Source of the DNA: Clostridiales bacterium
Lineage (GTDB): Bacteria > Bacillota > Clostridia > Christensenellales > DTU072
Assembly (NCBI GenBank): GCA_012520515.1
Contig: JAAYOD010000045.1
Coordinates: 4,352-68,351, forward strand
DNA: 64,000 nt
Reading direction: 5' to 3'
Shown here: one piece after another, positions 1 to 64,000 of the stretch
Numbering within the stretch: the first letter of the stretch is position 1
How the letters are laid out: the number at the start of each line of letters is the position of its first letter
Notes under the pieces: generated by a model
What the model was told of the DNA's origin: nothing
Databases searched by the model: none
The model's input: only the letters and a program-made list of their open reading frames with translations
Made by a program: the position numbers and the translations under genes

Positions 1-132
1 AATGGAAGTTTTGATATCGTTAATGATGTCCAGCGTTGGATTGCTAGGTACGCAAAATGCAGCAACTACGCTTCTTGCTAAGCTTTCATTTGCCGCTATC
101 GCCTTAAAGCGAAAGCTCATATAGTTGTCCAT
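1..132 (-). CDS. spoIIAB: Anti-sigma F factor SpoIIAB, N-terminal 44 codons (gene runs off window start)
   Basis: Not in ORF track (truncated). Minus-strand ATG at 132..130, 15 nt after spoIIAA stop. Translation MDNYMSFRFKAIAANESLARSVVAAFCVPSNPTLDIINDIKTSI resembles the SpoIIAB N-terminus. Canonical spoIIAA-spoIIAB order. Confidence 0.7.
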   Translation of the reverse strand, partial: MDNYMSFRFKAIAANESLARSVVAAFCVPSNPTLDIINDIKTSI

Positions 133-147
133 ATCTTTCTCCTTGTG

Positions 148-453
148 CTAAATTTGCGGTATTATCTTGTAAATTCCGCTCACTCTTAATACTTTATCTA
201 TTTGTGTGTTGGGTTTTGTGATATAAATGGGTATATTTCTGGCTTTGAGTTTTTTATATCTGCCCATAATTAGACCAATGCCTGTGCTGTCCATAAAGCT
301 AAGCTTTTCCATATCAAAAACGACATTTCTAACATTAATTCTGTCTAAATAATCATCTATGTCGGCACGAAGTTTTGTAGCCACGCTGTGGTCTAATTCT
401 CCCTCCAAATAGATGCAGAGATTATTATTTTTTATCTTGGTCTTAACTACCAT
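148..453 (-). CDS. spoIIAA: Anti-sigma F factor antagonist SpoIIAA (STAS domain)
   Basis: 101 aa. STAS pattern with phosphorylatable Ser motif FMDSTGIG. GGAGG RBS upstream of ATG. Followed by spoIIAB. Confidence 0.85.
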   Translation of the reverse strand: MVVKTKIKNNNLCIYLEGELDHSVATKLRADIDDYLDRINVRNVVFDMEKLSFMDSTGIGLIMGRYKKLKARNIPIYITKPNTQIDKVLRVSGIYKIIPQI

Positions 454-563
454 AAAACTACCTCCAACGAGAAATCATTATATAGTAGTTATTGACGATA
501 AAATTAAAATATAATGTTGTAAAAAATATAAAAATGTATAAAATTACTGATTTTTTTAATTTG

Positions 564-594
564 TAAAAAAAACCCTTGTCATTTTAACAAGGGT
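564..594 (-). terminator. Intrinsic terminator downstream of the MacB-like ABC gene
   Basis: 8-bp stem acccttgt(572-579)/acaagggt(587-594). On the minus strand it is followed by an 8-U run (A-run 564-571 on plus). Confidence 0.6.
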
Positions 595-625
595 TGTAAG
601 GTAAATTTGTGTTATAAAGCCTAAT

Positions 626-2989
626 TTATTCTGTTCGCAAGGCAAGCACTGGGTCTTTTTTTGCTGCTTTAAATGCAGGTATCAGTCCAGATATTACTGT
701 CAAGGCTACGCTGACTAAAATTAAAATTATTCCTTGATATATAGGCAATGACGCTAGTTGTTTGACACCTGCAGCATTGTAAACAATTATGTTTATTGGG
801 ATTGATGCAATATAGGTGAAAATAACGCCAATAAAACCAGCTAACAAACCAATTATGAATGTTTCAGCATTAAATACGCGCGCAATATCCTTTTTTCTCG
901 CACCTATTGCGCGTAAAATACCAATTTCTTTTGTTCTTTCCAGAACTGATACATAAGTGATTATGCCTATCATTACGCTAGAAACAAGCAGCGATATAGC
1001 GGTAAATGCAATTAGAGCAAAACTGATATAGTTTACCATTTCGGTAATTACCTTGCTTAGTATAGCCGCTTTGTCTGTATAAGCGACTATATGTTCAGGA
1101 TTGTTTTCATTCCACTTGTCAAGCGTGTCAAGTATGTTTTCTTTGGCGTCAAAATCAATAGGGAAAATGCGTATATCGTTTGGTAAAGACGCTCCTCCAA
1201 ATTTTCTAAGCGCTTCATCCCATTTTTCTTGGTCTGTTTCAAATTTCTGACCTTTAGAAAGTGGATTAGCTAAAGGATTGTCATTCATCCACTTTACTAG
1301 CTCTGATGACATATTCTGCTCTAGTATCCATTGGCTAAGCTCTCTTGTATAACCAATTCCGCTTTCTAACATTCCCGACTCTAGTTCAGGGCGTAAACGG
1401 GCTATACCCACTACTTTAAGAGTTTGGCAAGAATCAAAGTCTATGTTTATTTTTTCTTCAAAATATTCAAACTCTTCGATACTTTCCCCTGTCGTTCTAG
1501 TGTCGCTCTTTTTATCATATAAAAGATTGTTTGGTACTATTTTAAATGTTTTATTTACTATTTCAGAAAAATCGTACTCTGTAACTTCGTCATCTACCAC
1601 CTTATAGCCAAGATCTATAAGAACTTCTTCTTTAATGCGGTTATATTCGTCCACAATAACAACAACCTCATTTTTATCCTTGGGCAATTCTCCATAGATA
1701 GCTTGGTATTGCATTTCTGTAAACTCAGCGCTACCAAGCTCGGTAAATCCGCTTAACTTGCTGTAAGCAGTATCGCCTTTTTTAATGCCAAAGATATTTA
1801 TATCGTGGCTTGTGCGATAACTAATATCGTTTACCCATTCGGGTTTTATGTTGTCTTTTACAAATTGTATATATTCTTGGTCTAAGTCATTTTTTTTATA
1901 GATTTCGTCATGTCTCGTAGCCTCTTGTACAAATATTTTTTCAATGGAGGGAAACTTTGTCATAGTTTCTTCTACGATACGCATATTCATTGCTTGATCT
2001 ATTGCTTGATCTATATCAAAGCTAATAGTAGTAATGGTTATTGGATTAGTTGCTAGTGTTTCCACCGTAAGTGAATCTATATATGCATTTATACCGCTAG
2101 TTATTGCCAAAATCATAGCTATTCCTATAATGCCTATAGAGCCAGCAAAAGATGTGAGAATTGTCCTTGCTTTTTTGGTGTTTAGGTTTTTTAGACTAAG
2201 CGAAAGCGCCGTAAAAAAAGACATTGCTGTTCTATTTTTTCGGGTTTTTATATTGCTTACTTTTTTACGGTTATAATCACCATCTTCTTGGAAACTTATA
2301 TCAGTATCGCTATTGTAAGGGTTGGAGTCTTCAATAATTAGACCGTCTACCATTTTGATGGTCCTAGTAGAAAACCTGCGCGCAAGGTCTGGGTTGTGTG
2401 TAACCATAATAACAAGGCGGTCACGGGAAATCTCTTTAATGATTTCCATAATTTGCTCGCTAGTTTGCGTGTCTAGAGCGCCTGTTGGTTCATCGGCAAG
2501 TAAAATATCTGGGGAATTAACAAGCGCTCTTGCTATTGCCACTCTTTGCATTTGTCCGCCTGAAAGCTGATTAGGTTTTTTGCGCAACTGGTCGCCAAGT
2601 CCTACTTTTTCTAAGGCTTCTTTTGCTCTTTTTCTGCGCTCATCTTTAGATATACCTGACAATGTAAGCGCAAGCTCTACATTTTGAATAACAGTTTGAT
2701 GGGGAATAAGATTATATGTCTGGAATACAAAACCTATTTTTTTATTACGGTAGTTGTCCCAGTCATAAGCGTTAAAATCTTTGGTACTCTTATTGTCTAT
2801 AATAAGGTCGCCGCTAGTATACTTATCCAGTCCGCCAATGATGTTCATTAGCGTTGTTTTTCCACAACCTGACGGCCCTAGTACAGCTACAAATTCGCTC
2901 TTTCTAAAATCTACTGTCAAACCTTTTAAAGCTTCAATGGTTTGGTCAGCGACATAATAATTCTTAGTGATGGATTTTAGTTGTAACAT
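626..2989 (-). CDS. MacB-type ABC transporter, fused ATP-binding domain + FtsX-like permease
   Basis: 787 aa. Walker A GPSGCGKTT, signature LSGGQMQRVAIARAL, Walker B LLADEPTGALD, H-loop MVTHN. C-terminal FtsX-type helices. Long soluble segment between first and second TM helix. Confidence 0.85.
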   Translation of the reverse strand: MLQLKSITKNYYVADQTIEALKGLTVDFRKSEFVAVLGPSGCGKTTLMNIIGGLDKYTSGDLIIDNKSTKDFNAYDWDNYRNKKIGFVFQTYNLIPHQTVIQNVELALTLSGISKDERRKRAKEALEKVGLGDQLRKKPNQLSGGQMQRVAIARALVNSPDILLADEPTGALDTQTSEQIMEIIKEISRDRLVIMVTHNPDLARRFSTRTIKMVDGLIIEDSNPYNSDTDISFQEDGDYNRKKVSNIKTRKNRTAMSFFTALSLSLKNLNTKKARTILTSFAGSIGIIGIAMILAITSGINAYIDSLTVETLATNPITITTISFDIDQAIDQAMNMRIVEETMTKFPSIEKIFVQEATRHDEIYKKNDLDQEYIQFVKDNIKPEWVNDISYRTSHDINIFGIKKGDTAYSKLSGFTELGSAEFTEMQYQAIYGELPKDKNEVVVIVDEYNRIKEEVLIDLGYKVVDDEVTEYDFSEIVNKTFKIVPNNLLYDKKSDTRTTGESIEEFEYFEEKINIDFDSCQTLKVVGIARLRPELESGMLESGIGYTRELSQWILEQNMSSELVKWMNDNPLANPLSKGQKFETDQEKWDEALRKFGGASLPNDIRIFPIDFDAKENILDTLDKWNENNPEHIVAYTDKAAILSKVITEMVNYISFALIAFTAISLLVSSVMIGIITYVSVLERTKEIGILRAIGARKKDIARVFNAETFIIGLLAGFIGVIFTYIASIPINIIVYNAAGVKQLASLPIYQGIILILVSVALTVISGLIPAFKAAKKDPVLALRTE

Positions 2990-3067
2990 AAAAAAATTTC
3001 CTTAAATGTAATAAAGCACAATATATAATATAATACTACTCTTAGGTTAAAATATCCTTAAATGTAA

Positions 3068-3100
3068 ATAAAAAAGCACCTGCGATATTCTTGCAAGTGC
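3068..3100 (-). terminator. Intrinsic terminator after the six-tRNA cluster
   Basis: Minus-strand hairpin gcacttgc-aagaatatc-gcaggtgc (3076-3100) followed by UUUUUUAUUU. T-run on the plus side as well. Confidence 0.55.
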
Positions 3101-3113
3101 AATTTTTTATTTT

Positions 3114-3199
3114 TGGTGGAAGGAGGTGGATTCGAACCACCGTAGCCATCCGACGGCAGATTTACAGTCTGCTCCCTTTAGCCACTCGGGCATCCTTCC
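3114..3199 (-). tRNA. tRNA-Tyr (anticodon GTA), long variable arm, CCA encoded
   Basis: Reverse complement ggaaggatgcccgagtggctaaagggagcagactGTAaatctgc...ggttcgaatccacctccttccacca folds as a class II cloverleaf. Confidence 0.9.
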
Positions 3200-3204
3200 A
3201 TTCT

Positions 3205-3280
3205 TGGAGCTGGCTAAAGGAATCGAACCTTCAACCTGCTGATTACAAATCAGCTGCTCTGCCAGTTGAGCTAAGCCAGC
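3205..3280 (-). tRNA. tRNA-Thr (anticodon TGT), CCA encoded
   Basis: Reverse complement gctggcttagctcaactggcagagcagctgattTGTaatcagcaggttgaaggttcgattcctttagccagctcca. Anticodon stem gctga/tcagc. Confidence 0.9.
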
Positions 3281-3303
3281 TTAAGTAAATAAAATTTACT
3301 TAG

Positions 3304-3379
3304 TGGTGCCTTGGGGCGGAATTGAACCACCGACACGGAGATTTTCAGTCTCCTGCTCTACCGACTGAGCTACCAAGGC
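3304..3379 (-). tRNA. tRNA-Phe (anticodon GAA), CCA encoded
   Basis: Reverse complement gccttggtagctcagtcggtagagcaggagactGAAaatctccgtgtcggtggttcaattccgccccaaggcacca. Confidence 0.9.
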
Positions 3380-3385
3380 GATTAT

Positions 3386-3462
3386 TGGCGATTCGGATGG
3401 GGCTCGAACCCACGACCTCAAGCGTGACAGGCTTGCATTCTAACCAGCTGAACTACCGAACC
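3386..3462 (-). tRNA. tRNA-Asp (anticodon GTC), CCA encoded
   Basis: Reverse complement ggttcggtagttcagctggttagaatgcaagcctGTCacgcttgaggtcgtgggttcgagccccatccgaatcgcca. Confidence 0.9.
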
Positions 3463-3497
3463 GTACTTATATATAAATTTTAATTAAGATGCAATAT

Positions 3498-3574
3498 TGG
3501 TGGGCCTTCACGGACTTGAACCGCGGACCAATCGGTTATGAGCCGACCGCTCTAACCAACTGAGCTAAAGGCCC
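3498..3574 (-). tRNA. tRNA with CAT anticodon (elongator Met or lysidine-modified Ile2), CCA encoded
   Basis: Reverse complement gggcctttagctcagttggttagagcggtcggctCATaaccgattggtccgcggttcaagtccgtgaaggcccacca. The body resembles Ile2-type tRNAs, but Met versus Ile2 cannot be settled by eye. Confidence 0.8.
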
Positions 3575-3592
3575 TCATTGTTCAGCAAATTT

Positions 3593-3669
3593 TGGTCGGG
3601 GTGAAGAGATTCGAACTCCCGACCCCATGGTCCCAAACCATGTGCGCTACCAAACTGCGCTACACCCCG
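3593..3669 (-). tRNA. tRNA-Pro (anticodon TGG), CCA encoded
   Basis: Reverse complement cggggtgtagcgcagtttggtagcgcacatggttTGGgaccatggggtcgggagttcgaatctcttcaccccgacca. Confidence 0.9.
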
Positions 3670-3711
3670 ATATTGGACTACCATTTGACCGGTTTCCTTG
3701 CTGACTACCAT

Positions 3712-3740
3712 AATATACTATAAAATGTCCTGCTTGTCAA
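3712..3740 (-). promoter_or_regulatory. Sigma-A-type promoter for the tRNA cluster
   Basis: Minus strand TTGACA (3740-3735), 17-nt spacer, TATATT (3717-3712), about 40 nt upstream of tRNA-Pro. Confidence 0.5.
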
Positions 3741-3776
3741 CAAAATTTCAGCACATTTTGAATAGATAATTTTTAT

Positions 3777-5951
3777 TTAGCGATTATCCCTATGCACATC
3801 AAGCACTCCTTCGATTTGAGATAACTTTTTGATGGCATTCTCCAGCTCTTCGGTTTTTCTTATCTCTACACCAAAACTAATGACTGCTATATCGCTATTT
3901 TTTAGTACTCTTGCATTGGCGCTAACTATGTTTAGCTTTAATGAAGTCAATACTGAAGCTAGTTGTCCTAATATACCTTTGCGGTTGTCTGACTCAACGC
4001 GAAGTTTGGCAGTATATACGCTATCATCCCAGTTTGACCACGCAGCAGGCATTTTGCGCTCAGCTTCCACATTGCGCATATTTGGGCAGTTTTCTCTATG
4101 TACCATAACTCCTCTACCCCTTGTTATATACCCTATAATTTTATCGCCTGGAACGGGGTTGCAGCAATGGCTTAGCTTAATCAAAAAGTCGTCATAGCCA
4201 TCAATTAATATGCCCGAATGTTTATGTTGTATTCTTGTTTTTTGACCGTGTTGGTCGCTAACGCCTTTTTCAAGGAGCGCTTCAGCTTGACTAAGCGCCT
4301 GACTCTTTTTGTAAAAATCTATGAGCTTAAAGAGTATTTGATTGGTGGAAGTTCCGCCATAACCTACTGATGCGTACATATCTTCTATGGAGTTAAAGTT
4401 ATATCTATCTATTATTACTTTAAGCCAGTTTGGGTTGCTGATATCGGCATAATTGTATCCCTTATGACGCGCTTCTCGCTCTAGCATTTCTCTACCTAGC
4501 TTTATGTTTTCGTCTTTAGTCTGCTTTTTGAAAAAAGATTTTATCTTGGCTTTTGCCGATGATGTCACAGTAATTTTGAGCCAATCTCTAGACGGTCCTT
4601 TAGATTGATTGCTGGTAAGAATTTCTACCACATCGCCATTTTGCAATTGCGTGGAAAGAGGAACAATTTTTTTATTAACTTTTGCGCCTACGCATCTATT
4701 GCCTACTTCAGAGTGCACTCGATAAGCAAAATCTATACAGGTAGAGCCTTGTGGCAAGTTAAAGACATTGCCCTTAGGGCTAAATACATATATTTCGGTT
4801 AGGCTTACATCTCTTTTTAGCGTATCGACAAACTCAATAGAGTCTTCCACTTGGCTTTGCACTTCCAGCATATCTTTCATCCAAGATACTCTTGCATCGC
4901 TAGTTTTATTGAAAAAATCTTTGCCCTCTTTGTATTTCCAATGCGCTGCTATACCGTATTCTGCCACTTTATCCATTTCAAAAGTGCGAATTTGTATCTC
5001 AAACTTTTCCCCAAACTCGTTGATTACCGTTGTGTGCAAGCTTTGATACATATTGGGCTTTGGAACGGCAATATAATCTTTAAATCGACCAGGAATTGGC
5101 TTCCATAGTGAATGCACAATGCCCAGCACAGAATAACAGTCTCTAATATCCTTAACAATTACTCTTAAGGCAATCAAGTCGTGGATTTGGTCAAAATCTT
5201 TGTCTTGAGTCTTCATTTTGAGATAAATTGAGTATATATGCTTTGGTCTACCCTTAATTTCATAGCCTGGAGTAACTACATCCTTAATCTCTAAATCTAG
5301 CTTGTCGGCTATGCGATTAACTAGCACCATGCGGTTAATTCTCTCTTGGGCAAGGCGTTCATTTAGCTCTTTGAAGTCTTCTTTATACAAATACTTCATA
5401 GATAAGTCTTCTAATTCGCACTTTATCCAAGAGATACCAATTCTGCCAGCTAATGGGGCGTATATTCCTAGCGTTTCTTTAGCTTTCTTTGCTTGTTTTT
5501 CGGGGGGTAAAAAATTAAGCGTGCGCATATTATGCAGTCTGTCGGCAAGCTTAATAAGAAGTACCCTGATATCAGCGCTCATGGCAAGAAACAGCCTGCG
5601 AATGTTTTCCGCTTCCTTTTCTTCTTCTGTTTCCTTAACAGAGATACGGGTAAGCTTGGTTACGCCAGCGACAAGCTGTTCAATCTTTGCGCCAAACTTT
5701 GACTTTATTTCTTCTTCCGATATATCTGTATCTTCGATAACATCGTGAAGCAATGACGCAATAACGGTGTCTGAGTCCATATTAAGGTCTATCAAAATAT
5801 CTGCAACGGATAATGGATGAATGATATAATCTTCACCTGACGCTCTTTTTTGACCTTTATGTTTTTCATAAGCAAAGTCGACGGCATATCTTATGGCAAG
5901 GTAGTCACCTTCATTATAAATACCTTTTGCTTTCTCTAAAAACTTTTGCAT
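3777..5951 (-). CDS. relA: Bifunctional (p)ppGpp synthetase/hydrolase RelA/SpoT (Rel)
   Basis: 724 aa. HD hydrolase motifs (HPLSVA, LLHDVIEDT), RelA_SpoT synthetase core (YIAVPKPNMYQSLHTTV), TGS and C-terminal ACT-like region. Confidence 0.95.
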   Translation of the reverse strand: MQKFLEKAKGIYNEGDYLAIRYAVDFAYEKHKGQKRASGEDYIIHPLSVADILIDLNMDSDTVIASLLHDVIEDTDISEEEIKSKFGAKIEQLVAGVTKLTRISVKETEEEKEAENIRRLFLAMSADIRVLLIKLADRLHNMRTLNFLPPEKQAKKAKETLGIYAPLAGRIGISWIKCELEDLSMKYLYKEDFKELNERLAQERINRMVLVNRIADKLDLEIKDVVTPGYEIKGRPKHIYSIYLKMKTQDKDFDQIHDLIALRVIVKDIRDCYSVLGIVHSLWKPIPGRFKDYIAVPKPNMYQSLHTTVINEFGEKFEIQIRTFEMDKVAEYGIAAHWKYKEGKDFFNKTSDARVSWMKDMLEVQSQVEDSIEFVDTLKRDVSLTEIYVFSPKGNVFNLPQGSTCIDFAYRVHSEVGNRCVGAKVNKKIVPLSTQLQNGDVVEILTSNQSKGPSRDWLKITVTSSAKAKIKSFFKKQTKDENIKLGREMLEREARHKGYNYADISNPNWLKVIIDRYNFNSIEDMYASVGYGGTSTNQILFKLIDFYKKSQALSQAEALLEKGVSDQHGQKTRIQHKHSGILIDGYDDFLIKLSHCCNPVPGDKIIGYITRGRGVMVHRENCPNMRNVEAERKMPAAWSNWDDSVYTAKLRVESDNRKGILGQLASVLTSLKLNIVSANARVLKNSDIAVISFGVEIRKTEELENAIKKLSQIEGVLDVHRDNR

Positions 5952-5954
5952 TTG

Positions 5955-8240
5955 TTACTCTCTTGATAAGTACTTGAAAACAGCAGATTGAAGTAAATCT
6001 ACTTTGTTATTGTCAACGCTAAGTATATCATTGTTTGCTATTTTTATCAACCCTACATCGATAAATGTATAAAAAGCGGCTAAAAACTCTTTATATGTTT
6101 TCATATATCCAAAACTTACAAAATAGTTATACAATTCTTCTTCATCTTTATATTTATACGATTTGCCTATATTATTGTAACTAAAAATATAATCTTCGCG
6201 CAAACTCTCAACGCTAACTTTAGTATCAAAACTATCTATGTTCTTTACAACAACATTATGTGATTTGCTTTGTAAAAACCTTAAATAATTAGGCGATATA
6301 GTATCAAACATTACAATTTTTCTGTAATACTCAAAGGGAAAAGCCTTGTCGGGACTCAAAACCAAACTATCTGAGCCGTTTATCTCTTTTGTATTAAAGA
6401 TGTAATGGTTAATGTCATAATACTTTGCCTTATACTTTTCAAAAGTCTTGCCGTGAAAAGCAATATAAAGCGTTGGATTATCCCCTTTTGTTTGACATAC
6501 ATCATCATCTGTTTGGTAGTAATTAGCTACAAAGGTGCGTAAGTATCTCTTAAAGAGTGTATTTTCGTTAGGAATTTGTCCGCTTGGAATAATTTCCTTT
6601 ACCTTAAACTGTTTGCGTTGCTGGCCATTGTATTTATTTAGCTCTGCTGTATAAATTATACTATGAATAAACTCATTATAGTAATCAATTTGGGGATGGC
6701 CGTTAAAGTAAATCAGTTCCCCTTGCCTTGTATGCATTTTTATATGGTCCATTTTGCCAATTCTGCGGAATTTGGGTTGCAATGAACTATCTAAAAAAAC
6801 AGGTCGCGGATTGCTTTGTCCAAATGGCTCTAAAAGAGTAAGATTGTCAAAAAATTTTTTTGTTACTTCCTTGATTGCTAAGTTTGTATCATATTTTATG
6901 CATTTTTCCATAGCACTACTTGTATAGTTAGATGATATAAAAGCATTGGCTGAGTGTAAAAACTTATTTATATTTTCTTTTTTTATGCTGAGACCTGCGG
7001 CCATTGCATGACCGCCATATCTTATAAGGTGATGTTCACAATGTTGTAAAACTTGGTGGATATTAATGCTAGGAATACTTCTAGCTGAGCCTGTATAAGT
7101 ACCATCTTCGCTAAGCGTAAGTAAAATTGCAGGCTTATAAAACTCTTCTACAATTTTTGAAGATACTATTCCTATCACACCTTCATTCCAATTATTATTT
7201 TGTAATACAATAATTTTATTTTTGTATAAGTCATAGGTTTTTAATTGTTCTTTTGCTTCTAGATATATTTTAGCGTTTAGCTCTTGGCGTTCTTTGTTAT
7301 TAAAATTAAGCTCTTCAGCTAGCATACTAATTGCTGTTAAATCGTCTTCTATAAGCAAAGATAATGAGCTATAAGCTGTGTTTAGTCGCCCAGATGCATT
7401 TAGCATAGGGGCTATTTTGTAGCCAATATCGTATGAATTTAACTGTTTTATGTCTATTTCTCTTACATTAATAAGTTCTTTTATTCCTTTGCGACAATTG
7501 CCTTTTCTTATTTTTTCTATGCCGTACTTAGTAATTATTCTGTTGTCGTCAACAAGGGGCACGATATCAGCTATTGTGCTAATCGCACATATGTCTAGAT
7601 AATTAAAAGCCACTTCTTGTCCAAAAGCAGCTAAAACTAGCATAAAGGCAACTCCAGCGCCGCATAAACTTGTGAGATTGGGGTTAAGGCAGGGATTTAT
7701 TACTATACAGTCGGGCAGTGTGTCACATAAATTGTGATGGTCTGTAACTAATACATCTATTCCTAAACTTTTGATATAGTTTATTTCCTCTATTGATGTT
7801 ATGCCTAAGTCTACGGTAATAATTAAGTCGGGGTTATACTCTGCTTTTATCTTATCAATTGCAGCAAAATTTAGTCCATAGCCCTCTTCTGACCTTGTAG
7901 GAATGTAATAATAAGGGGTGTTTCCTTGACTTTTAAGCGCTAAATAAAGTATGGCGATAGCGCCAACGCCATCACAATCATAGTCACCGTATATAAGAAT
8001 TTTTTCATTGTTTTTTAGGGCTTTATATATTCTTTGCACAGCGCATTTCATACCTGTATATAAAAATGGGTCAGTAAGGTCATCTAAAGTACAGTGCAAA
8101 AAAGCGTTTATTTTATCTTTAGTATCAAATCCGCGCGCCAATAAGATATTAACAAAAGCCGCATCTAAGTTCAGTTCTTTAGATAGCCTGTCAATTTTAT
8201 TTTGGTCTGTAACGCTGTTTCGTAATTCTAATCTTGTCAT
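5955..8240 (-). CDS. recJ: Single-stranded-DNA-specific exonuclease RecJ
   Basis: 761 aa. DHH motifs (IYGDYDCDGV, LVTDHHN), DHHA1 region (GGHAMAAG). Conserved recJ-relA adjacency. Confidence 0.9.
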   Translation of the reverse strand: MTRLELRNSVTDQNKIDRLSKELNLDAAFVNILLARGFDTKDKINAFLHCTLDDLTDPFLYTGMKCAVQRIYKALKNNEKILIYGDYDCDGVGAIAILYLALKSQGNTPYYYIPTRSEEGYGLNFAAIDKIKAEYNPDLIITVDLGITSIEEINYIKSLGIDVLVTDHHNLCDTLPDCIVINPCLNPNLTSLCGAGVAFMLVLAAFGQEVAFNYLDICAISTIADIVPLVDDNRIITKYGIEKIRKGNCRKGIKELINVREIDIKQLNSYDIGYKIAPMLNASGRLNTAYSSLSLLIEDDLTAISMLAEELNFNNKERQELNAKIYLEAKEQLKTYDLYKNKIIVLQNNNWNEGVIGIVSSKIVEEFYKPAILLTLSEDGTYTGSARSIPSINIHQVLQHCEHHLIRYGGHAMAAGLSIKKENINKFLHSANAFISSNYTSSAMEKCIKYDTNLAIKEVTKKFFDNLTLLEPFGQSNPRPVFLDSSLQPKFRRIGKMDHIKMHTRQGELIYFNGHPQIDYYNEFIHSIIYTAELNKYNGQQRKQFKVKEIIPSGQIPNENTLFKRYLRTFVANYYQTDDDVCQTKGDNPTLYIAFHGKTFEKYKAKYYDINHYIFNTKEINGSDSLVLSPDKAFPFEYYRKIVMFDTISPNYLRFLQSKSHNVVVKNIDSFDTKVSVESLREDYIFSYNNIGKSYKYKDEEELYNYFVSFGYMKTYKEFLAAFYTFIDVGLIKIANNDILSVDNNKVDLLQSAVFKYLSRE

Positions 8241-8291
8241 TTTCCTTAAGAAAAAAGCCCGACCTAAGCGGGCTTTATTTGTGTTATACTG

Positions 8292-9389
8292 TTATGCTTT
8301 TTTTAATTTTCTTGTAGTTTCGTTGCCGCCTTTGTTTCTAAAGTTTTTGTTGGCTCTAGAACGCTTGATTTTTTCTCCTAGGTCTTTGAGGCCGCCCCAA
8401 AGCGGAGCAGATAAGAATATTGATGAATAAAAACCACCTAATAATCCAAACATGATAGGAAGCGCAAAATTTCTTACACTTGCAACACCAATAGCTGCAA
8501 TTAGAATAATGGTAATTAATGTTGTAATCGTGGTATAAAGCGTACGCGTCATTGTAGAATAAATTGATTTGTTTACAATTTCACCCAAATCATACCTCAC
8601 ACCCGAAGTCTTAAATGGTTTTAGATTACTTCTAATCTTGTCAAAAATAACAATGGTATTGTTGATAGAGTAACCTACAATGGTTATAATAGCTGCAACC
8701 ATGGTAGAGTTAATTTCGATATAGAAAATAACGGTCAACGCTAGCATCATTGCTACATCATGCCCAAGCGCAATTATTGCGGCAAGCCCGCTGTAAAAGT
8801 CAAAGCGAATCATAGTGTAGATAAGTATGATAACTAGTGATACAGTAATTGATATCAAAGCTGTGCGAACCAGCTTAATACTTGCAGAGTTACCAATTAC
8901 AACGGTGGTACAACTAGCTTTAACATCTTCTCCAAACTCTTTTGAAACCTTTGTTTCTATGCTAGCGCGAATGCTCTCATTTATTTTGTACATTTCTTCT
9001 ACTTTTTCATCAGTGCTATAATCAATAGCTTGACCGTCCACTACTGCAGTGTTTATATACTTGACAATAATTGAGTTTTCTCCGCTAGTTTGCGCAACGG
9101 AATAGGAAAAGCCTTTCTCGTTTAGAGCTTCTTCTATAATATCAAGGTTTTTTGTATATTTTTGTCCGCTATTCATGCCATCTGCGCCTGAATACTCTAC
9201 GGTAAGCATTGTTCCGCCTTTAAAGTCAACGCCTATATTGGCAAAACTGTTACGGTGTGAAAACTGATAGATAAGTCCGCAAACTATCATTATTAGCACT
9301 ACAGCAAGCGGTAAAATGGCGTAATACTTGCCGTTGTTATATATATCTAGCTTTTTGAATTTTGCAAAAAACTGTTTAATTTTGGACAT
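8292..9389 (-). CDS. secF: Protein translocase subunit SecF
   Basis: 365 aa. SecD/SecF family TM bundle. Overlaps secD by 14 nt. GGGGG RBS. Confidence 0.9.
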   Translation of the reverse strand: MSKIKQFFAKFKKLDIYNNGKYYAILPLAVVLIMIVCGLIYQFSHRNSFANIGVDFKGGTMLTVEYSGADGMNSGQKYTKNLDIIEEALNEKGFSYSVAQTSGENSIIVKYINTAVVDGQAIDYSTDEKVEEMYKINESIRASIETKVSKEFGEDVKASCTTVVIGNSASIKLVRTALISITVSLVIILIYTMIRFDFYSGLAAIIALGHDVAMMLALTVIFYIEINSTMVAAIITIVGYSINNTIVIFDKIRSNLKPFKTSGVRYDLGEIVNKSIYSTMTRTLYTTITTLITIILIAAIGVASVRNFALPIMFGLLGGFYSSIFLSAPLWGGLKDLGEKIKRSRANKNFRNKGGNETTRKLKKA

Positions 9390-10668
9390 CTTGTACCCCC
9401 TTTACTTTTAAGCCGTAGAACCTTTCGTTTTCGTCGTCAAAGGCCAGGAGGCAGTTAACCAAAGTTCTGGTAAGGAATACTGCAGAAAATAGTGACAAAA
9501 CTATACCTATAAATAATGTAAGAGCAAAGCTCTTTATGGCAGTAGAGCCAATGGCAAGCATTACGATAGCGCTTAAAATGGTAGTTATGTTGGAGTCTAA
9601 AATGGTTACGAAAGACTTTTTAAAGCCTGACTGTACGGCGCTAGGTATAAGTTTATTGCCAAACATCTTGTCTTCCTTTATTTGTTCAAAGATAATGACA
9701 TTAGCGTCCACTGCCATGCCTATACTGAGTATAACGCCTGCTATACCTGTTAGGGTAAGTTGCACCCAAGGCACCACTGCCAAGAAAAATATAAGCATTT
9801 CTACATAGGCAATTAGGCCAATGGCTGATGCTAGACCTAAACCTCTATAAATAGCTATCATAAATATGCAGATAAGAGCAACTCCGATAGCTGCTGCAAT
9901 AACGGCTAGGGTAAGCGCTTCACTGCCAAGTGTAGGAGAGATTGTTTCGCTCCTTTGTAGCGTCAACTTAACATTGCTTATACCTGCTCTTATACGCACA
10001 GCATGCTCGTTGGCTTGTTCGTAAGTATAGTTACCTTCAATTATGGCGTTGCCATCTGTAATTACGCTATTTACCTTGGGACTCATAACTTCTTTGTCGT
10101 CAATAAAAATGGAAATGGTCTTGCCCATATTAGCCTCAGTAGCATCGGCAAACGCTTTTGTGCCTAAGGCATTAAATTCTAGCTTTATGACATATGTCGC
10201 GTCATTCATAGCGACATAACTATCTTTAAGGTGCTCATTACCCCTTATAAGAACATTGCCTTCTTCATCTCTAAATTCTAGCGTGGCGCTTTGACCTATT
10301 AGCTTCATGAGCTCTGATGTGTCTTCAATGTTGGGAACTTCTACGCGCACTTGGTTTGTGCCTAGTTTTGAAACAATGGCTTCAGAATAGCCTTTGCTGT
10401 ATAATAGCTCTTCCAAATTTACGATAGCGCCTTGTATGTCCGAATCGGTCACTTCGCCGCCGTCTTGCAGTTTTGCTGAATATTCAGCATACATTCCGCC
10501 TTCTAAGTCAAGGCCAAGACTTATGGCTTTGCTTATCCAATAGAAATCAAAATCGCTGTTTCCTATGGCAAAGGAATCTTGTCCGTTTAAGGGAAACATA
10601 AATAACCCTAAGGTTATCATAATTACGCCTATAATGACAAGGACAATAATTGCTTTAGTTTTACTCAC
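9376..10668 (-). CDS. secD: Protein translocase subunit SecD
   Basis: 430 aa. GTG start behind GGAGG. P1 head domain and C-terminal 6-TM SecD/F region (LTLTGIAGVILSIGMAVDANV). Confidence 0.9.
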   Translation of the reverse strand: MSKTKAIIVLVIIGVIMITLGLFMFPLNGQDSFAIGNSDFDFYWISKAISLGLDLEGGMYAEYSAKLQDGGEVTDSDIQGAIVNLEELLYSKGYSEAIVSKLGTNQVRVEVPNIEDTSELMKLIGQSATLEFRDEEGNVLIRGNEHLKDSYVAMNDATYVIKLEFNALGTKAFADATEANMGKTISIFIDDKEVMSPKVNSVITDGNAIIEGNYTYEQANEHAVRIRAGISNVKLTLQRSETISPTLGSEALTLAVIAAAIGVALICIFMIAIYRGLGLASAIGLIAYVEMLIFFLAVVPWVQLTLTGIAGVILSIGMAVDANVIIFEQIKEDKMFGNKLIPSAVQSGFKKSFVTILDSNITTILSAIVMLAIGSTAIKSFALTLFIGIVLSLFSAVFLTRTLVNCLLAFDDENERFYGLKVKGVQDVQN

Positions 10669-10844
10669 CTAACAGTTGCCTCCAGTACAATACATATCGC
10701 CATAATTATTGCTTGGCGGTATTATATATATTATATATATTACTAGCTAAAAGTCAAGAATAAAATACCCGCATACGCAACCTTTTTATGCTTTTAGTCA
10801 TAATTATTTGCAATCGGTAATAGAATTTTGTGAGTGGAGGTATT

Positions 10845-11231
10845 ATGAAAAAAAAGATTATAGCTAAACAAGACATATTTGATTTGCTTCGCGGCACTAT
10901 TGTAGCGGTTATTGTATCACTTATTTTGGTGCTTATTTTTGCTCTCCTAGTCAACCTAATCGATATAGGTCAAAAAGTTATTGTTCCTGTAAATCAGGCC
11001 ATAAAGATAATTAGTATTTTTATAGGTTGCTTTATTGGTATTAAAAATAGGCAACAAGGTGTAATTAAAGGCGCTCTTATCGGACTGTTTTATACCTTTT
11101 TGTCTATATTTATTTTTGGTATTATCTCCAAAGAAATAAGCTTTAAACTTATAAACCTTGTAGATATGGCGTTTGGCATAGCTGCAGGCATTGTGTCTGG
11201 CATACTTAGCGTAAATTTGAGAAAACAATAA
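10845..11231 (+). CDS. Small 4-TM membrane protein (TIGR04086/YrzE-like)
   Basis: ORF track starts at GTG 10830. ATG at 10845 sits 5 nt after GGAGGT. 128 aa, four hydrophobic helices. Position next to yajC/secDF as in Bacillus yrzE. Confidence 0.65.
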   Translation: MKKKIIAKQDIFDLLRGTIVAVIVSLILVLIFALLVNLIDIGQKVIVPVNQAIKIISIFIGCFIGIKNRQQGVIKGALIGLFYTFLSIFIFGIISKEISFKLINLVDMAFGIAAGIVSGILSVNLRKQ

Positions 11232-11245
11232 TTTAGCTATATGCA

Positions 11246-11285
11246 AAAAGCCCAAAAGTATAAATACCTTTGGGCTTTTTGGGTA
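11246..11285. terminator. Bidirectional intrinsic terminator between membrane-protein gene (+) and yajC (-)
   Basis: Stem aaagcccaaa(11247-56)/tttgggcttt(11269-78). T-run downstream on plus, A-run upstream. Confidence 0.6.
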
Positions 11286-11300
11286 TTTTAAATCTTAAGT

Positions 11301-11606
11301 TTACATTTTTGCTCTTATAGCATTTTTGATAACAGTAACATTAACGGGATTCTCTTCGTTACCTACATTAATTATATATTTATCGTTGGGTGCGTCAATT
11401 TCGGTAATTACTCCAACAAAACCGCCTATTGTCATAACTTTATCGCCAACGGATAGAGAATTGAACATTTCGGCCATTTTCTTTTTTTGCTTTCTTTGAG
11501 GAATGATTGTCATAACAATCATTAGCACAAAGAAAATACCTAAAACACCTATCATCCACCATGTTGAGCCGCCAGCTGCTGCTGTTTGTAATAGTAAATT
11601 TATCAT
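11301..11606 (-). CDS. yajC: Preprotein translocase subunit YajC
   Basis: 101 aa. Single N-terminal TM, then QRKQKKKMAEMFNSLSVGDKVMTIGGFVG, typical of YajC. Confidence 0.9.
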   Translation of the reverse strand: MINLLLQTAAAGGSTWWMIGVLGIFFVLMIVMTIIPQRKQKKKMAEMFNSLSVGDKVMTIGGFVGVITEIDAPNDKYIINVGNEENPVNVTVIKNAIRAKM

Positions 11607-11687
11607 ATTATATCTCCTAAAAATAAAACTTATATTGTTTATGATACACTACTTAAGTATATTTTACAAGTAATTTTTAACATTTAT

Positions 11688-13825
<2,138 letters not shown>

Positions 13826-14860
13826 TTAATTTTCTTCCTTAAACATATCGTTGTAGATATAATCTCCGCCTAAGCCTAAATGCTTATAGGCAAGCTGTGT
13901 GCATACTCTGCCCCTAGGGGTGCGAGATATAAAGCCTAGCTGTAAAAGATATGGCTCATACACATCTTCAATGGTTATGGCGTCTTCGCCAGTAATTGCA
14001 GCAAGAGTGTCTAGGCCTACCGGTCCGCCGTTAAATTTTTCTATCATACATCTTAGTATATTTAAATCGATATTATCAAGCCCAAGTTCGTCTATTTCTA
14101 AGCTTGTCAAGGCCTTTTTGGCAATTTTTAGCGTAATTTTATCAGAATTTTCATACTGGGCAAAATCTCTTACTCTTTTTAAAAGTCTGTTTGCAATCCT
14201 TGGAGTGCCACGGCTACGGCTAGCTATTTCTTTACCAGCATCAGCGTCTATCTCTATGCCTAAAATTTTGGCTGAGCGCAACACGATTTGACCAAGCTCT
14301 TGGGGATTATAAAGTTCTAGACGGCAAATTACGCCAAATCTATCGCGTAAGGGAGAGCCTAGCATTCCTGCTTTTGTGGTAGCGCCTACCAGCGTAAACT
14401 TCTTTAGCGGAATGCGTATAGTTCTTGCGCTAGGACCTTTGCCAAGCACCATATCCAGTCCAAAGTCTTCCATTGCTGGATATAGCATTTCTTCTACATT
14501 ATGATTAAGTCTATGAATTTCATCAATAAAAAGCACATCGCCTGTTTGCAAGTTGCTTAAAATAGCCGCTAAATCCCCTGCTTTTTCAATGGCAGGTCCG
14601 CTTGTCATTCTTATCTCTGCTTGCATTTCGTTGGCAATAATGTGACTTAAGGTTGTTTTGCCTAATCCAGGCGGGCCATACAAAAGCACATGGTCTAGGC
14701 ATTCGCCACGCTTCTTTGCCGAATGCATAAAAATACTTAGATTATTTTTAATCTTTTCTTGCCCAATATATTCAGTAAGCTGTTTAGGACGCAAAATATT
14801 TTCATTTTCGTCGTCTATAAGTTCTTGGGCGGAGATAATTCTTCCTTGGTCGTCCTGCAT
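13826..14860 (-). CDS. ruvB: Holliday junction branch migration helicase RuvB
   Basis: 344 aa. Walker [10 protein letters not shown], Walker B FIDEIHRL, sensor/arginine finger region. Confidence 0.95.
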
Positions 14861-14880
14861 CTTTGTTTATACCTCAAAAA

Positions 14881-15477
14881 CTAGCATAAATTTCTTAGCG
14901 CAATAGCAATAATTTCTTCTATCTTATCCGTTTGTGTTTTGGCTTGCTTGACAGCTTTTAGCGCATCTTGGTTGGATATGCCCAATGCTCTTAGAGCGCT
15001 GACTGCGTCTATTATGTCTTTGTCGTTCTCTTCGCTTTGCATAATTTCGCCGCTTGAAATAAGTGTAGCTGACTGTGAGTCTATGCTCTCTTTTAACTCT
15101 AAAATTATTCTTTCCGCTGTCTTTTTGCCTATGCCTTTAACCTTTGTAAGCGTTTTGACATCACCAGACAGAATACATAAAGCAAGTTGTCCTATCTCTA
15201 TGCCAGAAAGTATACTTATGGCAGCTTTTGGGCCTACGCCTGAAATAGTAATAAGTTTTAGGAACATATCTTTTTCTTCTTTAGTGAAAAAGCCGTATAA
15301 AAGCATTGCGTCATCGCGCACATGCAAATAGGTGTGGATTTTTACAAAAGTTCCTGCTTGATTTATGCTAGCTATTGTGGAATTACTGACAGTAAGCTCA
15401 AATCCCATTGAGTTATTTTCCAAAATAAGCGTATTACCTATAATTGCTACTACTTCGCCTTTAATATATCCTATCAT
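14881..15477 (-). CDS. ruvA: Holliday junction DNA-binding protein RuvA
   Basis: ORF-track ORF (to 15627) has a spurious 50-codon extension overlapping ruvC. The true start is ATG 15477 (MIGYIKGEV...). HhH motifs GVGPKAA and GIGKKTAERI. Confidence 0.9.
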   Translation of the reverse strand: MIGYIKGEVVAIIGNTLILENNSMGFELTVSNSTIASINQAGTFVKIHTYLHVRDDAMLLYGFFTKEEKDMFLKLITISGVGPKAAISILSGIEIGQLALCILSGDVKTLTKVKGIGKKTAERIILELKESIDSQSATLISSGEIMQSEENDKDIIDAVSALRALGISNQDALKAVKQAKTQTDKIEEIIAIALRNLC

Positions 15478-15491
15478 TTTCTGTCCTTTAT

Positions 15492-15983
15492 CTATACTCT
15501 GCTTAGTTCTGCAAACCTGCCTGATTGCGCATGAGTTAGCGCAACGGCTAAAGCGTCGGCGGCATCGTCGGGTTTGGGTATTTTGCTTAGTCCTAATAGT
15601 AGAGTTACCATATGCTGAATTTGGCACTTTTCCGCTCTGCCATAACCCGTCATAGCCTGCTTTATTTGCAAGGGTGTATATTCATACAGGTTTTTATTCT
15701 TTTTATGCACGGTAAGAAGTATTGCTCCCCTTGCCTCAGCAACAGAAATTGCTGTCTTTTGATTCTTTTGAAAAAACAGTTCTTCAATAGCGATTGCATC
15801 AGGTTTGTATTTTTCCATCAATTCATCTATACACTGACTGATTTTGGCAAGCCTTGTAGGCAGGCTGTCTGTTTTTGGCGTGGAGATAATGCCGTAATCG
15901 ATAGCTTTACATTTGTTGCCTTGTTGAGATATTACACCAAAACCAACGGTAGCATACCCCGGGTCAATACCTAAAATTACCAT
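15492..15983 (-). CDS. ruvC: Crossover junction endodeoxyribonuclease RuvC
   Basis: Track start 15998 is GTG. ATG at 15983 gives the canonical MVILGIDPGYATVGFG N-terminus. Catalytic D/E residues (GIDPG, AIEELF). Confidence 0.9.
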   Translation of the reverse strand: MVILGIDPGYATVGFGVISQQGNKCKAIDYGIISTPKTDSLPTRLAKISQCIDELMEKYKPDAIAIEELFFQKNQKTAISVAEARGAILLTVHKKNKNLYEYTPLQIKQAMTGYGRAEKCQIQHMVTLLLGLSKIPKPDDAADALAVALTHAQSGRFAELSRV

Positions 15984-16034
15984 AGCTATATAATACACAA
16001 AAATAGCTGCTTAAGTCAATCTAATATGTAATCA

Positions 16035-16709
16035 TTACATAATTTTGTAGATATTACGGCGTAAATTACTAATTAAAGCGTCATCTCTAGACTCTAGTTC
16101 TTTGTCAAGCAGAATTATACCGCCGTCGCCAAGCACTATTATTCTATCGGCAAGAAGCAACGCTTCTTCAATGTCGTGAGTGACAAAGATTGTAGTTTTT
16201 TTGTCATTATTGAATAAATCTTGGAAAATTTTTATGATGTGTTTTTTAAGTGAAATGTCAAGCCCCTTAAAAGGTTCGTCCATTAGTAAAATTTTGCTAG
16301 GGTACACAAAGGCTCTAGCTAAGCTTACTCTTTGCGCCATACCGCCACTTAGCTGTTTTGGATACATATGCTTGTTTTCTTTAAGCTTTACAAGCTTTAG
16401 AATATCATTAATTTTTTCTTCTATCTCGTTAGATGAAAAATTGCAATTTTTAAGTACATATCTTAAATTTCCTGCTACTGTAAGATTGTTTAGCAGTCTT
16501 TGGTTTTGAAAAATGTAGCTAATTTTTTCATTCTCTACATCGGTTTTGCCTTGATAGTCTGTAAGGTGAGCAATTATGTTAAGCAGAGTTGTTTTTCCAC
16601 AACCTGATTTGCCTAAGATACAGGTTATTTTATTATCTTGAATAGTTAAATTAAAATTATCAAAAACTGTATTGTCGTCATAGCGTTTAGTAATACTAGT
16701 TAGTTTCAT
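16035..16709 (-). CDS. ABC transporter ATP-binding protein (NitT/TauT-type importer)
   Basis: ATG 16709 overlaps the permease stop as ATGA (track used GTG 16718). Walker A GKSGCGKTT, LSGGMAQRVSLARA, LLMDEPFKGLD, VTHD. Confidence 0.9.
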   Translation of the reverse strand: MKLTSITKRYDDNTVFDNFNLTIQDNKITCILGKSGCGKTTLLNIIAHLTDYQGKTDVENEKISYIFQNQRLLNNLTVAGNLRYVLKNCNFSSNEIEEKINDILKLVKLKENKHMYPKQLSGGMAQRVSLARAFVYPSKILLMDEPFKGLDISLKKHIIKIFQDLFNNDKKTTIFVTHDIEEALLLADRIIVLGDGGIILLDKELESRDDALISNLRRNIYKIM

Positions 16710-17464
16710 TTTTCCCACCTTATAGTTGCTTTTTTAATAGAGTAAACAATAATCTCTAAGAGATAGCTTAAAATTATTGCTACAAGTGTCCAAGCAAGCA
16801 ATTGAGCCGTTTCTAAATACGCCTTTGACATTTGCATCATTACCCCCATAGATATTTTTGTTTGGGCAAGCACTTCTGCTGAAATAATGATTTTTAGATT
16901 TAGTGAAATTGTAGAGCGTACAGTGTCAAAAAATGATGGCGCGATGTTGGGCAAATAAAGCGACAGTACCATATCTTTTTTGCTGACATTGTAAGCTTTA
17001 CTCATTTGAATAAGGTCATTATCTACGCTTATTATTGCAGTGTAAAAACTGCTATACATAATAGGAAAAACAATGACAAAACCAATTAGTAACGGACTTG
17101 TTTGGGGGTTTAGCCATATTATTGTAAGTAAAATAAGACTCATTGTGGGAATTGCTCTCACAACGGTAACAATAGGTGACAATAGTTTATTTAAAAAAGG
17201 TAAAAATGCGCTTATAATAGCAAGCGCTATTGCCATTATAAATGCCAACAGAAAGCTAATCAGCGTGCGGTTTAGCGTGCCTAAGATTGCGCTATAAAAT
17301 TGTTTTTGCCCTAATAATGCAAAAAATTCTTTTACGGTGGCGGAGATTGATGGAATAATAAGCTCTATATCAACAACTTTTGCCGTGACAAACCATATTA
17401 GGATAAGCAATCCTAAAGAGATAACGGGATAAATTATGTTTTTATAGAGCTTATTTGTCTTCAT
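16706..17464 (-). CDS. ABC transporter permease (NitT/TauT family, BPD_transp_1)
   Basis: 252 aa, 6 TM. EAA-like loop (SKAYNVSKKDMVLSLYLPNIAPSF). Confidence 0.85.
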   Translation of the reverse strand: MKTNKLYKNIIYPVISLGLLILIWFVTAKVVDIELIIPSISATVKEFFALLGQKQFYSAILGTLNRTLISFLLAFIMAIALAIISAFLPFLNKLLSPIVTVVRAIPTMSLILLTIIWLNPQTSPLLIGFVIVFPIMYSSFYTAIISVDNDLIQMSKAYNVSKKDMVLSLYLPNIAPSFFDTVRSTISLNLKIIISAEVLAQTKISMGVMMQMSKAYLETAQLLAWTLVAIILSYLLEIIVYSIKKATIRWEK

Positions 17465-18415
17465 TTATTTAATATCCTGATAAAAAGCGTCATCTGGGAT
17501 CTCGCCTACAAAAGCAGGGTTAAATGCTTGCATAGTTTCTAGGTATAGCGTGACATTTTCTTTAGCTTGGCTAGCTGTGACAAAGTCTACATTGCAATTT
17601 TCTATTACTTTATTACTGCCAAAGCTAACCATACTGCCTTTTTCGTATAGTATTGAATTTACGCCTTCATAGTTATCTTTTATCCACTCTACATTTTCTT
17701 GCATGGCTTTGTTAAAGGCAAGTAAAAATTCTTTATGCTCTTTTACAGTATCACCTGTAGCTACTGTAGATACTTGGGGATAGCCTGCAAAACCTGTGAG
17801 CTTTTGCCACTCTTCTTGCAAGTTAAATAGAATTTTAGTGTCGGCTTTTTGCGTACTCATAGTAACGGCAGGCTCGCCAAGCACAGCAAATTTTGCACTG
17901 CCTGCTTTAAGCTGTGGGATAGCTTCGCTTGCTTCTTTTACATACTGTATAGTTACTTGGTCTTTGCCAATACCATTAGTTTGAAGGATATATTGCAACA
18001 TAAAATCAGGGGTAGCGCCTTGACCTATGCTAAGTATTTTTTGACCTTTTAGCTGGTCTAAACTGTCTATATCTTCAGTGCCTACTATATAAAGCACGCC
18101 AAAAACATTGCTTGAAATTAGCTTAATATCCATATCTTGAGAATATAGCTTAGATGCAATATTGGTAGGCAAAATGGCAATGTTGGTAGATTTTTGCGAT
18201 AAACTTGCAGTAATCTCTTGCACACCTGAAACTATTTCAAAATTGACATTATAGCCTTTATAAGTAAAGTCTTTCATTAGTTTTGCAACAGCAAGCGCTG
18301 GCGCGCCGTCAGGTAAGCTAATGGTTATTGTATTAAATTTGTCTGTGTTTGTGCAAGATACTAAAACTGCTACCGTTAGTATGATTGCAAAAACTATTAT
18401 TAGTACTTTTTTCAT
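17465..18415 (-). CDS. ABC transporter substrate-binding lipoprotein (NMT1/THI5-like, SsuA/ThiY-type)
   Basis: 316 aa. Lipobox LVSC after signal peptide. Periplasmic-binding fold pattern of the NitT/TauT family. Substrate not assignable. Confidence 0.8.
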   Translation of the reverse strand: MKKVLIIVFAIILTVAVLVSCTNTDKFNTITISLPDGAPALAVAKLMKDFTYKGYNVNFEIVSGVQEITASLSQKSTNIAILPTNIASKLYSQDMDIKLISSNVFGVLYIVGTEDIDSLDQLKGQKILSIGQGATPDFMLQYILQTNGIGKDQVTIQYVKEASEAIPQLKAGSAKFAVLGEPAVTMSTQKADTKILFNLQEEWQKLTGFAGYPQVSTVATGDTVKEHKEFLLAFNKAMQENVEWIKDNYEGVNSILYEKGSMVSFGSNKVIENCNVDFVTASQAKENVTLYLETMQAFNPAFVGEIPDDAFYQDIK

Positions 18416-18436
18416 ATCTAACCTCCTAAAAATTTG

Positions 18437-18691
18437 TTATTCTGTAACTACTTTGGTAAGCGCGCTTTTTACATTGACGCCTTGTACTCTGCCAAGCCTT
18501 CCTGTTAGGGCGCTTATTCTTTCATTAGAACCTTTAACTGTAACACTTACTGTGCCAATGTTATGCTCTAAGTCGGGTATGCCCATTCTGCCAATAATAA
18601 TGTCGGAAAAGTCGCTGAGTATGTTTTGCACTTCAATGCTGGAAACCTGTGGATTACTAATTACTATTCCAACTACGCCTATTCTTTTCAT
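18437..18691 (-). CDS. TM1266-family small ACT-like protein (annotated elsewhere as putative iron-only hydrogenase system regulator)
   Basis: 84 aa. Pattern GIVI..(11)..NILS.FSD.IIGRMGIP......I.V.V.GS...ISALTGRLG...GV.VK parallels Thermotoga TM1266 as recalled. First gene of the ABC operon with a strong GGAGGA RBS. Confidence 0.6.
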   Translation of the reverse strand: MKRIGVVGIVISNPQVSSIEVQNILSDFSDIIIGRMGIPDLEHNIGTVSVTVKGSNERISALTGRLGRVQGVNVKSALTKVVTE

Positions 18692-18724
18692 TCTTTTTCC
18701 TCCTAGCTTAGTATTAGGAATTAA

Positions 18725-18767
18725 TAAAAAAACTCTACCTAAAAGATTTTGCGTCCATTAGGTAGAG
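18725..18767 (-). terminator. Intrinsic terminator / attenuator in the leader of the TM1266-like-ABC operon
   Basis: Minus strand ctctacctaa-15 nt loop-ttaggtagag (10 bp) followed by UUUUUUUA. It lies only about 30 nt upstream of the RBS of 18691 and 113 nt downstream of the stop of 18880..19815. Confidence 0.6.
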
Positions 18768-18879
18768 TAATAGTTACGATTTTAAAAATATATTATTTTA
18801 TAAATTTAAAGCTGCCATCTCCGAACGCATCATCGATTTTAGGTTTCTAATTATAGTTTATGTTATGGAGAATCTATTG

Positions 18880-19815
18880 TCAATCAAAATATATAAGTTT
18901 TTCGCTATTTTTGTCAAATATCAAAAGTGAGCCTATATCAATGTCATTTCCATCTAGCGTATAGCATACCAAAACACAAGAGTCTATATAGATAGCATTT
19001 ATAAGTTTATCCTGCTCTATGAGTATTTCTCTATCTCTGATCGTAAGGTATAAACCTTTTTCGCCGTTATAAATATGTGATTCTTCCACAATGGCATTTT
19101 CTCTAAAAAGTCTATAAGTTAATACATTTTTTGGCTTTGCGGTTATGCTAGCTAAGCTACCTGACTGCAATTGCACGCCATAATTAAGGATAATGACATT
19201 ATCTTTAAGAGTCTTTGTTTCTTCAATAGACGATGTGGCATATACAACAGGCGCAAGGTTGCTAAGTTTTCTTAAGTATGGCAACATTTTTTCAAACATT
19301 TTTGCTCTTAAATCGTCTTTAAAAGTATATAGTGGGTCATCTATTAAATAATAATCGCTTTCTCTTACAAAAAGCCTTGCAAGCGCAACTTCAAACTTTT
19401 CTTGCAAGCTTAATTTTTTAATTTTAATATCCTTTATAGATGTTAATTCAAACTCTTGCAAAATTTCATTAATTTTTTGTTGGGCAATAGCACTATCTAC
19501 ATTTCTTATTTTTAGTGGATACATAAGGTTGTAAAATACTGTTTTGCTGTCAAAAAGACCTAAGTCATCATAAAGAACTGATGCATTTCTGTCTTTTATA
19601 GGCAAAACCGTTATGTTTTTACCGCTTGAAAAAACTTCTCCCCTGCTTATTTTAACTAAACCTGCAAGGGATTTGATAAGGGATGTTTTTCCGCTTTCTA
19701 GTGGCGCTAAGACTGTCAATATTTGACCTTGAGAGATGTCAAAATTGATATTTTGCAATGCCAGCGCAGCAAAATTGTACTGCACATATAGATTATTTAC
19801 CTTAAGAGATTTCAT
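18880..19815 (-). CDS. MalK/UgpC-like ABC ATPase homolog with degenerate catalytic motifs (probable pseudo-ATPase) plus C-terminal OB/TOBE-like domain
   Basis: 311 aa, collinear with MalK. Walker A APLESGKTS, Q-loop Q replaced (LYDDLG), signature LSLQEKFEVALAR, Walker B YYLIDDP (no catalytic Glu), H-loop YATSSI (no His). Confidence 0.75.
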   Translation of the reverse strand: MKSLKVNNLYVQYNFAALALQNINFDISQGQILTVLAPLESGKTSLIKSLAGLVKISRGEVFSSGKNITVLPIKDRNASVLYDDLGLFDSKTVFYNLMYPLKIRNVDSAIAQQKINEILQEFELTSIKDIKIKKLSLQEKFEVALARLFVRESDYYLIDDPLYTFKDDLRAKMFEKMLPYLRKLSNLAPVVYATSSIEETKTLKDNVIILNYGVQLQSGSLASITAKPKNVLTYRLFRENAIVEESHIYNGEKGLYLTIRDREILIEQDKLINAIYIDSCVLVCYTLDGNDIDIGSLLIFDKNSEKLIYFD

Positions 19816-19858
19816 AATATTATGTTAGCAAAAAGCAAAGAAAATAGCAATTATTCTC

Positions 19859-19887
19859 TTGACAAAGAAAATAAATAGGTCTATGAT
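19859..19887 (+). promoter_or_regulatory. Sigma-A-type promoter of the thiamine salvage operon
   Basis: TTGACA (19859-64), 17-nt spacer, TATGAT (19882-87), about 20 nt upstream of the TPP aptamer. Confidence 0.6.
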
Positions 19888-19905
19888 GAAAATATCATAG
19901 AAATA

Positions 19906-19985
19906 TTGCTAGGGGTGACGGGTGTTCCGTCTGAGAATAAACCCTCTGAACTTGCGTGATGATTACAACTCACGAAAGGAAGCAA
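19906..19985 (+). promoter_or_regulatory. TPP (THI-box) riboswitch aptamer
   Basis: P1 ttgct/agcaa. Conserved aggggtg...ctgagaa...accc.ctgaac...cgaaaggaag core. Upstream of ThiT/TPK genes. Confidence 0.85.
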
Positions 19986-19998
19986 ACTTGCTTTTTAG

Positions 19999-20030
19999 CT
20001 CATAAGCGTAGTTTGCTTACGAGCCTTTTT
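19999..20030 (+). terminator. Riboswitch expression-platform terminator
   Basis: Stem ctcataagc(19999-20007)/gcttacgag(20015-23) with one mismatch, followed by ccTTTTTc. 30 nt before the RBS AAGGAG of 20062. Confidence 0.6.
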
Positions 20031-20061
20031 CATTTAAGCCGTAGCAATAAAGGAGACTAAT

Positions 20062-21144
20062 ATGTTATCTTTTGCTAAGTTGTCCTATATTGAAAAATGT
20101 GGGCAAATCCTGCTCTATTTTACTGTTGCGCTAATTTTAGCGCTTATAGCAGTTGGGGTTATTACTAGAAAGCTAAACCGGCAAAAACTTACTGATTTTT
20201 ATAAGTACGCTATTGGCATTTTGGTAGGCTTTTCTTTGTGCGCATCAGTTATTATGGTGACGCTGACATTAGACGATATGATAAGTAATGGAGAAATTAT
20301 TCCTAAGCTGTTTTATCCACTATTATCTTGCGTAATTGTCGCTATTTTGCTCTTTGTTGGCGGATTGGTTGTATCTATGCTAAAACCGCAAAAGATTAAG
20401 GCGTATGCTCTTATTTCGCTAGGAATATTTGCTGTACCGCTTATAGTTAGTCTTGTTATGATATCTCTATATTATAAAAATGAAATTGTGCCGTCTAACT
20501 GGTATTCTAATGTTAGCAATCTAGGGTTATGGTTGGGCGCAGTTGCCTTAGTTGTTGCAATTGTGTCACTTACTTTAATTTTTGGCAAGAAAAATAAGTC
20601 TAACACAAAAAGCATAGTTTATGCCGCCGTTTGCGTGGCCTTAAGCTTTGCGTTAAGTTATATAAGACTGTTTAGACTGCCTCAAGGGGGCTCTGTGACT
20701 TTGGTAAGTGTGTTGCCTCTAATGATTTATAGCTATATGTTTGGCATAAGAAAAGGAGTGGCGACAGGGCTTATTTATGGAATTTTACAGGCTGTACAAG
20801 ACCCTTGGATAATTCACCCTGCACAGTTTTTGTTAGATTATCCTGTGGCTTTTGCGTCAATTGGATTAAGTGGAATACTAAAAGAAGTAAACCTTTTTAG
20901 TAAAAAACCTGTTCTAAACTTCATAATAGGCGGAATAATGGGCGGTCTATTAAGGTATATTTGCCATGTAATTAGTGGTATATTTGCATTTTCTTCCTAT
21001 GCTAAAGCTGGCTATGGCGCGGTGGCTTGGGGATTTCTGTACAATACATTTTCGCTAGTGGACTTGGCGCTAGCGCTAGTAGCAGGCTCTATTATGCTAG
21101 GCACAAAATACTTTTCTAACTTTGTGGACAAAATAGCAGAATAA
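20062..21144 (+). CDS. thiT: Thiamine transporter ThiT (ECF S-component) fused to an N-terminal about 180-aa multi-TM domain of unknown function
   Basis: 360 aa. C-terminal half (from about SIVYAAVCVALSFALSYI to the end, including AKAGYGAVAWGFLYN) is collinear with Lactococcus ThiT (WKGWGAVAYSL). N-terminal half has about 5 extra hydrophobic helices. No internal start or stop. Confidence 0.75.
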   Translation: MLSFAKLSYIEKCGQILLYFTVALILALIAVGVITRKLNRQKLTDFYKYAIGILVGFSLCASVIMVTLTLDDMISNGEIIPKLFYPLLSCVIVAILLFVGGLVVSMLKPQKIKAYALISLGIFAVPLIVSLVMISLYYKNEIVPSNWYSNVSNLGLWLGAVALVVAIVSLTLIFGKKNKSNTKSIVYAAVCVALSFALSYIRLFRLPQGGSVTLVSVLPLMIYSYMFGIRKGVATGLIYGILQAVQDPWIIHPAQFLLDYPVAFASIGLSGILKEVNLFSKKPVLNFIIGGIMGGLLRYICHVISGIFAFSSYAKAGYGAVAWGFLYNTFSLVDLALALVAGSIMLGTKYFSNFVDKIAE

Positions 21145-21156
21145 AGGAAAAAAGTT

Positions 21157-21783
21157 ATGAGTAAAGATATTTGCTACATCTTTTGTGGCGGAGAACAGCT
21201 CAATATGCCTATGTCTATTCCTGACAATTGCTATGTAATTGCTGTGGATTTTGGGTTAAAATACTTAGAGCAAAACAATATTAAGCCAGACCTTATAGTT
21301 GGGGACTTTGACTCTTTAGGGTATATTCCGCAATACAAAAATGTTATTACGCTATCTAAAGACAAAGATGACACTGACACAATGTTTGCAATAAAAGAAG
21401 GTATGAAACTTGGCTTTAAGGAATTTCATATATTTTGCGGAACAGGCGGACAATTTCAGCATACCTTTGCTAACATTCAATGCCTTGCTTTTATAGCTGA
21501 AAAAAACCTAAAGGGCATACTTTATGACGGTAATAGCAAATTCAGCGCCATACACAATACTAGTTTAAAAATTGTGGGCGGTTATGGTAATATTTCGGTT
21601 TTTTCGCTGTCTAATGAGTGCAAAGGAGTTTTCTTAAAGGGATTAAAGTATCCATTAGAAAACTATACTATGACAAATACCTATCCTATTGGTATAAACA
21701 ATGAATTTATAGGTAAAGAAGTAGAAATTATTGTTGAGTGCGGTACTTTATTAATAATAATACCTTTTAGCGTAAAAGTATAA
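21157..21783 (+). CDS. thiN: Thiamine pyrophosphokinase
   Basis: 208 aa. TPK catalytic motif LIVGDFDSL and KDKDDTD. C-terminal thiamine-binding beta domain. Confidence 0.85.
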   Translation: MSKDICYIFCGGEQLNMPMSIPDNCYVIAVDFGLKYLEQNNIKPDLIVGDFDSLGYIPQYKNVITLSKDKDDTDTMFAIKEGMKLGFKEFHIFCGTGGQFQHTFANIQCLAFIAEKNLKGILYDGNSKFSAIHNTSLKIVGGYGNISVFSLSNECKGVFLKGLKYPLENYTMTNTYPIGINNEFIGKEVEIIVECGTLLIIIPFSVKV

Positions 21784-21813
21784 AAAATAGAGCCAATTTT
21801 GGCTCTATTTTTC
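21783..21813. terminator. Bidirectional terminator between thiN (+) and pgi (-)
   Basis: Stem atagagcca(21787-95)/tggctctat(21800-08), flanked by an A-run and a T-run. Confidence 0.7.
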
Positions 21814-21843
21814 TATCCGTTTTTTAATCTAAATAGCTAAATA

Positions 21844-23259
21844 TTAGATTATATATCTAGCTGACTTTTCCTTTTGGGAATTTAATTCGTTAGCTTTATC
21901 TTCATACCCTGCTCTGCCAAGTAACGCATAAGTAGCATTTTTGCCTTCTTCAACTCCAGGCTGGTTAAATGTGTCTATGTTAAGATATGCGCCAGCAAAA
22001 GCCGTTTGCATCATAAAGAGAGTCATAAGCTGTCCTAAGTAAAATTCGTTTACTTCAGGCAAAACAATTCTGCAATTTAGCCTTTCAGCGCGGGTAAGAG
22101 CGTATTCCGTTGCGTTAAGCTCTGCTGTAAGAAGCTCATTTAGCGTATGACCGCAAAGGAATGAAACATCGGGGACATCTTGACAGCCGTCGCTAATTGT
22201 AACTACATTGCGGAAGTTTTCAACGCTAATAAAAGTTACGACCTTGTCAAATGGCCCTTCTGTATAAAGCTGTACTTGGCTATGCTGGTCAGTAACGCCT
22301 AACGCTTTTACCGGCGTTTGTCCTACAAAAACTTTATTGCCGTCTAAATTAATAGCTTTGCCCAAACTTTCGCCCCAAAGCTGTGCATACCAGTCTGCCA
22401 TAAGTCTTAGACTGTCGGCATAAGGCATCATAACTGATATGTTTTTGCCTTTATTAGTCATTGCTATATATTGCAAAGTTGCTGCCATTAAGGCTGGATT
22501 TTTCTTTATGTCTGCCTTTTGACAGATTTTGTCCATATACCTTGCTCCCTTTAACATCTTTTTAATGTTAATCCCCAGCACTGCGGCAGGAAGAAGGCCT
22601 ACGGGACTGAATTCGCTAAATCTGCCGCCCACTCCGTCAGGAATATAAAAAGTTTTCAACCCTTGTTTTTTAGCAATTTTAATAAGATTTCCTTTTGTTT
22701 GGCTAGTGGTGGCAATCATATGCTTGCTTGCATCTTGCCCAAGGTGAGCCTTTAAGATATCCATAATTATAAGATATTGACTCATAGTTTCGCTAGTAGA
22801 ACCGCTTTTTGTGATGACATTAAACATAGTCTTTTTAATATCGATAACATCAAGAAGTGATTTCATTCTTTCAGGGTCTATGTTGTCTTCTACATAAAAT
22901 TTAGGTGCTTTTCTTTTAGATTTTGGTAATTGATTGTGGCGCATATGACAAAGCGCTTGAAAAACTGCCATAGGGCCTAGAGCTGAACCGCCAATGCCAA
23001 GCACTACAAAATTGTCAAACTCTTTTCTTATTTTCTTTGCTGTATCTAGGATATCGGCTACAACCTCATCTTGATTGTAAGGAAGTTCTGTCCAGCCCAT
23101 CATATTTTGCCCTCTGCCATTTTGCACAAGAGAAAAAACCTTTTTGGTCTGGTCTTTTAGTTCTGTAATTTCCTTATCTGTGATACCTTCTTTGTTTCCT
23201 ACATAGTCAGCCATCATATTGTTGTAATCAAATTTGATAGCCTGCACTTTATTTGCCAT
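21844..23259 (-). CDS. pgi: Glucose-6-phosphate isomerase
   Basis: Track ORF extends to 23313. ATG 23259 (MANKVQAIKFDYNNM) follows GGAGGA by 8 nt. SIS motifs LGIGGSALGP, TKSGSTSET. Confidence 0.9.
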   Translation of the reverse strand: MANKVQAIKFDYNNMMADYVGNKEGITDKEITELKDQTKKVFSLVQNGRGQNMMGWTELPYNQDEVVADILDTAKKIRKEFDNFVVLGIGGSALGPMAVFQALCHMRHNQLPKSKRKAPKFYVEDNIDPERMKSLLDVIDIKKTMFNVITKSGSTSETMSQYLIIMDILKAHLGQDASKHMIATTSQTKGNLIKIAKKQGLKTFYIPDGVGGRFSEFSPVGLLPAAVLGINIKKMLKGARYMDKICQKADIKKNPALMAATLQYIAMTNKGKNISVMMPYADSLRLMADWYAQLWGESLGKAINLDGNKVFVGQTPVKALGVTDQHSQVQLYTEGPFDKVVTFISVENFRNVVTISDGCQDVPDVSFLCGHTLNELLTAELNATEYALTRAERLNCRIVLPEVNEFYLGQLMTLFMMQTAFAGAYLNIDTFNQPGVEEGKNATYALLGRAGYEDKANELNSQKEKSARYII

Positions 23260-24073
23260 ATAGTGTTCCTCCATAATTTTTTGCATTGTATAAACATTGA
23301 TTGAGATAGTCATAACACCTGACTAATTCATCAAATGTGTTGTAATTTTCGGGATAAACTTCAATGATTGCGTCGCCTTTATAGCCCATTTCAAGCAAAG
23401 TATAAAAAAGCTTGGTAAAGTCAAAACTGCCTTTGCCTGGAAGCGCAAGAGAGCCGTCTTCGTTGTAGTCGCACAAATGCACATTAACAAGCCTATCTCC
23501 CATTTTTTCAAGATATTTGTACACATCGATTTGGGACTGCTTTGCTTGCTTTATGTCAAGACAGGTCTTTACTCTAGTATACGGGGATATGTTTGTTATG
23601 TATTCAGGCTCATTATAGTATGTCCAATGCACATTTTCATAAGTAAGGGCTGTAACTCCTCCGCTTTCTCTTTCTACAAAGTCGCATAATTCTTCCACAC
23701 GCTTACCGATTTTTTGGTAGTTTAGATTGTATTTTATGCGTTTGAATTTGGCAGGTCCGTGAAAAGTATAGTACTTTGCGCCAAGGCGTGAAGCGCCCTT
23801 TAATATTTGGGCAAAAACTTCTTCATTGTCTTTGCGTGTGCGTGGCAACGGGCTAAATAATTCTGGTTCAAACTGCTGATTGAGAGAATGGACAGACAAA
23901 ACTTGCAAATCGCCTTTTCTGTCTAGCAATTCGTTTATAAAGCTTTCTTTGTATTCAGAAAATGAGCTTAAAAACACTTCACAAAAAGATATATTTAGCT
24001 CTCTAATCTTAGATACTGCCTCCTCTGTTCTTAATTTAGTGAAAAAGGAGGCAGTAGATATTCCTATTTGCAT
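23249..24073 (-). CDS. Sugar phosphate isomerase/epimerase (xylose isomerase-like TIM barrel)
   Basis: 274 aa. AP_endonuc_2-type TIM barrel pattern (conserved H/E/D metal ligands: FHGP, YENVH, VHLCD, IEV). Substrate unknown. Confidence 0.7.
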   Translation of the reverse strand: MQIGISTASFFTKLRTEEAVSKIRELNISFCEVFLSSFSEYKESFINELLDRKGDLQVLSVHSLNQQFEPELFSPLPRTRKDNEEVFAQILKGASRLGAKYYTFHGPAKFKRIKYNLNYQKIGKRVEELCDFVERESGGVTALTYENVHWTYYNEPEYITNISPYTRVKTCLDIKQAKQSQIDVYKYLEKMGDRLVNVHLCDYNEDGSLALPGKGSFDFTKLFYTLLEMGYKGDAIIEVYPENYNTFDELVRCYDYLNQCLYNAKNYGGTLYGK

Positions 24074-24077
24074 AATT

Positions 24078-24614
24078 TTATCCGTTGGTTTCTATTAGTC
24101 CATAATCTCCGTCATTTCTGCGGTATAGTACACAAGTTTTGTGGTCGTCTTTATTTATAAATACATAGAATGTGTGATTAAGTAATTCCATTTGCTCAAT
24201 AGCGTCGTCAATGGATATAACAGATATGTCGAAGTTTTTGACTTTTACCACCTTGCCGTCATCCATTGCTACATCTTCGTTTTCGTCATATATAGCTGGC
24301 GTTTCTAGCGATGCTTTACGGAACTTATCGCCAAGTTTGGTGCGATATTTTACTATTTGGCGCTCTAGCTTGGGCAAAATTATGTCCAAATTGCTATTCA
24401 TATCATCGGTAGTTACGACAGAGCGCACTACTGCTCTTTTGCCAGCGTCTAGCGATATTTCCATAGTAAATTTATCGTTTCCGATACGGGACAGTTTTAC
24501 CTTTGCGCTAGGCTCTTGACTAAAATACTTGTCAAACTTGGATAGTTTTTTGTTGATTAATGCTTTTAGGTTTTCATCCAAACGATAGTTTTTTGAGTTG
24601 ATTTCTATACGCAT
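24078..24614 (-). CDS. hpf: Ribosome hibernation-promoting factor, long form (HPF/YvyD)
   Basis: 178 aa. N-terminal S30AE/RaiA domain and C-terminal dimerisation domain (FYVFINKDDHKTCVLYRRNDGDYGLIE). Confidence 0.9.
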   Translation of the reverse strand: MRIEINSKNYRLDENLKALINKKLSKFDKYFSQEPSAKVKLSRIGNDKFTMEISLDAGKRAVVRSVVTTDDMNSNLDIILPKLERQIVKYRTKLGDKFRKASLETPAIYDENEDVAMDDGKVVKVKNFDISVISIDDAIEQMELLNHTFYVFINKDDHKTCVLYRRNDGDYGLIETNG

Positions 24615-24615
24615 A

Positions 24616-27042
24616 TTATCCTCCTTTGTCGATAGAGAAAATCAATTTATTTTTATTGGCGCTTACCACAAGCTTTGCTTGTCGCAAATCGTTTTTAATA
24701 ATTTCTTCGCTCAGTTTGTCTTCTAGCATACTTTGTATAGTGCGCTTAAGCGGTCTTGCGCCATAATCTGGGTCATATGCTTCATTTACAATGTGTTGTA
24801 GAGCTGTTTTATCCAGCTCTAGCACAATTTCTCTTTCTTGCAACAATGTCTTTGCCAGCCCTTTAATCAGTAACTCTGCTATTGAGAATATATCTTCTTT
24901 GCTTAGCCGATTAAATACAATTATGTTATCAATTCTGTTGATAAACTCGGGCTTCATTATACCTTTTAGCGCTTCTAGCTGTTTTGACTTTATCTCTTCA
25001 TAGTCATTTTGCTCTGTTGCAGCTTGATAAAAGCCTACTTTGTTTTTCTTTACTAATTCGCTTGCGCCAACATTGCTTGTCATAATGACAATGGTGTTCT
25101 TAAAGTCAACAGTTCTGCCCTTGCTATCTGTTAATCTGCCTTCGTCTAGCACTTGTAAAAGCATATTATAGACATCAATATGGGCTTTTTCTATCTCGTC
25201 TAAAAGCACAATAGAATAGGGCTTTCTTCTAACTGCTTCGGTAAGCATACCGCCCTCTTCGTACCCTATATAGCCAGGTGGAGCCCCTATAAGGCGTGAG
25301 GCAGAGATCTTTTCCATATATTCTGACATATCAAGTCTAATAAGCGCGTTGTCGTCGCCAAATAAATAGCTACAAAGCGCCTTGGCTGTTTCTGTCTTGC
25401 CTACACCTGTCGGCCCTAAAAATATAAATGAGCCTACTGGTCTATTTCTGTCTTTCATGCCAGCTCTTGAGCGTCTTATTGCTTTACTGATTAGCTCAAT
25501 GGCTTCCCTTTGGCCAATAACTCGTTTGCCAAGCTCTTTTTCTAGGTGTATTAGTCGGCTGCTCTCTGCGCTGGTAAGTTTTTGCACAGGAATATTGGTA
25601 ATTTCTGCAACAGTGTTGCTCACATCATCTGCTGTTATTATAATAGTAGCACTTTTATCGCCAATATTCAATATTAAACTCTGTTCTTTTTTAAGTTTGT
25701 CTAACTTTGTTTTTAATGTAGATGCTTTTTCATAATTTTCATGAGCAACTGCTGAAGCTATTTTAGCTTCTAAGGCTTTAATGTCGCTTTCTAATTGAGC
25801 AAACTTACTTGGCTCGGCTATATTGTTATTTCTTTTCTTGGCGCAAGTTTCGTCTAAAATGTCTATGGCTTTATCGGGCAAAAACCTGTCACTGATATAT
25901 CTAGTCGACAGCTGAACAGATGCTTCTATGGCTGAATCGTCTATCCTTAAGTTATGGTGGTTTTCAAAACTTTCTTTAAGCCCGAACATAATCTTTATGC
26001 AGTCTTCCTGAGTGGGCTCTTCAATGTTCACCATCATAAATCGTCTTTCTAAAGCAGGGTCTTTCTCAATATACTTGCGATATTCGTTTATCGTTGTAGC
26101 TCCTATTGTCGCTAACTCTCTGCCAACTAACGCAGGCTTAAGTATATTGCTTAGGTTTAGTCCGCCTTCACTGCTTCCAGCGCTAACTATGGTATGCATT
26201 TCGTCTATAAATAAAATGATATTTTTATTTTCCAATGCTTGAAGTAGATTTTTTATCTTATCTTCAAACTCTCCGCGGTATCTCGTGCCTGAAACTAGAC
26301 TATTTACATTAAGGCTATACACTGTTTTATTAAGCAAAAATTCTGGCACTTTGCCTTCTACTATTCTTTGGCATAAGCCTTCTACTATTGCTGTTTTGCC
26401 AACGCCTGGTTCACCCACAATGATGGGATTATTTTTACTGCGCCTTGAAAGTATTTGGATAACTCTATTTATCTCTTTATCTCTCCCTATCACTGGGTCT
26501 AGCTTTTTTTGCCTTGCTTTTTCAGTAAGGTCTATGCCATTTTCGCGCAAAATTTCATCTGACGCATCATCTTTTACTGCGATTTGGGTGTTCTTTGAAT
26601 GCTTTTCTTCTTTACCTTTACCTATTTCGTGATAATTCATGCCATTTATTATAGGCAGTACAGCATTATAATCAATATCGTGCCTTGCAAGTATTTTGCA
26701 GGCGCTACATGATTTATTATAGCAAATTGATAGCAGCATATGATGAGTGTCTATATCGCTATAACCTGCCAACTGTGACACTTTGTATGCATAATCAAAA
26801 ATTCTACGAATGTTGTTTCGCTGGACTTCGTAGCTTTCTTTCTCTACAAAAACACTGACAAGATAGCTGTTTGCTATTTGCGCATTAAATCCCAAACGAG
26901 TTAAAATTTCGTATGCATAACTATGCTCAAGGTTTGCTAGCGCCACCAAAAGGTGTGTTGAATTCATAATACCGCCGCTTCTAAAAGAAAAGGTCTCGGC
27001 AAGCTCCAAAACCTTCTCTAAATCATCTGTGTACTTTACCAT
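24616..27042 (-). CDS. clpC: ATP-dependent Clp protease ATP-binding subunit ClpC
   Basis: 808 aa. Clp_N repeats, two AAA+ modules (GEPGVGKTA; GPTGVGKTE), UVR-like linker (ENYEKASTLKTKLDKL), ClpB_D2-small. Confidence 0.9.
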   Translation of the reverse strand: MVKYTDDLEKVLELAETFSFRSGGIMNSTHLLVALANLEHSYAYEILTRLGFNAQIANSYLVSVFVEKESYEVQRNNIRRIFDYAYKVSQLAGYSDIDTHHMLLSICYNKSCSACKILARHDIDYNAVLPIINGMNYHEIGKGKEEKHSKNTQIAVKDDASDEILRENGIDLTEKARQKKLDPVIGRDKEINRVIQILSRRSKNNPIIVGEPGVGKTAIVEGLCQRIVEGKVPEFLLNKTVYSLNVNSLVSGTRYRGEFEDKIKNLLQALENKNIILFIDEMHTIVSAGSSEGGLNLSNILKPALVGRELATIGATTINEYRKYIEKDPALERRFMMVNIEEPTQEDCIKIMFGLKESFENHHNLRIDDSAIEASVQLSTRYISDRFLPDKAIDILDETCAKKRNNNIAEPSKFAQLESDIKALEAKIASAVAHENYEKASTLKTKLDKLKKEQSLILNIGDKSATIIITADDVSNTVAEITNIPVQKLTSAESSRLIHLEKELGKRVIGQREAIELISKAIRRSRAGMKDRNRPVGSFIFLGPTGVGKTETAKALCSYLFGDDNALIRLDMSEYMEKISASRLIGAPPGYIGYEEGGMLTEAVRRKPYSIVLLDEIEKAHIDVYNMLLQVLDEGRLTDSKGRTVDFKNTIVIMTSNVGASELVKKNKVGFYQAATEQNDYEEIKSKQLEALKGIMKPEFINRIDNIIVFNRLSKEDIFSIAELLIKGLAKTLLQEREIVLELDKTALQHIVNEAYDPDYGARPLKRTIQSMLEDKLSEEIIKNDLRQAKLVVSANKNKLIFSIDKGG

Positions 27043-27055
27043 ATTACCTCACAAC

Positions 27056-27931
27056 TTACAGTTCTGATATTATACCCTTTAAGTAACTTTTTAAACCGTC
27101 ACTTATCTCATCATTTCGTAAGCCGTACTCGATATTTGCTTTGACATAGCCTAGCTTGTCGCCGATATCATATCTTTTTCCCTCAAACTCGTAAGCGTAT
27201 ACGCTTAAATCTTTGCACATCAGCTCTATTGCTGTGGGCAAATACACTTCGCCATTAGCAGCCGGCGGCGTTTGTTCTATATAATTAAATATTTCGCTTG
27301 TCAATACAAATCGCCCTAAACTAGTTAGCTGCGATGGCAATTCTTCTAGCTTTGGCTTTTCCTTAAATCCAAGAATTTCAGTATACCTGCCCTTAGTGCT
27401 GCCAGGCACTACTACACCGTATTTTGGACATTCTTCTCTTGGTTGTTCTTGCACGCCCACAATGGTAGAATAGGTGCTATAATAGGCGTCAATAAGCTGT
27501 TTTGTTACAGGGTAGTTTGGATTATACATAACATCGTCTCCAAACAATACCGCAAAAGGTTCGTTGCCTACAAAGCTTTTGCAAAGCTCAATGGCTTTTC
27601 CTGTGCCTTGCATTGCAAACTGCCTTACATAACAAATATTTACCTTGTCTTGAAGAGCGTTTATTTTGTTCAATAAATCTGTTTTACCGTCTTTCTTAAG
27701 GTTATATTCCACTTCAAAATTACGGTCAAAATGGTCAGCTATATTGTTTTTGTTTCTGCCTAAAATAATGCAAATATCGGTAATGCCGCTATCTGCGCAC
27801 TCTTCAACGATATATTGTATGCTAGGAACATCTACAATAGGCAACATTTCTTTGGGCATGGCCTTGGTCACAGGCAAAAATCTTGTTCCAAATCCTGCCG
27901 CTGGAATAATTGCTTTAGTAACTTTTTTCAC
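27056..27931 (-). CDS. galU: UTP--glucose-1-phosphate uridylyltransferase
   Basis: 291 aa. GTG start behind GAGGTG. N-terminal KAIIPAAGFGTRFLPVTKAMPKEMLPIVD signature. Confidence 0.9.
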   Translation of the reverse strand: MKKVTKAIIPAAGFGTRFLPVTKAMPKEMLPIVDVPSIQYIVEECADSGITDICIILGRNKNNIADHFDRNFEVEYNLKKDGKTDLLNKINALQDKVNICYVRQFAMQGTGKAIELCKSFVGNEPFAVLFGDDVMYNPNYPVTKQLIDAYYSTYSTIVGVQEQPREECPKYGVVVPGSTKGRYTEILGFKEKPKLEELPSQLTSLGRFVLTSEIFNYIEQTPPAANGEVYLPTAIELMCKDLSVYAYEFEGKRYDIGDKLGYVKANIEYGLRNDEISDGLKSYLKGIISEL

Positions 27932-27960
27932 TTCTACACCTCGTAAAAAATTTTAAAAAA

Positions 27961-28043
27961 TGGTGTGGATGATGAGACTTGAACTCACACGGGTATACCA
28001 TACGCCCCTCAAACGTACGCGTCTGCCATTCCGCCACATCCAC
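27961..28043 (-). tRNA. tRNA-Leu (anticodon GAG), class II, CCA encoded
   Basis: Reverse complement gtggatgtggcggaatggcagacgcgtacgttGAGgggcgta...gagttcaagtctcatcatccacacca. Confidence 0.85.
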
Positions 28044-28142
28044 ACTTTAATATTATGCTATAAAACGCAAAAGAACACTTGTAAAAAGGGATTTGTATCT
28101 TGGCTAATCTAATAGCCCATTCTCTTTGCGCTAAGCATAATT

Positions 28143-28171
28143 ATGATAGCGTAAAAACCTATCATTGTCAA
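28143..28171 (-). promoter_or_regulatory. Sigma-A-type promoter upstream of tRNA-Leu
   Basis: Minus strand TTGACA (28171-66), 17-nt spacer, TATCAT (28148-43). Confidence 0.55.
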
Positions 28172-28196
28172 TTAGTTATGCGGCATTAACAGCAAG

Positions 28197-29135
28197 TTAG
28201 TTGACCACATTTACAGGCTTGTTATCTATATAACCTTGAATATTATCTAAAGTTACATTTAGCAATCTTGTTCTTGCTTCTAGTGTCGCCCAAGCAATAT
28301 GCGGTGTAATTATGCAGTTAGGTAAGCCTAGTAACGGATTATCACTATTTGGCGGCTCTTTGCTTAATACATCTAAACCAGCGCCGCTGATTTTGCCACT
28401 TTTTAGTGCATCAGCTAGCGCTTTTTCATCGATAAGAGCGCCTCTTGCTGTGTTTATTAAAATGGCATTCTCTTTCATAAGGGCAAGCGTTTTTGCGTTT
28501 ATCATTTTTTCATTATCGCGTGTAAGCGGACAATGTAAGCTGATTATGTCGCTTTTTTGCAAAAGCTCTTCTAAACTTACGCTACCGTCAAAAGGTGTGC
28601 GATTGTGAACAAGGACATTCAAACCAAAGGCTTTAGCTACCTTTGCCACTACTTTTCCTATGTTGCCATAGCCGACTATGCCAAGTGTTTTGTTGCTAAT
28701 TTCAGTAAGTTTAGCTACGCAATAGCAAAAATCTTGGCTTTTAACCCAGTCCCCTTTAGCTACCGTCTGTGAATGCGCGCCCACTTGTGAGAAAAGCTCT
28801 AGAATAAGGGCAAAAGTATGCTGAACTACGCTAACTGTTGAATATGCTGGCACATTGCTTACAGGTATTCCCTTTGATCTTGCATACTCACAATCTACTA
28901 CATTGTATCCTGTGGCTAGTATTGCTATATATTTTAAATTGGAGCAAGCGTCTATTACACTTGCGTCTATAATTGTTTTATTTGTTACAGCAATCTCTGC
29001 ATTTTGCAACCTTTCAATTACTTTGTCCTTAGGGGTGCGTTCATAAATTTTGACAGAGCCAAACTTTTCTAATGCATTTAAGCTTAAATCATTTTGCATA
29101 AGTGTAGCGGCGTCTAAAACCACAATTTTACTCAT
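28197..29135 (-). CDS. D-2-hydroxyacid dehydrogenase (glycerate dehydrogenase/hydroxypyruvate reductase family)
   Basis: 312 aa. NAD site GIVGYGNIGKVVA. Catalytic R/E/H context (NTARGALID, DVLSKEP, ITPHIAW). Confidence 0.85.
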   Translation of the reverse strand: MSKIVVLDAATLMQNDLSLNALEKFGSVKIYERTPKDKVIERLQNAEIAVTNKTIIDASVIDACSNLKYIAILATGYNVVDCEYARSKGIPVSNVPAYSTVSVVQHTFALILELFSQVGAHSQTVAKGDWVKSQDFCYCVAKLTEISNKTLGIVGYGNIGKVVAKVAKAFGLNVLVHNRTPFDGSVSLEELLQKSDIISLHCPLTRDNEKMINAKTLALMKENAILINTARGALIDEKALADALKSGKISGAGLDVLSKEPPNSDNPLLGLPNCIITPHIAWATLEARTRLLNVTLDNIQGYIDNKPVNVVN

Positions 29136-29150
29136 ATAATAACTCCTTAT

Positions 29151-29179
29151 TTTAAAAATGGGAGCAAAAAGCTCCCATT
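29151..29179 (-). terminator. Hairpin between the SCP2-like gene and the dehydrogenase gene (possible partial terminator)
   Basis: Stem aatgggagc(29157-65)/gctcccatt(29171-79). On the minus strand it is followed by UUUUUAAAAU and immediately by the AAGGAG RBS of 29135. Confidence 0.5.
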
Positions 29180-29199
29180 TTTTACAGTTTGTTTTAATA

Positions 29200-30048
29200 C
29201 TAGCTAGCTTTTTCTTCGTCTAGGTAAGTGCCCTGAGCGTAATATCCTACATCCATCATAAGATTGCCAAGCGCCGCGCCAAACTCGGGAGCGCCTTCTA
29301 TAACTAGATAACCTTGTTTTAGATAATCTATCATATTGGCTTTGCTCATAAGAATATCTAGCGCATGCTTTGGTGTGTCAAATCTCATGGTTAGGAATGG
29401 CTTGGAGCGTTTGTATTCTCCTCTGCCTGATGCGGAATTACCGGCTTTTACCCTTAGCCATGCTTGTAAGTCGTCATAACCATCCACTGCGTAAGCATAA
29501 GCTCTGTCAGGGCTGGATTCTGTAAATGCTCTTGTTGCTGGGTGTCCCACTTTGTTAAGCTGGCTTATGCCGTTGCTAAGCAGATAAAAATATAGTTTTA
29601 TCAGCATTAGCTGATCTTCAAGCTTAGCGGGAGCATCTTTAGCTTGCAACAACGCTGCCATTCTTAGAAGTGTTAGTAAAATTGCTACAAATTTGCCAAA
29701 GTTTTTGAGCACTCCTTTCATTTTGGGCAGCGGCATTCCTTTGCCTGTAAAGAATAGTATGAACTTTTCTACGGTAGGGAACTCTAGCTCAATATCGGGA
29801 TTGGAATGGGATTGGCAAACATGGGTTGTCCATGCGCCGTTTTCCACTACAAAGTGAGTGGAAAGCTTGCCTGTTTTTTTGAACTCGTCGGAGAGTACGC
29901 TTACCTGAAAGACAAAGCTCTTGCCTGCAAATTTTTTCTTAAACTTGGGTTCTGTCTCGGCAATGACCTTAAGTAATGGCAATGCAGAGAAGAAAAATAT
30001 TCGCAAAGCATATTTATCCCCTTGGGTCATTTTTTTTGTTTCTGCCAT
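29200..30048 (-). CDS. Uncharacterised protein with C-terminal SCP2-like domain (paralog of 33330..34082)
   Basis: 282 aa. C-terminus ...TMRFDTPKHALDILMSKANMIDYLKQGYLVIEGAPEFGAALGNLM fits the SCP2 pattern (D..f..ll.Gk......l..G...i.G.......l..l). Collinear with the 250-aa protein at 33330. Confidence 0.55.
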   Translation of the reverse strand: MAETKKMTQGDKYALRIFFFSALPLLKVIAETEPKFKKKFAGKSFVFQVSVLSDEFKKTGKLSTHFVVENGAWTTHVCQSHSNPDIELEFPTVEKFILFFTGKGMPLPKMKGVLKNFGKFVAILLTLLRMAALLQAKDAPAKLEDQLMLIKLYFYLLSNGISQLNKVGHPATRAFTESSPDRAYAYAVDGYDDLQAWLRVKAGNSASGRGEYKRSKPFLTMRFDTPKHALDILMSKANMIDYLKQGYLVIEGAPEFGAALGNLMMDVGYYAQGTYLDEEKAS

Positions 30049-30050
30049 TT

Positions 30051-31142
30051 TTATACCTCGTCAATCCAATTTTCGCCCGCAGGAATCAATCTTGAAGCTA
30101 CATCGCCTGCATTGCCGCTTGCGCCAGCTATATCAAGCTTAGTGCCTTTTACTGTTTCTTCTTCAAACTCTTGGCTAAGCAGTTCTAGCACATTTTTCAC
30201 AATGCCTTCAGCGTCGATTTCGTGCATGGCCATTAGGTCTTCATGTAGTCCAATTGCTGAGAACTTATCTTGTAGACCTAGCTTTCTAAAGGCGCAAGCC
30301 AAACCGCTTTCTACTACAACTTCGCCAACGGCGCTACCAAGCCCGCCAATTACGGAATGGTCTTCTGCAGTAACAATGCGGCGCGTATCTTTAACTGCCT
30401 TTATGATTGCTTCTTTATCAATGGGTTTTATTGTGTGCATATTTAGCACTCTTGCCGAAATATTATGGTCATACTCTAGTATTTTTGCCGCTTGTATTGC
30501 TTGATACACGCAAGAGCCGCAAGCTATTATGGTAACATCTTTACCGTCAGTCATTTCTACTGCTTTTCCTACTTCAAAACCATAGTCATCGGTATTATAA
30601 ACCACTTGGTCAAATCCGCGATTGATTCTGATATAGAATGGTCCTTCGGTGTTTGCCGCAGCTCTTACAGCAAGTCCTGTTTCAATGCCGTCAGCTGGAC
30701 AAATAAGAGTCATATTTACCAAACTTCTTACAACAGCAAAGTCTTCTATGGCGTGGTGAGTAGAGCCTGCTTGTCCAAATGATGTGCCGCCATGAGTGCC
30801 AATAATTTTAACATTGACATTTTGATAGCAAATGTCGGTATGAATTTGGTCAAGCGATCTTAATGAAGCAAACACAGAGAAAGACGATGCAAAAGGAACT
30901 AGGCCGCATTTTGCAAGACCTGAAGCCATGCCGTACATATTTGCTTCGGCAATGCCTACATTTATAAATCTATCAGGAAATTTTTCGGCAAAATCGCCAA
31001 TCTTGGTGGAGCCTTTTAAGTCTGCCGTCATAGCAACTATATTAGGATTTTCTTCCCCTAGCTCGCACAATGTTTTGCCGTATATTTCAGCAGTAGCTAG
31101 CTTTGTGCTTTCTACTGCAGTATAACTTAATCCGCCTGCCAT
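30051..31142 (-). CDS. Transketolase, C-terminal (pyrimidine-binding + C-terminal domain) subunit, with about 40-aa C-terminal tail
   Basis: 363 aa. Motifs FINVGIAEANMYGMASGLA, GTHGGTSFGQAGSTHHAIED, MHTIKPID. Extra tail ...EFEEETVKGTKLDIAGASGNAGDVASRLIPAGENWIDEV. Confidence 0.85.
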   Translation of the reverse strand: MAGGLSYTAVESTKLATAEIYGKTLCELGEENPNIVAMTADLKGSTKIGDFAEKFPDRFINVGIAEANMYGMASGLAKCGLVPFASSFSVFASLRSLDQIHTDICYQNVNVKIIGTHGGTSFGQAGSTHHAIEDFAVVRSLVNMTLICPADGIETGLAVRAAANTEGPFYIRINRGFDQVVYNTDDYGFEVGKAVEMTDGKDVTIIACGSCVYQAIQAAKILEYDHNISARVLNMHTIKPIDKEAIIKAVKDTRRIVTAEDHSVIGGLGSAVGEVVVESGLACAFRKLGLQDKFSAIGLHEDLMAMHEIDAEGIVKNVLELLSQEFEEETVKGTKLDIAGASGNAGDVASRLIPAGENWIDEV

Positions 31143-31143
31143 A

Positions 31144-32019
31144 TTACTTGCCCTCCTTTTCTGCTACTGTCTTTCTTTCTTCAAAGAATTTTGCCAAGTC
31201 TTCGGTAGCTGTCTTAAATTTAGCGTCGTCAATTGCGCCATAATGCCACTTGTAATTGTCTGCCATAAAGCTAACGCCTTGTCCTTTTATGGTGTCTGCA
31301 ATAATGCAAACAGGTTGCTCGTTATCTTTTTTGGCCATAGCATATTCTAGCGCTTGGCAAATTTCGTCAAAGCGGTGACCGTTTATTACCTTTACATCAA
31401 ATCCAAATGCTTTCCATTTGTCAGCAAACGGCTCCAAGCCCATAACATCTTCAGTGTTACCGTCTATGCAGTTATGGTTTCTATCCACAATGGTAACTAG
31501 CTTGCTCATCTTAAAGTGCGCTGTCGCCATAGCAGCTTCCCAAATTGAACCTTCGTGGCATTCGCCGTCGCCTAAGATAAGGAAAGTGTTGTAATCTTGT
31601 TTTTTAAGCCTAGCTGCCATAGCCATGCCTAGAGCAATGGATGAACCATGTCCAAGTGAGCCAGTGGATGCATCAAGACCTTTTACTTTGTTGCTGTCAA
31701 GGTGCATACCTAGTTTGCTTCCTGTAAGGTTAAAGGTTTTTAACTCTTCTACATCAACTAATCCAAGGTCAGCAAATAAAGCTGCAAGCGCAATGCCTAT
31801 GTGACCTTTACTTACTACACAGCGGTCACGGTCGGGGTCGGTAGGATTTTTGGGGTCAAAGTTCATATACTTGTGGTATAATGCGGTAAGTATATCTATC
31901 GCGCTAAAACTGCCGCCAATATGTCCGCTTCCCGCCCAGTAGGTGGTTTTCAAGGTAAGATTACGCAAGTCATTAGCTTTTGCTTCTAAGCGCAACCACT
32001 CTTGTTTTGTTAAAGCCAT
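31144..32019 (-). CDS. Transketolase, N-terminal (ThDP/PP-binding) subunit
   Basis: 291 aa. SGHIGGSFS, VVSKGH, ThDP motif LGDGECHEGSIWEA. One nt from the C-terminal subunit gene. Confidence 0.9.
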   Translation of the reverse strand: MALTKQEWLRLEAKANDLRNLTLKTTYWAGSGHIGGSFSAIDILTALYHKYMNFDPKNPTDPDRDRCVVSKGHIGIALAALFADLGLVDVEELKTFNLTGSKLGMHLDSNKVKGLDASTGSLGHGSSIALGMAMAARLKKQDYNTFLILGDGECHEGSIWEAAMATAHFKMSKLVTIVDRNHNCIDGNTEDVMGLEPFADKWKAFGFDVKVINGHRFDEICQALEYAMAKKDNEQPVCIIADTIKGQGVSFMADNYKWHYGAIDDAKFKTATEDLAKFFEERKTVAEKEGK

Positions 32020-32048
32020 AAATCTATTTCCTCCTAAAAGTTATAAAG

Positions 32049-33317
32049 TTAGTTACGATTAAGTTCGGGGTGCATTCTGCGAACGGCTTTATAAGCTTCG
32101 TCTGCTACATCCCAAGTGAACTGAATGTCTTCGTCGGAAAGAGCGGCGTTTATGAAGAGATTGTGGTGATTGGTAAAGAACACTCCTCTCTTGACGCACT
32201 CTGCTACCCATTCTTGATGTAAAATGGTGGATGGGTAGTCGTTGCCTAGACGCATATACCACATTGACGGCTCACCTGTAACAATTAGGTCAAAGTCATG
32301 GGATTTAGCTACTTTTACTAGACCTTCTGTTAGTTTTTTGCCTTTTTCTGTGACAACTTTAGCAACATCAATTTCTTTCATTTTCTTAATAGCTGCAATA
32401 GCCGCTGCAAAAGGCACTGCTGATAGCCAGTAGCTTCCTGTATACATAATATCTTCAGCCGCTCCTCTCATTTCGTTAGTGCCGCATAGCGCTGAAACAT
32501 TATAGCCGTTTGCTAGAGCCTTACAGAAACAAGAAATGTCTGCCTTTATGCCATAGTGGTAGTCTGAGCCTTTTAGGTTTAGACGGAATCCGCAACGCAC
32601 ATCATCAATGATAAGCACAATGCCATTATCGTCACAAATCTTTCTTATCTTTTCCCAGTAGCCTGGCGCAGGTAAAGCGTTGTCCACCATAGTGGGATGA
32701 TAATAAGGTGTAGAAATAAATGCTGCGATTTCGCCTGGATGCTCTTTTACAAGCTGTTCAAGTTGTTCAGGCGCGTTCCAGTCGATATAAAAGTTATTCA
32801 TGACATCTTCTTTAATAATGCCAGAATATCCTATATGTTGACACCAGGGCGCAACACCATGATAAAAGCCTTTTACAAGAACTAATTTTTTACGGTTGGT
32901 TTTGGCTTTGGCAATCATAGTAGCAAACTGTGTAACATCGCCACCGTTTTTGGCAAAGAATGCCCAATCTGCCATAGCGATAGTGTCTACCATAAGCTCG
33001 GCAAAATCTACCAATAACTCAGTTGGCAAAGTCATGCAGTCGCCTTTTTTGATTTGTGCAATTGCTGCGGCTTCTACATCTGGGTCATTGTATCCCAAAA
33101 TATTTGGTCCATATGCGCACATATAGTCTACAAAACGATTGCCGTCGGCGTCCCAGAAATATGCGCCTTGCGCTTTTTCTGCAAACAATGGGAATGCGCT
33201 GATTGGTACGGCGCAACCGCTAGCAGGTCCAAGGTGGCCGTATACGCCTGCGGGTACAACCTTTAATGCCCTGCGGAATAATTCATTACTCTTAGTGTAA
33301 TCATTAAGTTTCATCAT
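32049..33317 (-). CDS. Class-III (GSAM-like) PLP-dependent aminotransferase/aminomutase, substrate unknown
   Basis: 422 aa. N-terminal pattern like glutamate-1-semialdehyde aminomutase (VVPAGV...G.YFWDADGNRFVDY), IIDDVRCGFR, putative PLP-Lys in CFCKALANGYNVSA. Confidence 0.8.
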   Translation of the reverse strand: MMKLNDYTKSNELFRRALKVVPAGVYGHLGPASGCAVPISAFPLFAEKAQGAYFWDADGNRFVDYMCAYGPNILGYNDPDVEAAAIAQIKKGDCMTLPTELLVDFAELMVDTIAMADWAFFAKNGGDVTQFATMIAKAKTNRKKLVLVKGFYHGVAPWCQHIGYSGIIKEDVMNNFYIDWNAPEQLEQLVKEHPGEIAAFISTPYYHPTMVDNALPAPGYWEKIRKICDDNGIVLIIDDVRCGFRLNLKGSDYHYGIKADISCFCKALANGYNVSALCGTNEMRGAAEDIMYTGSYWLSAVPFAAAIAAIKKMKEIDVAKVVTEKGKKLTEGLVKVAKSHDFDLIVTGEPSMWYMRLGNDYPSTILHQEWVAECVKRGVFFTNHHNLFINAALSDEDIQFTWDVADEAYKAVRRMHPELNRN

Positions 33318-33329
33318 ATATGCCTCCTC

Positions 33330-34082
33330 TTACATTAAGTAGTGACCTACCATGGTCAATAATTTGGACACTTGGTCAAGCATGGAAAGTTTGCCTTTAA
33401 TTAGGAATTTGCCTTCTCCAAGTCCTTTGTAGCTAGATGTTTTTCCGTTAAGTAAATCATGCGCAAAATCTAAATCTGCAAATTCCATAACAGCTCTTGG
33501 ATTTTCAGAACCGCCTAGTCTTGCCGACATAACGCCGTTTGTTACATTAATAGTTACTTGAATGCCTCCAGGAATACCGCAGGCTATGTCGCCGTCAACT
33601 ATTCTAGATGCCACTATCTTACCAACTTCGTCAGAATTTCCGATTTGGCACATTGCAAAGAACGCTGTATAAGCAGTTAGGATAGTATTAATTTCAAAAT
33701 ACTTTCTATCTTTTAATAGTTCTTCGGTGGGCTTTAGGAAGTAGCTTAGTCTATCAGCTAGCTTAGTAAAGGTGTTTAACAAAAATCCAACCTTAAAAAT
33801 GTTTATAAACATGGGTATGGTTTTTTCCCCGTCTATAAGTTTGTTGAAGTGTTCCGGCGAATTAAACCATAGTTTTAACTGCGCTTTTGATTGGTCTGGA
33901 ACAAAGGTGCATTTACCGTCTTTGAATATCAATGATGCAGTGCCTACATCGGGCACATTGAAAGAGACTGATGTCTTTTCATCTTTTATGATATCTTTTG
34001 AGACATCGTCTAATTCGCATAAATCTTGAATATTACGCAAAACGGCAAACAAATTTATTTTTGCCTTGGTTACATTGTCCAT
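33330..34082 (-). CDS. Uncharacterised protein with C-terminal SCP2-like domain (paralog of 29200..30048)
   Basis: 250 aa. C-terminus MEFADLDFAHDLLNGKTSSYKGLGEGKFLIKGKLSMLDQVSKLL fits the SCP2 pattern. AAGGAGG RBS. First gene of the operon. Confidence 0.55.
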   Translation of the reverse strand: MDNVTKAKINLFAVLRNIQDLCELDDVSKDIIKDEKTSVSFNVPDVGTASLIFKDGKCTFVPDQSKAQLKLWFNSPEHFNKLIDGEKTIPMFINIFKVGFLLNTFTKLADRLSYFLKPTEELLKDRKYFEINTILTAYTAFFAMCQIGNSDEVGKIVASRIVDGDIACGIPGGIQVTINVTNGVMSARLGGSENPRAVMEFADLDFAHDLLNGKTSSYKGLGEGKFLIKGKLSMLDQVSKLLTMVGHYLM

Positions 34083-34139
34083 AAATTAACCTCCTTAGAA
34101 ATAGTGGTGTCATTAATAAAATAAACTACATTTAATTTT

Positions 34140-34168
34140 ATGATAGCATAGCCAAAAAAAACTATCAA
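34140..34168 (-). promoter_or_regulatory. Sigma-A-type promoter of the SCP2-like/aminotransferase/transketolase operon
   Basis: Minus strand TTGATA (34168-63), 17-nt spacer, TATCAT (34145-40), about 55 nt upstream of ATG 34082. Confidence 0.5.
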
Positions 34169-34197
34169 TACCCAATTTTGAGAAAAAACAATATTAA

Positions 34198-35268
34198 TTA
34201 GGAAATATATATTTTTTTCACTCTTTGCGACAGATGGGTAACTATCTCATAGGATATTGTAGACGACATTTGCGCAATGTCATTTGCAGTGATTATTTCC
34301 TTGCCAAAAATTGTAACATAATCACCTGTTTTTACATTGCCTGCATTTGTTATATCTATCATAGTAAAATCCATGCACACATTGCCTACAATATCGCAAA
34401 CAACGCCATTTACAAACACCTTGCCCGTATTGGACAGGCATCTCATAAGCCCGTCTGCGTACCCAACTGCGACAACGGCTACGCGTATACGCTTTTTAGC
34501 TGTGTACGCCAAATCGTAGCCCACGCTTTCCCCTTTAGCTACATCTTTTATTTGTATTATTTTTGCTTTTAGAGTCATAGATGGATATAAATTTTCTTTT
34601 TGGGGGATATATTGCTCTAAACCTATACGCACACAATCAAAATTGTTTTTTTCATTTTTGCAACCTATACTGTTTGCCATATGACATAAAGGTATCTTTA
34701 TATTTTTTTGTCGTAAATAGTCTAAAACTTTTATAAAGTTATTTCTTTGCCTTTCAGTAAAAAAATTATCTTGCGCTTTTGCAAGGTGGGTAAAAATACC
34801 GTCTATATTAATATAAGGAGAAGTAAATATATTGTTTATAGTATCAAAATCATCATATCTTATGCCTATTCTATTCATTCCCGTATCTATTTTTAGGTGA
34901 ACTTTTATGACTAAGGAATGCTTTTGGGCAAATTCTGTGTACTGGTCAAAGATTTCCTTACTGTAAATGGTGGTCATAATCTCATATTTATTGGCAATCT
35001 TTAGCTTAGCGCTGACAGTTTCGCCAAGCACTAAAATAGGCTTAGCTATACCCTGCTTTCTCAGTAAAACTCCTTCTTGCAAGGTAGCTACTGCTATATA
35101 ATCAATAATGTTTTGAGTAAACTTAGCCACTTGTACTGCGCCATGCCCATAAGCGTTTGCTTTTAGCACTGACATTATCTTTATATCTTTAGCTAAGTCT
35201 TTCTTTATCGCTAAGAGATTGTTTTTTATAGCTTGCAAATCAATCTCAGCAATGACTCGGTCATTCAT
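34198..35268 (-). CDS. alr: Alanine racemase
   Basis: Track start is TTG 35271. ATG 35268 gives MNDRVIAEIDL. PLP-Lys motif SVLKANAYGHG. C-terminal beta domain (VGYADG, ISYEI). Confidence 0.9.
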   Translation of the reverse strand: MNDRVIAEIDLQAIKNNLLAIKKDLAKDIKIMSVLKANAYGHGAVQVAKFTQNIIDYIAVATLQEGVLLRKQGIAKPILVLGETVSAKLKIANKYEIMTTIYSKEIFDQYTEFAQKHSLVIKVHLKIDTGMNRIGIRYDDFDTINNIFTSPYINIDGIFTHLAKAQDNFFTERQRNNFIKVLDYLRQKNIKIPLCHMANSIGCKNEKNNFDCVRIGLEQYIPQKENLYPSMTLKAKIIQIKDVAKGESVGYDLAYTAKKRIRVAVVAVGYADGLMRCLSNTGKVFVNGVVCDIVGNVCMDFTMIDITNAGNVKTGDYVTIFGKEIITANDIAQMSSTISYEIVTHLSQRVKKIYIS

Positions 35269-36109
35269 CAATAGTAGTACCTTTTATATAGTCATCAAAT
35301 ATGGCTTGTTGTAAAGTTTTAAAAAGCTCTTCCCCCTTTCCCCCAATAGCGTCATTGTCAATTTGTATAACTTCATTACATAGACTTCCTGCCGATGAAT
35401 TTATTACAGTGTCGGCAACTTTAAGTTCTTGCAAAGTAAAATGCCTTTCTTCAAATGGAATACCTATCTGGCTGCATTTTTCTAACAAATGCTTTCTGGC
35501 AATGCCATTTAATACATTGCAATCTAGCGGTGATGTAATAAACACTCCATCTTTTAAATAAGAGATGTTGCTGTGGGCACATTCTGTAACATAGTTATTT
35601 CTTACAAATACCACTTCATCAAAATCATCATCAGCGGCTTTAGTGCGCGCTAAGGTATTTGCCAAGATGTTAGGAGTCTTTATATTGCAGTAATAATGTC
35701 TTGTATCTACTGAAGACATAAGTTTTAGCTGTTTGTCCATAGGATATATGCTTTTGGGGGTCAGCATAATAAGCAAATTGGCTATAAGGTCTTTGTCGTA
35801 AACATGACTTCTTATTTGCGTACCCCTTGACGCTTGCCAATAGACCATTTGTTCTGGGCTGTCAACTTTATGTACTAGTTCTAAAATAATATCTTTTAGC
35901 TTGTTTTTTGTAAAGGATAGATTGATACCGAAATAGGCCGCGCTTGCAAAAAATCTATCGATGTGTTCATCTAAGCTGTATGGAATGTAGTTTCTGGTAT
36001 AAACCGATTCATAAACAGCGTCGCCAAAAGCTATGCTTCTATCCAGCATAGGAATAGACATAAACTCTAAAAGACCATACCTGCCATTATAATACCCTAA
36101 ATTTTTCAT
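35261..36109 (-). CDS. Class-IV aminotransferase (D-amino-acid / branched-chain type)
   Basis: 282 aa. Fold-type IV pattern (RSIAFGDAVYE, EHIDRF, ECAHSNI, VLNGIARK). Overlaps alr, which suggests D-Ala/D-Glu metabolism. Dat versus IlvE not resolvable by eye. Confidence 0.75.
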   Translation of the reverse strand: MKNLGYYNGRYGLLEFMSIPMLDRSIAFGDAVYESVYTRNYIPYSLDEHIDRFFASAAYFGINLSFTKNKLKDIILELVHKVDSPEQMVYWQASRGTQIRSHVYDKDLIANLLIMLTPKSIYPMDKQLKLMSSVDTRHYYCNIKTPNILANTLARTKAADDDFDEVVFVRNNYVTECAHSNISYLKDGVFITSPLDCNVLNGIARKHLLEKCSQIGIPFEERHFTLQELKVADTVINSSAGSLCNEVIQIDNDAIGGKGEELFKTLQQAIFDDYIKGTTIDE

Positions 36110-36281
36110 TTTACTAAACTCCTTAAATCAATGCATTAAAAAAAACCGTAATCAATGTTCACATATACTATATGCAAAGATGTGACAAAAATAGTCCTAA
36201 AAACAAGTTATAAGGAAATTGCTTGCAAATAAAATGCAAAGTAATGTAATATTATAATAATGATAGATTAAGGAGGCAACT

Positions 36282-37151
36282 ATGTCGATATTATTTATAG
36301 ACACAGACTGTGAACTACCCTTTGCAAAAGCCAAAGAAGCAGGTATAACCAATATTATAAAAATGCCTTATACCATTTGTGGACAACAATACTACGATGA
36401 TTTAGGTGAAACAGAATATAATGCAAAAGAGTTTTTTGATAAAGTAAGGGCGGGTAATATGCCCACAACCAGCGGACTCAATGTAGAGGAGTACAAGGAA
36501 TATTTTGAGCCTTACTTTGCTCAAGATGAAGATATACTATATGTAAGTTTTTCAGATAAAATGAGCAGCACATTCAACTATATGGATATAGCTGTTAAAG
36601 AGCTTTCAGAAAAATACCCCAAAGCTAAATTTACAAGATTTGACACTAAAGGTATAAGCCTAGGAGCAGGGCTTCCTTGCTATTACGCAGGTTTAATGCA
36701 TAGCCAAGGCAAGTCAAATGAAGAAATTATTGAATTTTTAACAACTTTTATTAAGAAGATAAATGTAGTTATCTCCCCGTCTGACCTAAAACACTTAAAA
36801 AGGGGCGGACGCATTTCGGGAGTGCAAGCTACCCTAGGCACGCTGTTGCAAGTAAAACCAATAATAAAACTTATCGATGGCAAACTTGTAAACACTTCCA
36901 AAGTTAATGGCAGAAATAAAGCTATTAATACCATAGCAGAATGCGTTATTAATGAAGTTAGAGAAAAGGAAACATATCCTATTATTATACTTGACGCAGA
37001 CTGTAAAGCTGATGCTGAAAAGCTGCGCGATAAAATAATAAATGCTTACCCTGATGCTACTATTTGGACGCTTGATGTTGGCCCTGTTATAGGAACTCAT
37101 TGCGGACCAGATACCATAGCTGCAGTATTTGTAGGCGATATAAAAGAATAA
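36282..37151 (+). CDS. DegV family fatty-acid-binding protein
   Basis: 289 aa. DegV pattern (TTSGLNVEEY, LKHLKRGGRISG, GTHCGPDT). Confidence 0.85.
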   Translation: MSILFIDTDCELPFAKAKEAGITNIIKMPYTICGQQYYDDLGETEYNAKEFFDKVRAGNMPTTSGLNVEEYKEYFEPYFAQDEDILYVSFSDKMSSTFNYMDIAVKELSEKYPKAKFTRFDTKGISLGAGLPCYYAGLMHSQGKSNEEIIEFLTTFIKKINVVISPSDLKHLKRGGRISGVQATLGTLLQVKPIIKLIDGKLVNTSKVNGRNKAINTIAECVINEVREKETYPIIILDADCKADAEKLRDKIINAYPDATIWTLDVGPVIGTHCGPDTIAAVFVGDIKE

Positions 37152-37176
37152 CTTTATTGCATTTTAATGTTAGCTC

Positions 37177-37213
37177 AAGCCTAAAACAAAATTATTGTTT
37201 TAGGCTTGTTTTG
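37177..37213 (+). terminator. Intrinsic terminator after degV
   Basis: 13-bp stem aagcctaaaacaa/ttgttttaggctt, loop aatta, followed by gTTTTgg. Confidence 0.7.
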
Positions 37214-37267
37214 GTTAAATAATTTATTCATACAAAATACTGTTTTGGTATCATAGGCTACAAATAA

Positions 37268-38524
37268 CTATTCTTTAGGAATATTCCTTGATTTATCAAA
37301 AGGCAAAAAACCATCATCTATTTCTCTTGCGTCGCAAGTATATGCTTGGTTCATTTCTACACCCCTTTTAACTATATCAAAGCCATAGCGGTCGCGCAAT
37401 TTATCAACTTTTTTATCAATCTCTTTTTCTCTTTGGCTTTGATTATCAAAGATGGAGCTTTGAGCTAAAGTGTCTTTTGATACCAGCTTATATGTGCCTA
37501 CCGTTATCATGCGCAAAGGGGGGTTTTCGCCAAAGCTATAATGTTTTCTCAAAATACCAAGCGCCATTTCTGCTATATCTTTTGCGTTAGCGGTAAAAGA
37601 TATTCTCATCTCTTGCCTAGTAAAAGAACGCAACATATTGTCCTTAACTGTAAGTGAAACACCGCCTGATAGAAGTCCATATTTTCTTAGGCGGAAAGCA
37701 ATAACTTCGCTAAGGGAATAGATAAGTGACGTTGCGCTTTCTGAATCGCAAATATCTTGCTCTGTTGTACAGCCGTTGCTGACGCTTTCAGGCATCTCAA
37801 AAAGATTGTAGGGATTAACTCCATCTTCTTCAATGCCGTTTGCCGCGTCATAAATCTTTTCGCCCACTTTACCTAGCATTTCTTTTAACGAAACTTTTGG
37901 CGTGTTTGCTAACTCGCCTATGGTGTAAATGCCTGCTTTTGCTAGCTTTTTTTGAGTGGATTTTCCAATAAAAAGCAGTTCATTTACTTTTAACTTCCAG
38001 ACAATATCTTTATAATTATCTCTATTTATAACTGTCACGGCATCAGGTTTTTTATAGTCGCTTCCTAGCTTTGCAAAAATTTTTGTAAAGGATACTCCGA
38101 CAGAAATCGTTAATCCAGTTTCTTTTTTTACCCTTTCTCTAAGAATATTTGCTAAGTTTTCTCCGCTACCGTACTCTCTTTCGCAACCTGTGACATCTAG
38201 CCAACATTCGTCTATTCCAAAACTTTGCACAAAAGGCGTATACTTCATATAAATGTTATAAATAATGTTGGAATACTTCATATATTGCTTGTATTCAGGC
38301 GGGACTAGGATAAGATTTTGACATTTTCTCTTAGCTTCAAAAATAGTATCACCTGTTTTTACGCCATCTTTTTTTGCAAGCTCATTTTTTGCCAGCACAA
38401 TACCGTGACGCTTTTCGGGGTCACCGCAAACAGCGACTGCTTTTCCTTTGAGCGCTGGATTAAGTTTCATTGCTACGGACGCATAAAAATTATTGATATC
38501 CGCATGTAAAATTATTTTGTTCAT
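37268..38524 (-). CDS. dinB: DNA polymerase IV (Y-family, DinB)
   Basis: 418 aa. HADINNFYASV, SIDECWLDVT catalytic motifs, little-finger domain. Confidence 0.9.
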   Translation of the reverse strand: MNKIILHADINNFYASVAMKLNPALKGKAVAVCGDPEKRHGIVLAKNELAKKDGVKTGDTIFEAKRKCQNLILVPPEYKQYMKYSNIIYNIYMKYTPFVQSFGIDECWLDVTGCEREYGSGENLANILRERVKKETGLTISVGVSFTKIFAKLGSDYKKPDAVTVINRDNYKDIVWKLKVNELLFIGKSTQKKLAKAGIYTIGELANTPKVSLKEMLGKVGEKIYDAANGIEEDGVNPYNLFEMPESVSNGCTTEQDICDSESATSLIYSLSEVIAFRLRKYGLLSGGVSLTVKDNMLRSFTRQEMRISFTANAKDIAEMALGILRKHYSFGENPPLRMITVGTYKLVSKDTLAQSSIFDNQSQREKEIDKKVDKLRDRYGFDIVKRGVEMNQAYTCDAREIDDGFLPFDKSRNIPKE

Positions 38525-38526
38525 TA

Positions 38527-39102
38527 TTATCTTTGTAAAAGCTTATTAATTTGTTTTTCCAGATAATTCAAATCGCCATTATTATAAATGATATCGGTAG
38601 CTAATCTCTTTAAGTCGTCGTGATATCTTTTTTGTGAACTAATTTTGGCAAGAGCCAATTCTTTTGTCACAATATCTCGTTTCATAATGCGCTGTAAACG
38701 AACTTCATTTTTGCTCTCTACAAGCCATACTTTATCAAATAAAGGCGCTAGATTGCTATCTGCTAGCAGTGGAATCTCTACAAATATATCCCCTTTTGCA
38801 CCTTTTATAATATCTATAAGCCTATTTATAATTGCTGGGTGGCTAAGGCTGTTTAGCAACTTTCGCTTACTCTCATCTGTAAAAATAATTTTGGCAAGAG
38901 CCTTTTTATCTAGTTTGCCATTAATAAAAATACCTGTACCAAAATTTTCTTTTAGTTCCTTAAGATAACTATCGTCTTTTAATAATTCATTGTTTATCTC
39001 GTCAGTGCTGTAAATGTCAAAACCATACTTTTTTAGTATGCTAAGAACGCTGCTTTTACCGCTACCTATAAGTCCTGTTATGCATATTTTCATTTTAATC
39101 AA
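38527..39102 (-). CDS. coaE: Dephospho-CoA kinase
   Basis: 191 aa. P-loop ITGLIGSGKS. Start overlaps polA stop by 4 nt. Confidence 0.9.
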   Translation of the reverse strand: MIKMKICITGLIGSGKSSVLSILKKYGFDIYSTDEINNELLKDDSYLKELKENFGTGIFINGKLDKKALAKIIFTDESKRKLLNSLSHPAIINRLIDIIKGAKGDIFVEIPLLADSNLAPLFDKVWLVESKNEVRLQRIMKRDIVTKELALAKISSQKRYHDDLKRLATDIIYNNGDLNYLEKQINKLLQR

Positions 39103-41645
39103 GCCTCATACCAGTTTTTGCCTAGCGAAATGCTCACAGTTAAAGGCACAGTTAGCTCTACTGCATTTTCCATACTTTGACGCAACAGTTTTTTAACAAT
39201 CTCTTGTTCTTCTAGCGGTACATCTAAAATTAATTCGTCATGCACTTGCAAAATTAATTTAGCTTTGAGATTGTTTTCTTTTAACGCCTTTGTTACATTT
39301 AACATAGCAATTTTAATGATATCGCTGGCGCTCCCTTGCAAAGGCATATTCATAGCTGCCCTTTTGCCAAATTCCTTTATGTTATATTTTGGTGAAGCAA
39401 GTTCAGGGAAATGTCGTATTCTGCCTTTAAGCGTACGCAAATACCCTTGCTCTTTAGCTGATTTTACATTGGAATCGATATATTTTTTAACTGCTGGATA
39501 TTCTTTAAAATATTCGTCTATAAAAATTTTGGCTTGATAATTGCTCACTTTAGCATTTTTAGCAAGTCCAAAGCTGCTTATGCCGTAAATAATGCCAAAA
39601 TTAACAGCCTTTGCTGATGCGCGCATTTCTTCGGTGACACAGTCAAGTGGTACATTAAAGATTTTTGATGCTGTAAGACTATGCACATCTATATTATTTT
39701 TGTATGCGTTAACCAAGTGTTCGTCTTGAGAAAAATGAGCAAGCAAACGCAACTCTATTTGGGAATAATCAGCGCTTATAAGAACACCTTTAGACGATAC
39801 AAACATTTTTCTAATTTCTCTGCCTTCTTGCGTTCTTACGGGGATATTTTGCAAGTTAGGCTCTGTTGATGACAGCCTGCCTGTTGCTGTCAAACATTGA
39901 TTAAACACGGTGTGCACTTTATTAGTTGCCTTGTTCATAACACTGCGCATACCATCTATATAGGTGGACTTTAGCTTAGTCAGCGTACGATACCTAAGTA
40001 GCGAATTTATAATAGGATGTTCTAATTCTTCTAAAACTTCAGCAGAAACAGACAGTCCTGTCTTGGTCTTTTTGCCGTGCGTAAGTCCTAGCTTATTAAA
40101 TAAAATATGGCTAAGCTGTTTGTTGGAGTTTACATTAAATTCTTTCCCTGCCATAAAATGAATTTCTTTTACAAGGTCGGCAATTTGAGATGTGTACTCT
40201 TTATCTAGCTCATCAAGCACAAAGATATCTAGTTTAAATCCTTCCTGTTCCATGTCGTAAAGGCATTCAATTAGGGGTAACTCAATATTTCTATATAATT
40301 CTACAAGCTCTTTTTCTTCAAGTATTTTGTTTAGGATTTCATCTAATTTTAATAGCTGACTAGCTAGATTATTTTCCGACAATCCATAATCTGTGCAAAC
40401 TTGTTTTGCGCTTTTAATAACCTTATTGGGATTAATTAAGTAAGCTTTAAGCAGCACATCTTCATAGGGCGCTGACGGCATTATGCCAAAGTTTTTAAGA
40501 GTATAAAAATTTTGTTTGGCGTCAAAGAAAATATTGATATAATCTAAAGAAAACAAGGGCGCTAAAATTTCCGCAACTTCATAATCAGTTATGCCTGTCC
40601 CAAATAAGTCATTGGTTACTGATATATTAAGCTCTTTATCACCATAGGCAACGGCAATACTATCTTGCCACAGCACACACACTTTACTACCTAGCGGTAT
40701 TTCTTTTATTTGCTTAGAAAGCTCATCTTTATTGTTAATTTCTATATTCTCAATCTTTACTTCGTCAATAGGGTTGCTTATTTTGGTATCCTTATAATCA
40801 AAACGGGAAATAAGATTGGTAAACTCCAGCCTTTGCATAAAATCTCTTGCAGACAGTGGCAATGGATATTCAAACCTTAAATCGTCAATATCACAATCTA
40901 ATTCTACTTTTGTTTCAATAGTGGCAAGGTCTTTCGATAAATAGACAAGCTCTTTTGATTCAATAAGCCTTTCTTTTAGCTTGCCTTTAATTTGGTCTAT
41001 GTTGCTATATATACCGTCAATAGTGCCAAATTCATCTAGCAGCTTTGTTGCGGTCTTAACGCCCACTCCTAAAGCTCCCGGAATGTTGTCAGAACTATCG
41101 CCTGCAAGTCCTTTAAATTCTATAATTTTATTTGGGGTAAAGCCTTCTTCTTCAAGTTCATTTAATGTATAAACTTTAACATCGCTAACTCCTCTTCTAG
41201 TGTTAAAAACTGTGGTGCTTTGGTCCACTAGTTGCAAGGTGTCGCGGTCACCGCTAACTATGATTGTAGGCACATTAAAGCGCTTGGACAGTGTACCGAT
41301 TATGTCGTCGCCCTCCACTCCTTCTTTAAGCAATATCTTTATGCCCATTAGCTGTAAAAGTTCTTGCAAAACGGGGATTTGCATAGCTAATTCTTCACTC
41401 ATTGGCTTTCTATTGGCCTTATACTCTTTGTATTTTTCATGTCTAAAAGTTTTTGCTTTGCAATCAAATACAGCGCCAATGTGAGTAGGTTTTTGCTCAG
41501 CAATAAGTTTTTGAAGCATAGAAATAAAACCTAAAATACCGTTTGTATACAACCCTTCATTTGTCATAAGGGGCGGCAATGCATAAAATGCGCGGTTTAT
41601 TAAGCTGTTGCTGTCAAGTAAAATTAGCTTCTGATTAGCTTTCAA
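39099..41645 (-). CDS. polA: DNA polymerase I
   Basis: 848 aa. TTG start. 5'-nuclease domain (LILLDSNSLINRAFYA, GVGVKTA), 3'-5' exo-like region, pol motifs A/B/C (SADYSQIELR, RASAKAVNFGIIYG, LQVHDELI). Confidence 0.95.
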   Translation of the reverse strand: MKANQKLILLDSNSLINRAFYALPPLMTNEGLYTNGILGFISMLQKLIAEQKPTHIGAVFDCKAKTFRHEKYKEYKANRKPMSEELAMQIPVLQELLQLMGIKILLKEGVEGDDIIGTLSKRFNVPTIIVSGDRDTLQLVDQSTTVFNTRRGVSDVKVYTLNELEEEGFTPNKIIEFKGLAGDSSDNIPGALGVGVKTATKLLDEFGTIDGIYSNIDQIKGKLKERLIESKELVYLSKDLATIETKVELDCDIDDLRFEYPLPLSARDFMQRLEFTNLISRFDYKDTKISNPIDEVKIENIEINNKDELSKQIKEIPLGSKVCVLWQDSIAVAYGDKELNISVTNDLFGTGITDYEVAEILAPLFSLDYINIFFDAKQNFYTLKNFGIMPSAPYEDVLLKAYLINPNKVIKSAKQVCTDYGLSENNLASQLLKLDEILNKILEEKELVELYRNIELPLIECLYDMEQEGFKLDIFVLDELDKEYTSQIADLVKEIHFMAGKEFNVNSNKQLSHILFNKLGLTHGKKTKTGLSVSAEVLEELEHPIINSLLRYRTLTKLKSTYIDGMRSVMNKATNKVHTVFNQCLTATGRLSSTEPNLQNIPVRTQEGREIRKMFVSSKGVLISADYSQIELRLLAHFSQDEHLVNAYKNNIDVHSLTASKIFNVPLDCVTEEMRASAKAVNFGIIYGISSFGLAKNAKVSNYQAKIFIDEYFKEYPAVKKYIDSNVKSAKEQGYLRTLKGRIRHFPELASPKYNIKEFGKRAAMNMPLQGSASDIIKIAMLNVTKALKENNLKAKLILQVHDELILDVPLEEQEIVKKLLRQSMENAVELTVPLTVSISLGKNWYEA

Positions 41646-42720
41646 GTTTCATATCCCCTTCCTTTATCCAACCTTTCTTGCGCATAAATTCACTTACAAA
41701 AAAGCAAACTATGGCAGGTATTATAAAGAATAATAGCGCAATTCCCAGTCCTATTTTCCAATCAGGTATTACTCCTAGACTTGCATCAATTGTGCCAAAT
41801 ACGCCAACCAGCCCTGAGGTGCCCATGCCGCCGCCTGAGGCATTGCAGCGAAGTTTGAATAAGCAAGTGGACATTGGGCCTACAATAGCGCTTGCTATAA
41901 TTGGCGGTATAAGTATTTTGGGACGGCGCATTAGGTTGGGAATTTGCAACATACTAGTGCCTAGTCCTTGCGCAATTAGCCCGCCCCATCTATTTTCTCT
42001 AAAGCTTTGTATGGCAAAGCCTACCATGTGCGCTGCGCACCCTACAACTGCCGCTCCGCCTGCTAAAAGCATGGTGTCCGATGTATTGCCAGCAGCTATC
42101 GCTACCCAAATAGCAGCAGACGATGTAGGAAGTGTCAATAATAGTCCCATGCTTACAGCTATAACTATGCCCATAACAAATGGTGTTGCTTCAGTGGCAA
42201 TCTCAATGCCTTTTGCAATTAAATTTATAAATTTTATCATAGGCCACGCTGCAAAAATTGCTAACGATGAAACTATAAGAATAGTCATTGGCACCACAAT
42301 AATATCTACCTTAGTCTTGCCTGATACAAGTATGGCAAGTTCAATTGCAAATAGCGCAACAATATAAGCGCCAATAGGATTGCCAGGCGCAAGCGTCGGG
42401 GCAAATGTGCCTGCAATAATTTGGTCGGCAAAAGCTCCGATATATCCAGCTACTGCTCCGCCAAACAGCGCAAGCTTTGGCGCTTTTAGAGAGTGCGCAA
42501 TACCCACTCCAATTCCTGCGCCCATAAGCAGTTTGGCAACATTTGCAATAGATGTAAACAGCCTGCCTACTGCATTATCCCCTATCCATCTAGCAAGCAA
42601 CGCAAAAATCGTGCCAGCTATAAGAGTTACAAACAAGCCTGATGCCATACCTGAAAAGGCATCAATAAACCAGCGCTTTGCAAGCTTGGAAACTATATTG
42701 CCCTTTTTTTCTTTAGTCAT
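41635..42720 (-). CDS. Polytopic membrane protein, PTS EIIC_2-like (PF13303-type), no EIIA/EIIB nearby
   Basis: 361 aa, about 10 TM, Gly/Ala-rich. The family call is from recalled resemblance of the N-terminal region. ATGA overlap with the upstream patatin gene. Confidence 0.55.
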   Translation of the reverse strand: MTKEKKGNIVSKLAKRWFIDAFSGMASGLFVTLIAGTIFALLARWIGDNAVGRLFTSIANVAKLLMGAGIGVGIAHSLKAPKLALFGGAVAGYIGAFADQIIAGTFAPTLAPGNPIGAYIVALFAIELAILVSGKTKVDIIVVPMTILIVSSLAIFAAWPMIKFINLIAKGIEIATEATPFVMGIVIAVSMGLLLTLPTSSAAIWVAIAAGNTSDTMLLAGGAAVVGCAAHMVGFAIQSFRENRWGGLIAQGLGTSMLQIPNLMRRPKILIPPIIASAIVGPMSTCLFKLRCNASGGGMGTSGLVGVFGTIDASLGVIPDWKIGLGIALLFFIIPAIVCFFVSEFMRKKGWIKEGDMKLES

Positions 42721-43892
42721 GCTTCCCCCTTAGTTTTTAAGTCCTTAATAATTATGTTAAACAAATTGTGTTCTCTTATCATTTTTTCGTTTTTATCGTG
42801 GTTATCAAGTATGTTAGTATTATAACAGAGTTCTTGCGCTTTACCAATAAATTCCTTAAGTGAATATATAAAAAATCTTTCTAAATTTAAAAGCAAAGCA
42901 AACTTTTCTAAAAAATGCAAAAAGTTTTGCTCATTGGTCAATGTTTTATTCTTTTTGCAATTGCGATAAATAGCGCTTATCACATCAATTTTTGACGCAT
43001 TTGGTTTTAACTTGTACAGGGAAGCTATTTTACTTATTGCGTCATTGCTAAGACTAAATAGTAACTCATTGATTTCATAGTATTCAGCTTGCAGATAATA
43101 CTTATACCCAGTAAGCTTACGCATCATTTTGAGCGCATCATAATAACCTAATTTTATGTTGTATTTTATCTTATCAGGATTTATTTCCGTTACTTTACCA
43201 AGCCATTCGTTAGGCTGTATAATTTTTAGTTTCACTGACGAATCCACAAGCGGACGCATCTTTTTGCTTCCCGTTCTTACGGCTATTATTTCGTCGTATT
43301 TACTTTTTCTTATCAGCGCATTTATGGGCAAATTATCATAAACTCCACCGTCTAGGTAGTATTTTCCGTTTATTTTTGCCATTTTAAATATAGGAAAGTA
43401 TGCACTAGCAAAGACAAAATCGCATAAATATCCATAGGGAATGTCTTCAAGGTGAAGTTCTAGCGGTTTTTTGTCTGATATGCAAAATGTAACAATGGCA
43501 AAATCGCGCCCTGAATTTCTTATTTTATCTTCGTCAATATACCGTTTTAAAAATGGAATAACCTTGTCGGTAGGAACGCCAAAGTTCTTAATTATGGCAA
43601 TGGCTTTCTCTATCCAAAATCTCATGGATTGCGATTGCGGCTTTTGACTAAAAAAAAGGCGCGCGGCTTCGTTATTTTCGACATCAATAACATCAGATAT
43701 CTTGATATTAGTCCACATATCAAGACATACTTCATAATTGTCGTCTTGCACTATCATTGCGCCATTTACAGCGCCAATAGATGTGCCAGCGACGCCGTCA
43801 AAAGAATATCCGTTATCATACAGCGCTTTTACTGCGCCTACATGATAAGCGCCTTTTGCGCCACCGCCTTCCAAAACCAAACCTATTTTCAT
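42717..43892 (-). CDS. Patatin-like phospholipase with about 190-aa C-terminal extension
   Basis: 391 aa. Oxyanion GGGAKGAYHVG, nucleophile GTSIGA, catalytic DGG (YYLDGGVYDN). Confidence 0.85.
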   Translation of the reverse strand: MKIGLVLEGGGAKGAYHVGAVKALYDNGYSFDGVAGTSIGAVNGAMIVQDDNYEVCLDMWTNIKISDVIDVENNEAARLFFSQKPQSQSMRFWIEKAIAIIKNFGVPTDKVIPFLKRYIDEDKIRNSGRDFAIVTFCISDKKPLELHLEDIPYGYLCDFVFASAYFPIFKMAKINGKYYLDGGVYDNLPINALIRKSKYDEIIAVRTGSKKMRPLVDSSVKLKIIQPNEWLGKVTEINPDKIKYNIKLGYYDALKMMRKLTGYKYYLQAEYYEINELLFSLSNDAISKIASLYKLKPNASKIDVISAIYRNCKKNKTLTNEQNFLHFLEKFALLLNLERFFIYSLKEFIGKAQELCYNTNILDNHDKNEKMIREHNLFNIIIKDLKTKGEA

Positions 43893-43898
43893 TTTTCC

Positions 43899-46800
43899 CT
43901 ACTTTAGAATCATACGGAATTTAAGTTTGTGTTCTTCCTTAGGTAAAATCTTATACTGCTTTTTAAGCATGGCAATAGCTGGCATATCTCCGCCTACGCC
44001 TCTTTGTCTTCCATCTATGTTTACCGTATAATAATTTAATCTGTTAAGTTCATGCAAATGCTGCGCTCTATCAAGCATTTCCAGCGTGTATGGGTGAACG
44101 GAAAACTCAAATGGTTTTTCTTCGGCAAGTATAGCCATACCTTCTTTTTCTCCACCTAGATTAAGATATCTAGCTTCAGTATGATTGCCATTTTCTTGGG
44201 GATAGAAATAGTCGTGTATAAAATCTTCAGCTACGCCCTTGTAGTTCTTTAATAGTGCGGCTGTGCTTCGATCACAATAATTTTCGAATGGACCTTTGGC
44301 ATAAAATTCCATTTCCTTAACATCTTCACGCGTTGCAAAAGTAAATCCGTATCTTATAAGCGGTCTTCTGCCAATCACTCTCATAGAAAATCCTATTTCA
44401 TCATTACCAATTTGATACTCCGTGACAAGTTTGCGTAAAAACTTCATTTTCCAATTAATTTTGACATTGATAACGCCATCTGTTTTGCTTACCTTTATGT
44501 TCTTAGGCGCAAGTTTTTTCATTGCGTCGCGGAATTTATAGACGCCTAAAAGTTTTTTAAGCAGTGGCATATTGACTTGCGCTAGCTTATCATTATCTAT
44601 ACTTGCGCGGTAAAAATTGGGAACAATAGGCGAACGCAGTTTTTCTTTATTATCTTTGCTAATACTGGTAATTTCCCCTGTTGTTTTGTCTATTATCACT
44701 CTCATATCAGAGTTGCATATAGATAACTCCCAAGCGGTTTCTGAACAATTTAGATTACCTTCAATAGGCATTAGTTCAAGCTTTGGTTGATTGATAATAA
44801 ACTGCTCATAACTAAGCACATGGCCTTTTGTCAGCATACCTTTATCAAAGGGTAGCTGTATTTCGCAAAGTAAACTAATTTCGTCATTTAAATCATACTC
44901 TGGCAAGGATATAGCAAGTTTGCCTTTTTGCCCTGGCAATATTGACGGCAAGGTATAGGTTTTGCTATCTATCTCTAAGCCGTTTGCAAAAACAGTAACT
45001 TTTGCAAGATAGTTTTCTAGGTCGGTAAACATAAACCTATTGTTTATCAAAAATGCGCCGTCTTGATATTCTATAACCATTTGAGCATATTGTTTTTTAA
45101 CTTCATATAGCGCAGGATTGGGAACTCTGTCGCCACGCACTATACCATTAAAGGCAAAGCTTCCGCTATTTGGTTTGTCGCCAAAATCGCCGCCATAACG
45201 CCATTCTGTAACGCCATTATTATTAACTTTTATTGCTTGATCAGCAAAATCCCATATATATCCGCCTGCTAACCTATCATACTTTTTGAATACTTCCCAA
45301 TAATCAGCAAAGTTGCCAAGGCTGTTGCCCATACAGTGTGAATATTCGCATTGGATATAAGGTAAATCTCTATAAGTTTCTGGCTTGTAAGTGACGCCTA
45401 GCGGTCTAAATACAGTAAACTTGCAATGTGGCACTTTTAGGTTTTGTCCAATGGCTTCCATCTTTTCTAGCGGTGCATACATTTCGCTGAAAACATCGCT
45501 ACATTTGCCTGTAACATCTTCTTCATAGTGAATAAAGCGTGTATCGTCAATTTTAAGCACTTCTTCTTTCATTTTGAAAAAAGCTTTGCCAAAGCCTGAC
45601 TCATTACCTAGCGACCAGCTTATAATGCAAGGGTGGTTTTTGTAGGTATTTACCATATTGCTTACCCTGTATACACACTGCTCTGTCCACTTGGGGTGAC
45701 TGTTTGGTATCATAAAGCTAAGTCCGTGTGTTTCTAAGTTGTTTTCACACATAACTAAGATACCATACTTATCGCACAAATCATAAAATGCTGCGCTGCT
45801 AGGGTAATGGCTAGTTCTTATCGCTGTAATATTGTTTTCTAAACAAATCTTAATATCTTGCTCTATCATTTCTGGCGTAACAGCGTGTCCTACTTCGGGG
45901 TGAAAATCATGACGATTTACGCCACATATTTTAAGCGGTTTTCCATTTAGCAATATAAATGGTCCCCTGCCCTCTGCCATAGGCACAATCTCTACTTTGC
46001 GGAAGCCAAAGTTGGCTTTTCTTCTGTCTAAAAATTTATCGCCGTCTTTTAGCGTTAGTTCTATGGTGTAAAGATTGGGGAATTCGTGTGACCAAAGCGC
46101 AAACTGGCTCACTTCGCCTTCTAAAAGTGTGTTTACTTCAGTTATGTCTGCTTTTTGATTATAAATAATGGTATTATTTGCATCGTATAAATTTATTTCT
46201 AAATTTGGTTTTTTGCACAGGTCTAAATTTTCAATTTTGGTATCTACAACTACCTTTGCTCTGGAAAAATTGTCAAACAATTCACTTCTTGCAAAAAAGT
46301 CAGCAATTTGGGAGGTAGGTTTGTATATTAAATCTACATCTCTGAATATTCCAGCTAGTCGCCACATATCTTGGTCTTCTAAATAACTGCCTGTGCAGTA
46401 GCGGTAAACGGTAACAGCAAGCTTGTTTTGTCCGTCTTTTACATAGTCGGTAATTTCATATTCTTGAAAATCAAAAGTATCTTCACTATATCCTACAAAA
46501 TGTCCATTTACATAAATGTCCGCTGCAGAATTAATACCTCCAAAGCGCAAAAATACTCTATCTGAACCACGCATTACGCTAAAGTATGTAATGTACATTC
46601 CTGCAGAATTTTTACTTGCCTTTACATAGGGTACTAATAAAGGGTTTTTGCTAACTAAGGCATGAGGATAAGCAATGTTTGTATAAATTGGCGTATCATA
46701 GCCTTGGAATTGCCAATTGCTTGGCACTTTTATTTTGTCAAATCTTATGTCGCTAAAATCTAATGTGTGATAATCAGGAATGATTTCAGAAATATTTTTA

Positions 46801-46934
46801 CAAAACTTAAATTTCCATTCGCCGTTTAGAGAAACTTTTTTGTAATTGCCATTGTTATCAATGGGAAAACCGCTTGCGTACCTTTCGATTGAATTTACAT
46901 TATATTTATTGAAATTTTTCCAAAATTTTGGCAT
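43899..46934 (-). CDS. lacZ: Beta-galactosidase, glycoside hydrolase family 2
   Basis: 1011 aa. GH2 sugar-binding, TIM barrel with acid/base WSLGNESG and nucleophile region CEYSHCMGNS, Bgal_small_N C-terminal domain. Confidence 0.9.
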   Translation of the reverse strand: MPKFWKNFNKYNVNSIERYASGFPIDNNGNYKKVSLNGEWKFKFCKNISEIIPDYHTLDFSDIRFDKIKVPSNWQFQGYDTPIYTNIAYPHALVSKNPLLVPYVKASKNSAGMYITYFSVMRGSDRVFLRFGGINSAADIYVNGHFVGYSEDTFDFQEYEITDYVKDGQNKLAVTVYRYCTGSYLEDQDMWRLAGIFRDVDLIYKPTSQIADFFARSELFDNFSRAKVVVDTKIENLDLCKKPNLEINLYDANNTIIYNQKADITEVNTLLEGEVSQFALWSHEFPNLYTIELTLKDGDKFLDRRKANFGFRKVEIVPMAEGRGPFILLNGKPLKICGVNRHDFHPEVGHAVTPEMIEQDIKICLENNITAIRTSHYPSSAAFYDLCDKYGILVMCENNLETHGLSFMIPNSHPKWTEQCVYRVSNMVNTYKNHPCIISWSLGNESGFGKAFFKMKEEVLKIDDTRFIHYEEDVTGKCSDVFSEMYAPLEKMEAIGQNLKVPHCKFTVFRPLGVTYKPETYRDLPYIQCEYSHCMGNSLGNFADYWEVFKKYDRLAGGYIWDFADQAIKVNNNGVTEWRYGGDFGDKPNSGSFAFNGIVRGDRVPNPALYEVKKQYAQMVIEYQDGAFLINNRFMFTDLENYLAKVTVFANGLEIDSKTYTLPSILPGQKGKLAISLPEYDLNDEISLLCEIQLPFDKGMLTKGHVLSYEQFIINQPKLELMPIEGNLNCSETAWELSICNSDMRVIIDKTTGEITSISKDNKEKLRSPIVPNFYRASIDNDKLAQVNMPLLKKLLGVYKFRDAMKKLAPKNIKVSKTDGVINVKINWKMKFLRKLVTEYQIGNDEIGFSMRVIGRRPLIRYGFTFATREDVKEMEFYAKGPFENYCDRSTAALLKNYKGVAEDFIHDYFYPQENGNHTEARYLNLGGEKEGMAILAEEKPFEFSVHPYTLEMLDRAQHLHELNRLNYYTVNIDGRQRGVGGDMPAIAMLKKQYKILPKEEHKLKFRMILK

Positions 46935-47032
46935 CTTTATAACCTCTATATTTTTTTAATATTATAACATGAATATATGTAAAAATTCAATATGTTTTGT
47001 CATAAATATACATTTATTAAATATAATTAAGT

Positions 47033-47971
47033 ATGTTTGTGCGAGTTTGTGAGTTTTTTTGCGGAATAGGTATATTCTTTTTTGCTCTCATTCTTCTAAA
47101 CAATGCTATCGGAAAATCACCCGATAGGCTAAAAAACGCATTAAGTAAAAGACTGGGTAATGGATATTTTGAATGCTTTTTAGGCTTTCTTTCTTCAGCT
47201 CTTACACAAAGTTCTACCGCTGTAAACAGTATACTTGTAAGCCTTACAGATACTGGTGTTGTAAAGAGAAAATCTAGCTATTTTTTAATTATGGGTACTA
47301 ATATTGGCACAACATTGACGGCTTTCTTTGCAGTAATTGCCAAAATAAATATATCGCAACTAATTATTTGCATACCGTTTTTTAGTTCTCTTTTAATAAT
47401 GCTAATAAACAAAGAAAAGATAAAGCCTGTACTGCATTATATAAGCATAGTTTCCCTTATCTTTGCTGGTCTTTATATAGTAAATACCACAGTGCCATAT
47501 TTTTTAGAAAGGTTTGATATAGCAAGGCTAAAATCATCTAGTAATATGTTTTTATTTTTACTAGCCACCATAAGCACTGCTCTTTGTCAAAGCTCTGCGC
47601 TAATAAGCGTGCTTACCGTTACTTTATCAGGATATGGTATGCTGACATTTGAGGGCGCAATGTTTATGATAATGGGCGCAAATTTAGGCACTTGCGGTAC
47701 AGCGCTTTTATCGTCGCTAGGAAAAAATAAAGACGCTAAAATGGTGGCATGGTTTAATATCATATTAAATGTAGTAGGCATTTTACTTCATATGTTTTTG
47801 TACTACACCCACCTTTTTAGTTGGTTGGAAAAGCTAAATGTAGCTCTGGACACAAAAATAGCGCTGTTCCATGCATTTTTCAATGTGGCTACAACGCTAT
47901 TTGTATTTCCTTTTGTGCAGTCTATTGACCACATAAAAATAGGTAAAAAAGTTATTACCTTTTATGAATGA
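47033..47971 (+). CDS. Na/Pi-cotransporter family membrane protein (short form, no PhoU-like domain)
   Basis: 312 aa. Two PF02690-type repeats with QSS(T/A) and G(T/A)N(I/L)GT motifs. Confidence 0.7.
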   Translation: MFVRVCEFFCGIGIFFFALILLNNAIGKSPDRLKNALSKRLGNGYFECFLGFLSSALTQSSTAVNSILVSLTDTGVVKRKSSYFLIMGTNIGTTLTAFFAVIAKINISQLIICIPFFSSLLIMLINKEKIKPVLHYISIVSLIFAGLYIVNTTVPYFLERFDIARLKSSSNMFLFLLATISTALCQSSALISVLTVTLSGYGMLTFEGAMFMIMGANLGTCGTALLSSLGKNKDAKMVAWFNIILNVVGILLHMFLYYTHLFSWLEKLNVALDTKIALFHAFFNVATTLFVFPFVQSIDHIKIGKKVITFYE

Positions 47972-48673
47972 CTATTGCTTGAACAAAATCCTTCTACAAT
48001 GTGGACATTCGGTATAATCGCCTGGCTTTGAGAGGTGCTTGTCCACTTCTATTTTAACATACATACCACAGGCTGAACAGTTGCCTTCTTCAGTATAAGG
48101 CATTAGTACAGGGAAGCGGTGTTTACGACAATTAGCATACTTTTTTAACATCTCTTGGTCTATGCCTTTGGCTATCTTTTGCAGTTCGTCTGTTATTGGC
48201 TTTGCCTTAATCATCATTTCTTTTTGCTTGCCTATAAGAACTTGCTGATACTGCGTTATTTGCTTTTGCAAATTTTCAATTTGTTCTAATACTCTTTTAT
48301 TGTCATAACTTATATCAGTCATTTTTTTACTTATCCTAGCCGTCTCTCTGGATATGGCATTTAGCTGGTCTTCAAAACTTTTCAACATTTCTTGATATTG
48401 CTCAAAATCTTCTTGAGCGGTAAAATTATCAAAGTTGCTTTCAAAATCCACTTTTTGTTTTTCTAGACTTTCTAACTTTTGCACAAGCTCATTAAGCTGA
48501 GAAACCAAATCGTCAAATTCTTTGTTAAACTCAGGCAAACTTTTCATTTTGTCTTTATAAGTGTTTTGCACATAAACAAACTTTTCATTTTTTTGAAAAG
48601 CATAAAAGTCTTTTTGTAGCAGATAAAGTTCTCTATCTAGCTTTTGGTATTCCAGCATTTTTGCTATTGACAT
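47972..48673 (-). CDS. Coiled-coil C4 zinc-ribbon protein (COG1579/DUF164 type)
   Basis: 233 aa. Long coiled coil, then CSACGMYV...CPHC zinc ribbon. Conserved position after nif3. Confidence 0.8.
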   Translation of the reverse strand: MSIAKMLEYQKLDRELYLLQKDFYAFQKNEKFVYVQNTYKDKMKSLPEFNKEFDDLVSQLNELVQKLESLEKQKVDFESNFDNFTAQEDFEQYQEMLKSFEDQLNAISRETARISKKMTDISYDNKRVLEQIENLQKQITQYQQVLIGKQKEMMIKAKPITDELQKIAKGIDQEMLKKYANCRKHRFPVLMPYTEEGNCSACGMYVKIEVDKHLSKPGDYTECPHCRRILFKQ

Positions 48674-48686
48674 AATTACACCTCTT

Positions 48687-49451
48687 TTAATTATAAGGAT
48701 TATTTAGTACAGTAGTACCGTATATCCTGATTCCTTTTAATTTTTCATTCAATTTATTGACCATAAAGTCAATAAAGGGATATTCACTTGCGTGATGACT
48801 AAGCTCAATTATACCATAGTTTAAGTCCTTTGCCAACCGTGCGACATTATGTTTTACATCAGAAGTAACAAACACATCACAGCCATCTTTGTATGTTTCA
48901 ATTAAGCTTGAGCTATCGCTTCCGCCTCCGCCACTAATTACGGCTACTTTTTTTACAATTTTGTTTAAATTGCCTACTGTAAGAGTATATTTGTCTTGAA
49001 AAAGCTCTTTTAATTTGATAGCAAATTCGCCCATTGTTATAGGCTCTTCTAATTCGCCCGCGCGCGCTGATGCAAGAGGTCGTATATTTTTTAGTCCCAT
49101 CATAGATGCGATATGGTCATTTAGTCCGCCGTCAGCGACATCGACATTGGTATGAGCGGAAATTATGGCAATATCAAGCTTTATTGCATTAATAAGGCAT
49201 TGGTTTTGCGGAATGTTATTATCTATGCTTTTAAGCGGAGTCCAAATACTTGGATGGTGCTCCACAATGACATTACAACCCCTTTCTTTAGCTTCCATAA
49301 TTACACTCATCGTGGTATCTAGTGTTACCATTATGCCTGTAACATCAGTATCTAAATCGCCTAGTTTTATACCGCTGTTGTCGTATTCAAGCTGGTCTTG
49401 ATAAGGCGCAAAGCTGTCTATTGCGTTATACACATCTATTAGTTTTGCCAT
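48687..49451 (-). CDS. Nif3-like dinuclear metal centre protein
   Basis: 254 aa. NIF3 His clusters (VEHHPSIW, SAHTNVD, LSHHASE). Confidence 0.85.
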   Translation of the reverse strand: MAKLIDVYNAIDSFAPYQDQLEYDNSGIKLGDLDTDVTGIMVTLDTTMSVIMEAKERGCNVIVEHHPSIWTPLKSIDNNIPQNQCLINAIKLDIAIISAHTNVDVADGGLNDHIASMMGLKNIRPLASARAGELEEPITMGEFAIKLKELFQDKYTLTVGNLNKIVKKVAVISGGGGSDSSSLIETYKDGCDVFVTSDVKHNVARLAKDLNYGIIELSHHASEYPFIDFMVNKLNEKLKGIRIYGTTVLNNPYN

Positions 49452-50081
49452 TTAATTTAGTTCCTCCCACTCTTTTTTTAAGTCGTTGCTAATTGCGTTA
49501 ATGCCTGCTTTTTCAATAATTTTTTTAATAGTTTTGAATCTTAGATTTTTCCACTCATTATAAACAGGAGTACTAGGCAAATTTTTGCCTAAATAAATTT
49601 CTCTGTCAGTATAATTATTGTTTCCTTTTTCTGCCACTATAACGGGATAAAATTTTTGCTCTTTGACAATATAATCTTTAATTACAAAAAAACTATTCTC
49701 TCTAAGGTACTGGCGCAAGATATAGGTATCTTGGTGCGGTACAAGTATGTATTTGTTTGCTATATCTTTTTGCGCTAGTATCTTTACTATTTCTCTAGCT
49801 CCCATACCAGAAATTACAGCGATATCTATGTTATCTTTTATGGGTAAAAAGCCATCTCCATTAAGGAATATAAGTTTGTCTATAACATCATACTCAGAGG
49901 CAAGAATTTGAGCTTTTTTTAAGCTTTCGTTGCTAATGTCGACAGCAATTCCTTTTTTAGCTTTTTGGGATAATATAGCAGATACTATCAGTTTACCATG
50001 GTCACAACCGATATCGGCAACAACTTCTACATTGTCAATTTCTTTTAGAATAGCCTTTAGTCTATTATCCAGCTTTATCAT
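49452..50081 (-). CDS. trmK: tRNA (adenine(22)-N(1))-methyltransferase TrmK
   Basis: 209 aa. SAM motif VADIGCDHGKL. rpoD-trmK-nif3 synteny. Confidence 0.8.
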   Translation of the reverse strand: MIKLDNRLKAILKEIDNVEVVADIGCDHGKLIVSAILSQKAKKGIAVDISNESLKKAQILASEYDVIDKLIFLNGDGFLPIKDNIDIAVISGMGAREIVKILAQKDIANKYILVPHQDTYILRQYLRENSFFVIKDYIVKEQKFYPVIVAEKGNNNYTDREIYLGKNLPSTPVYNEWKNLRFKTIKKIIEKAGINAISNDLKKEWEELN

Positions 50082-51145
50082 TATTTATCCAAAAAGTCTT
50101 TTAGCTTTTTCATTTTGTTAGGGTGCTTTAATCTACGTAAGGCTTTAGCTTCTATCTGTCTTATTCTCTCTCTTGTGACATTAAATACCTTGCCCACTTC
50201 TTCTAATGTTCTTGGTCTGTTGTCTCTAAGCCCATACCTTAATATAAGCACCATAGCTTCTCTAGGCGCTAAAGTGGACAAAATCTCTTCAATTTCTTCC
50301 TTTAGCATTCTACCTTCAGCAATATCTAGCTGGCTTGCGGTCGATTTATCTTCTATAAAATCGCCAAGATGGCTGTCATCTTCTTCCCCTATCGGCGTTT
50401 CTAACGATACAGGGTCTTGAGCGATCTTTTGAATTTCGGCAACCTTTGATTCGCTTATTCCCATAGCTTCAGCAATTTCAGCTTGCGTGGGCTCTCTGCC
50501 TAGTTTTTGTAGCAGTGTACGGCTTATTTTAGTAAGCTTGTTTATAGTTTCTACCATATGGACAGGAATTCTTATAGTTCTTGCTTGGTCGGCAAGTGAG
50601 CGTGTTATTGCCTGCCTTATCCACCAAGTAGCATAAGTTGAAAACTTAAAGCCCTTTGTGTAATCAAACTTGTCTACGGCTTTCATAAGTCCAAGATTGC
50701 CCTCTTGAATAAGGTCAAGGAATTGCATTCCCCTGCCTACATGGCGCTTTGCAATGCTCACAACTAGCCTTAAGTTTGCGTTTATTAGTTGTTTTTTAGC
50801 TTCTTCGTCGCCTTGTTCTATCCTTTTAGCAAGTTCTACTTCTTCTTCTGCAGTAAGCAGTGGCACTTTACCGATATCTCTTAGGTACATTTTCACAGAG
50901 TCATCGATATTTACTTCCGTCATCATCTTTTGTAACAACTTTTCATTTTGCTGTTCTTGCTCTTCAGTCGTCAAAATCTTAATTTTGCGTTCGCCAAGCA
51001 TCTTATAGACAGTGTCCATTTTGCTAGCGTCTATGCTTAGACGGTCCATTTTATTTAATATTTCGTCTTCGGATACGGATTTCTTATTCTTAAATAACTC
51101 CATGAGTTTTTCTAACTCTTGGGCGTTTGTCTTTGTTTCTGACAT
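50081..51145 (-). CDS. rpoD: Primary RNA polymerase sigma factor (SigA/RpoD)
   Basis: 354 aa. Regions 1.2-4.2 including [15 protein letters not shown] and [17 protein letters not shown]. Confidence 0.95.
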
Positions 51146-51161
51146 TTTTTTCTCCTTTACT

Positions 51162-52910
51162 CTATTTGTTTTTCTTGGTAAGTTGCGTTATCCTTTCTTT
51201 CAGCGTTTTTTTCTTTAATTCATCAGTTTCTGTCCTTAATAATTCAACAGCGTTTTTTATCTCTCTATTAATATAATCTGTTTTAAGTTTTTTAACACAT
51301 TGCGCATAATACTCTGCTGGGTTTAGAATGCTTTTGTCTTCTAGCGCATCAATGACATTAGCGCCTTCTGTATCGTTTTCTAAAATATCAAAAACATCAC
51401 TAATTTTAGGCGGAGTTGCATTTCTTAGGCACTCTTCTATATAGTCGTATAGCGCAATATGCTTATCTACCACAAAGTAGCTTTTTTCTATTTCTCTTAT
51501 GTCAACATAATTTTTTGCATACAAAATGGACGCCAAAACAAACCTTGCCGCAATCAAATATGCGTTATCTTCGCTAATGTCTTTAACAATAGGCGTTTTG
51601 GGAATTACTTGTTTTTTAATTGTTTTATCTTTTGCTTCTATGGCTTGTTCAACTAGTATTTCTTTGCTTATTCCACTGTTTTTACTAACTTCATCTACAT
51701 AAACAGCGCCTTCTAGTTGGTCAAGTTCGCTCAACACAGCAATAGCTTCACTTGCGTACTTTGTGCGGTTATCATAAGAATCTAATTTGTATTTTGCTTT
51801 AATTTTATGTAGCTTAAAGTCAATAAGGGGCAAAGCTTTATCAAGCAGTTTCATAAAACCGTCTTTGCCATATTTTCTTACATAGTCATCAGGGTCTAGT
51901 CCATCTTTTATGTCCACAACCTTTACTTCTAGTCCAACTTCTTTTAGTAGGTCCAAACTGCGCATAGCCGCACTTTGCCCTGCTCCATCTCCGTCAAATG
52001 CCACATATACAAGGTCAGCATAGCGTTTTAGATGCCTGCATTGTTCTATTGTTAGGGCTGTACCCATTGATGCTACAACATTTTTTATGTCTGCTTGGTA
52101 AAGGGCAATGACATCCATATGACCTTCAACAAGTATTACGCTTCTAACATTAGAATGAATAAATTTCTTAAATAAATTAATGCCAAATAAGTTTTTCTTT
52201 TTATCAAACGCTAAAGTTGCTCCAGTATTTTTGTATTTTGCAAAGTCGGGGTTTTTCTCTAAACTTCTTCCTGTAAAACCAAGCACTTTTCCTTGCGCGC
52301 TGATAATAGGAATAATAATTCTTTGACCAAAAAAGTCTGTGTTGTCGTATGTAAGAACGCCAGCTTTTACAAGCGAACTGTTGTCATAGCCAATTTGGTT
52401 TAGGTAGCGCGGCAAGCTGACAAAATCATAAGAATATCCCATTCCAAAGATTTGAATAGTATCCCAAGTTAAGCCACGGTTTAGTAGATATGTAAGTCCT
52501 GTTTGCCCCTCTGGTTTGGTAAGGTTTTGAAAATAAAACTTTGCGACGGCTTTATTTATTTCATAAATTTTTTCAAGCTCTTGCCTTCTTTTTTTATAGC
52601 TCTTATCAATTATTTGTTCAGGGATTTCTAAACCTGCTTTTTGCGCCAAAAATTCAACGGATTCTGGAAATGTCATTTTTTCGTGCTCCATCATAAATGA
52701 AAACACATTGCCTGCTTTTTGACAGCCATAACATTTATAGTACTGGTGGTCTGTTCTTATTTGAAATGATGGAGTTTTTTCATTATGAAAAGGACAGCAG
52801 GCCCAATAATCGCGACCTTTTCTTTGCACATTAACATAGGTAGATATCAAGTCCACGATATCTACCTTGTCTTTTATTTGACTTAAAAAGCTTTCAGGAT
52901 AAATTGCCAA
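51162..52910 (-). CDS. dnaG: DNA primase
   Basis: 582 aa. TTG start behind AGGTGA. Zinc finger [11 protein letters not shown]...CYGCQ, TOPRIM (VEGHMDV, FDGDGAG), C-terminal DnaB-binding domain. Confidence 0.95.
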
Positions 52911-52985
52911 ATTCTTTTCACCTACTCAATAAGTAGATACGACAAATTTTTCAATTTTCCTAAATATATTATTAATATTATTATA

Positions 52986-53309
52986 CTATTTAAGTAATTT
53001 TGTCTTAATTTTGCTATAAACCTTGCTAAGCTCTAATATGTATCTGGTCTTACCAAATTCGTCCATACGGCTATATTCTTCGGTGTCAGGAATTATTCTG
53101 AACAGCGTATCTTTAATGGATTCTTCGCTGGCAAGTATCTCTTTGACTTTTTGGCTCATTATCTCTAGTTCTCTTTGCGTTAGCCTGCGGTTGTTTACAT
53201 AATAAGCTTCAGTATCAAAGTTATAAGTATAATTCCTATAATCATTATTTGAAATTCTTTGCTTTATTTGTTTGAAATAGCTGCGTGCTTCACTAATATT
53301 TTTTGCCAT
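52986..53309 (-). CDS. Hypothetical protein (107 aa), first gene of the dnaG-rpoD operon
   Basis: Uninterrupted ORF co-oriented with dnaG. No recognisable motif. The nearest SD (AAGGAG) is 17 nt from its ATG. Confidence 0.5.
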   Translation of the reverse strand: MAKNISEARSYFKQIKQRISNNDYRNYTYNFDTEAYYVNNRRLTQRELEIMSQKVKEILASEESIKDTLFRIIPDTEEYSRMDEFGKTRYILELSKVYSKIKTKLLK

Positions 53310-53455
53310 AGTTATTATTCATACTCCTTTTTCTGTAATTATAGATTTATATTAACATTATTTGCGCTGTAATTGTTACATATCTACACAACTAGACAAA
53401 TGAAGTAATATTTCGACAAAATAAGGTTAAATTTTTGCAATCATTTGGTAAACAT

Positions 53456-53484
53456 TTGACATATTATGTTAAAAAGGTTATTAT
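53456..53484 (+). promoter_or_regulatory. Sigma-A-type promoter of rpsU
   Basis: TTGACA (53456-61), 17-nt spacer, TATTAT (53479-84). Confidence 0.6.
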
Positions 53485-53523
53485 ATGTGTACAATCTTTT
53501 ATGCAAAGGGGGTGAATTAGATT

Positions 53524-53697
53524 ATGGCAACAGTACATGTTAAAGAGAATGAATCCATTGACAGCGCATTTCGTCGTTGGAAAAGAAAATGCTCTACTGA
53601 CGGTATAATTGGCGATTTAAAGCGTCATGAAGTCTATGAAAAACCCAGCATTAGAAGAAAGAAAAAAGCTGAGAACGCTAGAAAAAGAAAATACTAA
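53524..53697 (+). CDS. rpsU: 30S ribosomal protein S21
   Basis: Absent from ORF track (57 aa). Translation MATVHVKENESIDSAFRRWKRKCSTDGIIGDLKRHEVYEKPSIRRKKKAENARKRKY. RBS AAGGGGGTG. Confidence 0.9.
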   Translation: MATVHVKENESIDSAFRRWKRKCSTDGIIGDLKRHEVYEKPSIRRKKKAENARKRKY

Positions 53698-53703
53698 GAT
53701 TAC

Positions 53704-53736
53704 AAAAAAGACTGCTAGATAGCAGTCTTTTTATTT
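53704..53736. terminator. Bidirectional terminator between rpsU (+) and HIT gene (-)
   Basis: Stem aaagactgct/agcagtcttt, loop agat, flanked by an A-run and a T-run. Confidence 0.75.
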
Positions 53737-53754
53737 ATAAAATTGTTTTATTCC

Positions 53755-54099
53755 CTAACACATAATTTCAGAAAGTCTTTCGCCGCCAAAGATGTGGATA
53801 TGAATATGTCCTACGCTCTGTCTGCCATCGTTACCTTTATTGGTAGCCAATCTATAACCATTTTCTAGTTTTAGTAGCTCAATGTTTTGTGCAAAGGTCT
53901 TTAGACATCTTGCTAGAAGTTCGCCATCTTTTATGCTTAATTCTCCAATATTTTCATAGTGCTTTTTAGGTATTAGCAAATAATGCCGTCTAGCTTGTGG
54001 GCTGATATCGTTTATGATAATCATATCGTCATTTTCAAAAACTCTAGTAGCAGGTAGTTTACCTTCAATTATTTTGCAAAAAATACAATCTTTTTTCAT
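53755..54099 (-). CDS. HIT-family (histidine triad) nucleotide hydrolase
   Basis: 114 aa. CIFCKI N-terminus and HIHIHIFGG triad. Confidence 0.9.
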   Translation of the reverse strand: MKKDCIFCKIIEGKLPATRVFENDDMIIINDISPQARRHYLLIPKKHYENIGELSIKDGELLARCLKTFAQNIELLKLENGYRLATNKGNDGRQSVGHIHIHIFGGERLSEIMC

Positions 54100-54103
54100 A
54101 ATT

Positions 54104-55339
54104 TCATTCTCCCTTTAATCCGTCTTTATATAGCGCTGTTGGTAAAACTTTATTAAGTTCCAAATCAGTTTTTTGATACACTCTTATATAACGCTCAGAA
54201 TAGCCTACGCTATACTCTCCGTCCTTTTCTTCAAAAAGCACATTTTGTATTATGCCTATATTCTTTTGCAAATATTCTTTACGCGCTCTTAATTTTTCCG
54301 CCGTTAGTTTTTCCTTTCTAAGCGATATTATTTCTTTAGGCAGCTTGGTAAGCTTTTCTGCTTTTGTACCCTTTCTTGCTGAAAAAGGGAAAATATGAAT
54401 ATCGCTAAATGCTACCTTTTTAACAAAGTCTAGCGTTTTGTCAAAACAGCTTTCTGTTTCAGTAGGATACCCAACTATAATATCAGTAGTTATTGAGGCG
54501 TTTTTATCGTATTTTCTTATAAGCTCAATCTTTTCTAGGTATTGACTTGTGGTGTATTTTCTATTCATACTCTTAAGCACAGCGTCGCTTCCGCTTTGTA
54601 GCGATAAATGAAAATGCGGACAAAAGTTTTTAAGAGAAAACAGCGCATCTAAAAGGGGCTTGTTTATAGCTTCAACATAAAATGAGCCTAGCCTTATTCT
54701 GACATCTAGTTCTTTTAACCTAAGAATAAGGTCGGTAAGCGTAACGCCAATATCTTCGCCGTATTGCTTTAAGTTTATGCCTGTTATAACTATTTCTTTA
54801 GTCTTATGGCTTAAAAGCATAGCTTCCTTTACAACATCGTCAATGTTTCGTGAACGGCTTCTGCCCCGCAAATATGGTATTATGCAGTAAGAGCAAAAGT
54901 TATTACAACCGTCTTGAATTTTGATATAAGCTCTAGTGCGATTTGGTAAAGCTAAAGTAGTGTCTTCAAAATGTCTTGGTATAGGCGCAATGTTTACAGA
55001 GGCCATATCATCGTCTATATGCTTTAAAACTTGATTTTTACCGGCAACTCCGCTGACAAAAACAACATTATCCTTTATAAAATCTTGTGCGCTTTTTTGG
55101 CAAGCGCACCCGCACATAATTATTTTGGCGCTTTTGTTTTGTTTTCTACATCTAGCAATAGCTTGGCGGGATTTTTTTTCTGCTTCATTGGTTACTGCGC
55201 AAGTGTTTATAATATATAAGTCAGCAAATTCAAGGTGGTTTTTTACGCTATACCCCCTTTTTATAAGCTCTTGGCAAATCACATCGCATTCGTATTGATT
55301 TACCTTGCAACCGATATTAAACACTACGGCTTTTTTCAA
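54104..55339 (-). CDS. mtaB: tRNA threonylcarbamoyladenosine methylthiotransferase MtaB (MiaB-like radical SAM)
   Basis: UPF0004 Cys triad (GCKVN, NTCAV, CGC), radical SAM CNNFCSYC, TRAM-like end. Start uncertain: TTG 55339 (GGGGAG RBS, no overlap with rsmE) or ATG 55369 as in the ORF track. Confidence 0.85.
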   Translation of the reverse strand: MKKAVVFNIGCKVNQYECDVICQELIKRGYSVKNHLEFADLYIINTCAVTNEAEKKSRQAIARCRKQNKSAKIIMCGCACQKSAQDFIKDNVVFVSGVAGKNQVLKHIDDDMASVNIAPIPRHFEDTTLALPNRTRAYIKIQDGCNNFCSYCIIPYLRGRSRSRNIDDVVKEAMLLSHKTKEIVITGINLKQYGEDIGVTLTDLILRLKELDVRIRLGSFYVEAINKPLLDALFSLKNFCPHFHLSLQSGSDAVLKSMNRKYTTSQYLEKIELIRKYDKNASITTDIIVGYPTETESCFDKTLDFVKKVAFSDIHIFPFSARKGTKAEKLTKLPKEIISLRKEKLTAEKLRARKEYLQKNIGIIQNVLFEEKDGEYSVGYSERYIRVYQKTDLELNKVLPTALYKDGLKGE

Positions 55340-55341
55340 AA

Positions 55342-56049
55342 CTACATCTCCCCAATAAGCGTCATACAAAGTGTTATGCCTGCCACTACTGCTGTAGATA
55401 CTCTTAATATACGCTTACCTAAAGTAAGAATTTTGGCGTTATTTTTTATAGCAAAATCTATCTCTTGCTTGGCAAAACCGCCTTCACTACCTATAAATAT
55501 GGCTATATCTTTATCATTATCTATATCTGTATCTAATACCATTTTTTGCCTTTCATGTTCGTAAAATAGCATTATATTGCTGTCTTTTGCGTCATCTATT
55601 GCTTGTTCAAAGGTTACTACTTTACCTAGACTTGCTAATTTTGACCTGCCACACTGCTTACTGCTTTCCAAAATAATTTTGATAAGTCTATCATAATTTA
55701 CTTTAGCAATATTGCCATGTTGTGAAGTAAAAGGCACTATACGCGTTACACCTAGTTCAACGGCTTTTTGCACTGTGACATCGATATCTTTGTTTATGCC
55801 TGCATATAGCGTTATGTTTTTGACACTTTCTGCAATATTAATCTCTTTTTTCTCAACTTTAGCTACTAAGTTATCTTTATTTATTTCAGTAATTTTTGCA
55901 TAGTAATCATAATTTGTGTTGTCGCAAACAATAATAAGGTATCCCACCTTGTGACGAGTCACTTTGACAGCGTGATAAAATTCTTCATTCTCTAACACTA
56001 TTTTGTCACCTACTATTTTGTCAGGCACAAAAAATCTTTTTAAGTCCAT
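55342..56049 (-). CDS. rsmE: 16S rRNA (uracil(1498)-N(3))-methyltransferase RsmE
   Basis: 235 aa. PUA-like N-terminus (HAVKVTRHKVG) and SPOUT C-terminus (IGSEGGF, LGKRILR). Confidence 0.85.
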   Translation of the reverse strand: MDLKRFFVPDKIVGDKIVLENEEFYHAVKVTRHKVGYLIIVCDNTNYDYYAKITEINKDNLVAKVEKKEINIAESVKNITLYAGINKDIDVTVQKAVELGVTRIVPFTSQHGNIAKVNYDRLIKIILESSKQCGRSKLASLGKVVTFEQAIDDAKDSNIMLFYEHERQKMVLDTDIDNDKDIAIFIGSEGGFAKQEIDFAIKNNAKILTLGKRILRVSTAVVAGITLCMTLIGEM

Positions 56050-56055
56050 ATCTTT

Positions 56056-56973
56056 TTAGCGGTATTGAAACTTTATCCCTACCCATTCTCCCATAGAAAT
56101 TTCACTAAGTATAGTAAAACCTAAAGACAAGTATTTGTCAATAACTTCTTGCCGTCTAGACTGTATTATGCCAGAGCATATTATAACTCCCTCTTTTTCT
56201 AAATACTTTGGCATATCGTCACTTAAGCCTATAAGTATATCGGCTGTTAAATTAGCAAGTATAATATTCCCTTTTATGTTACTCTTTTGGCGTAAATTCC
56301 CTAGTTCTACTGTGGTATTGCTATTTACATTATTTAAGCTTATGTTTTGCTTTGCGGCATGAAAAGCTGTGGAATCTATATCGCACATATAGCAATGGCA
56401 TGCGCCTGAAAGCGCCGCTCCTATGCCCAATATACCACTGCCTGTGCCAATATCAATAACTTGTTTTGACTTAAAATCTACTTGGCTCATAAGCTTTAAG
56501 CAAATTTTTGTGCTTTCGTGTTCTCCTGTGCCAAATGCCATACCTGGGTCCATCAAAATAACAATTTTATTTTGCGTATTTTGATATTTTATCCATTTGG
56601 GCACAATGGCAAATTTATCTGCTTCAATGACAGAATAATAGCGTTTCCATTGATGATACCAATCGCTATCGTTTATCTCTTTATAAGTTATTTCGCCATA
56701 ATCTACATTGTAAAATTTCAAAACTTCTATAAGTTCAGCAACCTTATTAGATAGTTGTTCGACGCTAACAAATCCGCTAACCTTGGCAACATCGGCGCTG
56801 TTTAATAATTTTTCGTCTATGTAATCCCAGGCTTTATCGTTTTTTATTATGTCCAAAACATCATTTTTATCAATAATTTTTACTCCGCCCGTCAATCCGA
56901 TAGAAAAGAAGGCATCAGCGACTAGCTCTGTGCCTTCAGATGTCGTATTTACAATAATTTCATACCACTTCAT
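56056..56973 (-). CDS. prmA: Ribosomal protein L11 methyltransferase
   Basis: 305 aa. MDPGMAFGTGEHESTKICL and SAM motif DIGTGSGILGI. Confidence 0.9.
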   Translation of the reverse strand: MKWYEIIVNTTSEGTELVADAFFSIGLTGGVKIIDKNDVLDIIKNDKAWDYIDEKLLNSADVAKVSGFVSVEQLSNKVAELIEVLKFYNVDYGEITYKEINDSDWYHQWKRYYSVIEADKFAIVPKWIKYQNTQNKIVILMDPGMAFGTGEHESTKICLKLMSQVDFKSKQVIDIGTGSGILGIGAALSGACHCYMCDIDSTAFHAAKQNISLNNVNSNTTVELGNLRQKSNIKGNIILANLTADILIGLSDDMPKYLEKEGVIICSGIIQSRRQEVIDKYLSLGFTILSEISMGEWVGIKFQYR

Positions 56974-58112
56974 TATAAGTTCCGCAAATTTTTATTAAAT
57001 CTTTCTATTTTTTCATATTTAAGTTTGTCTGCCTTTTTTGCAAACTCCTTAAACTCTGACCTTTCTCTTATACCGCTTAGCTTGGGCACTTCCACAATTA
57101 TTTTTACAAACAAATCGCCATAGGTGTCTTTGCGCAAGCTCTTAGCTCCCTTGCCCTTTACTCTTATTACCGTACCGCTTTGAGTGCCTTCGGGAATTTC
57201 CACAGTAACAGGTTTGTCCAGTGTAGGAATATCAATTTTTGCGCCCAATGTAGCTTGGAAAATAGTAATTGGCAATTCAAAGCTTAAGTTAGTTCCTTCC
57301 CTTACAAACAAGGGGTGCGGACTTACTCTAAATACCAAAATTAGATTGCCCCTTTCGCCTTGCGGACTGGGAGCGGCTGAGCCTTCTCCGCGCATTGTGA
57401 GCATTTGTCCATTGTCTACGCCTGCCGGTATATTTACCTTTATGACGCGTTTTTTTCTAACAAGGCCTGCGCCTTTGCAGTCGAAACACTTGTCTAAAAT
57501 TACTTTTCCTTTTCCGTTACATTCGTCACACACTCTTTCTGTTTGCATCATGCCAAAAGGTGTGCGTTGACTGTATACTACTCTGCCGCGGCCGCTGCAC
57601 TTTGGACAAGTCTTTATACTGCTTGAATCTTTTGCGCCTGTGCCATTGCAGGTGGGGCATTTTTCTATCCTAGTAAATGTTACTTCCTTGTCTTTCACGC
57701 CAAAACAAGCTTCCTTAAAGGTAAGATTTAGAGTAACTTCTATGTCATCTCCATTTCTTGCTCTGGTTGTTCTTCTGCTTCCGCCAGTAAAAGAGCTAAA
57801 TATGTCACTAAATATATCGCCAAAGCCACCGCCGCCAAAACCTGAAAAATCAAATCCGCCAGCGCCGCTCATTGGTCCGTCTTCACTGCCAAATTGGTCG
57901 TAGGCAGCTTTTTTTTGCGGGTCGCTAAGTACTTCGTATGCGTGCTTTATCTCCTTAAACTTCTCTTCAGCTTCCTTTTTTTTGCTCTCTTCAGCAGTGG
58001 CGTATAAGTCAGGGTGATATTTTTTTGCCAAACGGCGATATGCGGACTTTATAGTGTCCGCATCCGCTTGTTTGTCTACTTCTAGTATAGAATAATAGTC
58101 TTTCTTTGCCAT
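56973..58112 (-). CDS. dnaJ: Molecular chaperone DnaJ
   Basis: 379 aa. J domain (YHPD), G/F region, four CxxCxGxG zinc motifs. Confidence 0.95.
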   Translation of the reverse strand: MAKKDYYSILEVDKQADADTIKSAYRRLAKKYHPDLYATAEESKKKEAEEKFKEIKHAYEVLSDPQKKAAYDQFGSEDGPMSGAGGFDFSGFGGGGFGDIFSDIFSSFTGGSRRTTRARNGDDIEVTLNLTFKEACFGVKDKEVTFTRIEKCPTCNGTGAKDSSSIKTCPKCSGRGRVVYSQRTPFGMMQTERVCDECNGKGKVILDKCFDCKGAGLVRKKRVIKVNIPAGVDNGQMLTMRGEGSAAPSPQGERGNLILVFRVSPHPLFVREGTNLSFELPITIFQATLGAKIDIPTLDKPVTVEIPEGTQSGTVIRVKGKGAKSLRKDTYGDLFVKIIVEVPKLSGIRERSEFKEFAKKADKLKYEKIERFNKNLRNL

Positions 58113-58115
58113 AGA

Positions 58116-59933
58116 TTATTCGATGTCATCGGGGTCTACATTGATAGTGCTATCAGTATCCGTTGCTCCCGCTGTTTCTCCTTGAGCATTTTGTTGCTGT
58201 GCTTGATAAAGCTTTGTAAATATAGGATTAGTTTCTTTACCAAGCTCTTCGGTAATCTCTTTAATCTCTTCTACTGTGGTTGCTTTTTCTAGCTTTTCTT
58301 TAGCTGTCTTGCTAGCATCGGCTAGGATAGCTTTGTCTTCGTCGCTAAGCTTATCGCCTTGTTCTTGCAAGGATTTGTCCACAGCAAGTATAAGTTGTTC
58401 TGCATTGTTGCGCATATCCACCATTTCTTTACGCTTTTTATCTTCTTCAGCATACTTTTCAGCTTCTTTTACTGCAGCTTCTATGTCTTCTTCGCTTAAG
58501 TTGCTAGATGCTGTAATGGTGATATTATTGGTCTTACCAGTGCCTTTATCTACGGCAGTTACGCTTACAATACCATTTGCATCAATGTCAAAGGTAACTT
58601 CAATTTGTGGCACGCCGCGCATCGCTGGCGGGATACCCGTAAGTTCAAAGCGTCCTATTGTTTTGTTGTCTGCTGCCATGCTTCTTTCGCCTTGAAGAAC
58701 ATGGATATCAACGCTAGTTTGATTATCGCTAGCTGTGCTAAATATTTGTGATTTCTTGGTAGGAATGGTAGTATTGCGCTCTATAAGCTTAGTAAATACT
58801 CCGCCCATAGTTTCTATACCTAGTGAAAGCGGTGTAACATCTAGTAATAATACATCTTTTACATCGCCTGCCAATACGCCTGCTTGAATAGCTGCGCCAA
58901 GCGCAACACATTCGTCGGGGTTAATGCCCTTGTATGGCTCTTTTCCTATTATCTTCTTAACAGCGTCATAAACTGCGGGTATTCTTGTAGAACCGCCCAC
59001 CAAAACTACTTTATCTATTTGATTTACGCTAAGTCCTGCGTCTTTAATAGCTTTTAGGGTGGGGTCTATTGTTCTCTTAACAAGATGCTCTGTCATATCG
59101 TTAAACTTAGCCCTTGAAAGCGTCATATCGATATGCAAAGGTCCATTTTCACCAACTGTAATGAATGGTAGATTAATGCTTGCTGTCTGCAATCCTGATA
59201 GGTCAATTTTTGCTTTTTCAGCAGCTTCTTTTACCCTTTGCATTGCCATTTTGTCTTTGCTTAGGTCAATGCCATCATTGTTTTTGAATTCGGCAACAAT
59301 CCAATTCATAATTTCTTGGTCAAAGTCATCTCCGCCAAGCTTGGTATCGCCGCTGGTTGCCAAAACTTCAAATACTCCTTCGCCAAGCTCTAATATAGAC
59401 ACATCAAATGTTCCGCCGCCAAGGTCATAGATTAGTATCTTTTGGGCGGTGTTGTCCTTATCTAGACCATAGCTAAGCGCAGCTGCGGTTGGCTCATTTA
59501 TAATTCTTAATACATCTAGCCCTGCAATCTTGCCAGCGTCTTTTGTAGCTTGTCTTTGTGAGTCGCTAAAGTAAGCTGGCACTGTTATTACCGCTTGAGT
59601 AATCTTTTGGCCTAAATAGCTTTCTGCGTCAGCTTTTAGTTTTGTCAAAATCATTGCGCTAATCTCTTGCGGTGTATATGTCTTATCATCAATTTTTACT
59701 TTATAGCTAGAACCCATTTCTCTTTTAATAGAAGCAATGGTTTTATCAGGATTTACAACGGCTTGCCTTTTTGCAACTTGTCCTACAAGCCTTTGTCCGT
59801 CTTTGGTAAAACCTACTACTGAGGGTGTTGTTCTAGCACCTTCTGCGTTTGTTATAACTACTGCTTCACCGCCTTCCATAACGGCAACGCATGAATTTGT
59901 AGTTCCTAAATCAATACCTATAATTTTTGACAT
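58116..59933 (-). CDS. dnaK: Molecular chaperone DnaK (Hsp70)
   Basis: 605 aa. [28 protein letters not shown]. Confidence 0.97.
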
Positions 59934-59969
59934 TTTCTTTATGCCCTCCTTAAATTTTCAAAAATATAA

Positions 59970-60506
59970 TTATTGCGCTACTTTGACCATAGCAGGCCTT
60001 AGCACTTTATCTTTTCTTTTGTAGCCTTTCAAAAATACTTCCACTACCTTGTTGGAATTTTCCGCATCTTCTTCTTGAGCTACCGCATGATGAAGGTTGG
60101 GATTAAATTCTTGCCCTTTGGCTTCAATCTCTTCTACATCATATTTTTTTAGTATTTCCAGCATTTGCTTATATATTAGTTCTACACCATCTCTAGAACT
60201 CTTTTCGCAAATTGCGTCCAATCCCCTTTCAAAATTATCAATAACGGGTAAAAGCTCAATTAAAAAATCATTTATTCCGTCGTTTCTAGATATTCTAATA
60301 GCATCGTTTGTTCGTTTTCTATAATTGTCAAACTCAGCTTGAATTCGTTGAGCAAGATTTTTGAATTCTTCAGCCTTTTTATCAGCTTCTGCAACAAGGT
60401 CTATCTCATCATCACTTGGAATCTTTATCACTTCCTCTTCTATCATTTGTCCTTCTTTGGTTGGGTTTTCCTGTTTGTTCTGTGCTGTTGAGTCTTTCTT
60501 GACCAT
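59970..60506 (-). CDS. grpE: Nucleotide exchange factor GrpE
   Basis: 178 aa. ATG 60506 4 nt after GGAGGT. Coiled coil plus C-terminal beta domain (GYKRKDKVLRPAMVKV). Confidence 0.9.
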   Translation of the reverse strand: MVKKDSTAQNKQENPTKEGQMIEEEVIKIPSDDEIDLVAEADKKAEEFKNLAQRIQAEFDNYRKRTNDAIRISRNDGINDFLIELLPVIDNFERGLDAICEKSSRDGVELIYKQMLEILKKYDVEEIEAKGQEFNPNLHHAVAQEEDAENSNKVVEVFLKGYKRKDKVLRPAMVKVAQ

Positions 60507-61533
60507 GTTTACCTCCGTCTGTTATTTCATCTAAGGTCTTGCCGATGTAGCTAAGAACGCTCATCACTTTGGAATAATCCATACGCTCAGGTCCTATGAC
60601 ACCGGCATGCCCTATCTCTTTGCCTTTTAATTTATATTTTGCCGTTACAACGGCGCACTTTTCTATTCCACCCGATTCGTCCTTGCCTATTTTAACGCTA
60701 AACTCAATGTTGTTATCATTATTTATAATGTCGGCTATTCTTTCTTTAGAATCAATTGCTTCAAGGAAATCTTTGGTGGAATATATGTCTTGGTCTGGAT
60801 ATTCTAAAAATTTACCTTCTCCATCTAAATAAACATTGCTTTCGGCATTAGTTGCATATTTTTTTAATACCTTTATTATGTTCTCATAAAGCTCTTTATA
60901 TTTTTTAAATTGCGCTGAAATCAGCTTTTGGGCTTTTTCATCGCTGGTAATCTCTCCTACCATTTTTCCAGCAAAAATAGCGTTAAGGTGCATACTTGCT
61001 TCTGCAATATATTTTTCGTTCAACGCTTCAGTATAAGCAATTACTTTATCTCTAATTATTCCATTATCAGTAATAATGATAAGCAGAGCTGAAAATTCGT
61101 CCAAACCAACTAATTTAATTTCTCTAAGGCGCACAGTATCAATGTTTTTTAACACAATTACCGAAGTATAATTGGTAACATCAGTAATAACTTTTGCCGT
61201 TCTTTTAACAAGGTCTTGAACTTCGTCAAAACGCTCATTAAATGACTCTTCAATGATTTGAATTTCCTTAGGTGTAAGTGGATGGTCTACTAAAAACTTG
61301 TCTACATAAAGCCCATAGGCTTTTCTAGACGGCACTCTTCCAGCAGAAGTATGCGGTTGTATCAAATACCCCATTTCTTCTAGCGCTGACAGCTCATTTC
61401 GGATAGTTGCGCTGCTTATGTCTTTTAGGTGTTTTGCTTTAATTTCTCCAGAAGAAACAGGTGAGGCATTTTCAATGTACTCATCTACTACGGCTTTAAG
61501 TATTTTTTGTTTTCTTTCTGTCAAATCTTTCAT
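60412..61533 (-). CDS. hrcA: Heat-inducible transcription repressor HrcA (with unusual C-terminal tail overlapping grpE)
   Basis: 373 aa. N-terminal wHTH (LTERKQKILKAVVDEYI...VSSG). CIRCE operator upstream. The last about 31 codons overlap grpE out of frame. Confidence 0.9.
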   Translation of the reverse strand: MKDLTERKQKILKAVVDEYIENASPVSSGEIKAKHLKDISSATIRNELSALEEMGYLIQPHTSAGRVPSRKAYGLYVDKFLVDHPLTPKEIQIIEESFNERFDEVQDLVKRTAKVITDVTNYTSVIVLKNIDTVRLREIKLVGLDEFSALLIIITDNGIIRDKVIAYTEALNEKYIAEASMHLNAIFAGKMVGEITSDEKAQKLISAQFKKYKELYENIIKVLKKYATNAESNVYLDGEGKFLEYPDQDIYSTKDFLEAIDSKERIADIINNDNNIEFSVKIGKDESGGIEKCAVVTAKYKLKGKEIGHAGVIGPERMDYSKVMSVLSYIGKTLDEITDGGKHGQERLNSTEQTGKPNQRRTNDRRGSDKDSK

Positions 61534-61569
61534 ATCTATTATATATATAGCAGTTTTGATTAAAGAGTG

Positions 61570-61596
61570 TTAGCAGTCAAACCTTTAGAGTGCTAA
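61570..61596 (-). promoter_or_regulatory. CIRCE operator (HrcA binding site)
   Basis: Minus strand TTAGCACTC-taaaggttt-GACTGCTAA. One mismatch to the consensus TTAGCACTC-N9-GAGTGCTAA. Lies between promoter and hrcA ATG. Confidence 0.9.
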
Positions 61597-61600
61597 ATTT

Positions 61601-61628
61601 ATTATATCATTATTCTATTCAAAGTCAA
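61601..61628 (-). promoter_or_regulatory. Sigma-A-type promoter of the hrcA-grpE-dnaK-dnaJ operon
   Basis: Minus strand TTGACT (61628-23), 16-nt spacer, TATAAT (61606-01), immediately upstream of CIRCE. Confidence 0.6.
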
Positions 61629-61707
61629 GCGAAAATATACATTAAAAACAAAAAAAATAAAGACAAATTAATTAATTTTATCTTTACTATTTTTTATTAA
61701 AATTTAT

Positions 61708-62367
61708 TTATTTTTTATTTATTAAATAGTTTTTACTTGCCTGCTTTTCTGCCGCTTTTTTAGTTCTGCCAAAGCCTTGACTAACGGGCTTTCCTTGTAT
61801 TTTGAGTACAGCGTTAAAACCAAACTCAAGGCTTGTTGCTATAAATTCATATTCAACATTTTTCTTTGCCAATTTTTCTAATAGCTTAGATTTATAATCG
61901 ACGATATCAATATCTATAAGGGGGCTAAGCTTTTCTATGACAAATTTTCTTGCGCAAGTTATATCCATATTGCAATCTAATAGTATAGCTCCCGTTATTG
62001 CTTCAAAAAGGTCACATTTTACTGAGCTTGAATTGGTGATATTGTCATTTATATTGCCAGCGCCCACTAGCAAAAATTTATTTAGCTTTAAGTCTTCAAT
62101 AACTTTGGAAAGCGCGCTTTCTCCCACTATTCCTGCCCTTTTTTTTGTTAATTCACCTTCGTTCATATTGGGAAAATAATTATACAAGTACACGCTAATT
62201 ATAAATTCTAGCGCTGCATCGCCTAAAAACTCTAGCCTTTCATAGTCGTCAAAGTTTTTATGCTCATTAGAGTAAGAAGAATGAGTAAAAGCCCTTATTA
62301 AAAGGGATTTGTTTTTAAAAGTGTATCCAATTATCTTTTCGGCTTGGGGTATCCAGTTATTTTGCAA
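61708..62367 (-). CDS. rnc: Ribonuclease III
   Basis: 219 aa. TTG start overlapping the plsX end. Signature ERLEFLGDAALE. C-terminal dsRBD (GRTKKAAEKQASK). Confidence 0.9.
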   Translation of the reverse strand: MQNNWIPQAEKIIGYTFKNKSLLIRAFTHSSYSNEHKNFDDYERLEFLGDAALEFIISVYLYNYFPNMNEGELTKKRAGIVGESALSKVIEDLKLNKFLLVGAGNINDNITNSSSVKCDLFEAITGAILLDCNMDITCARKFVIEKLSPLIDIDIVDYKSKLLEKLAKKNVEYEFIATSLEFGFNAVLKIQGKPVSQGFGRTKKAAEKQASKNYLINKK

Positions 62368-63367
62368 CGGTAAATTCCTCTTTAAGCTTTTCTAGCACGC
62401 CGCTTGCAACCAAATCTCTTGCTTGCAGTATAGAATTACATATGGCTTTTGCTTTGGAACTGCCATGAGATTTTACAAGTACTTTCTCAAGACCTAGCAA
62501 AACAGCGCCGCCATTGTCATTATAGTCTAGTGTCTTTTTGATATCCTTTAAGACAGGTTTTAACAAAAGATATCCTAGTTTTGCGCGCAAGCTCCCCGAC
62601 ATAATACCCTTTTTTATCAAACTAAACATACTAAGAGCTGTGCCTTCGCACGCTTTTAGAGCAATGTTTCCGCTAAAACCATCGGCCACAACAACATCAT
62701 AGTCGCCAGAAAGAATTTCTCTAGCTTCCATGTTACCTATAAAATTAAGTTGACTTTCTTTAAGAAGGGGGAAAACTTCTTTGTTTAGTGTGTTGCCTTT
62801 GCTGTCTTCAGTGCCGTTGCTAAGAAGCGCTATTCTGGGATTGTCGATATTGTAAACTTTTTGCATATATACTGCTCCCATTTGTGCAAACTCAACTAGA
62901 TTACGCGCTTTAGGCTCTACATTTGCTCCGCAATCTATAAGCATTACATTGCCGCCAGTAAGTGTGGGTAAAATAGGACTTAGCGCAGGGCGTTGAATGC
63001 CGCGTATTCTTTTAAGCAACAGTACCCCGCCTGTAAGGACAGCGCCTGTGCTACCTGCCGAAACAAGCGCCATAGCGTCACTGTTTGTGTTAAGGTAATC
63101 AAATGCTTTTACTAGCGACGAATCTCTCTTTTGCCTTATAGCGTCTGTGGGACTATCGTCATTTGTAATGACTTGATTTGCGTCTACTATCTCAATTTCG
63201 TCGCCTGTATAGTTATACTCTTTTAGTATTTTTTCAATCTCTTGAGATTTACCTGTTAAAACAATGGTAAAATCTTTTATGTTATTTCTATTTAGCGCAG
63301 CTATTGCTCCTTCAATAATTGCTTTTGGCGCGTTATCGCCGCCGTAGGCATCAACTACTATTTTCAT
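62357..63367 (-). CDS. plsX: Phosphate acyltransferase PlsX
   Basis: 336 aa. MKIVVDAYGGDNAP N-terminus, ADGFSGNIALK motif. Confidence 0.95.
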   Translation of the reverse strand: MKIVVDAYGGDNAPKAIIEGAIAALNRNNIKDFTIVLTGKSQEIEKILKEYNYTGDEIEIVDANQVITNDDSPTDAIRQKRDSSLVKAFDYLNTNSDAMALVSAGSTGAVLTGGVLLLKRIRGIQRPALSPILPTLTGGNVMLIDCGANVEPKARNLVEFAQMGAVYMQKVYNIDNPRIALLSNGTEDSKGNTLNKEVFPLLKESQLNFIGNMEAREILSGDYDVVVADGFSGNIALKACEGTALSMFSLIKKGIMSGSLRAKLGYLLLKPVLKDIKKTLDYNDNGGAVLLGLEKVLVKSHGSSKAKAICNSILQARDLVASGVLEKLKEEFTVAK

Positions 63368-63393
63368 AAAAACTCCTGTTTTCTAATACAAGA

Positions 63394-63418
63394 AATAGAG
63401 GAAAATATTTCCTCTATT
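63394..63418 (-). terminator. Hairpin after rpmF (weak or partial terminator)
   Basis: Stem aatagagga/tcctctatt, loop 7 nt. The minus-strand trailing sequence UUUCUUGUAUU is only moderately U-rich. Confidence 0.4.
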
Positions 63419-63451
63419 TTGCGAATTTGTTGATATAAATTGTTTATTTTA

Positions 63452-63640
63452 TTAGTCCTTTTTTGCCTCTTTATGAACAACAGGCACACCGTTATAGTAA
63501 CCGCAGCTCTTGCACACTGCATGGCTTTTCATTAAATTATGGCATTGTGGACACTCAATCAAATTAATAGGTCTTATCTTCCAATTAGCAAACCTTTTAT
63601 TTCTTCTTTGCTTGGATACTTTACACTTTGGTACTGCCAT
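63452..63640 (-). CDS. rpmF: 50S ribosomal protein L32
   Basis: 62 aa. MAVPKCKVSKQRRNKR and zinc-ribbon CPQC...CKSCG. Confidence 0.95.
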   Translation of the reverse strand: MAVPKCKVSKQRRNKRFANWKIRPINLIECPQCHNLMKSHAVCKSCGYYNGVPVVHKEAKKD

Positions 63641-63683
63641 TTATTACCTCCACTTGAGTTATATATCTTAATTTGCTTTATAA

Positions 63684-63712
63684 ATTATATAGATTTTAAG
63701 CGGTATTGTCAA
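63684..63712 (-). promoter_or_regulatory. Consensus sigma-A promoter of rpmF
   Basis: Minus strand TTGACA (63712-07), 17-nt spacer, TATAAT (63689-84). Confidence 0.65.
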
Positions 63713-63731
63713 CTTATTTCCGCTACAATTA

Positions 63732-64000
63732 TTATTTTGCCGTAAGTCTTTTTGCATCTCTTGCTATTACCAATTCTTCATTGGTGGGTATCACAAGCAC
63801 CTTTACTTTTGATGTAGGTTTGTGTAACTCGCTATATTCTCCCCTTGGCGCTATCTCATTATACTCAAAGTCAAAGTCTATACCAAAGCATTCCATACCT
63901 TGCATAATTCTTTCCCTAGCATAATGTGCATTTTCCCCTATTCCGCCTGTAAAGACTATGCAGTCTAGTCCGCCCATAGCGGCAACATAGCTTCCGATAT
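63732..64000 (-). CDS. ackA: Acetate kinase, C-terminal fragment (gene continues past window end)
   Basis: Frame stays open to position 64000 (...IGSYVAAMGGLDCIVFTGGIGENA...VLVIPTNEELVIARDA). Classic acetate/propionate kinase C-terminus. Confidence 0.9.
   Translation of the reverse strand, partial: IGSYVAAMGGLDCIVFTGGIGENAHYARERIMQGMECFGIDFDFEYNEIAPRGEYSELHKPTSKVKVLVIPTNEELVIARDAKRLTAK

Follow-up and report, generated by a model that had tools for sequence, protein, structure and literature searches.

A five-gene operon in the window (the 64-kb stretch of DNA analysed here) has, in our view, about an even chance of encoding a pathway that detoxifies or catabolises a hydrophobic 2-amino-1,3-diol, which would be transaminated to a "lipid ketose" and then cleaved between C2 and C3 by a ThDP-dependent enzyme. 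Homology and gene context point to a sphingoid-type 2-amino-1,3-diol, for example sphinganine or sphingosine, as the most likely substrate. If true, deamination followed by removal of the two-carbon head would be a route with no earlier description, carried by an unstudied operon from anaerobic bacteria; our literature search found no paper describing the cluster or assigning it a pathway, in agreement with the original prediction that it matched no characterised one. That prediction had also suggested, with due caution, that the operon makes or degrades an amino-polyol and may, aided by SCP2-like proteins, generate a two-carbon ketol on a hydrophobic substrate, and the new evidence is in line with this.

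All five genes lie on the minus strand: A (34082-33330, 250 aa), B (33317-32049, 422 aa), C (32019-31144, 291 aa), D (31142-30051, 363 aa) and E (30048-29200, 282 aa), packed with gaps of 12, 29, 1 and 2 nt, just as described before. Pfam searches returned the expected families for four of them, PF02036 for A, PF00202 for B, PF00456 for C and PF02779 + PF02780 for D, whereas E, for which a match had also been expected, had none in Pfam or NCBIfam. Gene layout and Pfam results thus bear out a self-contained operon of the composition first proposed. It is preceded by alr and a gene for a class-IV aminotransferase and followed by genes for a D-2-hydroxyacid dehydrogenase, tRNA-Leu and a GalU-like nucleotidyltransferase, and it contains no kinase, isomerase, transporter or regulator in this window; nor does the operon of this genome hold an aldehyde-handling enzyme. 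It ends, as had been claimed, at an intrinsic-terminator hairpin (29154-29182, minus strand) with a perfect 12-bp stem, a 5-nt loop and a T-run, whose folding energy of -18.2 kcal/mol (z = -6.2) was equalled by 0 shuffles. The proposed promoter, TTGATA-17-TATCAT with a TG extension (34140-34168, minus strand, 58 nt 5' of the start codon of A), is indeed present and matches the consensus at 10 of 12 positions, but promoter-like sites are not commoner in the region than in shuffles (27 found, 24.2 expected), and as the promoter of the operon this consensus match is only plausible. No Rfam family was found in the operon leader.

The five-gene arrangement is not due to chance. Among 80 species-level loci retrieved with protein A, A and B were adjacent in 76, the remaining 4 being cut by contig ends; the order A-B-C-D-E was colinear in 41 loci, and A-B faced an inverted E-D-C in 12, a strong recurrence on a point that the original prediction had left to neighbourhood analysis. 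Across phyla the five genes, those for two SCP2 proteins among them, stay linked. The module occurs in dozens of clostridial and spirochaete species, with a rare and patchy distribution (114 of 185,579 species genomes). Extended clusters, seen in Lutispora, Oceanirhabdus, Paramaledivibacter, Vallitalea, Brassicibacter and spirochaetes, append a TetR regulator, a glyoxalase-fold protein and an OYE/FAD enoate-reductase-type enzyme, and look inducible and lipid-related. In the window's clade, a D-2-hydroxyacid dehydrogenase stands in place of these additions. This is gene F (28197-29135, minus strand; PF02826 + PF00389), a D-isomer 2-hydroxyacid dehydrogenase and probable accessory gene that starts 19 nt past the terminator hairpin and whose nearest NCBIfam models, PRK06487 and PRK08410, both score under their cut-offs. 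Since an F-type gene lies downstream of E in 18 of the 41 colinear loci, including L014, L059 and L061 with differing other flanks, the operon may consist of five genes plus one, and the role suggested for F is to supply or recycle a 2-oxo-acid co-substrate. DegV fatty-acid-binding proteins were seen as cluster neighbours in three different contexts, and a gene for an Abhydrolase_3 esterase precedes A at L027 and L049.

By its sequence, B belongs to the FumI type of class-III enzyme (aminopentol aminotransferase), a more specific assignment than the "GSAM-like" class-III PLP enzyme first described. Its best PDB match, over the full length, is FumI itself (6hbs, E 2.3e-99, 41.5% identity), followed by GSAM at 3.8e-45. 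The catalytic Lys is kept, and FumI-type motifs are common to B and more than 60 orthologues, whereas the GSAM carboxylate-binding motif NSPVR (Arg32) and part of the gating-loop region are missing from all of them. Against all HemL/GSAM NCBIfam models, B scores 188-209 bits where the equivalog cut-offs are 486-527; the view that it is no bona fide HemL therefore stands. A set of housekeeping genes adjacent by chance, with HemL for tetrapyrroles next to the cell's pentose-phosphate transketolase, would fit the automatic JGI annotation of B as "glutamate-1-semialdehyde 2,1-aminomutase" and the finding that there is no other transketolase within the window. This explanation has scarcely any probability left and is effectively refuted by the HemL scores, the missing GSAM motif and the conserved five-gene linkage, and it is further opposed by the second transketolase pair near the cluster in some relatives and by the non-canonical active-site residues, described below, of every cluster-type transketolase orthologue. 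FumI removes the C2 amino group of hydrolysed fumonisin B1, whose chain is like that of sphinganine, with a Km of 1.1 uM and pyruvate as the preferred acceptor, and its authors noted that C1-C5 of the product "resembles a simplified ketose" (PMC3136697). At 41.5% identity, it is not guaranteed that B shares the substrate of FumI.

C and D are the two subunits of a split transketolase which, by alignment, has its catalytic residues intact and a substrate channel altered throughout the family. C is the N-terminal (ThDP/PP-domain) subunit and D the C-terminal (Pyr + C domain) subunit, with best PDB matches to the Carboxydothermus split transketolase 6yak (E 3.5e-67) and to 6yaj (E 9.6e-83), respectively. 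In C, the catalytic His equivalents of human H37, H77, H110 and H258 are conserved, and next to them stand the family-specific changes P38 to I/V, G109 to M/I and G259 to Y. Comparing D across 42 cluster-type orthologues (at least 45% identity to the window's D), the cofactor Glu (human E366) and the equivalents of S345, H416 and R474 are kept in all 42, and D424 is replaced by A/G and E423 by Q/A/T, likewise in every one; R318 has become A/G/S/T in 40 and is R or K in the two that remain. Human D424 (D469 in E. coli, D477 in yeast) binds the acceptor 2-OH, and R318 is a phosphate-binding residue. The cluster enzymes are thus like canonical transketolase in their catalytic residues but have lost the acceptor 2-OH Asp and, usually, one phosphate Arg. 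In transketolase engineering, the D424 and R318 positions have been mutated to admit non-phosphorylated, non-hydroxylated aliphatic aldehydes. A natural precedent for a transketolase acting on a lipid, to which C/D can be likened, is the steroid-17,20-desmolase DesAB, a split transketolase proposed to act on a hydrophobic ketol (PMC3735941).

Three of the four phosphate-binding residues of C/D are nevertheless retained, which counts against a lipid substrate and leaves a little room for a pure sugar-phosphate role. They would also suit a pathway that breaks down a small, hydrophilic amino-polyol or amino-ketose, for instance serinol or an amino-sugar alcohol, the primary inference of the earlier work, in which A and E would be structural or regulatory subunits. 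Several proteobacterial FumI-like genes adjoin peptide-type or sugar-type ABC transporters, sugar kinases and ROK regulators, so that the subfamily is not exclusively lipidic. However, two dedicated SCP2-fold proteins, the loss of the sugar-acceptor Asp and of a phosphate-binding Arg, a regulator of TetR and not sugar type, and the absence of any transporter, kinase or isomerase from all 53 full clusters leave a hydrophilic substrate with a rather slim chance.

The paralogy of A and E holds at the profile level: the full-length comparison of E with the A family gave an hhalign probability of 96% (E 2e-9), where plain BLASTP gave just E 0.013. The SCP2-like assignment also holds, though its confinement to the C-termini does not. 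The PF02036 match of A (24.7 bits) is N-terminal, at residues 19-87, and in the AlphaFold models (pLDDT 91.5 for A, 93.9 for E) each SCP2 match spans about half of the protein, with an order of secondary structure corresponding to two SCP2-like halves. Foldseek matched the model of A solely to SCP2, UbiJ and alkylsulfatase SCP2 domains, and that of E solely to SCP2-fold proteins; the two halves of A also align with one another (hhalign E 1.4e-4). On these models, A and E are distant paralogues, each predicted to be a tandem SCP2 fold. The A family is rare and stand-alone, with 542 matches among 1.84 billion representatives and 0 fusions. A is always beside B, and E always beside C/D, even where E-D-C is inverted. 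We propose that A may be a lipid-binding or lipid-presenting partner of B, and E a lipid-binding partner of C/D.

The lipid reading thus draws on the FumI type of B, the altered C/D channel and two SCP2-fold proteins locked to one enzyme each, together with the DesAB precedent, the extended clusters, the lipid-related neighbours and the recurrence, described below, of an aminotransferase with C-C lyases. In the pathway that we infer, A would pass the lipid to B, which would transfer the C2 amino group onto a 2-oxo acid (pyruvate for FumI) to give a 1,3-dihydroxy-2-ketone, the "lipid ketose". C/D, served by E, would then attack the C2 carbonyl and cut C2-C3, releasing a fatty aldehyde and keeping the C2 glycolaldehyde unit on ThDP, from where it could be handed to an aldose phosphate and so enter the pentose-phosphate pool. 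F may regenerate the 2-oxo-acid acceptor in the window's clade, and in other lineages the flavoenzyme would suit reduction of the 2-enal formed from sphingosine. Stereochemistry argues against this scheme, as by our own CIP reasoning the ketol from natural D-erythro sphingoid bases would be 3R, in contrast to the 3S donors of canonical transketolases. The scheme would call for an epimerase or a changed stereopreference; the glyoxalase-fold protein could fill that role, but it is missing from the window. The want of a regulator, transporter and aldehyde-handling enzyme in the operon here also weighs against it.

Transamination and transketolation are both reversible, so the direction is not fixed, and a small chance belongs to the reverse, in which a sphingoid-type amino-diol lipid would be made independently of SPT. 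Here the transketolase would add a C2 ketol, from hydroxypyruvate or a ketose phosphate, to a fatty aldehyde, B would aminate C2 of the resulting 1,3-dihydroxy-2-ketone, the SCP2 proteins would hold the lipid intermediates, and F would convert glycerate to hydroxypyruvate. This is the logic of engineered cascades in which a transketolase and a transaminase yield 2-amino-1,3-diols, the F family, with its 18 co-occurrences, includes glycerate/hydroxypyruvate reductases, and the window's operon sits amid housekeeping DNA with no regulator gene. On the other hand, the characterised relative FumI is catabolic with pyruvate as acceptor, half of the clusters carry TetR, glyoxalase-fold and enoate-reductase genes of the kind that mark inducible catabolism or detoxification, and the rare, patchy distribution does not favour biosynthesis. 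Nor is any fatty-aldehyde-forming reductase, N-acyltransferase or head-group enzyme linked to the cluster, and in 13 loci the A-B pair has no transketolase with it, while in other lineages an SDR takes the place of the transketolase.

The same deamination and cleavage of an alpha-hydroxyketone could also serve a non-sphingoid hydrophobic substrate, which we consider unlikely though worth keeping in view. Candidates are aryl-serinols (for example the chloramphenicol base), 1-deoxy amino-polyols of the fumonisin/AAL type, hopanoid or steroid side chains bearing an amine, and alkylamines. The substrate of FumI itself is a 1-deoxy amino-pentol, not sphinganine (PMC3136697), DesAB suggests that transketolases can accept steroid ketols, the SCP2 fold binds many lipids (its PDB neighbours here include UbiJ and alkylsulfatase domains), and carriers come from habitats as diverse as digesters, guts, marine sediments and vents. 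However, the His residues that bind the donor C1-OH are conserved, favouring a HOCH2-CO- ketol, and hence a 1-hydroxy substrate, over 1-deoxy compounds, and the clusters show no consistent link to an esterase, a hydroxysteroid dehydrogenase or a steroid transporter. To our knowledge, sphingoid bases are the only abundant and ubiquitous natural long-chain 2-amino-1,3-diols.

The pairing of an aminotransferase with a C-C cleaving enzyme recurs with other C-C lyases. In Shinella, a FumI-like aminotransferase adjoins ThDP E1/E2 genes of the acetoin-dehydrogenase type, and in Novosphingobium another adjoins a carbohydrate kinase and class II aldolases, at a locus that also carries a TetR regulator, a TonB receptor, a lipase and an aldehyde dehydrogenase.

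The operon of genes A to E is real, conserved and lacks an annotation. All five genes are on the minus strand, A at 34082-33330, B at 33317-32049, C at 32019-31144, D at 31142-30051 and E at 30048-29200; A and E encode proteins of the SCP2 fold, B an aminotransferase, and C and D the two subunits of a split transketolase. The gaps of 12, 29, 1 and 2 nt given in the original prediction were reproduced by our ORF listing. The prediction also credited the operon with its own promoter, TTGATA-17-TATCAT, and this claim stood in part: the site, with a TG extension, is present in the 115-nt leader upstream of A, but similar matches are equally frequent in shuffled sequence (27 vs 24.2), so that we regard it only as a plausible promoter. 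A search of the leader against Rfam at the gathering score returned no riboswitch or other RNA family. The terminal hairpin has a 12-bp perfect stem (29182-29154) followed by a T-run, with a folding energy of -18.2 kcal/mol (z = -6.2), and none of 200 shuffles folded as stably. The flanks are also as first described, with alr and a class-IV aminotransferase gene upstream, and a D-2-hydroxyacid dehydrogenase (gene F, 29135-28197, minus strand), tRNA-Leu and a GalU-type nucleotidyltransferase gene downstream. The two upstream genes overlap by 11 nt on the same strand as the operon and immediately upstream of it (34198-36109, minus strand); they were considered as operon members and rejected, since the linkage is confined to the closest relatives. 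Exact-match look-ups placed the operon locus in an uncultured Clostridiales MAG and in digester/biogas metagenomes. Base composition was uninformative with regard to horizontal transfer, the G+C content of the operon (0.41-0.43) being barely above that of its flanks (0.34-0.40). Elsewhere in the window there is a cluster of six tRNA genes (Tyr, Thr, Phe, Asp, Met, Pro; 3114-3669, minus strand).

A pattern scan for the A family over 185,579 species genomes confirmed 114 relatives, and 80 loci were fetched and their neighbours analyzed by tblastn and de novo clustering. The five-gene arrangement recurs across genomes: A-B-C-D-E is colinear in 41 loci, and in 12 others A-B faces an inverted E-D-C. 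Thirteen loci have A-B without a cluster-type transketolase inside the flank, and in 10 the contig ends less than 3.5 kb past B. A and B are adjacent in 76 of the 80, the other four ending at a contig edge, and remote members of the A family still adjoin an Aminotran_3 gene. These arrangements indicate two modules, in which A moves with B, and E moves with C/D. There is also a transketolase-less variant, consisting of an A-like gene, a FumI-type aminotransferase gene (FumI being an aminopentol aminotransferase) and a short-chain dehydrogenase gene, in a Planctomycetota MAG (L087:1245-4119) and on a metagenome contig (JGI 3300072015); this variant suggests that A-B is the constant part and that there are other ways of processing the ketone. 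The carriers are Christensenellales-like MAGs from guts, rumen and digesters, spirochaete MAGs, and the cultured Oceanirhabdus, Brassicibacter mesophilus, Paramaledivibacter caminithermalis, Vallitalea and Lutispora saccharofermentans. Accessory genes fall into two mutually exclusive sets. Gene F follows E in 18 colinear loci, some with otherwise different flanks, while the other clade has a TetR regulator (21 loci), a glyoxalase-fold (VOC) protein (14 loci) and a flavoenzyme of ~755 aa, OYE-plus-FAD, of the enoate/2,4-dienoyl-CoA reductase type (9 loci). TetR control is seen in half of the clusters.

A PTS_EIIC_2 permease was considered as the transporter, as it is directly upstream of A in 23 loci, and was rejected, as in the window it lies 7.5 kb away. 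The window copy stands alone (41635-42720, minus strand) with 57% identity to the permease of those 23 loci, and its nearness to A is probably inherited synteny and not a functional link. It is followed by a gene for a patatin-like phospholipase (42717-43892, minus strand), and many related loci have the permease together with a gene for an M28-like membrane protein. Genes of the fatty-acid-binding DegV family are found ~0.6-3.6 kb from A in at least three different gene arrangements (window 36282-37151, plus strand; L065:2912-3763, L070:7764-8621, L071:3348-4199 and L068:8574-9368 in the related loci), and an Abhydrolase_3 esterase gene is upstream of A in two loci. One Clostridiales MAG (L070:13090-14479) has, as an insertion separating B from C, three tandem paralogous ORFs of ~136-155 aa that lack a recognised domain, along with two further ORFs.

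B has the predicted Aminotran_3 domain (PF00202, 139 bits), and its closest solved relative is FumI of Sphingopyxis (PDB 6hbs), matched over the full length at E 2.3e-99 and 336 bits with 41.5% identity; the best match to a glutamate-1-semialdehyde 2,1-aminomutase (GSAM, HemL) was at E 3.8e-45 and 158 bits. Every HemL/GSAM equivalog model scored B far below its cut-off (TIGR00713, 188.1 bits vs 527.3; NF004856, 209.4 vs 486; NF000818, 209.3 vs 398). In an alignment of B with more than 60 orthologues, FumI and one GSAM, the GSAM motif GG(V)NSPVR is replaced in B and its orthologues by AGVYGHLG, which has no Arg. The Arg of that motif is GSAM Arg32 (Synechococcus numbering), the residue binding the substrate carboxylate. 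Since YGH stands in place of NSPVR in both B and FumI, the Arg that would bind the carboxylate of glutamate semialdehyde is missing in both. An 11-residue deletion relative to the GSAM loop region is also common to B, its orthologues and FumI, as are, between B and FumI, the motifs YGH, DYMCAYGPN, ADWAxFxKNG, DDVRxGFR, NGY and TGSxWxSA. By similarity and motifs, then, B belongs to the FumI-type subfamily and is not a bona fide HemL. The PLP-binding Lys is retained, the Lys of C(F/W)xK being aligned with those of GSAM and FumI, but the fold and this Lys do not discriminate for HemL, as the whole of class III has both. The annotation of B as HemL is a widespread error, which our reading, if right, would correct. 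An identity of 41.5% to FumI does not fix the substrate of B.

Both transketolase subunits have the domains anticipated for them, Transketolase_N (PF00456) in C, and Transket_pyr (PF02779) with Transketolase_C (PF02780) in D. Among solved structures the nearest is that of the Carboxydothermus hydrogenoformans split transketolase (6yak/6yaj, E 3.5e-67 and 9.6e-83), with human transketolase next. C/D resembles the Carboxydothermus enzyme in its division into two subunits and in its ThDP-binding and catalytic His residues. The residues equivalent to human H37, H77, H110, H258, E366 and H416, which comprise the cofactor Glu and the catalytic His set, are conserved. The substrate site is another matter. 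We compared 42 cluster-type D orthologues with at least 45% identity to the window D (47-88%), using human numbering. All 42 have Ala or Gly in place of D424 and Gln, Ala or Thr in place of E423; at R318, 40 have Ala, Gly, Ser or Thr and the remaining two keep R or K. S345, H416 and R474 are retained throughout. The human and Carboxydothermus enzymes have the canonical Arg/Glu/Asp at 318/423/424, in contrast to Ala/Gly, Gln and Ala in the cluster enzyme, so that the full canonical sugar-phosphate site (R318, S345, H416 and R474, with D424) is not found in the cluster D. D424 corresponds to E. coli D469 and yeast D477 and forms a hydrogen bond with the acceptor aldose at its 2-hydroxyl; the substrate phosphate is bound by R318 (E. 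coli R358). These two positions are the ones altered in directed evolution towards non-phosphorylated, non-hydroxylated aliphatic aldehydes. In C, an unbiased scan for family-specific positions returned P38 to I/V, G109 to M/I and G259 to Y, each beside one of three catalytic His residues. Judged by its sequence, C/D is not a canonical pentose-phosphate transketolase, as two substrate-site residues differ; the three phosphate-binding residues that are retained would fit a sugar phosphate as the second substrate. The notion that the operon simply combines a housekeeping HemL with a housekeeping transketolase, for which the class-III fold and PLP Lys of B are not discriminating, is ruled out by the curated cut-offs, the motif analysis and these active-site substitutions, and we give it scarcely any credence.

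Two side features of the transketolase may be mentioned. The 363-aa D of the window ends in a tail of ~30-40 residues (…EEETVKGTKLDIAGASGNAGDVASRLIPAGENWIDEV; 30051-30170, minus strand) that is absent from most orthologues, of about 335 aa, and from solved transketolases. Several genomes have near the cluster a second split-transketolase pair with ~40% identity to C/D (L015:8736-10417, L019:15725-17541, L021:15739-17504, L028:18419-20181, L030:8108-9863, L036:12867-14605, L059:16499-18270 and L061:16523-18332), which is non-canonical in a different manner, keeping the R318 equivalent but with S345 to C/A, H416 to D and D424 to N.

The two remaining proteins had been expected to match PF02036. 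A gave a marginal hit (residues 19-87; 24.7 bits, the cut-off being 21.3) in which no individual stretch passed alone, and E had no Pfam match. AlphaFold models of A (pLDDT 91.5, 27 homologues) and E (pLDDT 93.9, 30 homologues) were compared with the PDB by Foldseek, and all the matches at E <= 0.01 (the top 45 for A and the top 38 for E) were SCP2-fold proteins, with probability 0.94-1.00, including SCP2 itself, the SCP2-like domain of MFE-2, UbiJ and the C-terminal domains of alkylsulfatases; stand-alone SCP2 domains gave a target TM of 0.5-0.66. For the SCP2, UbiJ and alkylsulfatase domains taken together, E values were about 1e-4 to 1e-5 and the target TM about 0.6. Each match spans roughly half of A or E, and the order of helices and strands is repeated between the two halves of the models. 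Within A, the two halves show weak mutual similarity (hhalign E 1.4e-4), and the A and E families can be aligned over their whole length (hhalign probability 96%, E 2e-9). The full-length alignment and the half-repeats together mark A and E as remote paralogues, both built of two SCP2 folds in tandem. On the predicted structures A and E have the SCP2 fold, with sequence support that is marginal for A and absent for E, and the fold makes them putative lipid carriers. An A-family profile matched 542 representatives in 1.84 billion proteins; among the best 150 of these there was no fusion ('Rosetta stone') protein, all being stand-alone proteins of ~250 aa or fragments. Named database copies of A and E are 'hypothetical protein', with the exception of one JGI record, 'putative sterol carrier protein'. 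SCP2, UbiJ and the alkylsulfatase domains have the same fold, but A and E differ from them in consisting of two SCP2-like halves within a stand-alone chain of ~250-280 aa, in making up a small family of their own, and in occurring as a paralogous pair of which each member goes with another enzyme. UbiJ sets a precedent here, as an SCP2 protein that presents a hydrophobic intermediate to soluble enzymes.

The presence of a FumI-type transaminase, a ketol-cleaving ThDP enzyme without the sugar-specific polar residues, partners of a lipid-carrier fold and TetR control leads us to propose, with about even confidence, that the cluster serves the catabolism or detoxification of lipid amino-alcohols. 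The original prediction, of an amino-polyol or amino-ketose operon with SCP2-like proteins, thereby holds overall and becomes more specific through the FumI-type B, the altered transketolase and the SCP2 folds of A and E. By analogy, the chemistry we infer would be as follows. A long-chain 2-amino-1,3-diol would be transaminated at C2 to a 1,3-dihydroxy-2-ketone, chemically a lipid-tailed ketose, and the transketolase would then cut the C2-C3 bond, releasing a fatty aldehyde and moving the glycolaldehyde unit onto an aldose phosphate. Sphingoid bases would be the obvious natural substrates. Sphingosine would give a 2-enal, a textbook substrate for the appended enoate-reductase-type enzyme; it is also speculation that the VOC protein could epimerise or isomerise the alpha-hydroxy-ketone, and that F could recycle the 2-oxo-acid acceptor. 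Another hydrophobic amine as the substrate is a reading that we consider unlikely. The stereochemistry is a weakness of the sphingoid proposal, in that, by our own reasoning, natural D-erythro bases would yield a 3R ketol, and canonical transketolase donors are 3S. The direction is a weakness of the catabolic reading, as the transamination and transketolase steps are both reversible; the same chemistry run biosynthetically is an unlikely alternative to lipid amino-alcohol breakdown, set against the pairing of a FumI-type, deaminating aminotransferase with TetR control. In the synthetic direction, transketolase followed by transaminase would convert a fatty aldehyde and a C2 ketol to sphingoid-type 2-amino-1,3-diols, with tandem-SCP2 chaperones holding the intermediates, and we see only a slight chance that anaerobic Clostridia and Spirochaetes make serine-palmitoyltransferase-independent sphingolipid-like bases in this manner. 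Engineered transketolase/omega-transaminase cascades use the same two enzyme classes and the same 1,3-dihydroxy-2-ketone intermediate; they are synthetic, run in the biosynthetic direction with hydroxypyruvate and small substrates, and have no carrier proteins.

Precedents exist for both halves of the proposed catabolic route. FumI deaminates C2 of hydrolysed fumonisin B1, a sphinganine analogue, with a Km of 1.1 uM and with pyruvate as the preferred acceptor, and gives an alpha-hydroxy-ketone whose C1-C5 part 'resembles a simplified ketose' according to the authors (PMC3136697). The likeness of the fum cluster of Sphingopyxis sp. MTA144 to ours lies in the full-length homology and motifs that FumI shares with B; it otherwise has a carboxylesterase, tricarballylate genes and a TonB receptor, and SCP2-type proteins or a transketolase are not reported there. 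It presumably also encodes an acetolactate-synthase-like ThDP enzyme. The FumI substrate is 1-deoxy, whereas the window transketolase keeps the residues for a 1-hydroxy ketol, and the FumI host is an aerobic alphaproteobacterium, unlike the carriers of the cluster. DesAB of Clostridium scindens (EDS07885/EDS07886) is a split transketolase proposed to cleave the ketol side chain of cortisol, HOCH2-CO-C(OH), with the C2 unit feeding the pentose-phosphate pathway (PMC3735941). It resembles our case in its split N/C architecture, anaerobic Firmicute host and hydrophobic ketol, and is a precedent for cleavage of a lipid-type substrate; as this substrate already bears the ketol, no deamination is needed. 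Compared by gene content only, desABCD has a 20-alpha-HSDH and a Na+ symporter, and lacks an aminotransferase or SCP2 protein; neither an HSDH (desC/desE) nor the symporter (desD) was found in the window or any of the 80 related loci, although the split architecture is present in the window. By analogy, the operon would join a deamination of the FumI kind to a ketol cleavage of the DesAB kind. In eukaryotes, sphingosine kinase phosphorylates C1 and sphingosine-1-phosphate lyase, by a PLP-dependent retro-aldol reaction, keeps the amine in phosphoethanolamine. The bond cut (C2-C3) and the aldehyde (hexadecanal, or 2-hexadecenal from sphingosine) would be the same, but the cluster would remove the amine first and then make a ThDP-dependent cut, and the operon has no homologue of the kinase or lyase.

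The conserved neighbours are A, B, E, F, TetR, the glyoxalase-fold protein and the OYE/FAD enzyme; absent among them are genes of the sulfo-TK route (sulfosugar isomerase, sulfoacetaldehyde reductase), of D-apiose catabolism (apiose kinase or isomerase) and of the Rif-Orf15A/B route (AHBA synthase, kanosamine genes). As had been suspected, the operon matches no known split-transketolase pathway, its gene content differing from des, sulfo-TK, apiose and AHBA. Full-text searches found no paper that links the components or assigns a pathway, and this applies to the literature on transketolase with aminotransferase and SCP2, bacterial sphingoid-base degradation, gut-bacterial sphingosine deamination, the FumI structure and the ThDP enzyme of the fum cluster.

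The novelty is in the combination of known enzyme kinds with an uncharacterised tandem-SCP2 family. Guts, digesters and sediments are rich in sphingoid bases, which come from Bacteroidota, the diet and the host and are strongly antibacterial; to our knowledge, their detoxification or consumption by anaerobic bacteria is essentially undescribed, and the hypothesis bears on how anaerobes deal with them. If true, it would provide a compact pathway, independent of oxygen, for taking off the toxic amine and salvaging the C2 head as well as the fatty chain, would make C/D only the second transketolase proposed to act on lipids, after DesAB, and would give a function to a tandem-SCP2 family that is wholly 'hypothetical' in databases. 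Feed additives against fumonisins already make use of FumI-type enzymes, and a transketolase naturally open to non-hydroxylated aliphatic aldehydes would be of direct interest for biocatalysis. The hypothesis is directly testable, as five cultured species carry the cluster.

Independent support for the cluster logic comes from Proteobacteria, where we found FumI-like aminotransferases with 62% (L091, a Novosphingobium capsulatum plasmid) and 50% (L092, a Shinella sp. HZN7 plasmid) identity to FumI. The Novosphingobium gene is flanked by a carbohydrate kinase gene and class II aldolase genes, and the same cluster encodes TetR, a TonB receptor, a GDSL lipase, a P450 and an aldehyde dehydrogenase. 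The Shinella gene neighbours acetoin-dehydrogenase-type ThDP E1/E2 genes, clustered with those for a four-carbon acid sugar kinase and a class II aldolase. From these gene contents, the deaminated product would in both cases pass to an acyloin- or ketose-cleaving enzyme, and the two look like further uncharacterised amino-alcohol catabolic clusters. That some FumI-like contexts look hydrophilic is a weakness of the lipid reading and would fit a hydrophilic amino-polyol as the substrate; weighed against the loss of sugar-specific polar residues in the transketolase and the lipid-carrier fold of A and E, such a substrate seems rather improbable. A few Christensenellales-like genomes (L018:17087-18410, L020:19261-20127 and L049:16745-17389) also have class II aldolase/adducin genes (PF00596) at a distance of 2-5 kb on the downstream side, echoing the class II aldolases beside the proteobacterial FumI-like genes. 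On the Shinella plasmid the FumI-like gene also adjoins a class-IV aminotransferase gene (L092:8980-11286), as the window operon adjoins alr and a class-IV aminotransferase gene, and this association might be related to alanine/pyruvate recycling.
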